Shown here piece by piece: positions 1-64,000 of a stretch of 64,000 nt of DNA. The stretch is from contig CAVVGP010000065.1 in assembly GCA_963747625.1 (NCBI GenBank), positions 3,311-67,310 of the forward strand. The letters run 5' to 3'. A model generated the notes under the pieces. That model worked only from the letters and a program-made list of their open reading frames with translations, made no database searches and was not told where the DNA came from. The stretch's first letter is position 1, and every line of letters begins with the position of its first letter. The position numbers were made by a program, and so were the translations under genes. Source of the DNA: an uncultured Bacteroidales bacterium. Its GTDB lineage: Bacteria > Bacteroidota > Bacteroidia > Bacteroidales > VadinHA17.

Positions 1-1036
1 CACAGCGACCAATTCATCATCCGGATGTTTTCTGCAAACCAGACATTATACAGCAACAGTTTATTTTTTGCTGCGAGAACTTCCAAAGAACTTCGCAAAC
101 AGGCTTCACAAAACACAGAAAATTCAAAGATTAATACATATGTTGATGTAACAAAAGCTTTTTTCGATGTGTTATTGACAGAAGAGCAGCTTAATGTTCT
201 GAATGAAGATATACTTCGACTGCAGCGTAATTATAAAGATGCTTACAATCTTTATAAGAATGGATTGACAGACAAAATAGATTATCAACGTACTGCAATA
301 TCTCTCAGCAATGCACAGGCACAAAAAAAATCTACAGAAGAAGCTATAAAAGCCAAATATTCTGTATTAAAACAACTTATGGGAGTGGTTCCTGAAAAAC
401 AGTTAACCGTTTCATATGATTCATCCAAATATGAAAATGAAATATTAATTGATACAACAAAGATACTGGATTATAACAATCGTATTGAATATCAGCTATT
501 GCAGACTACATTGAAACTTGCAGAATTCTGAAATCAGCTATTACAGGTGGTCATTTCTTCCGACTTTATCTGCATTTTATAACTATGATCCCTGCATATG
601 CGAATAACCAGTTTTCTGAATTATATAATAATGAACAATCCAACTTCCTTCTTTGGTTTGAAATTCACACTTCCTCTTTTCCAGGGAATGAACAGGCTGG
701 AGAATTTGAGCAAGGCAAAACTGCAATACCAGCGACTCCAACTTGGAATGGACTATCTGAAAAGCGCAGATAAACAGTGAATATACTCAGGCTCTTTCTG
801 CTTATAAAAGCAATCTGAATGAGCTGAGAATTGCAAAAAATAATATCACCATTGCAAAGGATATCTTTAATACTGTGAAATTTCAGTATGATAAAGGAAT
901 TAAAGCATATCTTGAAGTTATAGTTTCTGAAACAGATTTACGCACTGCAGAACTTAATTATTTAAATATACTTTTCCAGGTTCTCACCAGCAAGATGGAT
1001 TTGGAAAAAGCTTTAGGAGATATAAAAGTCAATTGA
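1..1036 (+). pseudogene. TolC-family outer-membrane efflux channel of an RND operon; 5' end lies outside the window and the frame is broken at least 3 times
   Basis: ORFs 25..531 and 598..780 plus an unlisted frame 780..1036 read colinearly as one TolC-like protein (SYYRWSFLPTLSAFYNY, FGLKFTLPLFQG, LRTAELNYLNILFQVLTSKMDLEKALG). Stop is TGA at 1034..1036. Frame switches occur near 520, about 600-660 and about 775. Confidence 0.8.
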
Positions 1037-1090
1037 CAACTATTGAATTCAATGATAATAACTTAAAGCCGACTTTAAATTTGTAATACT

Positions 1091-2232
1091 ATGTATAAAA
1101 TATCTCATATAATAATATATTTTTCATTGCTGGCGGGTTTGTATCCTGTTCGGGAGATGCGGCAAATAAAAAGACGGAAGTGCCTGCAGTACCTGTAACA
1201 GTGACAAATGTCAGTCTGACAAAAGCAGTATTCTACAATTCATATCCTGCAAATATTGTGGCATTAAAAGAGGTGGAATTGCGCGGGCAGGTAAGCGGAT
1301 ATATAACAGGAATATATTTTACTGAAGGTAAAGAGGTTCATACAGGAGAGAAATTATATGAAATTGACCGTCGCAAATATCAGGCAGCTTATGAGGAAGC
1401 TCAGTCAAATGTAAAGATTGCTGAAGATAATCTTGAGAAAGTTCAGCGTGATGCTAACCGATATACTGATCTTGCCAGCCAGGATGCGGTTGCAAAACAG
1501 CTTTATGATAATGCAATGACAGATCTTAAAAATGCCAAACAGCAGGTTGATGTTGCAAATTCAGAACTGATTAAGGCCAAAACAGATTATGAATATTCTT
1601 TAATTAATGCACCATTTGATGGTACGATAGGTTTTTCAAGTGTAAAGCTTGGAGCTCTTGTAACTCCCGGTCAGACACTTCTTAATACAATTTCCTCAGA
1701 TGACCCTATGGGTGTTGATTTTGAAATAAGTGAAACAGAGCTTAGTCGTTTTCAGCAGCTGGAGAATGCAGCTGATTTCAAAAAATGATACAACATTCAG
1801 AATTATTTTGCCTGATAATTCAATATATCCATATACTGGGAAAGATAAGTGTTATTGACAGGGCTGTTGATCCGCAGACAGGTACAATCAGGGTCAGGAT
1901 AACTGTTCCGAACCATGAAAGAATGCTTAAACCAGGAATGAGTTGCAAGGTTCTTGTGCTGAATGCAAATGCTGGTCAGCAGATAATTATTCCATTTAAG
2001 GCAGTACTGGAGCAATTGGGAGAATATTTTGTCTTTGTGGTAAAAGATAAAAATGTTAAACAGGTAAAGGTCTCACTGGGTCCAAGGGTTATTCAAATGT
2101 AATTGTATTGAAAGGGCTCAAAGGTGATGAAACAATAGTGGTTGATGGCATCAGAAGCTCCACGATGGTTCAGAAATCACAATCGTCAGCACCTCAGAGC
2201 GCAAAAGCATAACTAAAAAGGAAAGCAATTAA
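1091..2232 (+). pseudogene. RND efflux periplasmic adaptor (membrane fusion protein, AcrA/HlyD-type lipoprotein), frame broken at least 4 times
   Basis: ATG at 1091 gives MYKISHIIIYFSLLAG, then a shift to FVSCSGDAANKKTEVPAVPV (lipobox-like). ORFs 1180..1788 and 1785..2102 carry adaptor-type sequence. The tail reads GYSNVIVLKGLKGDETIVVDG, then QKLHDGSEITIVS in another frame, with TAA at 2230..2232. Confidence 0.8.
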
Positions 2233-2255
2233 ATTTTAAGATTGAAACTTATTTC

Positions 2256-5200
2256 ATGATAGCCGATACCTTTATAAAACGTCCGATCACAGCTATAGTA
2301 ATTTCAATGGTCTTAGTGATAGTAGGAACATTGGCGATACTCAACCTGCCTGTCAGTCAGTATCCTGATATTACTCCGCCTGTAGTGCAGATATCAAGTC
2401 AGTATACAGGGGCTGATGCTACCACTGTGGAGCAAACTGTAACTACTCCAATAGAAATACAGGTCAATGGAGTTCCCGGAATGAATTATATCCAAAGCAA
2501 CAGCACCAACGATGGTCGTTCAACTATGAATGTCTATTTTGATATAGGCACTAATGTTGATATTGCCACTACTGAAGTACAGAACAGGGTAAATATTGCA
2601 ACCCCTATTTTGCCTGATGAAGTGAAAAGATTGGGAATTACAGTTCGCAAGACGTAATCCGAGCGTACTTATGATGTTGCTATTTATCTCTCCTAAAGGA
2701 ACACATAACATTCAGTTTCTTGATAATTATACCAATATATTTGTCAGGGATGCTCTTTTAAGGGTAAAGGGAGTAGGAGATATTTTCGCAAGGACTGATG
2801 ATTTCAGTATGCGAATCTGGCTTAAGCCTGATAAGATGGCAAGTCTTGGATTGACAGCCACCGATGTTCTTAATGCTGTTCAGGAACAGAATGTTCAGGT
2901 GGCTGCCGGTTCAATTGGAACACCACCTCAGCCTTCCGGCCAGCCTTTCGAATATACTGCAATTGTCAATGGAAGGCTCAGCAGTGTAGAAGATTTCAAG
3001 AATATTATTGTCAGGTCAAATCCTGCTGAAGGTTCAATAGTTTATTTAAAGGATGTTGCCCGTGTTGAGTTAGGTAAATTCAATTATTCAGGTGTTTCAT
3101 TTGTTGACAAGCAGACGTGCTTCATACATGATGATATACCAGACTCCCGGGTAGCAATGCTCTTGATGTTGCCAATGGTGTTTATAAGGCTCTATGGCTC
3201 AGCTCAGCAAATCTTTTCCGAGCGATGTTGCTTATAATGTGCCTTTTGAATCTGTCTCAGTAGTAAAGGTATCTATAAGAGAAGTTGTCAAAACTCTGCT
3301 TGAAGCATTGGCACTGGTGGTATTGGTGGTATTTATTTTCCTGCAGGACTGGCGTTCTACTATTATTCCGGTTCTTGCAATTCCTGTTTCAATAATAGGT
3401 ACTTTCATTTTCTTCATTCCTCTGGGTTTTACCATTAATAAGCTTACGCTTTTCGGCTTTGTTCTTGCAATCGGTATAGTTGTGGATGATGCAATAATAG
3501 TGGTTGAAGCGGTGCAGCGTTATATGGAAGAGCAGCATCTTCCCCAAAAGAAGCTGCCCACAAAGCTATGGCAGATATATCAGGTCCTGTTGTTGCCATT
3601 GCACTTGTTCTTGCTGCTGTTTTTGTTCCTGCCGGATTTTTGCCCGGTATTGTCGGAAGGTTATATCAGCAGTTTGCAATCACAATAGCCATTTCGGTTC
3701 TCATATCTGCATTTGTTGCTCTTTCTCTCACTCCTGCTCTTATGTTCCTTATTTCTGAAGCCCCACCATATAAATCAATCTTCAAAAGGGCTTAACTATC
3801 TCTTCTTTCATTTTAATAAATGGTTCAACAGGAGAACGGAAGGATATACAAACAATGTCCGGAAAGCTATAAAAAATTCCCGTTATATTGTTATTCTGCT
3901 GGTTATGATAATCTTTGGTGCTTATGTTATGCTTATCAAAAAACCCACAGGTTTCATTCCACTGGAAGATGAAGGACGTTTATATATTACATTTGAATTG
4001 CCTGAAGCTTCTTCAACTTCGCGTACTGTGGAAGTGATGAAGAAAATAATGAATATATTTGAGCCAGATTAAGGGTGTTAACCATTATTCTGCAATTGCA
4101 GGTCTTAATGTAGTCACCGGTGCACCAAAAACAAACAGTGGCACTCTCTTCTGCCAGTTAAAACCCTGGGATGAACGCAAAAGCAAATCTGAACAGCTTT
4201 TTGCTTTAATGGCGCAGATGCAGGCAAAATTCGCAGCCATCAAAGAAGCTAATATTCTTGTCATACCTCCTCCTGCTATTCCTGGGCTTGGCGCCACAGG
4301 CGGCTTCACTTTTGAGCTGCAGCAGCGCGAAAGCAATGATGATATTAAAACTTTTGAACGAAATGTTTATGCTTTCATGGCAGCTGCAAACAAACGACCT
4401 GAAATTGCCCGTGCCATAACTTTTTTCAATGCACGTACTCCCAATTATCAGCTCACAGTTGACCGTGATAAATGCAAAAAGATGGGTGTCAGCCTGGCTG
4501 AAGTCTTTAATACTATTCAGACATTTCTTGGCAGCAGCTATATAAATGACTTCACTATTTATAACAGGAATTTCCATGTAATTGCCCAGGCAGATACTCT
4601 TTACAGAAATGATATTGTTGATATGGATAAATATTATGTCCGTAATCAGCAGGGCACTATGCTGCCATTAAGCTCTGTGATGAGCTATAAAGTCAACGAA
4701 AGCGCTTCTATGCTTTCACATTATAATCTTTACCGTACTGGCTGAATTTGTAGGTGATGCAAAAGCCGGATACAGCACAGGGCAGGCTCTCAAAGCATTG
4801 CAGGAAACTGCCCAGCAGGTCCTGCCAAAAGGATATGGATATGAGTTTTCAGGCCTGAGCCGTGAAGAGCTGAAAGCAGGTAATACTTCTACTTATATTT
4901 TCATCCTGTCAATACTCTTCGTCTTTCTGTTCCTTTCTGCATTATATGAAAGCTGGACAGTTCCTTTCACAATTCTTCTCGGAGTTCCTCTCGCTGCTTT
5001 CGGAGCTATACTGGCACTGACATTTACCAAGACTCTGACAGATAATGTTTATGCACAGATTGGTCTTATCACTCTGATAGGTCTTGCTGCTAAAAACTCT
5101 ATTCTTATCGTTGAATTTGCCAAAGAGCGTGTTGACCGCGGAATGGAAATTGTCGAAGCAACTATTGAGGCTGTTCGTTTGCGACTGCGTCCTATACTGA

Positions 5201-5445
5201 TGACATCCTTTGCTTTCATTTTTGGAGTTTCTCCTTTGGTGTTTGCAACTGGTGCAGGCGCTATTGCACGTCAGACAATAGGATGGTCTGTCCTTGGTGG
5301 AATGCTTGCTGCCACTGCATTGGGTGTTTTCATAATCCCGGTTTTGTTTATCCTGATAATCCGTCTCAGTTATGGTAAGAAAAAACTTGCCGAACTTCAG
5401 GCAAAGCATAGTTTATCTGCCGATTCTACTGATATGAAGGATTAA
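2256..5445 (+). pseudogene. RND (HAE1/AcrB-type) inner-membrane efflux pump, heavily frameshifted
   Basis: ORF pieces 2256..2657, 2671..3237, 3194..3688, 3568..3795, 3713..4072, 4059..4745 and 4798..5445 are colinear with a roughly 1060-aa AcrB-like pump. Three frame switches fall within 3110..3195 alone (RRASYMMIYQTPG / SNALDVANGVYKAL / MAQLSKSFPSDVAYNVPFES). I saw no substitution-type stop in the corrected reading. Confidence 0.85.
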
Positions 5446-5730
5446 CGATTGATATTTCAGCCATCTAATCTTCTTTGCCTTCGACAGAGAATTAAAAAGG
5501 GCAGAAAATAATTGACTTCAATGTGCAAATTAAAATAAAGATGATTTTTTTAAAACTGGTCAAATTGTTGTGATTTACATTCATACTTAATATCAATCAC
5601 TTTGGTTGAATAAATAAATATTTTAGAATAAAATAATTAAAGATTTTCAACTTTACTGCAAATCTTAAAATTTGTTAAAAATATTTACTATTTTTGAACC
5701 TAAGATTCTTTGCCAAAACAACGCTTTGCC

Positions 5731-6437
5731 ATGAATTGCATTATAGTTGACGACTATTTATTAACCTGCAAAATTCTGGAAGGTTATGTGAGTAAATCCA
5801 CATCTCTTAACCTGGCAGGTACATTCAGTGATTCTGTAGCCGCTAGGGATGTTCTTACAAAAAGACAGGATATAGATCTTGTTATTCTCGATATTCAAAT
5901 GCCCGAGATGAATGGTTTCGATTTTATCAGAAGTCTCGACTTTCCACCTAATATAATAATAGTATCATCAGCCGAAGAATTTGCTTTGAAAGCGTTTGAC
6001 TTTAACGTTGTCGATTACCTTCTTAAACCGGTTACATACGGACGTTTCTGTAAAGCCATCGATAAAACAATAAGGTACTTTACGCGTAAAGAGGTCGCCA
6101 ACAGCGGCGATGAGGAAATATTCATCAAAAAGGGATCATCTCTTGTAAAACTGAAACTCACTGAGATAATTTATATTGAAGCTCTTGAAAATTATGTTAC
6201 CCTAAATACCAGTGACGATAAATTTACAATTCATTTTACAATGAAAGCAATTGAAAACCAATTGCCTTCAGGAGTATTTATCAGGGTACACAGGTCATTC
6301 ATAATTAACAAGAGCATGATCCAGACCATTAAGGAGAACACTCTCGATCTTATAGTCGGAGCTCCGTTAAAAGCATACCGGTCGGGAAATCATTCAGAGA
6401 CTCTCTTCTGAATGATATTAATGTGATGGCCAGATAA
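5731..6437 (+). pseudogene. LytTR-family two-component response regulator (REC + LytTR DNA-binding domain), single frameshift near the 3' end
   Basis: MNCIIVDD...DLVILDIQMPEMNGFDF...VDYLLKP is a receiver domain. IYIEALENYVTLNT...FIRVHRSFIINKSMI is LytTR-type. After about 6370 the listed frame ends in YRSGNHSETLF, but the adjacent frame gives the family-typical SIPVGKSFRDSLLNDINVMAR, with stop at 6435..6437. Confidence 0.8.
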
Positions 6438-6452
6438 TCACAAAAACTTTCT

Positions 6453-7658
6453 ATGCTCTCCAATCGTCAACTGTTCCTGTTGCACCTGGGACAAACTTCG
6501 GTGACTCCAATGATGCTTGAAATTGAAAGGGCTGAAGGCATTTACATGTATGGCCCCGGCAACAAAAAATACATTGATCTTATATCCGGCGTTTCTGTCA
6601 GCAATACAGGTCATGGCCACCCCAAAGTAATCGAGGCAGTCAAAAAACAGGTGGACCTTTACATGCACCTGATGGTTTATGGTGAGATTATTCAGTCTCC
6701 ACAGGTAAAGTATGCTGAAAGACTGACAGGAATCCTTCCTCATTCTCTGAATTCCTGCTATTTTGTTAATTCAGGAAGTGAAGCTGTAGAGGGCGGCCTC
6801 AAACTTGCTAAAAGATTCACAGGAAGAAGCCGTATAATATCGTTCAGAAATTCCTATCATGGCAGCACTCACGGAGCACTTAGTATACAGGGAAGCGAGA
6901 TTTACAGGAATGCATTCAGGCCTCTCCTGCCAGACACTTTCCAGATAAGTTTCAATGATGAAAAATCACTGGATCTGATTGATAAGAACACTGCCTGTGT
7001 AATTATAGAACCCGTACAGGGAGAGGCTGGCATAATTTATCCTGAAAACAATTTCCTTCGGAAACTTAGAGAGAAATGTAATTCAACCGGTGCATTGTTG
7101 ATTTTTGATGAGATTCAGACCGGCTTCGGAAGGCTGGGCCATATGTTTGCTATCGACAGGTTCGGGATAGTTCCTGATATTCTTCTTCTTGCAAAAGCTC
7201 TCGGAGGAGGAATGCCTCTTGGTGCATTCATAGCTTCAGCAGAAATTATGTCATCGCTCGTGACAAATCCTTCACTTGGTCATATTACTACTTTTGGCGG
7301 ACACCCTGTTTGCTGTGCTGCAGGTCTGGCCTCCCTGAATGTGATAATAGAAGAAAAACTAGCCGAGAGCTGCTATGCCAAAGCGGCTCTTTTTAGAAAA
7401 CACCTTGATCACCCTTTAATTGAAGGGGTGAGAGGAGAGGGGCTTTTAATGGCAGTTCAGCTTACTGACCCCTCATATATTCAATATATTATTGCCCATG
7501 CTCCGGATCACGGACTGGTTCTTGATTATTTTCTGTTCTGCAATAATGCCTTCAGAATAGCACCACCGTTAATAATCAATGAAAATGAGATAATAACGGC
7601 ATGTAATAAATTGAGAGAACTACTTGATGATGCGGGTAATAAAATTATTAAGAAATGA
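6453..7658 (+). CDS. Class-III PLP-dependent aminotransferase (acetylornithine/GABA aminotransferase family)
   Basis: Intact 401-aa ORF with family motifs: SGSEAVEGGLKLAKR, IIEPVQGEAGI, LIFDEIQTGFGRLG, KALGGGMPLGA. Confidence 0.85.
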   Translation: MLSNRQLFLLHLGQTSVTPMMLEIERAEGIYMYGPGNKKYIDLISGVSVSNTGHGHPKVIEAVKKQVDLYMHLMVYGEIIQSPQVKYAERLTGILPHSLNSCYFVNSGSEAVEGGLKLAKRFTGRSRIISFRNSYHGSTHGALSIQGSEIYRNAFRPLLPDTFQISFNDEKSLDLIDKNTACVIIEPVQGEAGIIYPENNFLRKLREKCNSTGALLIFDEIQTGFGRLGHMFAIDRFGIVPDILLLAKALGGGMPLGAFIASAEIMSSLVTNPSLGHITTFGGHPVCCAAGLASLNVIIEEKLAESCYAKAALFRKHLDHPLIEGVRGEGLLMAVQLTDPSYIQYIIAHAPDHGLVLDYFLFCNNAFRIAPPLIINENEIITACNKLRELLDDAGNKIIKK

Positions 7659-8482
7659 AACCATTAATTCTGTCACTGATATTATTTATTTTAGTGTCAA
7701 ATGGTCCGGCCAAAGGACAGGACTCTTCTGCAGGTATTTCCCAGGTGCTGGAAGAACTTTTTGACAGGCTTGTCGGTAATTATAATGATACAGACAGGAT
7801 AAAAATCAACGATTCAATAAGGATTGTCCTCGATGGTTATGTCAGGTCCGATACAGTCTTTACTCACAGGTTTACTAACCTCAGGTACCTGGGCCAGATA
7901 ATCTCACCTGATTCACTCCTAAAAATTATTACCTGGAACCTGGTGTTGGAAAATGAACCTGGCCGGTACTATTGTTATTTCATAAGAAGGGATAATTCTG
8001 ACAAAAAGAAAATAATATACAAATTGTCAGCAAAATATAATGATGTCCCCGTAAAATCTGATACTGCATACTTTAAATCAGACTGGTACGGTGCCTTATA
8101 TTATGATTTAAGACCATATGTAATTGAAAATAAGAGGTGCTGGGTGCTTCTTGGGATTGATTATGGCAATCCCTTTATAAGCAGGAAATTAATTGAAGTT
8201 TTGAATTTCACCCCTGAAGATTCGATTGTTTTTGGAAGGAAGTGGTTTGTATCAGGAGCTGATACAACATACAGGGCAGTTTTTGAATACGCATCGAACG
8301 CCATGATGTCTTTAAGATTCAGGTCTGACAGTTCAATCATTTTTGACCACCTGGTTCCATTTTCGCCTTCACATAAGGACGATCGGCAATTTTATGGCCC
8401 TGATTATTCAACTGATGCATACAGTTTTAAATATCCATTCTGGAAACTGGCGATTAATGTAGAGGCACGAAATCAGGAGTAA
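7655..8482 (+). CDS. Hypothetical exported protein; start overlaps the aminotransferase stop (ATGA)
   Basis: Intact 275-aa ORF with an N-terminal hydrophobic signal-like segment (MKPLILSLILFILVSNGPAKG). I recognise no motif. Confidence 0.55.
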   Translation: MKPLILSLILFILVSNGPAKGQDSSAGISQVLEELFDRLVGNYNDTDRIKINDSIRIVLDGYVRSDTVFTHRFTNLRYLGQIISPDSLLKIITWNLVLENEPGRYYCYFIRRDNSDKKKIIYKLSAKYNDVPVKSDTAYFKSDWYGALYYDLRPYVIENKRCWVLLGIDYGNPFISRKLIEVLNFTPEDSIVFGRKWFVSGADTTYRAVFEYASNAMMSLRFRSDSSIIFDHLVPFSPSHKDDRQFYGPDYSTDAYSFKYPFWKLAINVEARNQE

Positions 8483-8621
8483 AGCAGTGATTGCATGCCA
8501 TATAAAGTGATGTCAGAGTTGAAGAATTCGAATTTTTCTATACAGCTAATACTGCTTTGGCAACATTTTCCCTGCTTTTCCGCAATAACTGCTCCAAACT
8601 TTTAATACCTTCACGACCGTT

Positions 8622-9140
8622 ATGCCAAGGAATATAAAAACCCATCTTTACTGTTATGATGACCACAGGGGATTCTCTGAGGATGTCAGAAAGAGGTTTA
8701 CTGACCTTTCACGATACGGTGTGCTCTCTTTTCAGACTCGGGAAGATTTCATTGATCATCTTGAAGCTGAGAAAGAGAATAATTTCTGCAAGGTTGCTAT
8801 CCTTGGACTTCACGATACCATGGAACAGTTCGAAATGGTCGACCAGCTTACAATGGAAGTAAAAAGGATCGATCCACGGACAGGGCTCATTCTGCTTGGG
8901 CCGCCTGATAAAATGGAATTGATTAAGAAATCACTGAAGTTCAATATTGATGCCTATATTCCCAAAAATGCCAACTCAATACTAAGGATTCATAATACCG
9001 TTAAAAAACTGATAAGTGAACACAGCATAGGGATATTCAGGAAAAAAAGAAATATCTCATTATATATTCTTCTGGGATTTTTGATTCTCTCCCTGTTATT
9101 TGTCCTGTTTGCCTTTTTCAGGCTTCCTCAATATTTCTGA
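8622..9140 (+). CDS. Receiver-like (REC-fold) protein with a C-terminal transmembrane anchor and no output domain
   Basis: LYCYDDHRGF...KVAILGLHDT...GLILLGPPDK...DAYIPK follows the spacing of CheY-like DD / D / T / K positions. The C-terminus LYILLGFLILSLLFVLFAFF is strongly hydrophobic. Confidence 0.5.
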   Translation: MPRNIKTHLYCYDDHRGFSEDVRKRFTDLSRYGVLSFQTREDFIDHLEAEKENNFCKVAILGLHDTMEQFEMVDQLTMEVKRIDPRTGLILLGPPDKMELIKKSLKFNIDAYIPKNANSILRIHNTVKKLISEHSIGIFRKKRNISLYILLGFLILSLLFVLFAFFRLPQYF

Positions 9141-9292
9141 TCAAAAAACTTCTTTTTCCAAACTACCAGAACCAGGAAAGGCAGGTCTGATTAAATAAAG
9201 ACCAATGTGACTATTTGTCAGTAAAACGCTAACGGCATAACTTTTGAAAGTGATGGGCAGATTATTCATGTTTAACATTAAAAATATCTGAA

Positions 9293-11338
9293 ATGGAAAC
9301 CGGAAAGATTGGAGTTACTACTGAGAACATTTTCCCGATAATAAAAAAATTCCTTTATTCTGATCATGAGATATTTCTGCGTGAGCTCATTTCAAATGCA
9401 GTTGACGCTACGCAGAAATTAAAGACCATGGCCGCTGTTGGTGATTATAAAGGAACTTTAGGCGATATGACAATCCGGGTATCGGTTGATAAGAAGAAAA
9501 AAACAATTAAGGTCTCTGATAGCGGTATAGGAATGACAAAGGAAGAACTGGACAAGTATCTAAACCAGATTGCTTTTTCCAGTGCAAATGATTTCCTCGA
9601 TAAATATAAGGACCAGTCTGGTGCGATAATTGGCCATTTTGGTCTTGGATTTTATTCATCTTTCATGGTATCCGATAAGGTTGAAGTGATAACCAAATCT
9701 TATCTGGATAATGCACAGGCAGTTAAATGGAGTTGCGACGGCAGTCCTGAATTCTCAATTGATGAGGTTGAAAAAGAGAATATTGGCACCGATGTCATTT
9801 TATATATTGATAAAGAGTCAAAAGATTTTCTTGAAGAAAGTAAAGTTGAACAGTTACTGAAAAAATATTGCAAATTTCTTCCTGTTGAGATAGCATTCGG
9901 AAAGGAAACGGAATGGAAAGACGGAAAATATGTTGAAACAGGGAAGGACAAAATAATTAATAACACTAAACCCGCTTGGACATTAAAACCGGCGGACCTG
10001 AAAGATGAGGATTACCAAAAGTTCTACAGGGAGCTTTACCCTGCAGGGGATGATCCGTTATTTTATATTCACCTGAATGTTGATTACCCTTTCAAACTGA
10101 CCGGTATTCTTTATTTTCCAAAGATCAAAAGTAATATTGAAATACAAAAAAATAAGATTCAGTTGTATTGCAATCAGGTGTTTGTGACAGATTCTATAGA
10201 AGGCATAGTACCAGAGTTCCTTACTCTGCTGCACGGAGTTATTGATTCTCCCGATATACCCCTCAATGTATCCAGGAGCTATCTTCAGAGCGATTCGAAT
10301 GTGAAGAAGATATCGAGCCATATAACTAAAAAAGTTGCCGACAGGCTGAATGATATATTTAAGAATAACCGTGAAGAATTTGAGAAGAAATGGGACAATC
10401 TTAAACTGTTTATCGAATACGGGATGATAACCGAAGAGAAGTTCTATGAAAAAGCTTCAAAGTTCGCTCTTCTGAAGAATACTGAAGATAAGTATTTTAC
10501 TTTTGAAGAATATGAGAAAATAACAAAAGAAAATCAGACAGATAAAAATAAAACGCTTATCTATTTGTATTCCACAAATAAGACAGATCAGTACACATAT
10601 ATTGATAAAGCAAAAAGCAAAGGATATGATGTTTTGCTTCTCGACGGTCAGCTCGACGTCCATCTTATCAATCATCTTGAAACCAAACTGAAGGATACCA
10701 GATTTGTCAGAGTTGATTCTGACGTCATCGATAAACTTATTCAGAAAGAAGAGACACGTGAGTCAAAATTATCTGAAGAGCAAAAGGAAGATCTTAAGAG
10801 TGTTTTCAATGTCAGAGTTAAATCGAAGGAGGTATACAATGTTGTGTTTGAGACTCTTGATGAAAATGAGGCTCCTGTAATAATTACCCAGTCGGAATTT
10901 ATGCGACGGATGAAGGATATGTCGGCAATGGGAGGAGGGATGAACTTCTATGGTGAATTGCCTGATAGTTATAACCTTGTTATAAACCCGAATCATCAGA
11001 TTGTTAATAAGATTTCAGAAGACCTACAGGCACAGGAAGGCATCAGGCTGATTGAGAACAATAATGAGAGGAAGAGGATCAGGGAAGAAATCGACTTCAT
11101 GGAGAAAGAGCAAAAGAATAAGAAAGCCGATGAAATCCCGCAGGTGGAAAAAGATGATCTCGAAAAACTGCGTAAGGAACTTTCTGATATTGAAAATACA
11201 AGGAAAGATATCCTGGAATCATATGGTGCTGGCAATAAGATAGTTAAGCAGCTTATAGATCTGGCTCTGCTGGCAAATAATATGCTCAGGGGTGAAGAGT
11301 TGAGTACGTTTGTAAAGAGAAGTGTGGATCTTCTTTAG
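9293..11338 (+). CDS. htpG: Molecular chaperone HtpG (Hsp90 family)
   Basis: Intact 681-aa ORF. The N-terminal GHKL ATPase motifs FLRELISNAVDA, DSGIGMT and GHFGLGFYS are typical of HtpG. Confidence 0.95.
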   Translation: METGKIGVTTENIFPIIKKFLYSDHEIFLRELISNAVDATQKLKTMAAVGDYKGTLGDMTIRVSVDKKKKTIKVSDSGIGMTKEELDKYLNQIAFSSANDFLDKYKDQSGAIIGHFGLGFYSSFMVSDKVEVITKSYLDNAQAVKWSCDGSPEFSIDEVEKENIGTDVILYIDKESKDFLEESKVEQLLKKYCKFLPVEIAFGKETEWKDGKYVETGKDKIINNTKPAWTLKPADLKDEDYQKFYRELYPAGDDPLFYIHLNVDYPFKLTGILYFPKIKSNIEIQKNKIQLYCNQVFVTDSIEGIVPEFLTLLHGVIDSPDIPLNVSRSYLQSDSNVKKISSHITKKVADRLNDIFKNNREEFEKKWDNLKLFIEYGMITEEKFYEKASKFALLKNTEDKYFTFEEYEKITKENQTDKNKTLIYLYSTNKTDQYTYIDKAKSKGYDVLLLDGQLDVHLINHLETKLKDTRFVRVDSDVIDKLIQKEETRESKLSEEQKEDLKSVFNVRVKSKEVYNVVFETLDENEAPVIITQSEFMRRMKDMSAMGGGMNFYGELPDSYNLVINPNHQIVNKISEDLQAQEGIRLIENNNERKRIREEIDFMEKEQKNKKADEIPQVEKDDLEKLRKELSDIENTRKDILESYGAGNKIVKQLIDLALLANNMLRGEELSTFVKRSVDLL

Positions 11339-11354
11339 GTACTAATGCCCTTGT

Positions 11355-11397
11355 CCCGCTAAAGCGGGTCTTCCCCCTGAATGGGGACTATTTTTTT
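11355..11397 (+). terminator. Probable intrinsic terminator of htpG: two short GC hairpins followed by a T-run
   Basis: CCCGC(11355-59)/GCGGG(11364-68) and TCCCC(11372-76)/GGGGA(11383-87) are followed by T7 at 11391-97, 17 nt after the htpG stop. Confidence 0.6.
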
Positions 11398-11492
11398 GTC
11401 TTTTAGATGTTTTGTACTTTGAACCAGCGAATTACCCCCCCATTAGAGCCTTCCCTGAACGAAGTGAAGAGCGGATAGGGGGGCAAAGATCT

Positions 11493-12014
11493 TCAGATCA
11501 ACCTAGAAATCTCATTTTTTACATAATCTATGGCGGCCCGTGTGGGCTCCTTCTCGAGTTCCATTATTTTTTCAAGAAGACTTTTACTGAATAACATACC
11601 TGATGAATCGGGAGGCAGCTTTTCAGCTTCGCTGTTGATTATCTTGATCATGTTTGAGCGCGCATTTCTGACAACTTCCCAGGCTTGTTGGCTCATATAG
11701 ATCTGTTGAGAGAGGTTATGTTCAAATTCACTTCTGATAGTATTAAGCATTGCTGAATGAAGCTGTGAAGCTGTCATATCTGGTGTGCTCACCCTTACCA
11801 GCAGCGATTCGAGTGATATTCTTTCCAGGAACAGTACAATCCTTTCGTATGCCTGAAGTCTTATTGGAGTTATTGTACGGTTGTTTTGTAATATAAGCTC
11901 CTGCCTTCTCTTATCCTGGTCATTTTTTATCAAATTTCTGAGAAGTACCCATGCCGTGAAGAAAACAATAAGTGCAGGGATCGTGATTTTCAAAATATCT
12001 GACAGTGCTTCCAT
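11493..12014 (-). CDS. Hypothetical membrane-anchored protein
   Basis: Intact 173-aa ORF with one N-terminal TM segment (ITIPALIVFFTAWVLL). I recognise no motif. Confidence 0.55.
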   Translation of the reverse strand: MEALSDILKITIPALIVFFTAWVLLRNLIKNDQDKRRQELILQNNRTITPIRLQAYERIVLFLERISLESLLVRVSTPDMTASQLHSAMLNTIRSEFEHNLSQQIYMSQQAWEVVRNARSNMIKIINSEAEKLPPDSSGMLFSKSLLEKIMELEKEPTRAAIDYVKNEISRLI

Positions 12015-12136
12015 TATTCTAGTTAATTAGATTTATCTACAAACTTAAGTTATTCTTTTTATTTTCAAACATTATTGTTTTCATGCTGAAAAGAGGTATT
12101 TGTCACTTTACAGATATTAATTATTCCTTTTTGTTA

Positions 12137-12210
12137 CTTTGTGCGGCCCTTAGCGATCATTTGCGGTAAATTTTTTCTAACCACTAAGGAACTCTAAGGT
12201 ATTCACAAAG
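12137..12210. repeat. Imperfect palindromic intergenic element with CTTTGTG...GGTAAA...CACAAAG ends (copy 1 of a dispersed family)
   Basis: CTTTGTGCGGCCCTTAGCGATCATTTGCGGTAAA, then AACCACTAAGGAACTCTAAGGTATTCACAAAG. The second half is an approximate reverse complement of the first. Related copies are at 24325..24403 and 38381..38446. Confidence 0.5.
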
Positions 12211-12308
12211 TTAAAATAAAGAATTGAGACAATTCTTTATTCAGTATTTCAATTTTAGTTCATACTTTTAATGGGTCTTTTTTAAGTTGTCACTTAATAT
12301 ATTTAAGT

Positions 12309-13506
12309 ATGGAATATCTATCCGACAGAGTTAAATCATTATCCGTTTCCCAGACACTTGCGATGGCTCAGAAGAGCAGGGAATTAAAGGCAAAGGGAAT
12401 TGATGTAATAAGTCTGAGCCTTGGTGAACCTGATTTTAATACTCCTGATTACATAAAAGAAGCCGCTAAGAAGGCCATTGACGAGAATTATTCCAAATAT
12501 CCTCCTGTACCCGGTTATACAGATTTGCGGGAGGCAATTTCAAAGAAATTCAAAGATGAGAACGGAATTAATTATTCTCCCGATCAGGTAATTGTCTCAG
12601 CAGGAGGAAAGCATTCACTTATAAATGTCACATTATCAATTGTCAATCCCGGAGATGAAGTAATCATTCTTGCACCTTACTGGGTAAGCTATTATGACCA
12701 GATAATAATTGCTGAAGGAAAACCGGTAATAATTGAAGCTAAGCTGGAGAATGATTTCAAAATCAGACCTGAACAGCTTGAGGCTGCAATAACAAGCCAA
12801 GACCAGGTTAATTATATTCAATTCTCCATCAAATCCGACAGGGATGGTTTACAATCGTAAAGAGATGGAGAGTATTGCCAGGGTTGTTGAAAAGCATGAA
12901 GGAGTATTCATGATTTCTGATGAGATTTATGAGCATATTATTTTCACCGGGGAGCATGTAAGTATGGCCTCTTTTGATTTTATATACGACAGGGTAATAA
13001 CTGTCAACGGAGTGTCAAAAGGATATGCTATGACCGGCTGGAGAATAGGATATATTGGCGCCCCGTTATGGATAGCTAATGCATGCAATAAATTACAGGG
13101 TCAGTTCACATCGGGTGTATGTTCAATAGCCCAGCGTGCAGCACTCGCTGCCATACAGGGTAAGGGAGATTCCAGACAGATAATGAAAGAGGCATTTCTT
13201 CGCCGTCGTGATCTGATCTGCGGACTTTTGAAAGAGGTAAAAGGAATTAAAGTCAGAATTCCGCAGGGAGCCTTTTATGTGATGCCCGATATTAGTTACT
13301 ATTTCGGTAAATCGGATGGGGAAACCAAAATTACCAACTCAGAGGAGCTTGCACTCTATTTACTTGATAAAGCGCGGGTTGCAACAGTGGGCGGAGATGC
13401 TTTCGGAGCGCCGGAATGTCTGAGAATTTCATATGCAACTTCAGATGATCTGCTGATTGAGGCCGTAAAACGAATAAAGGCAGCTCTGAGAAAAACTGGA
13501 AGATAA
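12309..13506 (+). pseudogene. Class-I PLP aspartate/aromatic aminotransferase (AspC-like), single frameshift
   Basis: ORFs 12309..12860 and 12844..13506 are colinear. Around 12805-12830 the adjacent frame restores the family motif KTRLIIFNSPSNPTGMVYNRKEME. The Lys motif region is SKGYAMTGWRIGY. Confidence 0.85.
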
Positions 13507-13606
13507 TCCAATCAACCGCCTTGTGAGTGCTGATACTTGATTAAGAACTATTTTTTCTCGATGTAAGATGAATTAACCGCCCATAGAGTGAAAGGAAGGT
13601 ATAATA

Positions 13607-14158
13607 CTAATATTTATTATAAGATACAGTCTCTTCTGCTGGTTTCCTCCTTTTTTCCCGCTGTTCACTAAGAGAATATCCCAATGTAATAATCAGCTCA
13701 ACCCGTTTTGATTTTGGGATAGAAAGCAGCTTTTTTATAAGCTTTTCATCAAACCAGCCAATAATGCAGGATCCTATTCCTTCCGCTTTTGCCTGCAGGC
13801 AGAGATTTTCAGTTGCAATACCTATATCAATAAGAGAATAATCCTTATTTTTAATAGTTGCCCCGACTTTGGAAGACATGTTTGGTCTTTCTCTGACTAT
13901 TACCAAAATGACAGGTGCCTGTGCAACAAAACTATTCATCCCGATCAGTTTTGCCGAAGCCGCATCTGCAATTTTCAAAACAAGGTCACGGTCTGTTACC
14001 ACGATGAATTTCCATGGTTGTGAGTTGCATGCAGAAGGAGCCATTCTGCCGGCTTCAATTATTCTGTCAAGTTTTTCCTTCTCAACAGGTTTGTCACTGT
14101 ATTTTCTGTCGCTCTGGCGGCTGATAATAAGATCCAGGGCGCTTTTTCCATCAATCAT
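13607..14158 (-). CDS. Nitroreductase-family protein
   Basis: Intact 183-aa ORF. RQSDRKYSDKPV...APSACNSQPWKFIVV is the typical nitroreductase N-terminal motif. Confidence 0.85.
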   Translation of the reverse strand: MIDGKSALDLIISRQSDRKYSDKPVEKEKLDRIIEAGRMAPSACNSQPWKFIVVTDRDLVLKIADAASAKLIGMNSFVAQAPVILVIVRERPNMSSKVGATIKNKDYSLIDIGIATENLCLQAKAEGIGSCIIGWFDEKLIKKLLSIPKSKRVELIITLGYSLSEQREKRRKPAEETVSYNKY

Positions 14159-14160
14159 TA

Positions 14161-14739
14161 TTAATAATTATTTGGTAAGAGCTCAAAATATGCCTCAGGG
14201 TGCAGACAGGCAGGACAATTTTTAAGAGGCTTTGTACCAAAATGTATATAACCGCATTTTCTGCAGTACCAGAAAACCTTTTCATCACGCTGGAATACTT
14301 TATCCTGCATCACATTTTCAAGCAATTTTCTGTACCTTTCTTCATGACCCTTCTCAGCCTGGGCAATAGCCTTGAATGCTGTTGAGATGTTTTTAAATCC
14401 CTCTTTTTCTGCTGTCTCGGCAAAAGCAGGATAGAGTTTGCTCCATTCTTCATTTTCGCCTTCTGCTGCAGCAAACAGATTATCTTTTGTAGTTCCTGTT
14501 TTCCCTGCAGGATAAGAGGCAGTTATTTCTAACATCCCGCCTTCAAGAAACCCGAAGAATCTTTTGGCATGTTGTTGTTCCTGTAATGCTGTTGCCAGGA
14601 AAATTCCGGAAATCTGTTCATAACCTTCTTCTTTTGCAACCTTTGCTGCAAATTCATATCTGTTTTTTGCCTGAGATTCTCCGGCGAAAGCCTTCAGCAG
14701 ATTTTGTTCTGTTTTTGTTCCTTTTAAACTCTTTTCCAT
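14161..14739 (-). CDS. rbr: Rubrerythrin
   Basis: The sequence [28 protein letters not shown], then EQQHAKRF, then EKGHEERY is the diiron four-helix motif set. C-terminal CRKCGY...CPAC is the rubredoxin-like centre. I chose the start at the internal ATG (14737..14739), not the 19-codon upstream extension in the track. Confidence 0.9.
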
Positions 14740-14882
14740 ATTACATAACTTTATTAAATTTATAATTCGTAATCTCAAAAATGATAAAAGCTGCAAGTTA
14801 ATTATAGTAAAATTAACTATCTTTATTTTAAAATAAATTCTGTTTCAAAATTGGATAAAAATTAATTTAAATAAATACTAAA

Positions 14883-15443
14883 ATGATAATTGTACTATTT
14901 TTTCTGGCAATAATTTTGCTTTTTGTCCTGATGGCTGTTTCATTGTATAACAGGCTTGTCAGGCTGAGAAATAACCGTGAGCAGGCATTTGCTGACGTTG
15001 ATGTTCAGCTGAAACAAAGGCATGATCTTATACCTCAGCTGGTTGATTCGGTAAAAGGCTATATGGGACACGAAAGAGGTGTCCTCACAGATATTACTGA
15101 GGCACGTTCTAATGCTATGAAGGCTACTACTATAAATGATAAGATTGCAGCTGAAAACAAGTTATCTGCTGCACTTGAAGGATTGAAAGTGTCGGTGGAA
15201 GCATATCCCGATCTTAAAGCAAGCCAGAATTTCATGGAACTCCAGAATGAGATCGCCGATATAGAGAACAAGATAGCTGCTGCACGCAGGTTCTTTAACT
15301 CGGCTACGAAAGAGCTTAATGTTGCCACTGAATTGTTCCCCTCCAACCTGATAGCCACCCTCTTTAATTTCAAACGCGAACCGATGTTTGAACTAGGTGA
15401 TCAGCGGGCTGAAGCAGAACAACCTCCTAAAATCCAGTTCTGA
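14883..15443 (+). CDS. lemA: LemA-family membrane protein
   Basis: Intact 186-aa ORF with an N-terminal TM. YNRLVRLRN...DVQLKQRHDLIPQLV...AENKLS is typical of LemA. Confidence 0.85.
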   Translation: MIIVLFFLAIILLFVLMAVSLYNRLVRLRNNREQAFADVDVQLKQRHDLIPQLVDSVKGYMGHERGVLTDITEARSNAMKATTINDKIAAENKLSAALEGLKVSVEAYPDLKASQNFMELQNEIADIENKIAAARRFFNSATKELNVATELFPSNLIATLFNFKREPMFELGDQRAEAEQPPKIQF

Positions 15444-15447
15444 CGAA

Positions 15448-16390
15448 ATGAAATATTTTGGTTTACAGAGCCAGATATGGAGGAATAATACTAATTCGGT
15501 GCTGATACTGGTTATGTTCCCTGTTGTCTTTTTTGCGCTGACATGGCTCTTTTTTTTTCTTATTATACATGAACGGGGAAGCACACAGAACAATCAGCCA
15601 GGTAAACCAGAGCTTTCTGATGACAGCTCCGTTTATTATAGTTGGTGTGGTTATCTGGTTTACAATAGCCTGGTTTTCTCATACAGCTATGATTGACTCG
15701 GCAACCGATTCAAAACCCCTCTCAAGAAATGAAAATAAAAGGGTATATAACCTGGTTGAGAATCTGTGTATTGCTACCGGTATGACAACACCAAAAATCA
15801 ATGTAATAGACGATGATTCATTAAATGCCTTTGCCAGTGGGATCAACCAGAAAACTTTTTCTATATCACTTTCAAAGGGCATAATAGAAAAGCTGAATGA
15901 TGAAGAACTTGAAGCTGTAATTGCTCATGAACTGACTCATATAAGGAACAGGGATGTCAGATTACTTATCATCTCTATTATATTTGTCGGGATATTCGCA
16001 TTTATTTCACAGGCAATATTCAGATCAATGCAATTTGGAAGGATAGGGAGAGGTAAAAAAGATGGGGGGACTGCAATAATTATTGCTCTTTTGCTTGCTG
16101 TAGTAGGTTATTTAATCTCGATGCTTTTCAGGTTTGCTTTATCGAGGAAGCGGGAGTATCTGGCAGATGCAGGTTCGGCGGAAATAACCAGGAGACCACT
16201 TGCTCTTGCATCAGCTCTCAGGAAGATATCTGTTGATCCAACGATTGAAGCTGTGAAAAGAAAAGATATTGCCCAGATGTTTATTGAGAATCCGCAGGTT
16301 AAAGAGGGAAAATCATCATTCTCTATTTCTTCTTTATTTGCAACACATCCGCCGATAAGCAAAAGAATTCAACTGCTGGAACAATTCTGA
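15448..16390 (+). pseudogene. M48-family (HtpX-like) zinc metallopeptidase downstream of lemA, frameshift at a T9 run
   Basis: ATG at 15448 gives MKYFGLQSQIWRNNTNSVLILVMFPVVFFALTWLFFF. The frame changes at T-run 15550-15558 into ORF 15569..16390, which carries HELTHIRNRD (the HExxH motif). Confidence 0.85.
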
Positions 16391-17102
16391 CAGTAAAACG
16401 GCTAAATGGATCTGCCACATAGCCTAATCCATTTATGATATGCCTCTTTCCGTCTTTAGGTTTTAGAATCTTGAGTCTTTTTTTGAACTTCAGCAGCTTT
16501 TTCTCTTCTCCTCTCCATAATCTTCCAATGTTTTTCCTGTGTGTTACCAGAAGAGTAACTCCCACAAGCACAGAAAATATTTTGAATAAAACAGAAGGTG
16601 TATCAAAGAACAAAAAAAGAAAAAGAGGGAAAGATATTCCAGCTGCCATCGACGATACCGATACAATTCCTGTAGTAAATAAAACAGCAAGAAATATCCC
16701 CATGATGCACAGAGTGAGAAGAGGTTGCAAAGCCAGGAAAACTCCAAAAACTGTAGCAACTCCTTTGCCGCCCCTGAATCCGGCAAAAACAGGGAAGATA
16801 TGACCTACAATTGCAACTATTCCTGCCATCAGCTGAAGATTTATCATTAGTGAACCGGGGTCAGTCAGATGAAAGAAAACCGGTAGCATTGTTGCGAGCC
16901 AGCCCTTGGCAATATCGATAATCAGCACCGGAATACCGGTTACCCACCCAAGTACCCTTATAGTGTTTGTAGTACCTGCATTTCCGCTTCCATGTTCCCT
17001 GACATCAATGTTGTGAAAGCGCTTCCCTATCCAAACAGCCGACGGTATTGAACCAAGCAGGTAAGAAAGAATAAAAGCAATTACTGCATTCAGGATATTC
17101 AT
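16323..17102 (-). CDS. plsY: Glycerol-3-phosphate acyltransferase PlsY, with an atypical C-terminal extension of about 45 aa
   Basis: LLGSIPSAVWIGK...HGSGNAGTTN...FAGFRGGKGVAT are PlsY motifs. The last ~45 aa overlap the convergent M48 gene by 68 nt. Removing one base from the A7 run (T7 at 16478-16484 on the + strand) would give ...KFKKDSRF followed by a stop near 16463, a typical PlsY length. Confidence 0.85.
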   Translation of the reverse strand: MNILNAVIAFILSYLLGSIPSAVWIGKRFHNIDVREHGSGNAGTTNTIRVLGWVTGIPVLIIDIAKGWLATMLPVFFHLTDPGSLMINLQLMAGIVAIVGHIFPVFAGFRGGKGVATVFGVFLALQPLLTLCIMGIFLAVLFTTGIVSVSSMAAGISFPLFLFLFFDTPSVLFKIFSVLVGVTLLVTHRKNIGRLWRGEEKKLLKFKKRLKILKPKDGKRHIINGLGYVADPFSRFTVRIVPAVEFFCLSADVLQIKKK

Positions 17103-17155
17103 TCTTTAAATTATTCAGAAGGCAAATATAATAATTTAATCAAACCTCATTTCAA

Positions 17156-18775
17156 TCAGATTCTGGGACCTGCATTTATCAGTTTTGCAGCCTCTTTGTT
17201 TGAAGTAAATTTGCTGAAATTATTAATGAACTTCAGGGCCAGGTCAGTAGCTGCAATACGCCATTTATCTTCTGAGAACCATCCCTTTGCAGGATCAAGA
17301 ATGGTCTCATCAACGCCTTGAATTTTTGTAGGTATATCCAGATTGAATACAGGAAGCGTGAAGAAATCACAATCCGTTAATGAGTCATTCAGGATGGCAT
17401 TTACTATATGCCTGGTGACCGGGAGATCAATGCGTTTGCCTGTTCCGTAAGGGCCTTCCATCCAGCCTGTATTTACAAGCCAGGCTTCTGCACCATGCAT
17501 TTTCATTTTTCTTATAAGCTCGTTGGCATATATAATGGGATCGAGCATAAGAAAAGTGGCACCGAAACAAGCTGAGAAAGAGGGTACAGGTTCAACAATT
17601 CCTCTTTCGGTACCTGCAACTTTTGCTGTATATCCGCTGAGAAAATAATATCTTGTCTGTTCCTCATTAAGACGGCATACCGGTGGCAGAACTCCAAATG
17701 CATCTGCGGTAAGAAAAATAACTTTTTTAGCATGTCCGGCTTTTGAAACAGGTTTTACTATATTATTAATATGGTATATGGGATAGGCAACCCTGGTATT
17801 TTCAGTTTTTGAACTGTCGTTAAAGTCAATGGTGCCATCAGATAAAATTACCAGGTTCTCAAGAAGAGCATCTCTTTTTATTGCATTGTAAATATCTGGT
17901 TCGTTCTCCTTGTTCAACTTGATACATTTAGCATAACAACCTCCTTCAAAATTGAAAACGCCATCATCATCCCAGCCATGTTCATCATCACCCACAAGAG
18001 CTCTTTCAGGGTCTACCGACAGAGTTGTTTTCCCTGTTCCGGATAGTCCGAAGAATATTGCTGTATCCCCTTTTTTGCCTACATTCGCAGAACAGTGCAT
18101 AGAGGCTATTCCCCTGAGAGGCAGGTAGTAATTCATGACAGAAAAGATCCCTTTCTTCATTTCACCTCCATACCATGTTCCTCCTATAATTAACATTCCT
18201 TCAGTGAGGTTGAAGAAGACAAAATTTTCTGAATTGAGACCCTCCTTCTGCCAGTCGGGATTTTTGGCTTTTGAAGCATTAAGTACGACAAAATCAGGCT
18301 TAAAATTTTCAAGCTCTTCAGGTTCCGGTCTGATAAACATATTTTTCACAAAATGAGCCTGCCAGGCAACTTCGAGAACAAATCTCACACATAATCGTGT
18401 ATTTTTATTTGCGCCGCAAAAACAATCAATAACATAAAGTTTCTTCCCGGATAATTGTTTCGAAGCTATATTTTTACAGTGGTACCAGATTTCATCCGAA
18501 ATAGGTTTATTGTCCGAAACTTTTACTCTTTCAGATCTCCACCAGACAGTATCCCTGGTTTTATCATCCAGTACAACATACTTGTCTTTTGGAGAACGTC
18601 CGGTAAAAACACCAGTATCAATAGCAATTGCCCCTGTCCTTGTTATATTCCCCTTTTCATAACCCTCTAATCCTGGTTTAGTCTCTTCAGCAAATATGAC
18701 ATTATATGATGGATTATATAAAATTTCTTTTATATCCTCAATACCATAAGCAGTTAATTCCTGTGGATCAATCAT
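17156..18775 (-). CDS. pckA: Phosphoenolpyruvate carboxykinase (ATP)
   Basis: Intact 539-aa ORF with the kinase-1a motif [13 protein letters not shown] and typical PckA N- and C-terminal sequence. Confidence 0.95.
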
Positions 18776-18973
18776 TTTTTAAAAATGGTTTTAATATCAA
18801 TATATTGTTAGATAACAAAGTATTAGCTTTTATGATCACGAAATATAGTTCATTTTTTTTATTATTATCCTAATAGCATATAGGGTATATATCATTTCAA
18901 AGGTCATATTAAAGTAAGTTAGAAGGATTCAGTGTATTACTAGAGGTTTGATCAGTCAGTCATGAAAAGAAGA

Positions 18974-19002
18974 AATAGGGACATGCACGGCATGTCCCTA
19001 TT
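18974..19002 (-). terminator. Strong hairpin terminator downstream of ppdK
   Basis: AATAGGGACATGC (18974-86), loop ACG, GCATGTCCCTATT (18990-19002) form a perfect 13-bp stem. On the minus strand it is followed by TTCTTCTTTT and sits 25 nt after the corrected ppdK stop. Confidence 0.7.
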
Positions 19003-19026
19003 CCATTTTAATATCAGAAAATCAGT

Positions 19027-21760
19027 TTATTTACCGAATTTGATCGAAGCCTGGGCAGCTGCAAGTCTTGCAATCGGAACCCTGAATGGAGAGCAGCTGA
19101 CGTATGTCAAGACCTGTTTTGAAACAGAACTCAACAGAAGCCGGGTCACCACCCTGTTCCCCGCAGATACCTACCTTAAGATCGGGCCTGGTAGTACGGC
19201 CTTTTTCAACCGACATTTTAATAAGCTGGCCTACACCATCCTGATCAATAGTCTGGAACGGATCAGCAGTCAAAATCTTTTTGTCGAGATAATCGTGAAG
19301 AAATCCTCCTGTATCATCACGGCTGAAATCCGAAAGTCATCTGTGTAAGGTCGTTGGTTCCGAATGAGAAGAATTCAGCACTTCTTGCCATACGGTCAGA
19401 AAGAAGACATGCACGCGGTATTTCTATCATTGTACCATATTTGTAATCAATTGATTTCACACCGAATTTTTTGCAAACTTCATCATATACTTTGTCAACA
19501 ACCTTTTTGGTAAAGTCCAAGTTCAGCAACTTCGCATGTAACAGGAACCATTAATTCCGGATGAGGTTTTTTTCCTTCTTTAATAAGTTCAAGCGCAGAC
19601 TCAAATATAGCCCGAACCTGCATCTCAGTATATCTCAGGGAATGTTATACCAAGTCGTACACCGCGGTGACCCATCATCGGGTTTGATTCATGCAGGGCT
19701 TCACCGCGTTTTGCAACATCTTCTTTTTTAATACCAAGTGCTTTTGCAAGTTCTTCCTGCTTTTCTGCACCCTGTGGTACAAACTCATGGAGAGGGGATC
19801 GAGAAGCCTGAATGTGACAGGCAGTCCATCCATTGCTGCCATTGTGGCTTTCATGTCTTTTTTGACATGTGAAAAAAGTTCGTCAAGAGCTTTACGGCGT
19901 TCTGTTTCATTCGCACTGAGTATCATTTTGCGGAGAAGAAACAGCGGTTCTTCCGAACCTTTTCCATAAAACATATGTTCTGTACGGAAAAGGCCGATAC
20001 CTTCAGCGCCATAATTGCGAGCAATGATAGCATCTTCAGGTGTTTCGGCATTTGTTCTAACACCCATTTTGCGATACTTATCGACAATTGTCATAAATTC
20101 TTTAAAACGTGGGTTTTCAGTAGCATCCATAAGATTTAAGCTGCACCGGTATAAACATTTCCTTTTGTACCGTTAAGAGTAAGCAGATCACCTTCTTTAA
20201 TGATAATGTCTGAGCCGGTAATTTTTGCTATCTTTTTTGATGCGTCGACATGAAGGGCACCTGCACCAACAATACAGCATTTACCCCAGCCGCGGGCAAC
20301 CAGTGCAGCATGAGATGTCATCCCACCGCGGGCAGTAAGAATACCTTCAGCAGCACGCATTCCTTCAACATCTTCAGGGTTGGTTTCTTCGCGCACAAGA
20401 ATAACTTTTTCACCTTTGCGGAACCATGCAACAGCATCTTCGGCATTGAAAACAACTTTTCCGACAGCGGCTCCCGGTCCTGCCGGTAAGCCTTTTACAG
20501 ACAGTTTTAACTTTATTTTCAGCAGCAGGATCACATATCGGATGAAGAAGCTCATCAAGCTGTGCAGGATCAACTCGCATCACAACTGTCTTCTCGTCGA
20601 TCAGTTCTTCATGAAGCATATCCATTGCCATATTAAGTGCAGCAGTACCTGTCCTTTTACCTGTACGGCACTGTAGCATATACAGTGTACCTTCCTGAAT
20701 CGTGAATTCGATATCAAGCATATCGTGGAACGATTTTTCCAAGTATATTACGGATATTGCAAAGCTCCTTATATGTTTGCGGCATTGCCTCCTGCATGCT
20801 GTGGAGATGCTGGTTCTGTTCGTTTTTTGTGTCATCATTCAGCGGACTTGGTGTCCTTATCCCGGCGACAACATCTTCACCCTGGGCATTTACAAGCCAC
20901 TCTCCATAGAAAAGATTTTCGCCGGTAGCAGGGTTACGGGTAAAAGCAACACCGGTAGCTGAAGTATCACCCATATTACCAAATACCATAGCCTGTACAT
21001 TCACTGCTGTACCCCAGTCATCAGGAATACCTTCGATACGCCTATATGAAACAGCTTTCTTCCCGTTCCAGCTTTTAAACACGGCTTTAATCCCACCTTC
21101 AAGCTGTTCTTTTGCATCATCAGGGAAAGGTTTTCCAAGAGCCTTTTTTACAATATTCTTGAACTCTTCAGAAAGATATTTAAGTTCATCAGCTTTGATT
21201 TCCGTATCGGATTTATATCCTTTTTGTTTTTTAAACTCATCAAGCTTCTCATCAAGCTGTTTACGAATTCCTTTTCCTTCACCCGGATCAATACCTTCTG
21301 CTTTCTCCATAACAACATCAGCATACATCATAATCAGACGACGGTATGAATCCCATACAAAACGGGGATTGTTCGTTTTCTTAAGGAAACCAGGTATTGT
21401 TGCAGAACTGAGACCAATATTAAGGACCGTATCCATCATACCCGGCATTGAACTGCGGGCACCTGAACGACATGATACCAGCAATGCATTTTCCGGATCA
21501 CCAAACTTCATGTTCATAGCTTCTTCTGTCTTCTTCATAGCAGCCCATACTTCAGGCATAAGTTCCGGAGGAAGATTACAATCGTTCTTATAATACTCAT
21601 TACAAGCTTCAGTTGTGATTGTAAAACCAGCTGGTACCGGCAGCCCAAGCAGACACATTTCTGCAAGGTTAGCACCTTTACCTCCCAGGAGGTTTTTCAT
21701 GTCGGCTTTACCTTCAGCAGTTTTATTTCCGAAGGAGTAAACTCTTTTAACGTTTGACAT
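19027..21760 (-). pseudogene. ppdK: Pyruvate, phosphate dikinase, frame broken at least 6 times
   Basis: Pieces 20714..21760, 20410..20838, 20136..20573, 19675..20130, 19317..19529 and 19031..19273 are colinear with a roughly 905-aa PPDK (GGKGANLAEM; [19 protein letters not shown]; [10 protein letters not shown]). The last 25 codons read [24 protein letters not shown] in a further frame, with stop at 19027..19029. Total length is not a multiple of 3. Confidence 0.9.
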
Positions 21761-21853
21761 AGTTTTATTAATTTGAGATAAATATAAATTATTGATTTTT
21801 GCAAAATAAGTCGCAAAGTTAATATTTAAAATTGAATTTTAAAACGTGCTTTT

Positions 21854-21891
21854 CTCTGTGGCTCTCTGTGTCTCCTCTGTGCGACTCTGTG
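21854..21891. repeat. Four direct copies of CTCTGTG spaced 10, 11 and 10 bp apart, upstream of ppdK
   Basis: Copies are at 21854-60, 21864-70, 21875-81 and 21885-91. They lie 94-131 nt upstream of the ppdK start codon on the minus strand. Confidence 0.7.
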
Positions 21892-21900
21892 TGATTTTTT

Positions 21901-21933
21901 GCCCCCCGTCCCCCCTAAAGAGGGGTGGGGGGC
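21901..21933 (-). terminator. GC-rich hairpin immediately 3' of the permease gene
   Basis: GCCCCCC(21901-07) pairs with GGGGGGC(21927-33), and inner CCCC(21912-15) pairs with GGGG(22-25). It begins 6 nt after the stop of 21939..23216. There is no clear U-tract on the minus strand. Confidence 0.4.
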
Positions 21934-21938
21934 AAGTT

Positions 21939-23216
21939 TTACTCCTTAATGATGGTGTAGCCAATGTTCTCTATACCTGATTTTATTTTATCCAGGTCGA
22001 ATGAACTTCCTTTTATGATTACTTTCCCTGACGACAGGTCAACAATCGCTTCTTCGACACCTTCTGAAGATTTTATGCTGTTTTCTACGTTGGCCTTGCA
22101 ATGGTTGCATGTCATGCCACCTACATGAAGCGTTTGAATATTTTCGGGTGAAAAATCTGATTGCGAAGTAGTTTGTGATTTAATTTTCATAGTTGAAATA
22201 AATTTTTGTATATAACCATTTATTATAAGTAGTGTAAGAGTCACTGCTGAACCAATCTTGAGCCACGAAGGTAACATCCCTGTGTGATCATGGCCTATAT
22301 GAGTGAAGTGAGCTGATAGTGTAAACCATCCGTGAGGCAGTACATAATCTATAAACAGTCCTGCAAGCAAGGCTCCTGTTATAATCGCTCCAAGATATCC
22401 TATTAATGATTTTTTGCCTAATACCTTTCCAATCATTGTGATGGTTGCAGCATTAGTTGCCGGTCCAGCCATGAGCAGTACAAGCGCAGCACCGGGAGAA
22501 AGCCCTTTCAGCATCAGAACTGCAGCTACTGGTACAGAAGCTGTTGCACAAATATAAACAGGGATTGAGATTATCAGAATTAAAATCATTCCTACAAAGT
22601 CATTAGGAATCTTATCGGCAAAAAAATCATTTGGTACAAATACTGATATAAGTGCTGCAATAAGCAATCCAATTACCAGCCAGTTGGAAATATCCTGCAA
22701 GAATTCAACAAATGAATACCTGAACATTTCTTTTATTCGTGGCAGGAAACCAACAGGCATCTCTTCATCAGTATCATTGTTTTCAATGTTCGTAATATCC
22801 TTTTCAGGATCTATTTTCTTTGTCACCAATCCACCGAAGAGTCCGGTAACAAAAGCAACAATCGGACGGATAACTGCAAATGGCAGACCCAGCATCGAAT
22901 ATGTTACAAATATTGAGTCAACACCTGTCTGAGGGGTTGAGATCAGAAACGAGACTGTCGATGCTTTTGATGCTCCATGTTTATAGAACGAAATACCGGT
23001 GGGAATTACGCCGCAGGAACACAATGGGAGGGGAACACCAAGCATTGCTGCATTAAAAATAGAGCGGAAGCTGTTCTGTCCCATATATTTTCTTACCCTT
23101 TTCTTTGGAAATATCAGATGAAGCAAACCGGCAAAAAAGAATCCAAGCATAAGATATGGAGACATTTCTGATAGTATTGTAAAGAGCTCTTGTCCAAATC
23201 CTTTTATGTAATCCAT
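21939..23216 (-). CDS. Multi-pass permease (DUF318 / SO_0444-like putative metal transporter) with a C-terminal heavy-metal-associated (HMA) domain
   Basis: Intact 425-aa ORF with many TM segments and the CSCGVIP motif. The C-terminus LHVGGMTCNHCKANVENSI is a classic GMTCxxC HMA fold signature. Confidence 0.75.
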   Translation of the reverse strand: MDYIKGFGQELFTILSEMSPYLMLGFFFAGLLHLIFPKKRVRKYMGQNSFRSIFNAAMLGVPLPLCSCGVIPTGISFYKHGASKASTVSFLISTPQTGVDSIFVTYSMLGLPFAVIRPIVAFVTGLFGGLVTKKIDPEKDITNIENNDTDEEMPVGFLPRIKEMFRYSFVEFLQDISNWLVIGLLIAALISVFVPNDFFADKIPNDFVGMILILIISIPVYICATASVPVAAVLMLKGLSPGAALVLLMAGPATNAATITMIGKVLGKKSLIGYLGAIITGALLAGLFIDYVLPHGWFTLSAHFTHIGHDHTGMLPSWLKIGSAVTLTLLIINGYIQKFISTMKIKSQTTSQSDFSPENIQTLHVGGMTCNHCKANVENSIKSSEGVEEAIVDLSSGKVIIKGSSFDLDKIKSGIENIGYTIIKE

Positions 23217-23295
23217 ACTATTTAAAATTAGATCAAATAAAAATAATACAAATATAATCAGTTTTCAGAAAATATTTTCACAGCAGAAATAGTTT

Positions 23296-24195
23296 TTATG
23301 CTCTGGGATGGAACATAATAAGAGTATCGCGTAAATAGCTCCTGTCAATGTGGGTATATATCTCTGTGGTGAGTATGGATTCATGTCCCAACATTTCCTG
23401 AACTGCCCTCAGATCAGCTCCTGCTTCTATCATATGGGTTGCAAAGGAGTGCCTGAAGGTATGAGGACTGATATTTTTTTTAATTCCTGCCCTGGCTGCA
23501 AGATTCTTAATTATGGTGAATATCATTGCCCTTGTAAGTCTGTTTCCGCGTCTGTTAAGAAAAAGAACATTCTGATCCCTGATCACGGGAAGCCTCTGTC
23601 GGTCCTGTTTGTAAATATCAATCTCTTTCAGGGCTTTCCTGCTTATTGGCACAAGTCTTTGTTTATTGCCTTTTCCTGTCACAACAACAAATTCTTCACC
23701 AATATGAATGTCAGTTATACGCAGGTTAACCAGCTCAGAAACTCTTAAACCACATCCATAGAGTGTTTCAATTATAGCCTTATTACGGTGACCCTCGGGT
23801 TTACTCAGGTCAATCTCATCAATTATCCTGTCAATCTCTGATACAGACAATATTTCAGGAAGTTTGAGACCAATCTTGGGTGACTCTATCAGTGATGCAG
23901 GATTTTCTTCAATTTCTCCTTCGATAAGAAGAAACCTGAAGAAGGCTCTTACCCCCGAGAGCACTCTTGATTGTGTACGGGTATTAGTATTGTTGGTGCC
24001 ATACCAGGCCAGAAAGGTCTTAAGATCTGAGTATGTGACCATTGCCGGTGAAATCACATTTCCTGTTTCATCAAAATATTTTTCAAGTTTAGAAACATCA
24101 TTCAGATAGGCTTCAACGCTGTTGCCTGAGAGGGATTTCTCAAGCCTCAGGTAGGTTTCAAAATTTCTGAACGACTGTTTCCAGTTTAGACTCAT
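23296..24195 (-). CDS. xerD: Tyrosine site-specific recombinase XerD (chromosome dimer resolution type)
   Basis: Intact 299-aa ORF. The motifs ...YGCGLRVSEL..., HTFRHSFATHM and LGHESILTTEIYTH give the R..HxxR..Y catalytic set. Confidence 0.85.
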   Translation of the reverse strand: MSLNWKQSFRNFETYLRLEKSLSGNSVEAYLNDVSKLEKYFDETGNVISPAMVTYSDLKTFLAWYGTNNTNTRTQSRVLSGVRAFFRFLLIEGEIEENPASLIESPKIGLKLPEILSVSEIDRIIDEIDLSKPEGHRNKAIIETLYGCGLRVSELVNLRITDIHIGEEFVVVTGKGNKQRLVPISRKALKEIDIYKQDRQRLPVIRDQNVLFLNRRGNRLTRAMIFTIIKNLAARAGIKKNISPHTFRHSFATHMIEAGADLRAVQEMLGHESILTTEIYTHIDRSYLRDTLIMFHPRA

Positions 24196-24324
24196 ATTTA
24201 TTTTTCAAATATCCGATCAAAAAATTCATTACAAAGTAACACAAAGTATGACATCCTGGATAAGTTAAACTCTTTAAATTATTTTTCCTACTTTTACCGT
24301 TATTAAAAACCTATCAGACGAGAC

Positions 24325-24403
24325 CTTTGTGAAACTCAGTGGTAAAATTATAACTCATTTAATCACAATGGATCACGAAGTAAGTCTGAAAGTAACACAA
24401 AAG
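24325..24403. repeat. Imperfect palindromic intergenic element (copy 2 of the CTTTGTG...GGTAAA...CACAAAG family)
   Basis: CCTTTGTGAAACTCAGTGGTAAAA ... TTAATCACAATGGATCACGAAG ... AACACAAAAG, between divergent xerD and aroQ. Confidence 0.45.
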
Positions 24404-24427
24404 CAAGACAATTAATTATACCTTCTT

Positions 24428-24864
24428 ATGCATATAGATATTATTAATGGTCCAAATCTGAATCTTCTCGGTATCAGAGAACCCGAAAAGTATGGGCATT
24501 TTTCTTTTGAGGTTATCTTAAAGTTCTTAAAACTCGTTATTCTGATATCTACTTCCATTACTATCAATCGAATATTGAAGGTGAGATAATCGATGAAATT
24601 CAGAAATCGGGTTTTTCGTCTGATGGAATTATACTTAATGCAGGTGGTTACACCCATACCTCTGTGTCAGTTGCAGATGCGATAGCAGCTATTACTGCCC
24701 CTGTTATTGAAGTTCATATTACCAACATATCAGCCAGGGAGGAATTCCGTCGTACCAGCCTGATCGGGAGAAACTGTGGTGGCAGTATATCGGGATTTGG
24801 ACTTGACAGTTACAGACTGGCTGTGGAAGCACTGATCGAAATATTAAAATCAAAGAAGAAATAA
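24428..24864 (+). pseudogene. aroQ: Type II 3-dehydroquinate dehydratase, single frameshift in an A-run
   Basis: ATG at 24428 gives MHIDIINGPNLNLLGIREPEKYG. After about 24533 the frame must shift. One extra A in TTCTTAAAACTCG would restore KTRYSDIYFHYYQSNIEGEIIDEIQ...NAGGYTHTSV and join ORF 24664..24864. Confidence 0.85.
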
Positions 24865-24867
24865 TTT

Positions 24868-26297
24868 ATGGATACTAAAAGGACCAAGATCGTTGCCACA
24901 ATTTCCGATAAAAACTGTGAACCAGTATTTATAAGGGAACTGTATGAAGCAGGAATGAATGTTATCAGAATAAACTCAGCACATCTGGATATTGATGGTG
25001 CACTTAAAATAATCAGGAATGCACGTGAAGTATCAGATAAAATTGCAATTCTTCTCGATACCAAAGGTCCTGAAATACGTACCACAATATGTGATACACC
25101 CATTCCTCTTAAAAAAGGAAATACTATAAATTTAATAGGAGACCCCCATAAAAAGAGTTCACCTGAAGCAATATATGTGACCTATGAATCTTTTTCTTCT
25201 GATATTCCTCTCGATTCGATTATTCTGATTGATGACGGGGACCTTGAATTAAGGGTATTAAGAAAGAACGGGGGTGCTCTTGAATGCAAAATAGAAAATG
25301 ACGGGATGCTCACATCAAGAAAGAGTGTTAACATTCCAAGTGTGAAGATTACATTGCCATCGCTGACTGACAAGGACAGGGCGTTTATTGAAATGGGTGT
25401 GAAGAATAATGTAGATTTTATTGCTCATTCCTTTGTGAGATCAAAGCAGGATGTAATTGATGTCCAGGATGTGCTTGACTCATATAAGAGCTGGCATCAA
25501 GATAATTGCCAAGATCGAAAATCAGGAAGGAGTCGAGAATATTGATGAGATAATTGAAAACGTTTATGGAATTATGGTCGCCAGGGGAGACCTGGCAATT
25601 GAGATTCCTTATGAAGAAATCCCGGGTATTCAGAGGATGATTATCACCAAATGCATTAATCACCAGGAAGACCGTCATTGTTGCAACCCAGATGCTTCAG
25701 TCAATGATAAATAATCCAAGACCAACGAGGGCAGAAGTCAGTGATATTGCCAATGCCATTTATTCGCAGACTGATGCAATAATGCTTAGCGGGGAGACTG
25801 CAAACGGCAAATATCCTGTTGAAGCTGTAAAAACTATGACAAAGGTGGCGCTGGAGGTTGAAAATGAACAAGGAGAAATTTCTTGACCTGCCTTCGTCAA
25901 TGTACAGGTGAGTTCTTCATACCTTGCAAAGGTCGCGGTAAAAACAGCAGTCAGAATTGGAGCAAGAAGATATAATTGCTGATACGACCCGGGGAAAAAC
26001 AATCAGGGATATGGCTTCTTACAGTGGCATACAACCTAATTCTTGCACAGTGCTATTCAAAAAGCACAATGAGGGAACTTGCCCTGTCCTATGGTGTTTA
26101 TGCCAGTTTCCAGGAACGAAGAAAATCGATCGATGATTTTATCCATATAGCCCTGAAGAACCTTACCAAAGCCCACGACCTTAGGTGATGATATTGTTGT
26201 GGTGCTTGCAGGAAACTTTTCGGGAGGATCAGGGTTTTCATTTATTGAGGTCGGGTCTGTTAAATATCTGAAAGATCGTGTTAGTATTATTGATTAG
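24868..26297 (+). pseudogene. pyk: Pyruvate kinase, frame broken at least 6 times
   Basis: Pieces 24868..25545, 25457..25714, 25692..25886, 25976..26188 and unlisted frames read colinearly (MDTKRTKIVATI...; [17 protein letters not shown]; [11 protein letters not shown]; ATQMLQSMI; [12 protein letters not shown]; ...GDDIVVVLAGNF...). Stop is TAG at 26295..26297. Length is not a multiple of 3. Confidence 0.9.
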
Positions 26298-26484
26298 ATC
26301 AATAATTGGTCTGATTTTTGTTATTGTAAAAAGGCCTGAAATGTTTCATAAAAAGATCTGATCATGACCGGAGTTTACTGCAGCATATCAAATATGATTC
26401 TTAGAAGAATACTTTTTTTGAAGAAGGATTCAAGTCCCCTTCAGAGATAACAGAACAATCTTTTAAAATAAAATAATCTCAGAC

Positions 26485-29110
26485 GTGAAAAATTTTATTA
26501 CAAAGAAGTTTTTTTTACTGGTACTGGCATCATTTTGCTTTGTCAGCGCGAATGCAACTCACAACAGAGCTGGTGAAATAACATATGTCCAGCTGTCGGA
26601 CCTCACATATGAGATCACGATAACTACTTTTACCTATACCCTGAGCTTTGCGGACAGACCTACACTTAATGTGGAGTGGGGCGATAATTCCACTTCCGTT
26701 GCGCCTAGAATAAGTATTTTATTACTTCCAAACTATTACAGAAGGAATGTCTATGTGATAGACCATACTTATCCGGGTCCGGGTATTTACAAAATAATAG
26801 TACAGGATCCAAACAGGAATGCCGGGGTTAAAAATATTCCGAATTCAGTTAATGTGATCTTCTCAATTTCGACTATCCTTACGGTAAATCCGGCGATGGG
26901 TCGCGATAATTCCCCGGTATTACTGAATCCTCCGTATGATAAGGCTGCATATCATTATTTATTTATTCATAATCCTTCAGCCTATGATCCTGACGGAGAC
27001 AGTCTGTCATATAACCTCACTCCCTGTACACGAGAGGATGCGAAACCCATAATAGGCTATACATTGCCACCGGCAACTCGCTCTATCAGAGTCGATTCAA
27101 TTAACGGAAACCTCATCTGGGATACTCCTGCTGATACCGGAAAATTTAATGTCGCCATGGATATTAATGAATGGCGAAACGGGAAAAAAATAGGAGTGAT
27201 AGAACGTGATATGCAAATTGAGGTTTTCAATACAACAAACAGGCCTCCTGTAAATGGGCCGTTAAAGAATTATTGTGTGGAAGCAGCTGATACAGTTGAT
27301 TTTCATTTTACGGCAACTGATCCGGACAATGATTTTATTTCACTTAATTCAACTTCCGGCGTTTTCGGTATTGACTCGTGCAATGCAACCTTTACAAAAG
27401 TTGATTCTGTCGCTGGATATGCTTCTGCAAGATTCCGATGGGTGCCTTGTTATAAGACAGTGAGGAAACAACCCTATAGTGTGGTTTTTAAATCGGATGA
27501 CTCTAATCCCGATGTCAGGTTGTCGGATATAAGTAATATAAATATTACGGTACTTGGTCCCGCTCCCCATCTTATTAATGCAGTACCGGTTGGAAAATCG
27601 ATAAATCTGACCTGGTCGAAATATGTAACAAACGTAATTTCAGGTTTTAACATCTACAGGAGGGAAGGAGCTTCCACGTTTAAACCCGATTCATGCATTG
27701 CAGGCATTCCATCGTCAACAGGTTTTGTGAAAGTGGGATATATTGGCGGAAGCACCACTACTGCGTATGTTGATAACGATAACGGGGAAGGGCTTCAGTT
27801 TGGTACAGAATATACTTACAGGATAGTTTCTGTTTACCCAAATGGAGCCGAAAGCAAAGCTTCCAATGAAATAACATCAACTCTTGTATCGGGAGTTCCG
27901 GTAATCAAGAATGTCAGCGTAAGGAATACGGATCAGGCAAACGGATCAATTTTTATTTCATGGAAAAAGCCTGATAAGCTCGATACCATTCCTGCAGCCG
28001 GGCCTTATGAATACCTGATTTACAGGGCAACTGGTGTCGGCGGTACTGACTTTCAGCAGATTAATTCGATAGAAACAACAGATCTAAATGACACTGTCTA
28101 CGTAGACACACTTATAAATACTTCAACAACAGGTTATATTTACAGGATAGAGTTATGGAATAATGGAACGGGTAACAGATTCCTTGTCGGCAATCCGGGG
28201 TATGCATCATCTGTTTTTCTTGCCCTTACCAGGTGACAGGAAGATGCGTTTTACGATTAACCGCAATGTGCCATGGATCAATACTGAATATGATTTCTTC
28301 AGGCTGAACGATACAACTTCCGCTTATGATTCCGTTGGCACTACAAATCAGTTAACCTGGACAGATTATAATCTTGTGAACGGCAAGCAATACTGTTACT
28401 ATGTTAAATCTGTAGGTGGCTATCTTGCGGACAATATGCCAAAAAACCTGGTGAATCTTTCAGAGAATAGTTGTTCCGTTCCCGTTGATAATGAACCTCC
28501 ATGTGTTCCTGCGCTCAGCGTCAGCAGTAAATGTGATAGTTTGTACAATACACTTACCTGGGCAATTAAGGATACTGCCTGTTTTTCAGATGTTGCAGGT
28601 TACAAGATTTATGCTAAAATGAACACCGATCAAAATCTTAACCTGTTGATAACGATTAACAATAAGAATACTTTTTCCTACAAGCATTTTCCGGGGGAAA
28701 CTGTTTCAGGATGTTATACTATATCAGCATTTGATGCACAGGGCAATGAGAGTGCTCAGTCTGCAATGATTTGTGTTGGTGATTCCTGCAATTTTTATGA
28801 GATTCCAAATGTTTTTACTCCCAATGGTGATAATATCAATGATAAACTGGTTGCGAAAACATCGGGACTTGTTGAGAAAGTTGATTTCAGACTCTTTAAC
28901 AGAGATGGGATGATTTTATTCAGGACTGAGGAACCACAGATTAACTGGGATGGAACCTATAAAGGAAAAATTGTTTCACCCGGGGTATATTTCTATCAGT
29001 GCGATGTATATACAAATGGTACTTCAGGACTCAAATTATCCCATCTTTCCGGTTTTGTTCATGTCATTACTGAATTAAATTCAAAGGTTAATAATGAGGT
29101 TACAAAATAA
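26485..29110 (+). pseudogene. Large secreted protein with a T9SS type-B (gliding motility-associated) C-terminal sorting domain, single frameshift
   Basis: GTG start and signal peptide MKNFITKKFFLLVLASFCFVSANA. The body is repeat-like and beta-rich. The C-terminus YEIPNVFTPNGDNINDKL...INWDGTYKGKIVSPGVYFY is the type-B sorting domain signature. ORFs 26485..28236 and 28163..29110 join by a shift near 28205-28230. Confidence 0.8.
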
Positions 29111-29128
29111 TTTTGAAAGAAGTCTAAG

Positions 29129-30334
29129 ATGAAAAAGCTCATAATGCTGTTTTGGATTTTGTTAAGTGCCTCCTGTCTATATAGTCAGCAGATTATCGAT
29201 AATATCCTGAAGGCCAAAGCACTTACAGAAGCGGGAAAACCTGAACAGGCAATCAGTTTGCTTAATGGGTCAATTAATGTAACAAAAGATAGCAGGCTCT
29301 ATTTGGTCAGAGCCGAAGCAAATATTTTGAAAGGCGACTATTCAGGAGCTATCAGCGACTTTAATGAATCTGATAAATTGACTCCTTTCTCAGGGGAATA
29401 TGGACTTGCCAGAATTTATGCAATTAAGGGAGATGCTTCAACTGCTCTCTATCATCTTGAAATGAACCTGAAATCTCCGTTTAAAAAGAGTGAAAAAGAG
29501 ATTCTGCTCGATCCGGCATTTGGCACAATTGATAATAGTCAGGCCTGGAGGCAGTTCTGGAAAACAGAATGGTACACACCAGCTGAGAAGAGTATTTCAG
29601 AAATAGAATATTACATCTCTGCCGGTAAAATTAATGATTCAAAAGATGTGCTTGCTGAACTTGAGAAAAGTTCCGGCAGCAATGCTGATATAGTTTATGC
29701 AGAAGCGTTGATTAATCTTGCAACGGGAAAGTATTCTGATGTAATAAAGTCTGTTTCCGGGCTGAATGATTCATTAGCTGGGAATGAAAAATACCTTAGG
29801 GTTCTTGCTAAGGCGCAGACCGGCAATTCAGATCCGGCAGGAGCCTCGGCGACATATACTCGGCTTATCAATTCCGGCATGGCCGATGCCGGGTTGTTTT
29901 TGCTCAGAGCAGAATGTTATAATAAAACGGGTGAAACTGATAAGGCCTTGAATGATATTAATAAATACCTTGAGATATATCCTGATAATAGCGTTGCTAT
30001 AAGCCTTGCAGGTAAAGTGGAGACCAGTTCAGGCGACAATCTTAAGGCTATTGAATATTTTTCAAAGAATCTGAAGCTCCATCCAAATGAGCCTCAATGT
30101 TATATCGACCGGGCGAATGCCTACTTTGTATCAAGATCATGGGATCTGGCAATTAATGATTACAGCATGTCACTCGACCTGCAGCCTGCAAATTCTGACG
30201 TTTGGCTGAATAAAGGCATTGCACTTCTTAATTCCGGAAAAACCGATGATGCCTGTCACGATTTCAGAAGGTCATTAAGTCTTGGAAATAAGCGGGCAGC
30301 AGATTATATAAGCAGAAACTGCATTAATCAGTAA
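29129..30334 (+). CDS. Tetratricopeptide-repeat (TPR) protein with a signal peptide
   Basis: Intact 401-aa ORF with an N-terminal signal-like segment and repeated A..Y..A..L.P TPR-type helices (for example KAIEYFSKNLKLHPNEPQCYIDRANAY). Confidence 0.75.
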   Translation: MKKLIMLFWILLSASCLYSQQIIDNILKAKALTEAGKPEQAISLLNGSINVTKDSRLYLVRAEANILKGDYSGAISDFNESDKLTPFSGEYGLARIYAIKGDASTALYHLEMNLKSPFKKSEKEILLDPAFGTIDNSQAWRQFWKTEWYTPAEKSISEIEYYISAGKINDSKDVLAELEKSSGSNADIVYAEALINLATGKYSDVIKSVSGLNDSLAGNEKYLRVLAKAQTGNSDPAGASATYTRLINSGMADAGLFLLRAECYNKTGETDKALNDINKYLEIYPDNSVAISLAGKVETSSGDNLKAIEYFSKNLKLHPNEPQCYIDRANAYFVSRSWDLAINDYSMSLDLQPANSDVWLNKGIALLNSGKTDDACHDFRRSLSLGNKRAADYISRNCINQ

Positions 30335-30357
30335 TGTTTTCTCCTTTAAAATGCAAC

Positions 30358-33300
30358 CTATCTGATGTGTTTAAGGATTCTTTCGAATAAATCATGTGGT
30401 TTAAAAGGTTTTAGCACATAATCGTTTATTTTCAGATCCTCAATTTTATCATGGCTTTCAGACATAATCGCTGCTGTAAGGGCGACAATCGGGATATCCC
30501 TGATTCGTTGATTATCTGATCTTCTGATAATACGGGTCGCTTCAATACCATCCATTACAGGCATGTGCAAATCCATCAGAATCAGATCAAAATCATCTTT
30601 TTCAAGTAAATCAAGGGCAATCTGACCGTTTTCAGCATGGGTAACTGTTATGCCCCATCCAATCAGGAATTTATTAGCTACAAAGAAATTTATTTTGTTG
30701 TCTTCAGCCACAAGTATCTTTTTGCCTTCAAGTCCTGTAAAATTCTCAGGCAAATCAATAGATTGGGATTGTGTTCCCTTATCCGAGATTCCGAATGAAA
30801 TGATAACCCTGAAAGTTGACCCTTTTCCAGGCTCGCTCTCAAGTGTTATGGAACCTCCCTGCAATTCAACAAGTTTTTTACATATTGCCAGTCCCAGTCC
30901 TGTTCCGCCATAATTTCTGGTAGTATCTGCGGAAGCTTGTGTAAAGCTGTCAAAGACAAATGAATGTTTATCTTTTGGAATTCCTATGCCGGTATCCGAG
31001 ACAGCGAATTCCATTTTTGATTGATTAGGCGTTCTCTCGACTTCTCTTACAAGTACTTGTATACTTCCATTCGTTGTGAATTTCAGGGCGTTCGACAACA
31101 GGTTGGAAAGAATCTGATTTAACCTGATCGGATCGCCGATAACTTCAACAGGAAGATCATCGGCTTTTTTAATATCAAAACTCAGATTTTTTGACTTCGA
31201 CCTGAAGGAATAGGATCTCATAATTTCGTTAAGAAAATCACTGAGATTGAATTGTGTCTGTTCAAAAATTATTTTACCCGATTCCATTTTATTGTAATCG
31301 AGAACATCATTCACAAGGGTAAGAAGATGATTTCCGGAAAATTTAAGGGCTTTGATATAATCCATCTGATCTTCACGAGGATTACCCTGGAGCAGGAGGT
31401 TCGTTATTCCGATTACCTCATTAAGCGGAGTCCTGATCTCATGGCTCATTGTCGACATGAAAAGTTGCTTTGACTGTGCCGCTTCTTCGGCTTTCATACG
31501 TGCTAGAATGATATTATCGAGCATCATTCTCCTTTGCAGGGCAATTGCAATCTGGTTAGCGATAAAATCGAGTATATAAAGATCTTCCTGGGAAAACTTA
31601 TCCTCGTTATAATAATCCTGCAGACACATAACTCCTATTATGTCATTTTCCACTTTCAGAGGAACACCCATCCAGACTCTGCATGGAGTTCCGACAAGGT
31701 CGATATCTCCGGATTCATCGAGATATTTCAGATCCTTTTCTTTTAAAAGAACTGATCTGTTGTTTTTTATTACCCATCCTGTTATGGTTTTTTTAGTCGG
31801 AATTTCATAGAAATTATCCTTCTCGTCAGAAAAGAATGGCAGGGAAAGTGTTTCAGTGGCTTTGTCGTAAAGAGCTATAAAAAAATTATTAGTATCCCAT
31901 ATTTTACTTAATTCCTGAACAATGATGGGATATATTTCTTTAATATCATATTGCTTAAGGGCAGCATTCGATATATTAAATAGAATCTCCTGTAAAATCT
32001 GACTTTTTCTTTCAGTTGTAGTATCCCTGTAAATGCCGAGGTTAGCAACAATTTCATTATTAATTACTATAGCAGTTGCTATGATAGTAACATTAATATT
32101 ATTGCCCCGTTTATCCTTTCTTATTGTTTGTCTTACTTCCTTCTGGTTAAGTGATGCCAGGTTGTCAATTTTAATAGCTTCTTCTTTAAATTCGTCCGGA
32201 ACAATAAGATCATTGATGTTTTTATTCACTGCCTCTTCTAACTCAAAGCCAAAGAGGTTAGAGAACTCACGGTTGATCATCGAGATTATACCCGAAGGGT
32301 TTGTGATAACCATAGCAACAGGAGTTGAATTATATAAATGTTCCAGGAATGCTTTCTCCCTGATTATTTGACTTTCATATTCTTTTTGTTTACTTATATC
32401 AGTTACCACACCTCTGTAGCCAATAATGACATCTTCAAAGAATATTGCAAAGGAATGTGTAACAACAGGAACAAGAGTACCATCTTTTTTAGTGGCAATA
32501 TATTCATTACTGGATATTTGTCCGGGTGAACTCAGCGCTTTCAGGTTTTCAATCATCTCCTTATAACTGTAAGGAAATATTTTGGCGATATAAATACCGG
32601 AATCCAGATCTTCTTTTGTGAATCCGAAAAAACTGAGCCCATGCTTATTGGCATACAGTACTCTTCCGGTGAGATCAACTTCATACACCATTTCAGGAAG
32701 TAAATCTGCAAATTTCTCAAAGACAATTTCCTGTTTATTCTGATCATCCTGGCTTTTCTGTTGAATTCCAGGCTCCCATGTTATAACGAAATTACCCGAA
32801 GTAAGAAGAAATCCCATATAATATCCCTCCGAATCGTCACCTTTTGGTGAAGCCGCAACTTTATGAGTATCACCTGTTAGATTCAGGTGAATAAGAAGTT
32901 CTACAAGGGGAACACGGTCATGCAACGGTGTATCATCGATATATTTACCAATTACTTCACTCTTTTTTATAGATTCTACCTCTTCTACTTTTTTGTTCAG
33001 GTCAATTATATAGAACTTGTTCTCATCGTCAACACTGAACAATGCAAGATAACTGCTGACAGTTTCAAAAATTTCATCAAGTATGGTACCCTGGCTGCCT
33101 TTAATCTTTTTGTTTTTTCCTGTCTTGAGCTCCGTAAAGATTGTCAGAAGGTATATCTCCTTATCAAGCTGCACTGTTTCTGCCGAAAAAAGATAAGGTA
33201 TTTCTTCACCTTTTTTCGTTTTCAGTGTCACCGGATAGTCCTTGATACATTTAAGTCTGGAGATCAGTTTTATATATTTATTGCTGTCCTCGAGATCTGC

Positions 33301-33570
33301 AAAAATCTGGATATCATCGCAGGTGCTGCCGATAATTTCTCCTTTTGCATAGCCGAGTGTTTTATAAAATGCTTCGTTAACGTCTACGTACTTGCCTGTG
33401 TCTAAATTGCTGATTGCCATCAGATTGTTGGCAGAATTAAAAATTCTGAAGACCGTTTCCTTTATGATATCAGATTTTCCAGGGATTTCTGAACGGAAAA
33501 GCTCAAGTTCTTTCTCAAGGCTTTTATTTGTTTCAAGTAATTCAAAATATCTCTCTTTATAATCCATCAA
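30358..33570 (-). CDS. Hybrid sensor histidine kinase/response regulator (multiple PAS, GAF, HisKA, HATPase_c, REC)
   Basis: Intact 1070-aa ORF. H-box is MSHEIRTPLN, G2 box is GGTGLGLAICKKLVELQGG, and the receiver is KILVAEDNKIN...DLILMDLHMPVMDG...LKPF. Confidence 0.9.
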   Translation of the reverse strand: MMDYKERYFELLETNKSLEKELELFRSEIPGKSDIIKETVFRIFNSANNLMAISNLDTGKYVDVNEAFYKTLGYAKGEIIGSTCDDIQIFADLEDSNKYIKLISRLKCIKDYPVTLKTKKGEEIPYLFSAETVQLDKEIYLLTIFTELKTGKNKKIKGSQGTILDEIFETVSSYLALFSVDDENKFYIIDLNKKVEEVESIKKSEVIGKYIDDTPLHDRVPLVELLIHLNLTGDTHKVAASPKGDDSEGYYMGFLLTSGNFVITWEPGIQQKSQDDQNKQEIVFEKFADLLPEMVYEVDLTGRVLYANKHGLSFFGFTKEDLDSGIYIAKIFPYSYKEMIENLKALSSPGQISSNEYIATKKDGTLVPVVTHSFAIFFEDVIIGYRGVVTDISKQKEYESQIIREKAFLEHLYNSTPVAMVITNPSGIISMINREFSNLFGFELEEAVNKNINDLIVPDEFKEEAIKIDNLASLNQKEVRQTIRKDKRGNNINVTIIATAIVINNEIVANLGIYRDTTTERKSQILQEILFNISNAALKQYDIKEIYPIIVQELSKIWDTNNFFIALYDKATETLSLPFFSDEKDNFYEIPTKKTITGWVIKNNRSVLLKEKDLKYLDESGDIDLVGTPCRVWMGVPLKVENDIIGVMCLQDYYNEDKFSQEDLYILDFIANQIAIALQRRMMLDNIILARMKAEEAAQSKQLFMSTMSHEIRTPLNEVIGITNLLLQGNPREDQMDYIKALKFSGNHLLTLVNDVLDYNKMESGKIIFEQTQFNLSDFLNEIMRSYSFRSKSKNLSFDIKKADDLPVEVIGDPIRLNQILSNLLSNALKFTTNGSIQVLVREVERTPNQSKMEFAVSDTGIGIPKDKHSFVFDSFTQASADTTRNYGGTGLGLAICKKLVELQGGSITLESEPGKGSTFRVIISFGISDKGTQSQSIDLPENFTGLEGKKILVAEDNKINFFVANKFLIGWGITVTHAENGQIALDLLEKDDFDLILMDLHMPVMDGIEATRIIRRSDNQRIRDIPIVALTAAIMSESHDKIEDLKINDYVLKPFKPHDLFERILKHIR

Positions 33571-33664
33571 TCTGTTCCTTTCAATTACATCTTAAATGTA
33601 ACAATTATTGATATAAATTCTTTTCGCCTCCAATATTTCCTCAAAACTTTTATGACATGATTTA

Positions 33665-34312
33665 TTATTGTACCTGTTTGTTTTTTTTATAATAGTTGCA
33701 AAGTTCAGTCAACCCGCATTTACTGCATAAAGGATTTTTTGCTTTACAGATATATCTGCCATGTAATATGAGCCAGTGATGTGCTTCATGAATCAGATCT
33801 GAAGGAATATGGCGGGTAAGCTGAAGTTCGACACTCAAAGGTGTTTTTGCATTTTTAACCAGGCCCAGCCTGTTCGAAACCCTGAAAACATGTGTATCAA
33901 CTGCCATTACAGGTTTTCTGAAGATCACTGAAGCTATAACATTGGCACTCTTTCTTCCGACGCCTGGCAGCTTCTGTAAAAGATCCGGTTCAGATGGTAT
34001 AATTCCGTTGAAATCCGATACAAGCATTCGCGACATTCCGATAAGATGTTTTGCCTTGTTATTTGGATATGAGCATGATTTTATATATTCAAAAATATCT
34101 GCCGGTTCAGCTTTGGCCATCGACAAGGCATCAGGATATTTTTTCATTAACAATGGAGTTATAATATTAACTCTCTTGTCGGTGCATTGCGCGGAAAGTA
34201 TCACTGCAACCAGAAGCTCGAAGGGATTATCATATACCAGTTCAGTCTCTGCTACAGGAAAGGTTTTCTGAAAATATTCTATAATCCGGTTAAATTTTTC
34301 ATTAATTATCAT
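33665..34312 (-). CDS. nth: Endonuclease III (DNA glycosylase/AP lyase)
   Basis: Intact 215-aa ORF with HhH-GPD LPGVGRKSANV, the catalytic-region VDTHVFRV, and the C-terminal Fe-S cluster loop CKAKNPLCSKCGLTELC. Confidence 0.9.
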   Translation of the reverse strand: MIINEKFNRIIEYFQKTFPVAETELVYDNPFELLVAVILSAQCTDKRVNIITPLLMKKYPDALSMAKAEPADIFEYIKSCSYPNNKAKHLIGMSRMLVSDFNGIIPSEPDLLQKLPGVGRKSANVIASVIFRKPVMAVDTHVFRVSNRLGLVKNAKTPLSVELQLTRHIPSDLIHEAHHWLILHGRYICKAKNPLCSKCGLTELCNYYKKNKQVQ

Positions 34313-34375
34313 CGATCATAAAATAATAGTGCGGGTAAGATAACACTTTTTATCTTTGCACCATATTAGCTATTT

Positions 34376-36251
34376 ATGATTAGTTACCTTCAGGCAGACA
34401 GTATTGCCAGACGAATAGGAGATAATCTTCTTTTCGACAATATTAATTTAAATATAAACAAGGATGATAAGGTTGCTCTTATTGCTGTAAATGGAGCAGG
34501 TAAGTCTTCACTGCTTGATATTCTGGCCGGGAAGGAAAATCCTGATAACGGTTCTCTGAGTATAAAACGTGATTTACGGATTGCTTATCTTCAGCAATCC
34601 CCGGTTTTGAATGAATCAAACAAAATTATTGATGAGCTTTTCTTTACCGACAGTGAGCTGGTAAGTGTTATTAAGGAATATGAAAAATGTGTTCTGAGCG
34701 GCCCTCCTGAACAGCTCCAGCCTATGATTCAGAAGATGGATGATTATAAAGCCTGGGATTATGAAGTGGCTGTCAGGCAGGTTTTGTACAGGCTTAAGCT
34801 TAACGATATGAATGCCGTTATCGGAACCCTGTCGGGCGGACAAAAGAAAAGGGTGGCACTTGCAAAAATCCTTGTGGAAGATGCAGACCTTCTTATCCTT
34901 GATGAACCAACAAACCATCTCGACCTCGATATGATCGAGTGGCTCGAGGAGTATCTTATAAAATCTAATAAGACACTTCTTATGGTTACTCACGACAGAT
35001 ACTTCCTCGACAAGAGTCTGTAACGTGATATTGGAACTTTCCGATAACGAACTTTACAGGTACGAAGGCAATTATGAATATTTTCTTGAGAAGAAACAGA
35101 GCAGGGAATATTCAGCTAAAATGAATTCAGAAAAGGCTAAAAACCTTTTAAAAACAGAGCTGGAATGGATGAGGCGGATGCCAAAAGCCAGGAGGCATAA
35201 GGCCAAATCGAGGATTGAGTCATTTTATGATCTGAAGGAAAAAGCTGCTAACCGGCCAGATGAAAAAAGCATCAATATTAATGTGAATATCTCAAGAATG
35301 GGTAGTAAAATCCTTGAGTTAAAAAATGTGAGTAAATCTTTTGGCGACAAGCTTCTTATTAATGACTTTACTTATCTTTTCAGCAGGTTTGAAAAAGCCG
35401 GACTTATAGGAAGGAACGGCACAGGGAAAACAACCTTGCTGAATATGATAACAGGACTCACTGAACCTGATTCCGGTACGGTTGACCGAGGTGAGACAAT
35501 CATCTTTGGATATTACCGCCAGGAGGGAATTGAATTCGACAATGATATGACCGTTATTGATGCAGTAAAGAACATAGCAGAAAAGGTTGTGGTTAATGAT
35601 GGCAACTCCTTGTCAATTCTACAGTTCATGAATTATTTCCTGTTTCCTCCGGAAAAACAGTTTACTCTGATCAGAAAATTGTCGGGTGGTGAAAAAAGAC
35701 GCCTTTACCTTTTAACAGTACTGATGAAAAATCCGAATTTTCTGATCCTTGACGAACCGACGAATGATCTTGATATTCTTACCCTTAATGTTCTGGAGGA
35801 ATACCTCGCAGGTTTCAGAGGCTGTGTAATTGTAGTCTCCCACGACAGATATTTTATGGACAAGGTTGTCGATCATATTTTTGAATATAAGGGAGCAGGT
35901 ATTATAAAGGATTTTCCAGGTAATTATTCTCAGCTCAGGGAGAAACAGAAAGAGACGGAAAAGCAGGTACCAGATGATAAACCTCCAAAAAAAACAGAAC
36001 CTGTCGGGGTATCAGAAATTCCGGTAAAGAAGGAAAAAAAGAAAGGGCTGACTTTTAACGAGAAAAGGGAATTTGATCTCCTGTCGATTGAAATTGAGAA
36101 TCTTGAAAAGGAAAAGAGACTTATTGAGACTGACCTGAGTCTTGGAGTTATAAATAATGAAGAATTGCTGTCAAAATCCAAAAGGCATGGTGAATTGATG
36201 AAGATACTGGATGAAAAGGAGTTAAGATGGCTTGATTTGAGTGAAAAATGA
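34376..36251 (+). pseudogene. ABC-F family ATPase (two ABC domains, C-terminal coiled coil), single frameshift
   Basis: Walker A motifs are AVNGAGKSS and GRNGTGKTT. Signature motifs are LSGGQKKRVALA and LSGGEKRRLYL. ORFs 34376..35023 and 35025..36251 join if one base is removed at about 35015 (HDRYFLDK / VCNVILELSDNELYRY). Confidence 0.85.
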
Positions 36252-36331
36252 AATATGATTTTCATTTTTACCAAAAAAAGTGCTGAATAAGGTCAGATTT
36301 TTTAACTTTAACATTCAATATAACAGCGCAA

Positions 36332-37369
36332 TTGGAAAAAATTTTAATTAATACGCCTGGTTTCAGCTCTGAAATTATTGTTGGTGAAAAATGGGAAACA
36401 GTTTCCAGGCTTCTTCCTGACAATGGAACGGTAATTATTACTGATGATAATGTAAGGCAGTTATATGGAGACTGGTTTCCTAAGGTCCCTGTCTATTCCC
36501 TTACTCCAGGCGAAGGGAGCAAGAAACTGGAAGTTATTGAATATCTTGCCGGACGACTTCTTGAGGACGGTATTGATCGCTCAGGATTTGTTCTTGCAAT
36601 AGGAGGAGGCGTAGTATCTGATATTGCTGGTTTCCTGGCATCGGTGTATATGAGGGGTATAAGATGCGGATATGTTTCTTCCACATTGTTATCGCAAGTT
36701 GATGCCAGCACAGGGGGTAAAAATGGCGTCAACCTCGGGAGCTCAAAGAACATGATTGGCACAATCAGACAACCTGAATTCGTAATCTGTGATCCTGTAT
36801 TGCTGAAGACACTTCCGGAAAAGGAGTATTTGTCAGGTATGGCTGAACTTATCAAAACGGCCATTATAGGTGACAAAGAATTATTTGAAATAATTGAAAG
36901 AAATTTTGATGACATAATATCAAGAAGATGCTGAACTGCTGACTGAACTTGTAACGAAATCTGTGAGGTTTAAAGGAATGGTAGTATCGAACGATGAAAA
37001 GGAGAAGGATTAAGAAGGATACTTAATTTCGGACATACTTTTGGTCATGCGGTTGAGCTTCAGAGATCCGTAAAACATGGATTAGCAGTGGCCTCAGGTA
37101 TGGAACTGGCTACGGAATTTTCGCTGGAGAAAGGGTATATATCCATTGAGGAAAGAGACCGGATAGTCGATCTGTTGAAAAGAATAATGCTTATCGACAG
37201 GATTGATTTAACTGATGATGAGATGAAAAAGATGATCATCCGTGATAAAAAGAAAACTGGTACGGATATCAATTTTATTTTTACACATGGTGTAGGAAAA
37301 GCTGTTATCGAAAAAGTACCTGTTGATGATGTGCTGGGTTTTTATAAAAGGTTCAGGGATAAAAAATAA
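36332..37369 (+). pseudogene. aroB: 3-dehydroquinate synthase, at least 2 frameshifts
   Basis: ORF 36332..36934 (IGGGVVSDIAGFLASVYMRGI) is followed by unlisted frames QEDAELLTELVTKSVRFKGMVVSNDEKEK and GLRRILNFGHTFGHAVE, then ORF 37088..37369. Shifts are near 36920 and 37008. Confidence 0.8.
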
Positions 37370-37373
37370 TATT

Positions 37374-38378
37374 ATGAATTCTTTTGGAGTTATTTTCAGA
37401 GTCACTCTCTTTGGTGAATCACATGGTCCTGCGATTGGAGTGGTTATTGATGGATGCCCTCCCGGGTTGACTATCGGATCGGAAGATTTTATAGCAGATC
37501 TCAGGAGGCGTCAGAGCGGAAGCACTGGAACGACAATGCGGCATGAACCGGATCTGCCGGAGATACTCAGCGGGGTTTTGAACGGGGTTACAACAGGAGC
37601 ACCTGTCACTTTAATTACAAGGAACAGTGATAAGATTTCTTCCGATTACGATGAATTTAAAAATGTTCCAAGACCCGGCCATGCAGACTTTGTTTCAAAT
37701 GTGAAGCATTCCGGTTTTGCAGATATGCGCGGAAGCGGACATTTCTCGGGAAGAATAACCTGGGGGCTTGTTGCTGCCGGTGTGATCGCAAAAAAGATTG
37801 CAGCCTTGTCAGATGTGAGTGCCAGACTAATCTCCGCAGGGGGATCTGAAAATATTGAGAAAGCTATTAATGAAGCTTTAGCATCAAATGATTCTATAGG
37901 AGGAATTATTGAATGCAGGATTAAAAATCCTCCTGTAGCTATCGGTGAGCCATTTTTTTACTCTTTCGAATCTGCTGTGAGCCATATGATTTTTTCCATT
38001 CCTGCAATCAAAGGTATTGAATTTGGTTCTGGTTTTTCTTCTGCAGCCATGAAGGGTTCAGAACATAATGACCCATTTATAAGCAGGGATGGGAAAACAG
38101 CAACAAATAATGCCGGAGGCATCAATGGAGGTATTACAAATGGGAATGAAATTATATTCAGAATAGTTGTTAAACCTACATCATCGATCGGGGTCGATCA
38201 GACGACATTTAATTTCAAAACAGGAGAGATGACGACCCTTAAGGTAAAAGGGAGGCATGATACCTGTATAGCTTTAAGAATGCCGGTAATAGTTGAAGCA
38301 GCAACTGCTATCGCTATGGCAGATCTTATCCAGATTGACAGGGGTATTCATGGCAAAAGAAAATCAGATATTCAATAG
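37374..38378 (+). CDS. aroC: Chorismate synthase
   Basis: MNSFGVIFRVTLFGESHGPAIGVVIDGCPPG plus RPGHADF and GRHDTC motifs. It is intact. I chose the ATG at 37374, not the track's upstream extension. Confidence 0.9.
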   Translation: MNSFGVIFRVTLFGESHGPAIGVVIDGCPPGLTIGSEDFIADLRRRQSGSTGTTMRHEPDLPEILSGVLNGVTTGAPVTLITRNSDKISSDYDEFKNVPRPGHADFVSNVKHSGFADMRGSGHFSGRITWGLVAAGVIAKKIAALSDVSARLISAGGSENIEKAINEALASNDSIGGIIECRIKNPPVAIGEPFFYSFESAVSHMIFSIPAIKGIEFGSGFSSAAMKGSEHNDPFISRDGKTATNNAGGINGGITNGNEIIFRIVVKPTSSIGVDQTTFNFKTGEMTTLKVKGRHDTCIALRMPVIVEAATAIAMADLIQIDRGIHGKRKSDIQ

Positions 38379-38380
38379 AT

Positions 38381-38446
38381 CTCTGTGGTCCTCTTTTCAT
38401 TGTCTGCGGATTTCTGTGTAACCCAAAAATAAGAACTGTCACAAAG
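38381..38446. repeat. Imperfect palindromic intergenic element (copy 3 of the family), between convergent aroC and tilS
   Basis: CTCTGTGGTCCTC...TGTCTGCGGATTTCTGTGTAACCCAAAAATAAGAACTGTCACAAAG. Confidence 0.45.
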
Positions 38447-38501
38447 CTAAATATCATCCGGAGAATTAGAGTGATAACATATTTGCCTGGAGAAATCCTC
38501 T

Positions 38502-39865
38502 TTATCTGATCGGTTTAATTATTAACGCTTTCCTTTTTGATTTAATAATAAGCCCTTTTTTTGTCGATTCAGTTATTTTAAACCTGTTATCAATCCTGTC
38601 GCCAATAATCCATACTATTTTTCCGTCCGATTCAAGGATGAAGATATTTTCCTTGTCAAATCTTGAATATTTATTGTCGATAAAATAGTCACTCAGTTTT
38701 TTCTTCTGTTTCATTCCTAGGGGATAGAAATAATCCCCTGCTTTCCACTTCCTGATGATCATCGGGAAAACAATTTTCTGGTAATCAATACAGGCAAAAT
38801 GAGAATCTGACGGGATTTCAAATGTGTCAGTGATTCTGACATTCTTCACTGATGAGATGCCGGGAAATGTACAGAATTCCTGTTCATTTTTAATTAAATA
38901 TTGAGTTTCGTTCCGAATTTCTTCGTCAGAAACGATAATCTCCTTCCTGTTTTTAATTATTCTGTGCGTGTCGGTAAAGATCTGACCGCCTGTCTTTCCT
39001 TCAATTACTTTAATCAAATCATTTAAAAGTGAATTAGTAACACCAAATGGCTTAAACAATTCAAAGATTACGGCTTTATTATGCAAATAGTTCTTTAACT
39101 GATTAATATTAAATGTAATGAATTTTTCTTTCTCCTCACAGATACTTTCCCTTAATCGCGATATATATGCGGATACAATTTCATTAAACCCGGAAAATCT
39201 TTCAGCAGTTTCATTAAGTGTGATTTCGATAGAAGGATTTATCTCTTTGAGGACAGGAATTATCATAAGTCTTATTTTGTTCCTGGTATATTTAGTGTCG
39301 GCGTTTGATCTGTCTTCACGGAAATCAATTTTATGCTTATTGCGGAAAGCTAAAATATCCTGCCTGGTAGCGAAAAGCAATGGTCGGATAATCCTGTTGT
39401 TTAATGGTTTCATGCCTGCCATTCCTGTAAGTCCTGTTCCTCTTATAAGGTTTATAAGAAGGGTTTCAATATTATCATTAATGTTATGTGCAACGGCAAT
39501 CAGATCGTATTCATTTTTCATCCTTATCTCTTCGAACCACTTGTATCTCAGATCTCTCGCAGCCATCTGGACAGATAGTTTATTCTTTTCTGCATAAGAT
39601 TCAGTTTCAAACCTTTTTGTATAAAAAGGAATATTATGTACGGCAGCAAAATTACATACCAGTACCTCATCTTTGTCTGATTCTCCGGCTCTGAGTGAAA
39701 AATTGCAATGAGCTATACCTATTTTATATTCAAGCTGGCAAACAGGTAAGCCATAACCATTGAATCGATGCCCCCACTGACTGTCAGAAGAATTTTGTCT
39801 CCGGTTTTAATAAGATTGTTTTCAGAAATGAACTTTTTAAACTGATTTATCATATTTTGGTGCAT
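38502..39865 (-). pseudogene. tilS: tRNA(Ile)-lysidine synthetase, single frameshift near the 5' end
   Basis: ATG at 39863-65 gives MHQNMINQFKKFISENNLIKTGDKILLTVSGGIDSMVMAYLFASL (PP-loop SGGxDS). The frame shifts near 39730 into EYKIGIAHCNFSLR..., which continues into ORF 38502..39566. Confidence 0.85.
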
Positions 39866-39930
39866 TGAGATGTAAAAATAGAAAAAGGGATCCTTTCAGG
39901 GGATACCTTTTCAATAAAATTCTGTGTAAA

Positions 39931-40053
39931 CTATCGTTTTGAGAGGTAATCAGCCACACTTTGCTGAGTTTCTTTCATCGCCTTGTCTCCTTTATGCTGG
40001 TCTGCGGGACATACTTCACTGTTTTCTTCAGATTTCCCAAATAAAACAGCCAT
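39931..40053 (-). CDS. Possible small protein (40 aa), unknown function
   Basis: This ATG-to-TAG ORF, MAVLFGKSEENSEVCPADQHKGDKAMKETQQSVADYLSKR, is not in the track because it is under 60 aa. It lies in an otherwise empty 260-nt gap with an AT-rich upstream region. There is no homology evidence. Confidence 0.25.
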   Translation of the reverse strand: MAVLFGKSEENSEVCPADQHKGDKAMKETQQSVADYLSKR

Positions 40054-40126
40054 TTTTTCAATGTAAATTATTAAAAATTAATTTATCTGGTATACTAACA
40101 TTACGATCTAAAATTGAATTTGTTTA

Positions 40127-42059
40127 TTACTGGTATGGCATTACAGCCGGAGGGCCGGGTTCAAAATTAGCAGGTCGCAATAGCTGCTCGCCTGAAACAA
40201 TGATGGGTGAGATTGTTGAGTATAGCGGAAAATTCGGAAAATAACTGATCCTGATCTGAAGAGTGTTAAAAATGAGATTATCATTTCTGATTCTTATACC
40301 AAACCCTATACTGGAAAGCGTATATCCATTTCCCAGCATTTCATTTGTGCTGGAGAGGAATGAAAAATCAGCAAAACCAAAAAATGCGAATCTGAAACCA
40401 TAAAGATTAACAGGGCTGAATAAAACAGATTCAAGACTAACTGTAAATCTTTGCGTGCCGTTTACAGAGTCATTTTTAAATCCCGAGAATCCATTATCAG
40501 TATTGAACCTAAGGTATTCATTGGAATATCTTCCGAATCCTTTCATATATTTAACATAAACGAAATTCCTGACCTTGGCGGTTCCCAGGTTTAAAAGGTT
40601 TGAAAAATAACTAATTCCTAGTGACACTATTCCCTGTTCGGTACGATTTTTATTCAGATAAGTTGGAAATCCTGCAATAAGCATAAAAATAGCCAAGATC
40701 TTTGCTGGCGGTACCAAATGACACTTCACCCCCAAGGTATGTTCTCTGCTTAAACTCATTAAATTCTCTTCCTACTGTGACTTTAAACAATGCTCCATAT
40801 GGTATGTCTTCAGTACGTCCATAACCATAGATAAGATTGGTTTTGCATATTTTTGGATTGAAAGAGCGGCAGAACTCAGAAAAATCTTGTATTTCTGTAA
40901 ATTATGAAATGATTCAGACGAAATTACAGGATGAGTGAATACATTATTATTGGTATAACGTCCCCTATTATAATCCTTGAAACAGAATACTTATTTACAA
41001 GAAAGGATCTGGATAACCAGTAATCCTGTAAATTGTACTTCAGCGGCGCAGGAACATTAATGTATCAAGATCTTCTGAAGTATACATCTGATGTATAGAA
41101 ATTCCTCCTGCATATTTGGTGGATGAACTGACAAGTTTACGGTTAAGTCGAAACCATACGTCTTTTCTCCAAGTCCATTCAGATAGTCCACATTCAGGTT
41201 TATAAACGACTTTGCAATATTATCCTCGATATAGTGCACTCCAAATCCGGGAGAATCAGGTTTTGTATTATCGTAAGGTACATTGATTCCGAATTCATGT
41301 CCCATTCCAAAGATATTTTTATCAAAAACTGAAATGGACCCTTTGTCAAGTCCATTATAGGTATAGGCAGCTCCGAGTGAATAAACATCCTTTGTATAAA
41401 CGATAATATCGGCTTCATCATCCGATACAGGAACAACAATTATTCTTGCATCATCAATAAATGGAAGTTGTCGTAAAATTCTCTCGTTATCGCTGAGTGT
41501 CAGCGGAGATATCTTATCTCCTTCAGAAAATAAAAGGTTTTTTCTGATGATATTTTCATTTGTATTAAAATGGGTCTTATTTAATAGTTTATAAATCTTC
41601 TAGCTGGCTGAATCAGGATTATTAATATCAGCTCCAAAGACATTGAGCCTCTGTATTATAATTTTTCTGATTTTTTGCCCGAATATTTTAAATAGGTTGC
41701 ATCGCTTGTCCCGTTAAATTGTTTTTTGAAAAGAGTATCCGGATTTATTACAATAAAACTATATAGTTGCCGGGTCAGCTTTTTCTTCGAAGCTCTAACT
41801 TTAAGGGTATCGTAAAATATATAATTTTTATTTTTTGCAAGAATTTCCTGGGAAATAATTTCAGCAGGACTAATTAACGTTTCTTTCCTTTGGGAAAGAG
41901 AAATTTTCTCATTGAAATTTTGAATGATTCCCGGGAAAAATTTATAGATTGTGTCATTTTCTGAAGAATAACAGGATATGCAATTTTACAAGACAGAAAC
42001 AGGGTCAAAAAGATAGTTGACCTCAACCGGTTCCTGTATTTGCTCAGAATTTTGCACAT
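40127..42059 (-). pseudogene. Omp85/BamA-like outer-membrane protein (POTRA-like N-terminal part plus beta-barrel), several frameshifts
   Basis: The start ATG overlaps the stop of the upstream gene (TGATG at 42057-42061). Signal-like segment is RLRSTIFLTLFLSC. One frame at about 41530..41057 reads GDKISPLTLSDNERILRQLPFIDDARIIVVPVSDDEADIIVYTKDVYSLG...GMGHEFGINVPY. ORF 40127..40759 has alternating beta-strand character. Frames differ between the pieces. Confidence 0.6.
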
Positions 42060-42769
42060 CAGGTTTCTTGAGGATTGCTAACCAACACATCATCAGAATT
42101 GAACTGAAATCCAAGCCTTTTTCCTGTTATAACCCTGGAATGTTGAATCTTCGCTTCAGCCTGGCCCACTGTTGCTATTTTCACTGCATCATATGGAGGT
42201 ACCAGGAGATCAAATTCGAGGGCATATTGAATAGCAGTCGATATGATCATCTGGAGCGATTGTTTGCTTATTTCCTCATTTCCATAATTAGTGAATAACA
42301 TTCCCATCTGTCTTTTTCCCTCTACAAAATACTGTTTTTCATGATTTATGAAAATTCTTGCAATCAGATATCCAAGATCGTCTAACCTCGAATATTTGAA
42401 TGAGTCGTTCAAAAAATTGTAAATATTTATAATGCCTGAATATGCGTTATATTTGTTTTTCTGAATGTATGCAGTTTTCCAGGCTGGGTGTTCCCTGTCA
42501 AACTGAAAAATATTGGAATGCATGCTGAACAACAATATATCTCCTGCAACTTTTAACTGGGCGTCAAAATTACTTCTGTCAGTATATTCAAGTCTGATCC
42601 TGGAATCAATTCCACCCAGACTTGAATTTATCTCCTTTGATAAACTTTTAAGAACATCTTTAACAACGGAAAATGATTCCAAAGTATTGTCGAAAACTTT
42701 TTGCTTCAGAAGCGATTTTTCTTTAAGTGTTCCTATTATTGCCACTTTTTTATCATTCTGTCCGGTCAT
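42059..42769 (-). CDS. Hypothetical cytoplasmic protein downstream of proS
   Basis: ATG at 42767-69 (MTGQNDKKVAIIGTLKEK...). The track's longer ORF extends into the proS 3' end and is unlikely. I recognise no motif. Confidence 0.55.
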   Translation of the reverse strand: MTGQNDKKVAIIGTLKEKSLLKQKVFDNTLESFSVVKDVLKSLSKEINSSLGGIDSRIRLEYTDRSNFDAQLKVAGDILLFSMHSNIFQFDREHPAWKTAYIQKNKYNAYSGIINIYNFLNDSFKYSRLDDLGYLIARIFINHEKQYFVEGKRQMGMLFTNYGNEEISKQSLQMIISTAIQYALEFDLLVPPYDAVKIATVGQAEAKIQHSRVITGKRLGFQFNSDDVLVSNPQET

Positions 42770-42876
42770 TTTAAACGTAGAGTTAAGTGAGATATTGGCT
42801 TCTAAAATAAGAATTATTAAATGAAATTGGAAAATTGATATCAAAACAGGTATCCGTGATTCCTTTAATCCTTTAA

Positions 42877-44352
42877 TTAATATGATCTTGCAAACAGAAC
42901 CCTCCGTTTTGATGGTTTTCCTGAATAGATACATTTCCCTGGTTCATCAGGGCTGTCAAAAGGAATGCACCTGATGGTGGCTTTAGTCTCCTCCTTGATT
43001 TTTTCTTCAGTCTCAACAGTTCCATCCCAGTGAGCCATTATAAAACCACCCTGGTTATCAAGAATCTTTAGAAATTCATCCCATTTGTCAACATAAAAAG
43101 TATTCTCCTTCCTGAAATTCAGAGCCTTGTTATAAATGTTTTTCTGGATCTCTTCAAGAAGCACAGGTACATATTCATTCACTTTGTCAATTGGTATTGT
43201 CTCTTTTGCAAGGGTATCCCTCCTTGCAACTTCAATTGTTTTATTTTCAAGATCACGAGGTCCTATCGCAAGGCGGACAGGAACCCCCTTAAGTTCATAA
43301 TCAGCAAATTTCCATCCGGGTTTATTGTTATCCCTGTCATCATATTTTACTGAGATCCCCAAAGCCTCCAACCCTGTTTTTATTCTTACAGCTGTTTCAG
43401 TTAAAGCCCCAATCTGATCAATATTTTTATAAATAGGAATTATTACAACCTGTATCGGGGCAAGTTTGGGAGGCAATACAAGACCATGATTATCGGCGTG
43501 GCCCATTATTATGGCTCCCATAAGCCTTGTTGAGACTCCCCACGAAGTGGCCCAAACATAATCAAGTTTTCCGGTTCGGTCGGTAAACTGAACATCGAAT
43601 GCCTTTGCGAAATTTTGGCCCAGAAAATGGCTTGTTCCTGCCTGCAAAGCTTTTCCATCCTGCATGAGTGCTTCAATGGCAAATGTATCGAGGGCTCCTG
43701 CAAATCTCTCATTTTCACTCTTATAGCCTTTAATAACAGGAAGTGCCATTGAGTTTTCGGCAAAGCTTGCATAAACATTTATCATCTTTTCAGTTTCTTC
43801 TACAGCTTCCTCACGGGTAGCATGAGCAGTGTGACCTTCCTGCCAGAGAAATTCAGTAGTCCTAAGGAACAGCCTAGTCCTCATTTCCCACCTCACGACA
43901 TTGGCCCATTGATTAATCAGTATTGGCAGGTCCCTGTATGAATGGATCCAGTTCTTATAGGAATGCCAGATGATAGTCTCTGAAGTAGGCCTTATTATCA
44001 GTTCTTCCTCAAGTTTTGCAGTCGGATCAACTACTATTCCATTTCCATTTTCATCATTTTTGAGACGATAGTGAGTAACAACAGCACATTCTTTAGCAAA
44101 TCCTTTTACATGTGCTGCTTCCTTACTGAAAAAAGATTTTGGGATAAATAATGGGAAATATGCATTTACATGACCAGTGGCTTTAAACAGTCTGTCCAGC
44201 TCTGCCTGTATTTTTTCCCATATCGCGTACCCATACGGTTTAATGACCATGCATCCGCGTACAGCAGAATTTTCAGCAAGATCAGCCTTGATAACCAGAT
44301 CGTTATACCATTGTGAGTAATTTTCGTCCCTGTTTGTTAAAAACTTCGCCAT
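42877..44352 (-). CDS. proS: Proline--tRNA ligase (archaeal/eukaryote-like type, no INS domain)
   Basis: Intact 491-aa [30 protein letters not shown]..., class II motifs FRPTSET...RWE and [12 protein letters not shown], and a C-terminal ...[14 protein letters not shown] tail. Confidence 0.95.
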
Positions 44353-44448
44353 TTTTTGGTATGGTATTTGTTTGATTAATTAAAAATAGATCGCGTAAAA
44401 ATAAATAAAAAGATCAGTTATTACTCAAAAAAGGAAGTGAGGTTAATC

Positions 44449-45534
44449 ATGAAAACAAAATACTATATCGGAATACTTTCAATACTTCTGCTTTCAGGCT
44501 CATCAGCAAACGCCTATAAAAATGATTTTGGAGATTACAGGAATGTTGATTCCAGGCAAGTTGTAAATAATTATAATGATGATAATGATTTTGATTTTGC
44601 ATCAAGGATTAACAGGTTTCACAGGTCATTTGCCACTTTCGATTATTATTCTCCTGTTTATACTGATCCTTACTTTTACGGTTATCATCCATTATCAATA
44701 GGATTGGGCATTTATGGCGGAACAGGTTTAGGATTGCATCTTGGTTTTGGCCTGGGTTTCGGACTGGGATTTTCCTACAATTACCCGTATTATGATTATG
44801 GATATGGTTATTACAATTATTATGGATACGATCCTTACTTATGGTGGGGTTATAATCCCTTTTACTATAACAGCTGGTTCTTTCCTGGGATGTTTAGCTT
44901 TAACTTCGGCTTCAATTGGTTCAATGGATACTATGGATGGAACAGGTTTAACCATTTTTACGGATGCAATAGTTTCGGACCCGGTTATCGTGGGTACAAT
45001 GATAATCATGGCTACTATTCTAACAGGTACTCAAGTCCGGTATCGACTTCGCGCAGAAATCCCGGAACCGGTTCCAATATATCCACCCCGAACAGCAATA
45101 TTTCTAGAAGGGGTATCTCTTCAGGGAATTCAACTGGAAACAGGCGTATGGAAGTCAGTTCAAATTCTAACACCGGTTCCGGAGTATCAAGGAGAATAAG
45201 CTCCTCATCTGTCAGCGGTGGCCAGGGCACTTATAGAAGCACCTCCGGCAATTACAGGACCAGTGCAAATAATAGTAGTTACGTTCGTAGTTCCATGGAC
45301 GTAAACAGAGGTATAAGTAGCCGTTCTTACAGCAGTACAAGCAGAGGTGCTATTTATGCAAGGGGATCAAGTACTGGTCTGACCTCACGTTCAGCAAGGG
45401 CTTTAAGTTCTTCTCAGTCACATTCATCTTCTTACAGATCTGTCAGATCGGGTTCCGGTACAAGGTTAAATTCATCACTCTTCAGAGGTTCCAGATCAGG
45501 TTCGTCAAGGGGAAGATCATCAGGCCGTAGATAA
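44449..45534 (+). CDS. Secreted low-complexity protein A: signal peptide, D/N-rich segment, Gly/Tyr/Phe/Trp aromatic core, long basic Ser/Arg tail ending SSGRR
   Basis: The signal is MKTKYYIGILSILLLSGSSANA. The core is GLGFGLGFSYNYPYYDYGYGYYNYYGYDPYLWWGYNPFYYNSWFF. By hand count the ~170-aa tail has about 27 Arg versus 2 acidic residues. It is paralogous in layout to 45673..47013. Confidence 0.7.
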   Translation: MKTKYYIGILSILLLSGSSANAYKNDFGDYRNVDSRQVVNNYNDDNDFDFASRINRFHRSFATFDYYSPVYTDPYFYGYHPLSIGLGIYGGTGLGLHLGFGLGFGLGFSYNYPYYDYGYGYYNYYGYDPYLWWGYNPFYYNSWFFPGMFSFNFGFNWFNGYYGWNRFNHFYGCNSFGPGYRGYNDNHGYYSNRYSSPVSTSRRNPGTGSNISTPNSNISRRGISSGNSTGNRRMEVSSNSNTGSGVSRRISSSSVSGGQGTYRSTSGNYRTSANNSSYVRSSMDVNRGISSRSYSSTSRGAIYARGSSTGLTSRSARALSSSQSHSSSYRSVRSGSGTRLNSSLFRGSRSGSSRGRSSGRR

Positions 45535-45672
45535 TCCTGAAGAATCTCAAAAAAATATCTTATTTTATAAGAAAATAAATATATTTATTGAATCTTAACA
45601 GTTAGTTAATTAAATTTGTTTCTTTGGTACAATATTTGCGTGTTAATAAGAAAACAATAGGGGGAATTCAAA

Positions 45673-47013
45673 ATGAAAACATTATCTCAAATATTAGTTC
45701 TTGCACTTCTGACGCTCGGCTCCTGTACCTCAAGCCTTTATACTGGAGGAGAGTACGATGATCTTTATTATTCACCCTCGGACAAGCAGGTTGTTAAAAA
45801 CAAACCGCCTGTAAATGAACAATTTGTACAGGGCAATGTAAAGAACCAGGACTACTATGATAACATTTATGCAGCAGATACACTGGTTTCAGATGATTAC
45901 TCTGATGCAGTTGATATTGATAATCAGACCGGTAATAATGATTATTTCAATAACCAGGGGTATGAATATTATAATGAGTACCCCTATTCATCAATGTTAA
46001 GAATGTTTTACGGAAACTATTTTGATCCTTATTCTTACGGTTTCGGATACCCATCATTGGGGTTTGGTTTTGGCTTTGGATATGGCTTTGGAGGTTATCC
46101 TTATTATTATGGCTATGGAGGCTATCCTTATTATGGCTTCGGAGGATATCCCTATTATGGTTACGGAGGCTTTTATGGCGACTATTATGGATATGGAGGT
46201 TTAGGATATTACGGAGGCTTATATTATGGTTTAGGATATCCATCATACCGCTATGGCAGTGCTTATTATGGAAGACCGGAACGTCCGAGCAACCTTTCCT
46301 CGAGTTGGAATAGTTCAGTTGGTGGCGTTGGCTCATCATCATCAAGAAGGGATAATTCTGTTTCCGGAGGAACATCCGTCTCTGGAGCTATCAGTTCAGG
46401 ATCCCAGGCATTGTCTTCAGGGCAGAGGAGATCTGTTTCATCCGTAACACGTGCACAACAGACAGTTAATCAGGCAACGCAAAAAACTGTGCAGGTTCAG
46501 TCAAAAAGCGCATACAACCGTTCAAATAATGCAGTTCAGAAAAGTGCTGCAAATACAAAACCAGCTTATAACAGTGTTAACAGAGCCTATACTCCAAGTT
46601 ACAATAATCCAAGAATGAGCACAAGGCCTTCATACAATAATAGCAGAGCCTATGAAAATGTAAATTCAGGCAATACACCTACTACAAGAAGAATATATAA
46701 TAACTCAGGCACTGTAAGAACTCCATCTAATGGTTCTTATTCTATCCAGAGAAGAAGTCCTTCAGTATATTACTCGCCTTCCGGTCAGTACCGGTCGAGC
46801 TCTTACAGAAGTTCGCAAAGTTATTCAGTTCCATCAAGAAGCAGTGTGGAAAGAGGCAGCTATTCATCAGGGTCCTATGGAAGCTCATACTCGGGTAGCA
46901 GCAGATCCTCCTCCTCTTCCTCATATAGCGGATCCTCAGGTTCTCAATCAAGAGGTTCTTACTCCGGTTCTTCCGGTGGTGGTGGTGGCGGCTCTTCTTC
47001 AGGAAGAAGATAG
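45673..47013 (+). CDS. Lipoprotein low-complexity protein B: lipobox, acidic D/N/Y segment, GGYPYYGY repeat core, long Ser/Asn/Arg tail ending SSGRR
   Basis: MKTLSQILVLALLTLGSC is a lipobox with Cys18. The core is GFGFGFGYGFGGYPYYYGYGGYPYYGFGGYPYYGYGGFYGDYYGYGGLGYYGGLYYGLGYP. The tail is rich in SY/SR/NN motifs and ends in GGGGGGSSSGRR. Confidence 0.7.
   Translation: MKTLSQILVLALLTLGSCTSSLYTGGEYDDLYYSPSDKQVVKNKPPVNEQFVQGNVKNQDYYDNIYAADTLVSDDYSDAVDIDNQTGNNDYFNNQGYEYYNEYPYSSMLRMFYGNYFDPYSYGFGYPSLGFGFGFGYGFGGYPYYYGYGGYPYYGFGGYPYYGYGGFYGDYYGYGGLGYYGGLYYGLGYPSYRYGSAYYGRPERPSNLSSSWNSSVGGVGSSSSRRDNSVSGGTSVSGAISSGSQALSSGQRRSVSSVTRAQQTVNQATQKTVQVQSKSAYNRSNNAVQKSAANTKPAYNSVNRAYTPSYNNPRMSTRPSYNNSRAYENVNSGNTPTTRRIYNNSGTVRTPSNGSYSIQRRSPSVYYSPSGQYRSSSYRSSQSYSVPSRSSVERGSYSSGSYGSSYSGSSRSSSSSSYSGSSGSQSRGSYSGSSGGGGGGSSSGRR
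46090..46250 (+). repeat. Coding imperfect tandem repeat (18-30 nt units, each starting GGAGG, encoding GGYPYY(Y)GY-type units)
   Basis: There are six GGAGG-initiated units: ggaggttatccttattattatggctat / ggaggctatccttattatggcttc / ggaggatatccctattatggttac / ggaggcttttatggcgactattatggatat / ggaggtttaggatattac / ggaggcttatattatggttta. Units differ mostly at synonymous positions. Confidence 0.8.
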
Positions 47014-47093
47014 TTTAAACATCCAAATTAGGTAAATAAACGTACATTCTAAATAAAGAGTGCAGGGATAGTCTTACAAAAAACATTAATCTT

Positions 47094-48593
47094 ATGAAAA
47101 GAGTAATATTATTAATTGTCGCAGTATTTTCCATATTCACCTGGGTTACAGCTCAAAATGTTGATGATGCATTAAGATATTCCCAGGTTTTATATGGCGG
47201 AACAGCAAGGTTTATGTCTATGGGAGGAGCTTTTACAGCCCTGGGCGGAGATATTTCTTCGTTAAATGAAAATCCAGGAGGCCTTGGTGTATTCAGATCA
47301 TCTGAAATAACTATAACACCGCAACTTTATAATGTTAAGACCACTGCAGGTTTTAACGGAGAATCATCAACTGATAATCTTGATAACTTTAACCTGGGAC
47401 AGATCGGTATAGTAGGTAATATATTATCAAACAACAATGAATCTGGACTTATTACCCTGAATTTAGGTTATTCCTTCAATAAAACGAATAACATGAGTCA
47501 GAGTGTTAAAATACAAGGTGTAAGTAATACAAGTTCAATGGCAGACTATTGGGCAGCGCTTGGAAATAATAACGGAGGAACATATTACAAGAATCTTCAG
47601 GGAGCTGAAGGAATTGCCTTCGATGCCTGGGTAATGGATACAGTCACAGGTTCAGGTGGTAAATCATTCGCAACAGTATTCTCAAATTATGGTGATAATC
47701 CTCCGTCAGTATATGGGCAGACAATCACTCGACTTATTTCAAATGATGGATATATTGGAGAGCATGCATTTTCAATCGGGGGCAATTATTCAAATAAGAT
47801 ATTCTTCGGAGCCACCTTTGGAATCTCTCAGCTAAGATATACAAGCCATTATGAACACCAGGAATACGCAAATAATGCACTGCCATCACAATTTCAGGAT
47901 TTTATCTACACTGATCATTATGAAGACAGAGGAACAGGATATTCAATCAAACTCGGAGCAATATATAAACCGGTAGATGCTGTAAGAATTGGACTTGCAT
48001 TCCATTCTCCGACATGGTACAGGATTGGAGAGTATTATTATAACGATATAACATCCCACTTCACTGACGGAGGCCAGTATGAGTCTTCTAACCCTCCATC
48101 AAGGTTCAATTACGCACTTGCCACACCTTTCAGGTTACTGGCAGGAGTAGGGGTCCAGATAAGAAAATTTGCACTTTTAAGTGCTGATTATGAATATGTT
48201 GATTATAGCTCAGCTAAATTTTCTGAAACAGGTGACGGCTATGATTACAGTGAAAAAAATATGGAAATCAAAAATACTCTTAAAGCAACAAGTAACATTC
48301 GTTTGGGCGGAGAGTTCCGTTTGAACAACATCTATCTCAGGACAGGATATGGTTTTTATGGCAAACCATTTAAATCAGGTGAAGACAATGCAAATCTTGA
48401 TTACAATACTTTGTCATTTGGCGCAGGTATCAGGGAGCAAAATGTTTCTATTGACTTCGCTTACACCAATTATAAATATTCTCAGAAATATTACCTGTAC
48501 CCTGTGAATGCAGGTGTTCCTGCAGCAGTTTCAAATCTGAGCACAGTAAGAAATATGTTTACTCTCACTTTAGCTTACAAGTTTGGTATTTAA
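47094..48593 (+). CDS. Outer-membrane beta-barrel protein of the FadL/TraF/PorQ-like type, uncharacterized
   Basis: Signal peptide MKRVILLIVAVFSIFTWVTAQ. The N-terminal motif YGGTARFMSMGGAFTALGGDISSLNENPGGLGVF resembles the conserved plug/hatch motif of FadL-, TraF- and PorQ-like barrels. Amphipathic strands alternate throughout, and the C-terminus is aromatic (...LAYKFGI). Confidence 0.65.
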   Translation: MKRVILLIVAVFSIFTWVTAQNVDDALRYSQVLYGGTARFMSMGGAFTALGGDISSLNENPGGLGVFRSSEITITPQLYNVKTTAGFNGESSTDNLDNFNLGQIGIVGNILSNNNESGLITLNLGYSFNKTNNMSQSVKIQGVSNTSSMADYWAALGNNNGGTYYKNLQGAEGIAFDAWVMDTVTGSGGKSFATVFSNYGDNPPSVYGQTITRLISNDGYIGEHAFSIGGNYSNKIFFGATFGISQLRYTSHYEHQEYANNALPSQFQDFIYTDHYEDRGTGYSIKLGAIYKPVDAVRIGLAFHSPTWYRIGEYYYNDITSHFTDGGQYESSNPPSRFNYALATPFRLLAGVGVQIRKFALLSADYEYVDYSSAKFSETGDGYDYSEKNMEIKNTLKATSNIRLGGEFRLNNIYLRTGYGFYGKPFKSGEDNANLDYNTLSFGAGIREQNVSIDFAYTNYKYSQKYYLYPVNAGVPAAVSNLSTVRNMFTLTLAYKFGI

Positions 48594-48661
48594 TACTTTG
48601 ATTACTTCCTGTATAAAGAGCTGCCACCGAATCTGGAAGGCCTCTTTTTTTATTTAATTAA

Positions 48662-49289
48662 TTAAAACAGGGGTTGTTTTGTTTTAGATATAGCCGGCAC
48701 TTCCGGCCCCGTATTAAATATCAGGTCAATAATACTAAGGCCGGGAACAAACTTGTTTTCGTTATTAAAAACCTGCATGTGCTCTTTTTCCTGAACTTCG
48801 ATTTTTTTTTCGGTGAAATTCTGTACCTGAAATCATTTTCTGACTTCAAGAACAGGTTCAAAATTTGTTGTACAGGTTAGTTTTATTTCCATTTTAAGCA
48901 TTTTAAGGATTGACTTCCGAAAGTTCCATATTCAGGTCGACAAGAAAATCAATCCTTTTTGAAATTACTCTTTCAATATTTTCAAAATAAAATTGAAAAT
49001 AGGGTGATGAGTTATAAGCGGCGGTCAATGCCCTTAAATGAACCTGCTGCCACCTCTTGGAGTAATCTATCCTGATGTCTTTTGTTGGTGTTTTGTGCTG
49101 GCTGCCAAGATATACCGGCACTGTAAGAAGCTGTGGCCCATGTGCCGACAGAATATAGCATCTGTTCCGGTAGGATTGTTTAATGTAGTTCTCCTCATTT
49201 TCTACAAATACTTCATTAGCATGAGAAATCAGAGAGAAATATTCGACTGGCGGCAAGTATGATGTAGAAATTAATATTTTAGCTGCCAT
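48662..49289 (-). pseudogene. WbqC-like family protein, about 2 frameshifts
   Basis: ORF 48903..49289 (YLPPVEYFSLI...YIKQSYRNRCYIL...LLTVPV) continues in other frames to ...NKFVPGLSIIDLIFNTGPEVPAISKTKQPLF, with stop at 48662-64. A T9 run at 48804-12 lies in the region. Confidence 0.6.
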
Positions 49290-49299
49290 GGCAGAATGA

Positions 49300-50049
49300 T
49301 CATTCCATCTTATTAATCATGCTGGCAGCGAAACCGGCACCAAATCCATTATCGATGTTCACAACCGTAACTCCTGTTGAGCAGCTTGTGAGCATAGCCA
49401 GGAGAGCGGATATTCCTCCAAAATTGGCGCCATAGCCGACACTTGTAGGTACCGCGATTACAGGTTTATCAACTAATCCTCCGACCACACTTGCAAGAGC
49501 CCCTTCCATACCTGCAATGACAATTATTACCCGGCATTTCCTGATTTCAGGTAATTTATCTACAAGCCGGTGAATGCCGGCTACACCTGCATCATAAATT
49601 CTTAAGATATTATTGCCCAGAAGTTCAGCTGTGATTGCAGCCTCCTCTGCAACCGGTATATCAGATGTTCCTGCAGTAATGACAGCAATTCTGCTTTCAG
49701 GGACCTTCGGTTTTTCTCTTTGAAATGAAATAATCCTTGCAACCGGATAATAAACAGCGTCGTGCGATACACTATGAACAGCCTCAAACATTTCATTATT
49801 AGCCCTTGTACCTATGACATTATTTTCCTTTTCTGCCATCACTCTGAATATTTCCCTTACCTGCTCGACTGATTTCCCGGCGCAATAAATAATTTCAGGA
49901 TACCCGGTCCTTATCTCACGGTGATTGTCAATTCTGGCAAAACCAAGATCGGTATAAGGAAAGTTTTTAAGAACTTCTAGAGCCTTTTCGATGCTTGTTT
50001 CACCATTTTTTACATCGTTAAGCAGTTTTTCGACCTCTTTTATATTCAT
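49300..50049 (-). CDS. larB: Nickel-pincer cofactor biosynthesis protein LarB (NaAD carboxylase/hydrolase, AIR-carboxylase-like)
   Basis: Intact 249-aa ORF. GFARIDNHREIRTGYPEIIYCAGK ... VITAGTSDIPVAEEA ... VIAGMEGALASVVGG is typical LarB/PurE-like sequence. Confidence 0.85.
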   Translation of the reverse strand: MNIKEVEKLLNDVKNGETSIEKALEVLKNFPYTDLGFARIDNHREIRTGYPEIIYCAGKSVEQVREIFRVMAEKENNVIGTRANNEMFEAVHSVSHDAVYYPVARIISFQREKPKVPESRIAVITAGTSDIPVAEEAAITAELLGNNILRIYDAGVAGIHRLVDKLPEIRKCRVIIVIAGMEGALASVVGGLVDKPVIAVPTSVGYGANFGGISALLAMLTSCSTGVTVVNIDNGFGAGFAASMINKME

Positions 50050-50855
50050 ATTGCCCGTTTTTCAGGATTTAAACTTCCTGTCCTGTAACCTTCAAGGTCC
50101 AAAGATACATATCTGAATCCTATTTTTTTTAAGCTGGAAATAATATGTTCCTTGTCAGGATTACGAATGATCTTCTCTAAATAGCCCGAAAGGCATTCAA
50201 TTCTGGCTATATCCCCGTGTATTCGTACCCTTGTTCCGGGATAGCCTAATTCAAATAGCTTATTTTCAGCTTCTTCTATCATTCTGATTGTACCATCACT
50301 AATATTGACTTCGTAAGGAATTCTGGTTAACAGGCATGCCATGGAAGGTTTATCCCATATTCCCAGTTTTGTTTTTCTTGATAACTCACGAATATCACTT
50401 TTTGTCAGACCTGATTCGAGCAGAGGACTCCTGATTCCCAGTTCTTTCAATGCCGCCATACCTGGTCTGAAATCCCCGGTATCATCAGCATTTGTTCCAT
50501 CAATCACGTACTGGAAATTATTTTTTGATGCAAAATCCAGTAAATCAGTGAATATTATTTTTTTGCACTGATAGCATCTGTCAATCGGATTGCTTCTTAT
50601 CAGTTCGGGAAAAGCAATATCTATTATTTTGTGTCGGATACCAAATGAATTGGTGAACTCAATAGCTTCATTAATTTCCCGGGCAGGCATATAAGGTGTT
50701 CGTATGGTTATTGCTATTATGCCCGTTTTGTTTAATTTATATGCATGGTGTAAAAGAAATGTACTGTCGACTCCCCCTGAAAAAGCAACTACAATCGATT
50801 TCAGATTTTTTAGTATACTGTCGAGTTTCAGAATTTTTTGGTTTCTGATGTCCAT
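50046..50855 (-). CDS. larE: LarE sulfur-insertion ATPase (PP-loop)
   Basis: Intact 269-aa ORF with PP-loop VAFSGGVDS and cysteines in RCYQCK and PSMACLLTR. It overlaps the larB start by 4 nt. Confidence 0.85.
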   Translation of the reverse strand: MDIRNQKILKLDSILKNLKSIVVAFSGGVDSTFLLHHAYKLNKTGIIAITIRTPYMPAREINEAIEFTNSFGIRHKIIDIAFPELIRSNPIDRCYQCKKIIFTDLLDFASKNNFQYVIDGTNADDTGDFRPGMAALKELGIRSPLLESGLTKSDIRELSRKTKLGIWDKPSMACLLTRIPYEVNISDGTIRMIEEAENKLFELGYPGTRVRIHGDIARIECLSGYLEKIIRNPDKEHIISSLKKIGFRYVSLDLEGYRTGSLNPEKRAI

Positions 50856-50896
50856 TTTAATTAAAATATTTTCAATTATAAATTATGCATTATCAA

Positions 50897-52075
50897 TCAT
50901 TTCTTACCTGCCTGTAAAAGGGCAATAATATTATTGTAAACCTCTTTGACGGGAATCATCTTTTCAGCAGCAATACGTTTGCATTCTTCATATTCCGGTT
51001 TAAAGGATACCTCTTTCCCGTTATAGTATGATCGTTTTACCGTCACATCGCCATAAACAGTTGCAAAAGTTTCGAATTTTCTTACCAGTGTATCTTTTCT
51101 GAATGGGAATGTTCTGATTCCCAGTGAGGTTGATTCTGTAAAAATGATATCTTTTAATGTACCGGCTGATTCTGTTTCACATATAACATTTAGCACGATA
51201 CCCGGACGACCTTTTTTCATAATAATATTTGAAAAGAAAACGTCCGATGCGCCGGCTTTAAACAATCTGTCGGAGATATATTCAAAAAATTCCGGATTCA
51301 TATCATCTATGTTGCATTCAATCTGAAGTGCTTCATGTCCTGACACCGGATTCACAATCGTTTCGCCGATAAACACTCTTAAAAGGTTAGGAACATCCTT
51401 GTGCTCTTTATGGCCCACGCCATATCCTGTTTTTTCAATAGCTAAAGCAAGATCAGGGCTGAAGCTAGTAGCCAGTGAAGCAATAATAGCTGCACCTGTA
51501 GGTGTTGTAGCTTCAAAGTCTACACCCCCTGTTTTAACGGGAATGCCCTTGATTATTTCGGCAGTTGCCGGAGCAGGAACTGGAAGTGTGCCATGATCAC
51601 ATTTTACAAGACCTCCTCCCAGTTCAACTGTGGAAACATGAACAGCATCAACATTTAACGCATTGAAGCAAATAGCTGCTCCGACAACGTCAATTATAGA
51701 ATCAACAGCGCCAACTTCGTGAAAATGTATATGGTCTACTGAAGTTCCATGTACAGTAGCTTCAGCCTGTGCGATCTTCATGAAAATTTTTCTGCTTAAT
51801 TCTTTCGTTTTATTATCAAGTGTCGAGTCATTAATAATTTTTTCGATATCAGACATATACCTGTGTGCATGTTCATGCCTGGTCTGTTTAACTGTCACTT
51901 TTGTTCCTGTAATTCCATGCCGCTGATCTTTTTGTATTTGCAGTTCCCATCCTGGAAGTTTAAGTTTATTCAGCTCATCAATGAGAAACGTTTTATCAAT
52001 CCCAAGATCAATCATAGCACCGAGATTCATATCTCCACTGATACCTGAGAAACAATCGTAACCTATAATTTTCAT
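50897..52075 (-). CDS. larC: LarC nickel insertase (DUF111 family), encoded as a single uninterrupted ORF
   Basis: Intact 392-aa ORF. CFSGISGDMNLGAMIDLG..., HFHEVGAVDSIIDVVG, TPTGAAI and IMKKGRPG are typical LarC/DUF111 motifs. Confidence 0.85.
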   Translation of the reverse strand: MKIIGYDCFSGISGDMNLGAMIDLGIDKTFLIDELNKLKLPGWELQIQKDQRHGITGTKVTVKQTRHEHAHRYMSDIEKIINDSTLDNKTKELSRKIFMKIAQAEATVHGTSVDHIHFHEVGAVDSIIDVVGAAICFNALNVDAVHVSTVELGGGLVKCDHGTLPVPAPATAEIIKGIPVKTGGVDFEATTPTGAAIIASLATSFSPDLALAIEKTGYGVGHKEHKDVPNLLRVFIGETIVNPVSGHEALQIECNIDDMNPEFFEYISDRLFKAGASDVFFSNIIMKKGRPGIVLNVICETESAGTLKDIIFTESTSLGIRTFPFRKDTLVRKFETFATVYGDVTVKRSYYNGKEVSFKPEYEECKRIAAEKMIPVKEVYNNIIALLQAGKK

Positions 52076-52262
52076 ATTTATAAAGTAGTGTTAAGTGCAA
52101 CAAACAAAACCGAAGAATGTTATAATTTATGTTCAGAATGAATATGATTGTATTTTATTCTGCGAATATACTATTTACAACCTTTACGGAATAATAAAAA
52201 AAAAATTGTATTTTTCGGAACTTATCGGGAAATCGTTTTAATTAAACAGATTATTTAAGATT

Positions 52263-53183
52263 ATGAAAAGAAGGGATTTTCTTAAAACATCAGTGGGCAG
52301 TGGCATCGCTGCCGGTGCAGCATTAAGCATGGGAGTATATGATAAATTATTGCCAACAGCAAAAACAGCTGAGAAATATGATATGGTGGCTATAATGGGA
52401 GGTAGCCCTGATGCTATGTTTGACCTTGGAATTCAGGAATTCGGAGGCATGGGTACATTTGTTAAAAAAGGACAGAAAGTCCTTGTCAAGCCTAATATTG
52501 GGTGGGATGTAATTCCTGATCTTGGTGCAAATACCAATCCTTTGCTTGTAAAAAGGATCATCGAGCATTGTTTTAAGGCAGGAGCAAAAGAGGTATTTGT
52601 GTTTGATCATACATGTGATAACTGGGTTAATTGTTATAGTAATTCCGGAATTGAAAAAGCAGCTAAATCAGCAGGAGCTAAAGTAGTACCTGGCAATTCT
52701 GAAAGTTATTACCACGAGATTGAAATACCGGGTGGAATAAAACTACAGAAAGCCAAAGTTCATCAGCTTTTGCTTGAGACAGATGTTTATATAAATGTAC
52801 CCGTTCTTAAGGATCATAATTCAACAAGGATGACTTGCTGCCTTAAAAACAATATGGGAATAGTCTGGGACAGAGGTTTCTGGCATTCGAATGACCTGAA
52901 TCAATGCATTGCCGATTATGCCCTTTATGAGAAAAAGCCGGTACTGAATGTCATCGATTGTTATAATGTTATGGTTAAGCATGGTCCCCAGGGAGTATCA
53001 AAAGAGGATATTGTTTCAATGAAGTCACAGATACTTACACCCGACTGGGTTGCAGGTGATGCGGCTGCAGCAAAAATTCTGGGAGTAGCTGTTGAAAAGA
53101 TCGAGTACATACCAATTGCTCATAAAATGGGGTTGGGGAATATGAACCTGGAATCTCTTAATATTAAAAGAATTAAAATGTAA
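52263..53183 (+). CDS. Tat-exported DUF362-family protein (uncharacterized)
   Basis: The twin-arginine signal is MKRRDFLKTSVGSGIAAGAALSMG. DUF362-like blocks are GQKVLVKPNIGW...NTNPLLVKRIIEHCFKAGAKEVFVFD and LKDHNSTRMTCCLKNNMG...VIDCYNVMVKHGPQG. Confidence 0.7.
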   Translation: MKRRDFLKTSVGSGIAAGAALSMGVYDKLLPTAKTAEKYDMVAIMGGSPDAMFDLGIQEFGGMGTFVKKGQKVLVKPNIGWDVIPDLGANTNPLLVKRIIEHCFKAGAKEVFVFDHTCDNWVNCYSNSGIEKAAKSAGAKVVPGNSESYYHEIEIPGGIKLQKAKVHQLLLETDVYINVPVLKDHNSTRMTCCLKNNMGIVWDRGFWHSNDLNQCIADYALYEKKPVLNVIDCYNVMVKHGPQGVSKEDIVSMKSQILTPDWVAGDAAAAKILGVAVEKIEYIPIAHKMGLGNMNLESLNIKRIKM

Positions 53184-53189
53184 TTTCTG

Positions 53190-54748
53190 ATGAGTTCATC
53201 TTTACTTAGAAGAATCCGCATTGTTTTTTCGACTCTTGTTTTTATTTATTTTGTACTGGTTTTTGTTGATTTCAAATCAATAATACCTGAAAAATACATT
53301 AACGATTTAATTTTTTTACAGTTTATACCTTCTGTCCTGAAGTTTTATAATCTGAAAACATTGGCAGCAGGAGGTTTTCTTATAATTCTTTTATTGACAT
53401 TGCTTACCGGTCGTACTTATTGCTCATTTCTTTGCCCTCTTGGTATCGGTCAGGATCTTAACAGCAGGATAGGAGGACGGATTAAGAAAAAGTTCAGGAG
53501 GTACGGATATAAAAGGCCGTTTACCGTTTTAAGGTACACTATTCTGGCAGCTACTCTTATTGTTACATTGGTGTGGGGTATTTACATGATAACCATTCTG
53601 GACCCATATAGTATTTTTGCCAGGTTTATGACCTATTTTGCAAAGCCGGTTATAATAATGATGAATAATTTTCTTGCAGGAATACTTGGGAAATTTGATA
53701 TCTATACACTTAGTAATGTTCCAGTTAAGGGATTTTCACTTATTGCCTATTCTATTCCGGCAGCTTTCTTTATTCTTATAGGGGCACAGTCCTTAACCAA
53801 GGGGAGATTATATTGCAATATGATCTGCCCAGTTGGTACATTTCTTGGTCTGATCTCGAAAATTTCGATCTTCCGGATAAAATTTAATGAGTCTGCCTGT
53901 ACACGTTGCGGAAGATGCGCAATAAGGTGCAAATCATCATGTATTGACTTTCTTAAGCCACATGTCGATCTTTCACGATGCGTAAGCTGCTTCAACTGCA
54001 TACATACCTGTCAGGATAAAGCCATTTCTTTCGGGATTGTGAGCTTTAAAAAGAAAGTTCATGAGACAGATGAAAGTAAACGTAAAGCTTATAGTGGGAT
54101 CACTTCTTCTCTTATTCGGCTTTTCACGTGTTTCAGATGGTCAGGATAAGACTGCACCAAAACCTAAGAAAGGATCAACGGTAAAGGAGAACCGGACATG
54201 TCCGGTATGTCCTCCCGGTGGGATAGGAATTGAAGATTTTAACAAAAACTGTACTGCCTGTTCACTATGTATAAATGCCTGCCCGAATGGCGTTCTGGAA
54301 CCTGCATACACACAATATGGGATTGCTGGCATGATGCAGCCGGTTATGGATTACCATAAGAGCTTCTGTACATATAATTGCACCAGATGTACTGAGATTT
54401 GTCCGACCAACGCATTGCATCCTCTGCTTCTGGAAGCTAAGAAGCTTACACAGATCGGGAAAGCAAATTCATAAAAGATAATTGTATTGTAAAACCGAAA
54501 AAACAGCATGCGGCGCCTGTTCAGAAGCCTGTCCGACAAAAGCATGCCATATGATTCCATACGAAGGGAACCTGGTAATCCCTGAGGTTACAGAAGATAT
54601 CTGTATCGGATGCGGACACTGTGAATTTGCCTGTCCAGCTTCCCCTTATAAAGCAATTTTTGTGGATGGAAATACTGTACATACTGCCGCAAAAAAACCG
54701 GAAAATGTGAAATCAGAAACAAAAACGCCGGTAGAATTTCCATTTTAA
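53190..54748 (+). pseudogene. Membrane-bound polyferredoxin (NapH/MauN/YccM-type 4Fe-4S binding protein), at least 2 frameshifts
   Basis: The N-terminus is multi-TM with GRTYCSFLCPLG and GRLYCNMICPVG motifs. Fe-S motifs are CTRCGRCAIRC, CVSCFNCIHTC, CTACSLCINACP, CTRCTEICP, CGACSEACP and CIGCGHCEFACP. Pieces 53190..54149, 54061..54474 and 54482..54748 are colinear. Confidence 0.75.
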
Positions 54749-54794
54749 ATTAATATTTTGATAACCACCCCTAAAAATAATTTATTCTGATACA

Positions 54795-55214
54795 ATGAAA
54801 CCATCACATATTGAACATATTGGTATAGCTGTCTCAAATCTTGAGGATGCGATAAATTTTTATGAAAATGTACTGGGTCTGGAATGTTATAATATTGAAG
54901 ATATAGCCGATCAGAAAGTCCGGACAGCATTCTTTCTGATCGGACAAACAAAAATTGAACTTCTGGAATCAACTGATCCTGATGGTCCCATTGGAAAATT
55001 CATTCAGAAGAAAGGAGAAGGAATTCATCATATTGCCTTTTCAGTTGAAAAAATTGAAGAACAATTAGTGCATGCTTCAAATATGGGCATCACACTTATT
55101 GATTGTAAACCGCGAAAAGGAGCAGAAGGTCTCGATATTGCCTTTTTACATCCAAAAGCCACTTCAGGGGTTCTTATTGAACTGTGCGAAAAAAAGAAAG
55201 AGACAATAAAATGA
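54795..55214 (+). CDS. mce: Methylmalonyl-CoA epimerase (glyoxalase/VOC fold)
   Basis: Intact 139-aa ORF. IEHIGIAVSNLEDAINFYENVLG ... GEGIHHIAFSVEKIEE ... IAFLHPKATSGVLIELCE is typical of MCE. Confidence 0.8.
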   Translation: MKPSHIEHIGIAVSNLEDAINFYENVLGLECYNIEDIADQKVRTAFFLIGQTKIELLESTDPDGPIGKFIQKKGEGIHHIAFSVEKIEEQLVHASNMGITLIDCKPRKGAEGLDIAFLHPKATSGVLIELCEKKKETIK

Positions 55215-55287
55215 TCTGAATCACTTAACTGGCTAATGGTGTACATGTTTGAAAAAATTATTAGGTTTGTATAACATTAGAAGCCAT

Positions 55288-56517
55288 ATGAAAAAATCCA
55301 TAGCAATTGCAGGTAATACTGGTCCAAAGATCAGGTCTGATTGTGAAATTATTTTAGAAATAAAGCCTGAAGGCGGATTAGCAATTAACATTAATTCTAA
55401 AGTCAGGGCATTATATGGTGAATCCATAAAGAATCTTATTGCTGAAATACTTGTTTTTTTTGAAATTAAACATGCTGCAGTAAAAATTACCGACTCAGGA
55501 GCTCTTCCATTTGTGATTGCTGCCAGGATGGAATCGGCTGTCAAACAATTGATTAATACGGATATGGAATATCTCCCTGAGTTTCTTGCAGAGAATAGTT
55601 ATTCCACAACACGTGACAGGTTCCGGTTCTCAAGGCTATACCTGCCAGGTAATACTCCGGGACTTATGATCAATGCGGGTCTTCATTCTGCCGATGGAAT
55701 AATTCTTGATCTTGAAGACTCTGTTGCACCGGAAAAGAAAGATGAAGCCAGGATTCTGGTAAGGAATGCTTTAAGGCAGGTCAATTTCAATGGGGCAGAA
55801 AGAATGGTAAGAATAAACCAGGGTGAAAGAGGTTTGAAAGATCTTCATTTTGTTATTCCTCATTATGTAAATCTTGTACTTCTGTCAAAATGCGAAAATG
55901 CAGATTATGTCCGGGCAGTGGAAAAAGAGATTGCAGGTATTAAACATAAATTCAACCTCAGCAATGAAGTGTTTCTGATGCCTATTATTGAGAGCGCCCT
56001 TGGCATTGAGAATTCTTTTGAAATAGTAAGTGGTTCTGAAAATATAGTTGCTGTCGCTATTGGTCTTGAGGATTATACAGCTGATCTTGGTGTTTCAAGA
56101 ACCGTTGAGGGGAAAGAATCATTTTATGCCAGAACGCGACTTGTGGTTGCTGCCAGGGCAGCCGGTATCCAGCCTATAGATTCCGTATTTTCTGATACTT
56201 CTGATATGGAATCTTTAAAGGAGACTGTGATGGTATCAAAATCGCTGGGTTTTGAAGGAATGGGTTGTATACATCCCAGACAGATACCTGTTATAAAAAA
56301 GGGATTTGCTCCTGATGAAAATGAAATAGAGAAGTCTAAAAAAATCGTACTCGCATTTGAAACAGCAAAGCTTAATGGGCTTGGTGTTGTTGCACTCGGT
56401 TCAAAAATGGTTGATCCTCCCGTTGTGGCCCGTGCACAAAAGAACATTGACCTTGCTGTCAGGCTGGGCCTCTTACCACATGACTGGAATAATGAATTTC
56501 AGTCGGATGAGAAATAA
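55288..56517 (+). CDS. citE: Citrate lyase acyl-carrier (gamma, CitD) fused to citryl-CoA lyase (beta, CitE)
   Basis: The N-terminal ~90 aa, SIAIAGNTGPKIRSDCEIILEIKPEGGLAININSKVRALYGESIKNLIAEIL...DSGALPFVIAARMESAV, aligns by eye with enterobacterial CitD (AGTLESGD...INSSV...DKGALD...RARLE). The remainder is HpcH/CitE-like (RSRLYLPGN..., LDLEDSVAP, EDYTADLG). I chose the start at the internal ATG 55288. Confidence 0.8.
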   Translation: MKKSIAIAGNTGPKIRSDCEIILEIKPEGGLAININSKVRALYGESIKNLIAEILVFFEIKHAAVKITDSGALPFVIAARMESAVKQLINTDMEYLPEFLAENSYSTTRDRFRFSRLYLPGNTPGLMINAGLHSADGIILDLEDSVAPEKKDEARILVRNALRQVNFNGAERMVRINQGERGLKDLHFVIPHYVNLVLLSKCENADYVRAVEKEIAGIKHKFNLSNEVFLMPIIESALGIENSFEIVSGSENIVAVAIGLEDYTADLGVSRTVEGKESFYARTRLVVAARAAGIQPIDSVFSDTSDMESLKETVMVSKSLGFEGMGCIHPRQIPVIKKGFAPDENEIEKSKKIVLAFETAKLNGLGVVALGSKMVDPPVVARAQKNIDLAVRLGLLPHDWNNEFQSDEK

Positions 56518-56534
56518 GTATAAAAAGAGTCAAT

Positions 56535-58094
56535 ATGCCAATGAAAACTGTAATAAATGCTGCTGGCAGGTCAGTTCCACTTGAGGTCAACGGACAATCA
56601 CAGATCCCTTTTAAAGGAGTTGGTAAATATAGGCCCGACGGCAGAAAGTATTCCCCTCCAATACCGTCATGTTCAGATTACCCCGACGATGGCAATAAAG
56701 TTGCAGGTTCTCTTGAGGAAGCTCTGCGGAAATGCGGCCTTCGGGATGGAATGACCATTTCGACACATCATCATCTGAGAGATGGCGATCTGATAAGCAA
56801 TAAGGTATTTGAACTGGCTTCAGCGATGGGAGTTAAGGATCTGGTATGGTTTCCCTCTGCTTCATTCCCATGTAATGATCCTATCATAGAATATCTTGAA
56901 AATGGAACTATAAACAGGATTGAAGGAAGTATGAATGGTCCTTTGGGACGATATGTTTCGGAAGGCAGGATGAAAGGAACTGCTGTACTTAGATCTCATG
57001 GCGGGAGGGTACAGGCTATTCAGGATGGCGAGGTCAGAATTGACATTGCAGTTCTGGCAGCTCCTACAGCTGATTCTTTTGGAAATGCAAAAGGCACTGG
57101 AGGATCATCAGCCTGTGGCGTTCTTGGATATGCAAAAGCTGATTACATGTACGCCTCAAAAGTAATTGTGGTCACTGATAACCTTGTGGATCTACCTTGC
57201 TTCCCGATGGAGATAGAAGGAAACTATGTTGATTGGGTGGTGGTGGTTGAAAAAATTGGAATACCTGAAAAGATTGTATCAGGTACAACACAGATTACAA
57301 AGAGCCCCGACAGATTGCTGATTGCAGAATTGACTGCATCATTTCTTGAAAAATCGGGTATTTTAAAAGATGGCGTTACGATGCAGGCTGGAGCCGGAGG
57401 AACTTCTCTGGCAATAGCAGTCTTTGTTCACGAGATACTGAAGAATAAAGGATGGAAATCGAAATTTGGATTTGGAGGAAGTACCAAATATATGGTAAAG
57501 ATGCTCGAAGAGGGTCAGATGGGCTTTATCCTCGATGCCCAGGTATTCGATCTTGATTCAGTGAAATCCATAGAGAATAATCCAAATCATGTTCCTTATT
57601 CAGTTTTCAATGCATACAATTATCATTCGAAGGGAAACCTTACCAGTATAATGGATATTATGATCCTTGGAGCAACTGAAGTTGATTTGAATTTCAATGG
57701 CAACGTAGTTACACATTCAGATGGATATCTGCTTCATGGCATAGGAGGATGGCAAAACTGCCTTCATGCCAGGAATGTAATTCTTCCAATACCTCTGTTT
57801 CGTGACCGTATACCGGTAATAGTGGATAAAGTCACAACATTGTGTGGCCCAGGTGAACTTATTGATGTAATAATAACAGAAAGAGGCATTGCTATTAATC
57901 CTCTGAGGCAGGATCTTATTGAAAGTGTAAAAGGAAGCGGACTTCCATTAAAAACACTCCGTGAGCTCAAGGATGAAGCTGAAAAAATTTGCGGAGTGCC
58001 GCAAAAAGCTCAGTTTGAGGATGAGATTGTTGCTGTTATAAAATGGGTTGATGGTACAGTTATTGATGTTGTAAGAAAAATCAAAGTGAAGTAA
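56535..58094 (+). CDS. citF: Citrate lyase alpha subunit (citrate CoA-transferase)
   Basis: Intact 519-aa ORF. Its size and sequence ([11 protein letters not shown]..., [20 protein letters not shown]) are typical of CitF. Confidence 0.85.
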
Positions 58095-58102
58095 TTATCA
58101 CT

Positions 58103-58264
58103 ATGGAAAAATACAAATGCGTCATTTGTGGATATATTTATGACCCTCAGGAAGGAGATTCATCGGGTGGAATTGAGCCCGGCATATCTTTTAACGACCT
58201 GCCTGCTGATTATATCTGTCCGGTTTGCGGAGCAGGTAAAGATGAATTCCTTAAATATGAGTAG
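58103..58264 (+). CDS. Rubredoxin (53 aa), not present in the supplied ORF track
   Basis: [53 protein letters not shown] has two CxxCG knuckles with canonical spacing. ATG is at 58103 and TAG at 58262-64. Confidence 0.9.
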
Positions 58265-58265
58265 T

Positions 58266-58284
58266 GGGAGAATATTCGACTCCC
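58266..58284. terminator. Weak hairpin between the convergent rubredoxin and pepD genes
   Basis: GGGAG(58266-70) and CTCCC(58280-84) form a 5-bp stem with a 9-nt loop, flanked by A/T-rich sequence on both sides. Confidence 0.3.
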
Positions 58285-58300
58285 GAATTAAAAATACTTA

Positions 58301-59761
58301 CTATTTGACCGGCATGTTCCTGACCACATCAATGAGAAGGTCCCAGAACATCTTAGCTGTCTTTATTTCAATCATCTCCTCAGGAGTATGGGCTCCTCTG
58401 ATTGTAGGTCCAAAAGATATCATATCAATACCTTTTATTTTTTCGTATACCAGGCCACATTCAAGTCCGGCATGAATTGCCCTGACGGAAGGTTCTTTCC
58501 CGAATAATTTTACATATGACTGTCGTGTAATCTTCAGTATTTCCGAAGCCAGACTTGGTTTCCAACCTGGGTATCCTTCAGAGTGCACTACTTCTGCTCC
58601 GGCCAGCCGCAGGCATGATTCAACCATTGAACCTGCATTATTCTTTGCTGACTCAACTGAGCTTCTCTGGGTGGTAATTATTCTGATTGTGAAATTTTCG
58701 CTGAATTTTGCTGAAGCAAGGTTAGTAGATGTCTCAACCAGGTTATCCATTTCCTGTGACCATGCAATTACTCCATGCGGACAGCAGGTTAGTGCATTGA
58801 GGAACCTGTTTTGACTCTCTTTGTCCATAACATATGCAGGAATTTCAGTTTCCCTGGCATAAATCTTAAGATCCTTTTCGAGCTCTCCAAATTCATCTGC
58901 CTGAGTAGAATAGAAATTGTCTATCCATACTTTTACCTGCTCAAGTTGTGATTTATCGAATACAATTTTGGAAAACGCTTCTCTAGGTATTGCATTCCTT
59001 AAATTTCCTCCGTTAAAGTCAGCGACAGATATTTTAAATTGATTTGATAAATTCCATAGCAGCCTGTTCATTATTTTGACAGCATTGCCAAATCCTTTAT
59101 GGATTTCATCGCCTGAGTGACCACCATGAAGACCCGTGACTGATAAATCAAGTGCCAATGAACCGTCAGGTACCTGTTCTGCTTTATAATTCATGGTCCC
59201 TATTGTATCCATACCTCCGGCACAGCCTATGAATAGAATTCCTTCATCTTCAGAGTCGAGGTTGATAAGTGTTCTGCCTGTGAAAAAATCTGGTTTAAGA
59301 TTAATAGCTCCTGTCATCCCTGATTCTTCATCGACTGTGAAGAGGCATTCTATTTTTCCTGCTTCAAGGTTTTCATCTGTAAGAATTGCCAGTTGCGATG
59401 CAATTCCAATTCCGTCATCAGCTCCTAGAGTGGTACCAGTAGCAGTAACCCATTCTCCGTTAACAGCTGGAATAATAGGATCAGTTGCCCAGTCATGCGG
59501 GTAATCAGCATTCTTTTCACCTACCATATCCATATGACTTTGAAGAACAACTGTTTTCCTGTTCTCCATTCCTTTGGTTGGAGGTTTGGTAATCAGTATG
59601 TTTCCAACTTCATCCTCTTTTGATTCAAGATTATTTTTCCTGGCGAACTCAATAAGATATTTTCTTATTTTTCCCTCATTCTTCGAAAGACGTGGAATCT
59701 TACAAATCTCTTCAAAGTAGATCCAGATTGGTGCTGGATTTAATTGACTTAAAATGCTCAT
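58301..59761 (-). CDS. pepD: Aminoacyl-histidine (Xaa-His) dipeptidase PepD, M20 family
   Basis: MSILSQLNPAPIWIYFEEICKIPRLSKNE..., HMDMV, GADDGIG and TVDEESGMTGA are M20C motifs. I chose the start at ATG 59759-61, not the upstream TTG. Confidence 0.85.
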   Translation of the reverse strand: MSILSQLNPAPIWIYFEEICKIPRLSKNEGKIRKYLIEFARKNNLESKEDEVGNILITKPPTKGMENRKTVVLQSHMDMVGEKNADYPHDWATDPIIPAVNGEWVTATGTTLGADDGIGIASQLAILTDENLEAGKIECLFTVDEESGMTGAINLKPDFFTGRTLINLDSEDEGILFIGCAGGMDTIGTMNYKAEQVPDGSLALDLSVTGLHGGHSGDEIHKGFGNAVKIMNRLLWNLSNQFKISVADFNGGNLRNAIPREAFSKIVFDKSQLEQVKVWIDNFYSTQADEFGELEKDLKIYARETEIPAYVMDKESQNRFLNALTCCPHGVIAWSQEMDNLVETSTNLASAKFSENFTIRIITTQRSSVESAKNNAGSMVESCLRLAGAEVVHSEGYPGWKPSLASEILKITRQSYVKLFGKEPSVRAIHAGLECGLVYEKIKGIDMISFGPTIRGAHTPEEMIEIKTAKMFWDLLIDVVRNMPVK

Positions 59762-59909
59762 GCCTTGAATTATAGTGCTGATTTGCCGCAAAAATACTAT
59801 TTTTTTTCATTTTTACACTATTACCTTAAAATTATAGTCGGATGGCAAGTCTGAAAAAATTTGATTATTTTTACGAATAACAAGCCGGGTTAATCTAAAA
59901 TAAAGTGGT

Positions 59910-61106
59910 ATGTCAAAACATACAATAGTTACCATGCCTGGAGACGGAATAGGTAAAGTTGTTCTTGAGCAGGCAATAAGAGTATTGGATGCAGCTGGAT
60001 TTGAAGCAGATTATATTCATGGTGATATCGGATGGGAATTCTGGCGAAAAGAAGGAAATCCTTTGCCGCAAAGAACCATCGATCTTATTGAAAAACATAA
60101 AATTGCCCTTTTTGGAGCTATTACATCAAAACCTATAGATGAGGCGAAAGCAGAACTTTCTCCTGAACTTCAGAATAAAGGTTTTACATATTCAAGTCCT
60201 ATCGTGGGTTTGAGGCAACTTTTTGATCTTGATATATGTGTTCGACCCTGCAAATCATATAAAGGAAACCCACTCAATTTCGTAAGGAGAGGTAAGGGAA
60301 ATACAATTGATGAACCTCTTATCGATGTTGTAATTTTCAGGCAGAATACTGAAGGTTTATATTCAGGTGTCGAATGGACTAATCCTCCGGTTAATGTTCA
60401 CCAGGCTTTTATGACTCATCCGAAATTTGTCAAAAACTTTGGTAAAGTCCCGGTGGATGAGCTTTCAATTTCCACAAGGATTTTCACCAGGAAAGCAACA
60501 TGCAGAATACTTAATGCAGCATTTGAACATGCAAAAAAAAATGGATATAACTCAGTCACTGTATGTGAGAAACCTAACGTTATAAGAGAGACCTCAGGAT
60601 TGATGTGGAGACTGGCTAAGGAAATACAGAAAAACTTTTTCCCCGGAATAAAGCTTCTTAATACGAATATTGATGCACAGATGATGTGGCTTACAAAAAA
60701 TCCGGAAGATTATGGCGTAATAGTTGCCGGAAACATGTTCGGTGATATAGCATCCGACGCTTTTGCAGGTCTTATTGGTGGATTAGGATTTGCCTGCAGC
60801 GCTCAGTTCTCAGCTGACGGGGTTGCAGTTTTTGAACCGACTCATGGATCAGCACCGAAATATGCCGGATATGAAGTTTCGATTGTGAACCCTGTTGCTA
60901 TGATTGAATCGGCCTGCATGATGCTTGATTACCTTGATGAGAAAAATAGTTCTTCTAAAATACGTAATGCGGTTGCTGCTGTTATTGAAGAGGGCAAGGT
61001 CAAAACATACGATATGATGAAGATGGCAGGCAGCCCTGAAGTTCTTAAAAATGGTGCCGCTTCAACAGTTCAGATGACAGATGCCATTATAGCCCGCTTA
61101 AAATAA
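59910..61106 (+). CDS. Isocitrate/isopropylmalate dehydrogenase-family enzyme (probable isocitrate dehydrogenase)
   Basis: Intact 398-aa ORF. The sequence TMPGDGIGKVV, then FRQNTEGLYSG, then NMFGDIASDAFAGLIGGLG, then FEPTHGSAPKYAG gives the family motifs. Substrate specificity cannot be read from the sequence alone. Confidence 0.8.
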   Translation: MSKHTIVTMPGDGIGKVVLEQAIRVLDAAGFEADYIHGDIGWEFWRKEGNPLPQRTIDLIEKHKIALFGAITSKPIDEAKAELSPELQNKGFTYSSPIVGLRQLFDLDICVRPCKSYKGNPLNFVRRGKGNTIDEPLIDVVIFRQNTEGLYSGVEWTNPPVNVHQAFMTHPKFVKNFGKVPVDELSISTRIFTRKATCRILNAAFEHAKKNGYNSVTVCEKPNVIRETSGLMWRLAKEIQKNFFPGIKLLNTNIDAQMMWLTKNPEDYGVIVAGNMFGDIASDAFAGLIGGLGFACSAQFSADGVAVFEPTHGSAPKYAGYEVSIVNPVAMIESACMMLDYLDEKNSSSKIRNAVAAVIEEGKVKTYDMMKMAGSPEVLKNGAASTVQMTDAIIARLK

Positions 61107-61120
61107 TTTATAATACTTGA

Positions 61121-61672
61121 ATGACAGACGAAGTTAAAAAACTTTGGCCGGAACTGGAATGGATTAAGGACCAGTCACTGAGGGAAAAAACCGCTAAAAC
61201 CTGGGAGATTGCACTTGAAAGGAGCATCCTTGGTTCCGAGGATCTTGAAAAAATACCTTTCACGCTTTTATGCGGCCCTGATCTTAGGGTAAGTTTCATG
61301 GCTCACAAGAGGTGTGTAGTACATATCGCAAAGGCAAGCGGTGAAAAGATGAATGAATTTTTTGGTTCTGACCTTCCCGTGAATATGGATGTGCTGATTT
61401 CGGGTGCAATCCTGGCTGATGTTGGTAAATTGCTTGAATATGAGCTTGATAAGGAGAAGAAAACCGTCCAGGGAAAATATGGCCAGCTTCTCCGGCATCC
61501 TTTTTCAGGAGTTGCCCTGGCAGAAGAGTGCGGAGTACCCCCTGAAGTCTGCCATATTATTGCAGCTCATGCAAATGAAGGCGACCTTGTAAAAAGAACC
61601 ACAGAGGCGTATATTGTTCATCATGCTGACTTTATGACATTCCTGCCATTCAAAAGCAGGTTAATAGTCTGA
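61121..61672 (+). CDS. HD-domain-like protein with a degenerate HD doublet (ADVGK)
   Basis: Intact 183-aa ORF. AHKRCVVHIA ... ISGAILADVGK ... HIIAAHANEGD follows the HD-phosphohydrolase layout, but Ala replaces the His of the HD pair. Confidence 0.5.
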   Translation: MTDEVKKLWPELEWIKDQSLREKTAKTWEIALERSILGSEDLEKIPFTLLCGPDLRVSFMAHKRCVVHIAKASGEKMNEFFGSDLPVNMDVLISGAILADVGKLLEYELDKEKKTVQGKYGQLLRHPFSGVALAEECGVPPEVCHIIAAHANEGDLVKRTTEAYIVHHADFMTFLPFKSRLIV

Positions 61673-61722
61673 ATAGAAGCAGATACATCAGCTCCCGGCA
61701 TGGCAAAGGATTTTAATGGCAT

Positions 61723-64000
61723 TTAATTGAACAACCACGAAGCCGGTACATTAATTTTTTGTTTTTCCGGAGCTTCTACAAGAAATTCAAGGCCAATTCC
61801 ACCTGTATGCTGAAAATATTCTATTCTTAACTTATGGAATCCCCTGGCGAAGGGAAAGCTTTTTCCCTCTTCCCGCATACCATGTATACCATAATTAACA
61901 ACGGTCTCAGTCCCGTCGATGACCAGTTTACTTCCATCATCGGAGTTTATATACAAACCATAAACACCATCTGAAGGAATGAGAATATATCCTTCAAACA
62001 CAATGCTGAATAAAGAATCCCGGCCGGCTACAGTATGAGAGACTCGGGTTACGGTTTTTGTAAGAACAGGCTTAAGTGAAGAAAAATCAGGCAATTCAGT
62101 AAAATTACCTTCAAAAATCGTTGCTTTTAGCCCTGGTTTAAGTTTACCGGTAGTCATTGCAGGAAGTGGACTTTTCTTCTCAATCAGAATGGAAATTATA
62201 CGGCTCTGGTTATCACTCCATTTTGTAAAGGCATTAACTGTAGTTGTTTGTGAAATCTTAACAGGGCTGGAATAAACTGAAGAATTTTCAGTTGGTACCG
62301 AGCCATCGGTGGTATAGTAAATTTTCCCTCCTTCCCGGTAATTTTTCAGTTCAATTGTAAAAGTATCGGTAAATATTCTGTCATTGGATACTATTGACGG
62401 AGGAATGATGTTATGGTTAGCTTTGTAAACATTCTCAACACCCATCTTATTTACTTTTCTGTCGTAGGTCATGAGACCATTGGTTTCCGTTTCAACATCG
62501 GTGGTTTGGGTGTATACAGTTGCGCTCAGTCCATTTTCTTTAACGAACCTGTGGATCATATCGTAATAAGATTCATATTTCGATAAAAGCTGGAGAGTAT
62601 CAGCCATATTTCTGTATCCCCAGTTTTTTTGTTCCCATGTATGTCCCTGGAGAGGGAGTCCGAGTCCTCCGAATTCTCCAAGCACTATTGCTCTTTTCTC
62701 TTCAGCAGGTTGTACAGCCGGTTCAGGATAATGATGGATATCACTTATATTACCTGTTCCTCTGTCAGTCCAGCCGGAGGCACTATTGACAAGCCTGGTT
62801 GGGTCATAATCGGCTATTAACTGAGTTATTCTCCCGGTTTCAAACTGACCCCATCCCTCGTTAAACGGGATCCACATGATGATTGATGGATGATTAAATT
62901 TTGTTTCGATCATCCTCTTAAACTCAAACTCATATTGTGCAATTGCTTCTTTTGACTTATGTATATCGGGAAGATTTCCCCAAATTGATTCATCACCACT
63001 GGGCATATCCTGCCAGACAAGAATTCCCAACTTATCGCACCAATAATAAAATAACCTGTTTTCAACTTTTACATGTTTACGAAGCATATTGAATCCCATT
63101 TTTTTAATCATGCGAAGATCATTGATCATTGCGTCTTCAGTGGGAGGGGTGTAAATACCATCAGGCCAGAAACCCTGATCGAGAGGTCCATTCTGATATA
63201 CAAACTTGTTATTCAACAGCATTCTTGTAAATCCGTCATCAGTTTTACCGATCGATATCTTTCTGATGCCAGTGTAGGATTCTATCTTATCGGCTATTTT
63301 ATTGTTATTTTCTAATTCTATTGAAATATCATATAAGAAAGGATTGTCAGGGGACCAGAGTACAGGATCTTTGATTTGCAAAATAATTTCATTGTTGCTC
63401 TTTCCTGTGGCTTTTGCAATTATTTTCCTCTCTTTTTTAATTTTTAAAATAAGAGTACCTGAATCTGCATTTATAACATCAGCTTTAAAAGTGATTGTCC
63501 CCTTATCAGCATCAGTCACTGTTCTGAATGAGGATATATAAGATTCATTTACAGGTTCTATCCAGACTGTCTGCCATATACCTGTGGTCGAAGTGTACCA
63601 TATACTCCCGGGAGATTGAACCTGTTTACCCCTTGGTTGGGTCCCTTTATCAGTGGGATCCCATACACAGACAGTCAATTCGTGCAGTTTTTTATCAGCA
63701 AGTGATTTTGTAATATCGAAAGTAAAAGGGTCATATCCACCTCGATGCGATCCAACCTCATTCCCGTCGATCCAAACTGTGGTTTCCCAGTCGCAAGCTT
63801 CGAAATTCAGCAGAATGTGTTTTTTCTTCCAGACATTTGGTATTCTGAAGGTCCTTTTGTACCATAGATTTTCAGTTTCTGAGACTTTTTTTTTAACACC
63901 GGAAAGGGCTGATTCAACGGGATAAGGGACAAGTATTGATCCATCCCATTTTTCAGGTTTTAATCCTTTCTGAGTGATTGAATAGTCCCAGAGGCCATTA
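61723..64000 (-). CDS. Glycoside hydrolase family 2 enzyme with a C-terminal PA14 domain; 5' end lies outside the window
   Basis: The frame is open from the window edge (NGLWDYSITQKG...WETTVWIDGNEVGSHRGGYDPFTFDIT...), through the TIM barrel (NHPSIIMWIPFNEGWGQ), to a PA14-like C-terminus (GLKATIFEGNF...GYILIPSDGVYGLYINSDDGSKLVIDG). The track's TTG start at 63678 is only the first start-like codon in this frame. Confidence 0.8.
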   Translation of the reverse strand, partial: NGLWDYSITQKGLKPEKWDGSILVPYPVESALSGVKKKVSETENLWYKRTFRIPNVWKKKHILLNFEACDWETTVWIDGNEVGSHRGGYDPFTFDITKSLADKKLHELTVCVWDPTDKGTQPRGKQVQSPGSIWYTSTTGIWQTVWIEPVNESYISSFRTVTDADKGTITFKADVINADSGTLILKIKKERKIIAKATGKSNNEIILQIKDPVLWSPDNPFLYDISIELENNNKIADKIESYTGIRKISIGKTDDGFTRMLLNNKFVYQNGPLDQGFWPDGIYTPPTEDAMINDLRMIKKMGFNMLRKHVKVENRLFYYWCDKLGILVWQDMPSGDESIWGNLPDIHKSKEAIAQYEFEFKRMIETKFNHPSIIMWIPFNEGWGQFETGRITQLIADYDPTRLVNSASGWTDRGTGNISDIHHYPEPAVQPAEEKRAIVLGEFGGLGLPLQGHTWEQKNWGYRNMADTLQLLSKYESYYDMIHRFVKENGLSATVYTQTTDVETETNGLMTYDRKVNKMGVENVYKANHNIIPPSIVSNDRIFTDTFTIELKNYREGGKIYYTTDGSVPTENSSVYSSPVKISQTTTVNAFTKWSDNQSRIISILIEKKSPLPAMTTGKLKPGLKATIFEGNFTELPDFSSLKPVLTKTVTRVSHTVAGRDSLFSIVFEGYILIPSDGVYGLYINSDDGSKLVIDGTETVVNYGIHGMREEGKSFPFARGFHKLRIEYFQHTGGIGLEFLVEAPEKQKINVPASWLFN

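Follow-up and report, generated by a model that had tools for sequence, protein, structure and literature searches.

The genes larB, larE and larC of the window (the whole 64-kb stretch of DNA that was analysed) share a divergent promoter region with their most likely client for the nickel-pincer cofactor (NPN), an exported DUF362 protein encoded together with a membrane polyferredoxin. The DUF362 protein is, as judged from its predicted structure, an uncharacterised exported relative of lactate racemase (LarA) with a LarA-like fold, and the linkage of the gene pair to lar was found to be near-complete in one Bacteroidales clade. The module is probably, and here our confidence is modest, an oxidoreductase that works in the periplasm and is linked to quinone; its LarA-like subunit would receive the nickel-pincer cofactor ahead of export. 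The features of the region are:

48701-49289, minus strand: WbqC-like gene (PF08889), frame-broken; Pfam WbqC, 105.7 bits on a 128-aa ORF
49300-50049, minus strand: larB, intact; NCBIfam NF033503 (LarB), 299 bits, cut-off 175; Pfam AIRC
50046-50855, minus strand: larE, intact; TIGR00268 (LarE), 295 bits, cut-off 150
50897-52075, minus strand: larC, intact; Pfam Ni_insertion, 482 bits
52076-52262, no strand: larC-DUF362 divergent intergenic region, 187 nt
52263-53183, plus strand: DUF362 protein, 306 aa, N-terminus MKRRDFLK, putative catalytic subunit; PF04015, 153 bits
52263-52340, plus strand: twin-arginine signal peptide of the DUF362 protein, MKRRDFLKTSVGSGIAAGAALSMGVY
52815-52886, plus strand: codons of H185 (52815-17), K195 (52845-47) and H208 (52884-86), placed by hhalign on LarA H174, K184 and H200
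53190-54748, plus strand: polytopic polyferredoxin, a NapH-NapG fusion; Pfam Fer4_5 twice and Fer4 domains
54075-54140, plus strand: internal motif of Tat type (SKRK-LIVGSLLLLFGF) with the fifth transmembrane segment, which is weakly hydrophobic; both lie before the four-cluster NapG-like domain
54087-54494, plus strand: three frame-break sites in the polyferredoxin gene: one surplus base near 54087, one T too few in the run 54468-69 and one A too few in the run 54491-94

The lar genes and the divergent region

The earlier note had described intact larB, larE and larC genes on the minus strand, and its coordinates held, each product scoring above the NCBI curated cut-off. Family matches assign the larB product as the carboxylase/hydrolase for the NPN precursor and that of larE as a sulfur transferase of the [4Fe-4S] class, marked by the CXXC-C motif defined previously (PMC9283937); the protein has SGGVDS at residue 26, CYQC at 94-97 and Cys174. 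The nickel insertase LarC is encoded by a single ORF that holds both LarC1 (213 bits, cut-off 90) and LarC2 (142 bits, cut-off 50; NCBIfam). The statement that the 64 kb contain no LarA gene stood as well: an unfiltered LarA-family HMM gave a best E-value of 0.27 over the 644 six-frame segments of the window, and tblastn of the window with LarA from PDB entry 5HUQ gave zero matches. A search for other possible clients nearby found neither LarA nor an aldo-keto reductase, be it in the window or, for all clade members, at a distance of up to 10 kb, which favours the DUF362 protein as the client.

The divergent gap between larC and the DUF362 gene measures exactly 187 nt, as first reported. Alignment of 29 orthologous regions showed that AATATACTATTTACAA is conserved, as is an A-tract with TTGTATTTTTCGG after it, and the Rfam search of this intergenic region returned zero matches.

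The frame-broken WbqC-like gene lies within the interval 48662-54748 covered by the earlier note, from which it was missing; an intact 200-aa homologue matches it in two different frames (tblastn). This gene flanks larB throughout the clade and is syntenic in most lar-linked loci.

The DUF362 protein and its likeness to LarA

The relationship of DUF362 to LarA, which the earlier note had put forward for comparison, emerged alike from clan membership, the Pfam DUF362 HMM, Foldseek and a His/Lys/His triad. DUF362 and the LarA N-domain share the Pfam clan CL0471 (PMC11770544), and authentic LarA proteins are matched by the Pfam DUF362 HMM (E=1e-5; 26.1 bits, cut-off 24). The AlphaFold model of the DUF362 protein has a pLDDT of 95.3, and the top 19 PDB matches obtained with it in Foldseek all belonged to the LarA family (probability 1.0, E 5e-6 to 3e-4); the matches after these were more than 10-fold weaker, LarA structures being the only strong ones. 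The DUF362 protein differs from LarA in being about 120 residues shorter and in matching PF04015 rather than Lar_N or LarA_C. Moreover, LarA is cytoplasmic, whereas the DUF362 protein carries a Tat signal and is predicted to be periplasmic.

The twin-arginine signal (RRDFLK) recognised earlier was substantiated by the invariance of R3, R4 and F6 (RRxF) in 80/80 orthologues, though the Tat models score slightly under their cut-offs (Pfam TAT_signal 17.8 vs 22.7; TIGR01409 16.2 vs 16.7). C103 is the single broadly conserved Cys of the protein, and this, together with the Tat signal, is consistent with a cofactor that is not Fe-S and is taken up in the cytoplasm.

The residues H185, K195 and H208 are each invariant in 80/80 orthologues and kept in 47-48 of 50 distant representatives; with D174, K183, N196 and R204 they are among the most conserved residues of DUF362. 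In the hhalign register, the overall probability of which is below 1% and thus statistically weak, they fall on H174, K184 and H200 of LarA, and the D-x10-H-x9-K element has the same ungapped spacing in both families. The His-x9-Lys-x12-16-His triad of DUF362 would therefore, as aligned, correspond to cofactor and catalytic residues of LarA, in which His174 is catalytic, Lys184 tethers the cofactor and His200 is a nickel ligand. A cytoplasmic DUF362 protein from locus L144 reads HEMAGFGGAIK-x15-H where LarA reads HFFAGFSGGRK-x15-H. A conserved DUF362 counterpart was not found for His108, the second catalytic His of LarA.

The polyferredoxin and its frame breaks

The two genes are adjacent in 76/76 species genomes, which upholds the idea of a conserved two-gene module, and the polyferredoxin indeed starts 6 nt past the DUF362 stop codon. 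LarA has no such constant membrane partner, and this pairing implies net electron transfer, not racemisation. The label 'NapH-like' given to the polyferredoxin is right for its N-terminal part, matched by NapH/MauN in NCBIfam, but understates the protein, since residues 290-492 match NapG. Its four NapH-type transmembrane segments, which come with two CX3CP motifs and a pair of cytoplasmic clusters, are followed by the NapG-like four-cluster domain, and six CxxCxxC-type motifs are present. The NapG model aligns from model position 4, thus spanning NapG's own signal. Among 100 homologues the internal Tat-type motif is RR in 50, KR in 41 and RK in 4, and is lacking in 5. The Tat signal of DUF362 and this fusion with its internal Tat-type motif agree with the architecture of a periplasmic redox module, as had been proposed.

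For this family, dual insertion by Sec and Tat was demonstrated experimentally on PFD of the delta-proteobacterium MLMS-1 (Q1NSB0), itself a NapH-NapG fusion, four clusters coming to lie outside the membrane (Tooke et al. 2017, PMC5449189). By description, PFD, along with the NapGH quinol dehydrogenase, is the closest known system to the present protein, the likeness covering the four NapH-type segments, the two CX3CP motifs and the two cytoplasmic clusters, and then the Tat-type motif, the weakly hydrophobic fifth segment and the four-cluster NapG-like domain. It differs from PFD in that the motif of the clade is K-R, not R-R, and in having six CxxCxxC-type motifs against the seven clusters predicted in MLMS-1; its partner is DUF362 and not the nitrate reductase system.

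The gene falls in three ORFs and reads through frames 3, 1, 3 and 2 owing to three indels of one base each, so that a frame first described as broken at least twice contains three located breaks. Three single-base edits yield an uninterrupted polyferredoxin of 519 aa, colinear with intact 519-aa homologues, whose first ~310 residues are 68% identical to those of an intact homologue and the remainder 63-83%, all Cys motifs being kept. The three breaks in 53190-54748, and that of the neighbouring WbqC-like gene, could be taken to mean that in this organism the polyferredoxin gene, and hence the module, has truly decayed to a pseudogene; this is very improbable, as core genes of the window are similarly fragmented (AcrB in 6 ORFs, PPDK in at least 3, an aminotransferase seen as a fragment, with an indel density of roughly one per few kb), 2 of the 3 breaks are single-base losses within short T and A runs, and the gene is intact in every relative. 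Since housekeeping genes show breaks of this sort too and the full 519 aa are regained with three edits, the breaks are most likely assembly errors and not biology.

Linkage to lar across genomes and proposed function

Linkage was scored as a lar gene within 10 kb in 70 species genomes whose upstream flank was adequate. The lar genes are divergently adjacent to DUF362 in 14/14 loci at 75% DUF362 identity or more and in 8/10 at 60-75%; at 50-60%, 3/46 loci are linked. A search anchored on LarC found the DUF362-polyferredoxin pair on 30/31 contigs with LarC identity of at least 55%, and in L068 and L081 the adjacency is kept despite different flanking genes. The association envisaged in the earlier note thus exists as a statistical link in one clade and recurs elsewhere, whereas most loci outside the clade are lar-free within 10 kb.

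It is possible, though less likely, that gene order was inherited without functional coupling. In that case larBEC would serve a different NPN enzyme encoded at another site of the genome, whether an aldo-keto reductase of the NphT kind or a homologue of LarA, and the module would be a periplasmic redox system with another cofactor or none. LarA homologues are not necessarily adjacent to larBCE, and a published Pfam co-occurrence screen around larC flagged aldo-keto reductases, its main text leaving DUF362 unmentioned. In 45/70 genomes, and at most DUF362-polyferredoxin loci of other phyla, lar genes are absent within 10 kb. The two groups of genes have been lost independently: in the Bacteroidales loci L032, L045 and L059 WbqC directly adjoins the DUF362-polyferredoxin pair and lar is absent, and in L088 lar is retained and the module absent. 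Unrelated flanking genes of the lar-linked loci (WbqC, an outer-membrane protein, methylmalonyl-CoA epimerase) are syntenic too, so that part of the linkage could be inherited. However, DUF362 comes from the sole Pfam clan with LarA and keeps the residues aligning to the LarA cofactor ligands, 160 loci with lar or DUF362 contained zero LarA, and linkage to lar is seen again in four further DUF362 subfamilies, which are divergent (21-36% identical to the protein of the window) and show different gene orders. These include lar-linked Tat-DUF362 with polyferredoxin in L153 and L156, DUF362 and lar genes about 6.5 kb apart in L130, and an apparent operon larC-larE-larB-nicO-DUF362 in L144.

A parallel architecture occurs in L153, where the Tat-DUF362 pair beside larC is joined by an aldo-keto reductase that bears a Tat signal and has a polyferredoxin of its own, and NphT-like aldo-keto reductases occur in LarC-anchored loci, sometimes next to DUF362-polyferredoxin pairs. 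Since lar-adjacent aldo-keto reductases are a published NPN-dependent family, they provide a positive control for the neighbourhood approach; NphT and its relatives were discovered by mining larA-less larC neighbourhoods (PMC13524815). The discovery logic is the same here, a non-LarA protein beside larBCE with a His/Lys signature, but NphT is a TIM-barrel unrelated to the LarA/DUF362 fold, and is soluble, shuttling hydride intermolecularly without an Fe-S partner.

The lar cluster might also be a decaying relic whose adjacency reflects past function, since larE is absent between larB and larC in the linked loci L002, L006, L007, L023 and L030 and present only as remnants in L008 and L017. This is improbable: larB, larE and larC are intact despite the indel frequency of the window, LarB and LarC are 48-89% identical clade-wide, and the larE-less genomes may carry larE at another site.

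In the preferred reading, that of an NPN-dependent periplasmic oxidoreductase, the LarA-like DUF362 protein would acquire NPN while in the cytoplasm and be exported folded via Tat, with K195 as tether, H208 as nickel ligand and H185 as acid/base. It would then dock onto the NapG-like four-cluster domain outside the membrane, and the NapH-like membrane part would connect it both to the menaquinone pool and to the cytoplasmic Fe-S clusters. LarA carries out a 'hidden' redox reaction; because of the proposed wiring, the exported enzyme would oxidise or reduce a substrate in the periplasm by two electrons net, with hydride passing to or from NPN. It is tempting to speculate that the substrate is a 2-hydroxy acid/2-keto acid or another alcohol/carbonyl pair. 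To our knowledge, a precedent for a hydride cofactor coupled to one-electron Fe-S carriers has not been demonstrated. MsrPQ offers an analogy only, as a Tat-exported, cofactor-loaded periplasmic enzyme with a dedicated membrane partner to the respiratory chain; its cofactors are molybdopterin and haem b, and its folds are unrelated.

Because the NPN-building genes stand back-to-back with those for an exported LarA relative and the Fe-S protein that accompanies it in the membrane, DUF362 and the polyferredoxin make a testable candidate for a nickel-pincer enzyme of a new kind.

The lar genes and the divergent gene pair

Three genes for the synthesis of the nickel-pincer nucleotide (NPN), the cofactor of LarA, lie in the window back to back with the gene of a DUF362 protein, which is followed by a polyferredoxin gene.

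49300-50049, minus strand: larB, intact; NCBIfam equivalog LarB, 299 bits against a cut-off of 175
50046-50855, minus strand: larE, intact; NCBIfam equivalog LarE, 295 bits against a cut-off of 150
50897-52075, minus strand: larC, intact; NCBIfam equivalogs LarC1, 213 bits against 90, and LarC2, 142 bits against 50
52263-53183, plus strand: DUF362 protein of 306 aa; PF04015, 153.1 bits against a gathering cut-off of 24, profile positions 1-200 of 200

The description of larB, larE and larC as intact minus-strand genes in the earlier note was borne out, all of them scoring above the equivalog cut-offs. The LarE protein contains the PP-loop SGGVDS at residue 26 (consensus SGGXDS) and a CXXC-C cluster motif (CYQC at residues 94-97 together with C174), which was defined as the mark of the catalytic [4Fe-4S]-type LarE (PMC9283937). 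The absence of a LarA gene from the 64 kb was likewise confirmed: an unfiltered search of all 644 six-frame segments with the LarA-family HMM reached an E-value of 0.27 at best, and tblastn with LarA of PDB entry 5HUQ (query sequence 100% identical to chain 5huq_A) found no match. The reported geometry also proved correct, with 187 nt between the divergent larC and DUF362 genes and the polyferredoxin gene beginning 6 nt past the DUF362 stop codon.

The divergent larC/DUF362 region (window 52160-52225, and the orthologous regions of the relatives' loci L002-L030) contains the conserved block AATATAC(T/A)ATTTACAATC and a second one composed of an A-tract followed by T(T/C)GTATTTTTCGG; these blocks may represent shared promoter or operator elements. 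An Rfam scan of 48000-55500 matched no family. Elsewhere in the window, two adjacent ORFs (44437-45534 and 45673-47013) each encode a low-complexity protein rich in Gly, Tyr and Ser, with an N-terminus like that of a signal peptide or lipoprotein. These proteins show runs such as GYGGYPYYGFGG and have long Ser/Arg tails, and both ORFs are situated upstream of a gene for a FadL-like outer-membrane protein (47094-48593). Downstream of the polyferredoxin gene, the stretch 54795-58094 holds syntenic housekeeping genes apparently without relation to the pair, namely a methylmalonyl-CoA epimerase-like glyoxalase, a citrate-lyase beta/ACP fusion and an ORF resembling, by eye, the citrate-lyase alpha subunit.

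The polyferredoxin gene, whose frame had been noted as broken at least twice, is spread over three listed ORFs by three single-base breaks, located by sequence comparison.

About 54087, plus strand: one base too many
T run 54468-69, plus strand: one T missing
A run 54491-94, plus strand: one A missing

Three base edits gave an unbroken polyferredoxin of 519 aa, colinear with an intact 519-aa homologue from a related complete genome. Other genes of the window are affected in the same way: six ORFs make up the AcrB gene (2256-5445) and together tile positions 1-1020 of the Pfam profile, pyruvate phosphate dikinase (PPDK) is split into at least three ORFs, an aminotransferase is present as a fragment, and the WbqC-like gene beside larB is frame-broken as well. 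The pattern points to an assembly of the error-prone, long-read-like kind, in which an indel falls roughly every few kb. Since frame breaks pervade the window and are not special to the polyferredoxin gene, its breaks were judged to be assembly indels and its reading as a pseudogene was rejected. Frame-broken housekeeping genes were seen at 2256-5445, 12309-13506, 19675-21760, 34376-36251 and 36332-37369, and by eye the genes of aspartate aminotransferase, an ABC-F protein and dehydroquinate synthase each appear to be in two pieces. The G+C content of the window is about 39%, and the relatives are labelled as Bacteroidales genome bins.

Relationship of the DUF362 protein to LarA

The twin-arginine signal attributed to the DUF362 protein stands as a prediction from its sequence: the N-terminus MKRRDFLK fits the Tat consensus S/T-R-R-x-F-L-K and is accompanied by a weakly hydrophobic region, R3, R4 and F6 are invariant in 80/80 orthologues, and the curated Tat signal models score slightly under their cut-offs. 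Because C103 is the sole broadly conserved cysteine, the protein itself probably carries no Fe-S cluster.

DUF362 and the N-terminal domain of LarA belong to the same Pfam clan, CL0471, and in the LarA field DUF362 has served as an outgroup only (PMC11770544). The Pfam DUF362 HMM recognised authentic LarA proteins over residues 82-245 (E=1e-5, 26.1 bits against a cut-off of 24). The window protein matched PF04015 and TAT_signal only, with no match to Lar_N (PF09861) or LarA_C (PF21113) at E-values up to 10, and our own DUF362 subfamily HMM gave nothing significant against LarA sequences. The narrow subfamily profiles miss LarA, so the homology rests on the broader Pfam model and on the fold.

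The structural comparison with LarA that the earlier note had proposed points, at the level of a model, to a LarA-family fold. The AlphaFold model used was computed from 52 diverse sequences (pLDDT 95.3); a run on 34 close homologues (80-100% identity) was poor (pLDDT 56.6) and was set aside. When the model was searched against the PDB with Foldseek, the top 19 matches were all LarA-family structures (E 5e-6 to 3e-4, probability 1.0, query-normalised TM-score 0.34-0.51), including lactate racemase, malate racemase, broad-spectrum racemase, single-histidine homologues and 4NAR, and the next matches were Rossmann-type dehydrogenases with E > 5e-3. Neither the Tat-DUF362 subfamily profile, compared with all PDB sequences, nor a single cytoplasmic DUF362 protein found a relative there, so no solved DUF362 structure turned up.

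The subfamily comprises about 4,300 clusters at 50% identity. Long relatives (P0128, P0129, P0133 and others) contained no polyferredoxin fusions, their extensions being unrelated. The DUF362 protein of the window has a weak match, far under the cut-off (E=4e-14), to the cyanobacterial NCBIfam 'Npun_F2552 family', on which no paper was found in the literature; cyanobacteria have been reported with larBCE and without LarA.

Among the best-conserved residues of the DUF362 protein are D174, K183, H185, K195, N196, R204 and H208. The triad H185, K195 and H208 is invariant in 80/80 orthologues, is retained in 47-48 of 50 relatives at 33-50% identity, and occurs also in cytoplasmic DUF362 forms bearing ferredoxin domains. 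A comparison by hhalign, which is a sequence alignment only and has a global probability below 1%, paired these residues with His174, Lys184 and His200 of LarA, with high column confidence for H185 and K195 and a lower one for H208; the register agrees with the Pfam DUF362-LarA coordinates. In LarA, His174 is catalytic, Lys184 is the covalent tether of the cofactor, His200 a nickel ligand and His108 the second catalytic histidine. The spacing D-x10-H-x9-K is the same and gap-free in both families, and the cytoplasmic DUF362 protein of locus L144 reads HEMAGFGGAIK-x15-H against HFFAGFSGGRK-x15-H in LarA. His108 has no conserved counterpart in DUF362.

The polyferredoxin and the gene neighbourhoods

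The N-terminal part of the polyferredoxin matches NapH/MauN (79 bits) and contains two Fer4_5 domains, each with a CX3CP motif, and two ferredoxin clusters, its hydropathy peaks being consistent with four transmembrane segments. Residues 290-492 match NapG (54 bits) from model position 4 on, so that the alignment takes in NapG's own Tat signal. The protein thus combines a four-segment NapH-like part having two CX3CP motifs with a four-cluster NapG-like domain, as expected of a NapH-NapG fusion. At the junction the sequence of the window clade is S-K-R-K-[LF]-[IV], after which a weakly hydrophobic stretch comes; the twin-arginine position before the fifth segment is RR in 50, KR in 41 (as in the window clade), RK in 4 and neither in 5 of 100 homologues. 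This architecture is that of the 'PFD' family of Tooke et al., a NapH-NapG fusion in which four clusters face outward from the membrane, and for which insertion by Sec and Tat together was shown by experiment; no partner protein is named there, and DUF362 goes unmentioned (PMC5449189).

In 80 loci anchored on DUF362 (one genome per species), the polyferredoxin directly follows DUF362 in all 76 with enough downstream sequence, the loci spanning Bacteroidota, Ignavibacteriota, Desulfobacterota and others. Divergent lar genes occur upstream in 25 of the 70 loci with enough upstream sequence. The association of the pair with lar, which the earlier note had wished to see counted, is close where DUF362 identity is at least 75% (14/14) or 60-75% (8/10), but at 50-60% it dwindles to 3/46. 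Neighbour joining gathered the linked loci into a single large Bacteroidales clade, with L047, L068/L063 and L081 in addition; of these, L081, L068 and L063 fall into a wider clade with L032, L045 and L059.

The WbqC-like gene (window 48701-49289) always flanks larB in the lar-linked clade and directly adjoins DUF362 in the lar-less L032, L045 and L059 (about 9000-9800), as if the larBEC block had been inserted or deleted between them. Between larB and larC, larE is absent in L002, L006, L007, L023 and L030, and only short larE-like remnants were seen at L008:8408-8491 and L017:6692-6763. Twelve lar-less loci (L031, L035, L037, L041, L049, L055, L057, L058, L061, L065, L079 and L083) have, directly and divergently upstream of DUF362, a membrane protein, 'f13', of 170-200 aa with 5-6 predicted transmembrane segments. 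It is carried by Ignavibacteria and Bacteroidota, is the sole recurrent DUF362 neighbour outside the lar-linked clade, has no match in Pfam or NCBIfam, and gave no functional clue.

A second set of 80 loci, in metagenome contigs, was anchored on LarC. The DUF362-polyferredoxin pair is present on 30 of the 31 contigs with LarC identity of at least 55%, the lone exception being L088, which keeps lar and lacks both partners; there (2198-3966) larC-larE-larB-WbqC is retained and methylmalonyl-CoA epimerase directly adjoins larC. At 45-55% identity the contexts differ, for example NikR-larE-larC-larB with a membrane protein, or aldo-keto reductases with C-terminal ferredoxin domains. The latter belong to a family class published as NPN-dependent, with 427 co-occurrences with lar (PMC13524815), and are a positive control for the neighbourhood approach. 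Four distant LarC-anchored loci carry DUF362 proteins 21-36% identical to that of the window. Gene orders at distant loci are as follows.

L153, 2921-9899: Tat-DUF362, polyferredoxin, Tat-aldo-keto reductase, polyferredoxin, aldo-keto reductase, larC, larB
L156, 13041-19219: larC, larB, larE, Tat-aldo-keto reductase, unknown ORF, Tat-DUF362, polyferredoxin, aldo-keto reductase
L130: larC and larB about 6.5 kb from a DUF362 protein bearing a ferredoxin domain
L144, 9998-15175: apparent operon larC-larE-larB-nicO-DUF362

The nicO product of L144 is a high-affinity nickel transporter (330 bits), and its DUF362 protein (174 bits) has two nested 4Fe-4S motifs. Upstream of this operon two aldo-keto reductases with ferredoxin domains were observed. 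The lar-adjacent aldo-keto reductases of L153 and L156 have C-terminal ferredoxin domains, two of them with Tat signals (SRRQVLK, NRREFLK), and one Tat-aldo-keto reductase is followed by its own NapH-NapG polyferredoxin, parallel to the DUF362-polyferredoxin pair of the same cluster. LarA homologues were sought in all 160 loci of the two sets and none was found.

A possible exported branch of nickel-pincer enzymes

The earlier note had proposed a periplasmic redox module using NPN or another complex cofactor. The first half of this proposal is well supported: DUF362 and the polyferredoxin constitute a dedicated periplasm-facing electron-transfer module, in which a LarA-like catalytic subunit with predicted Tat export is partnered by a NapGH-type protein, in its canonical form a quinol dehydrogenase. 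A use of NPN is plausible, and we incline slightly towards a DUF362 subunit that is a client of NPN served by the adjacent lar genes. Several observations speak against such service, namely that most DUF362-polyferredoxin loci outside the clade have no lar within 10 kb, that lar and the module were each lost without loss of the other, that several linked loci are without larE, that unrelated neighbour genes are co-syntenic too, and that the statistics of the residue alignment are weak. The proximity might reflect inherited synteny instead of functional coupling, an explanation that we regard as less likely.

If the DUF362 protein is a client of NPN, it would receive the cofactor in the cytoplasm and then be exported in the folded state. 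In a mechanism that agrees with the conserved residues, it might carry out the first half-reaction of LarA, in which a hydride is taken from the alcohol carbon with the assistance of one histidine; the reduced cofactor would be re-oxidised through the Fe-S chain and the hydride not given back, so that a second catalytic histidine would be unnecessary in this scheme.

Already known are the occurrence of lar genes without larA, about 15% of the surveyed genomes making NPN without LarA (PMC11796402), the common Pfam clan of DUF362 and LarA (PMC11770544) and the dual-targeted polyferredoxin (PMC5449189). Just two NPN users other than LarA were reported, aldo-keto reductases and ornithine cyclodeaminase (PMC13524815). 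In the open-access literature no paper was found that ties DUF362 (PF04015) to NPN, to such a polyferredoxin or to the periplasm.

It is tempting to speculate, and we do so tentatively, that the whole DUF362 family forms another large branch of nickel-pincer enzymes, one that takes in the cytoplasmic and archaeal forms whose ferredoxin domains are nested or C-terminal. Unlike LarA, these enzymes would pass the electrons of the cofactor on to Fe-S carriers, with net redox chemistry as the result, and the Tat-exported forms would act in the periplasm and be linked to the quinone pool. Such a branch would explain part of the genomes that possess larBCE and lack larA. Should NPN binding prove true, a very large family without assigned function would gain one, this would be the first case of NPN in the periplasm, and the known chemistry of NPN, hidden-redox isomerisation so far, would come to include respiratory-type electron transfer, the DUF362 protein then being an exported, Fe-S-coupled, net-redox version of LarA.
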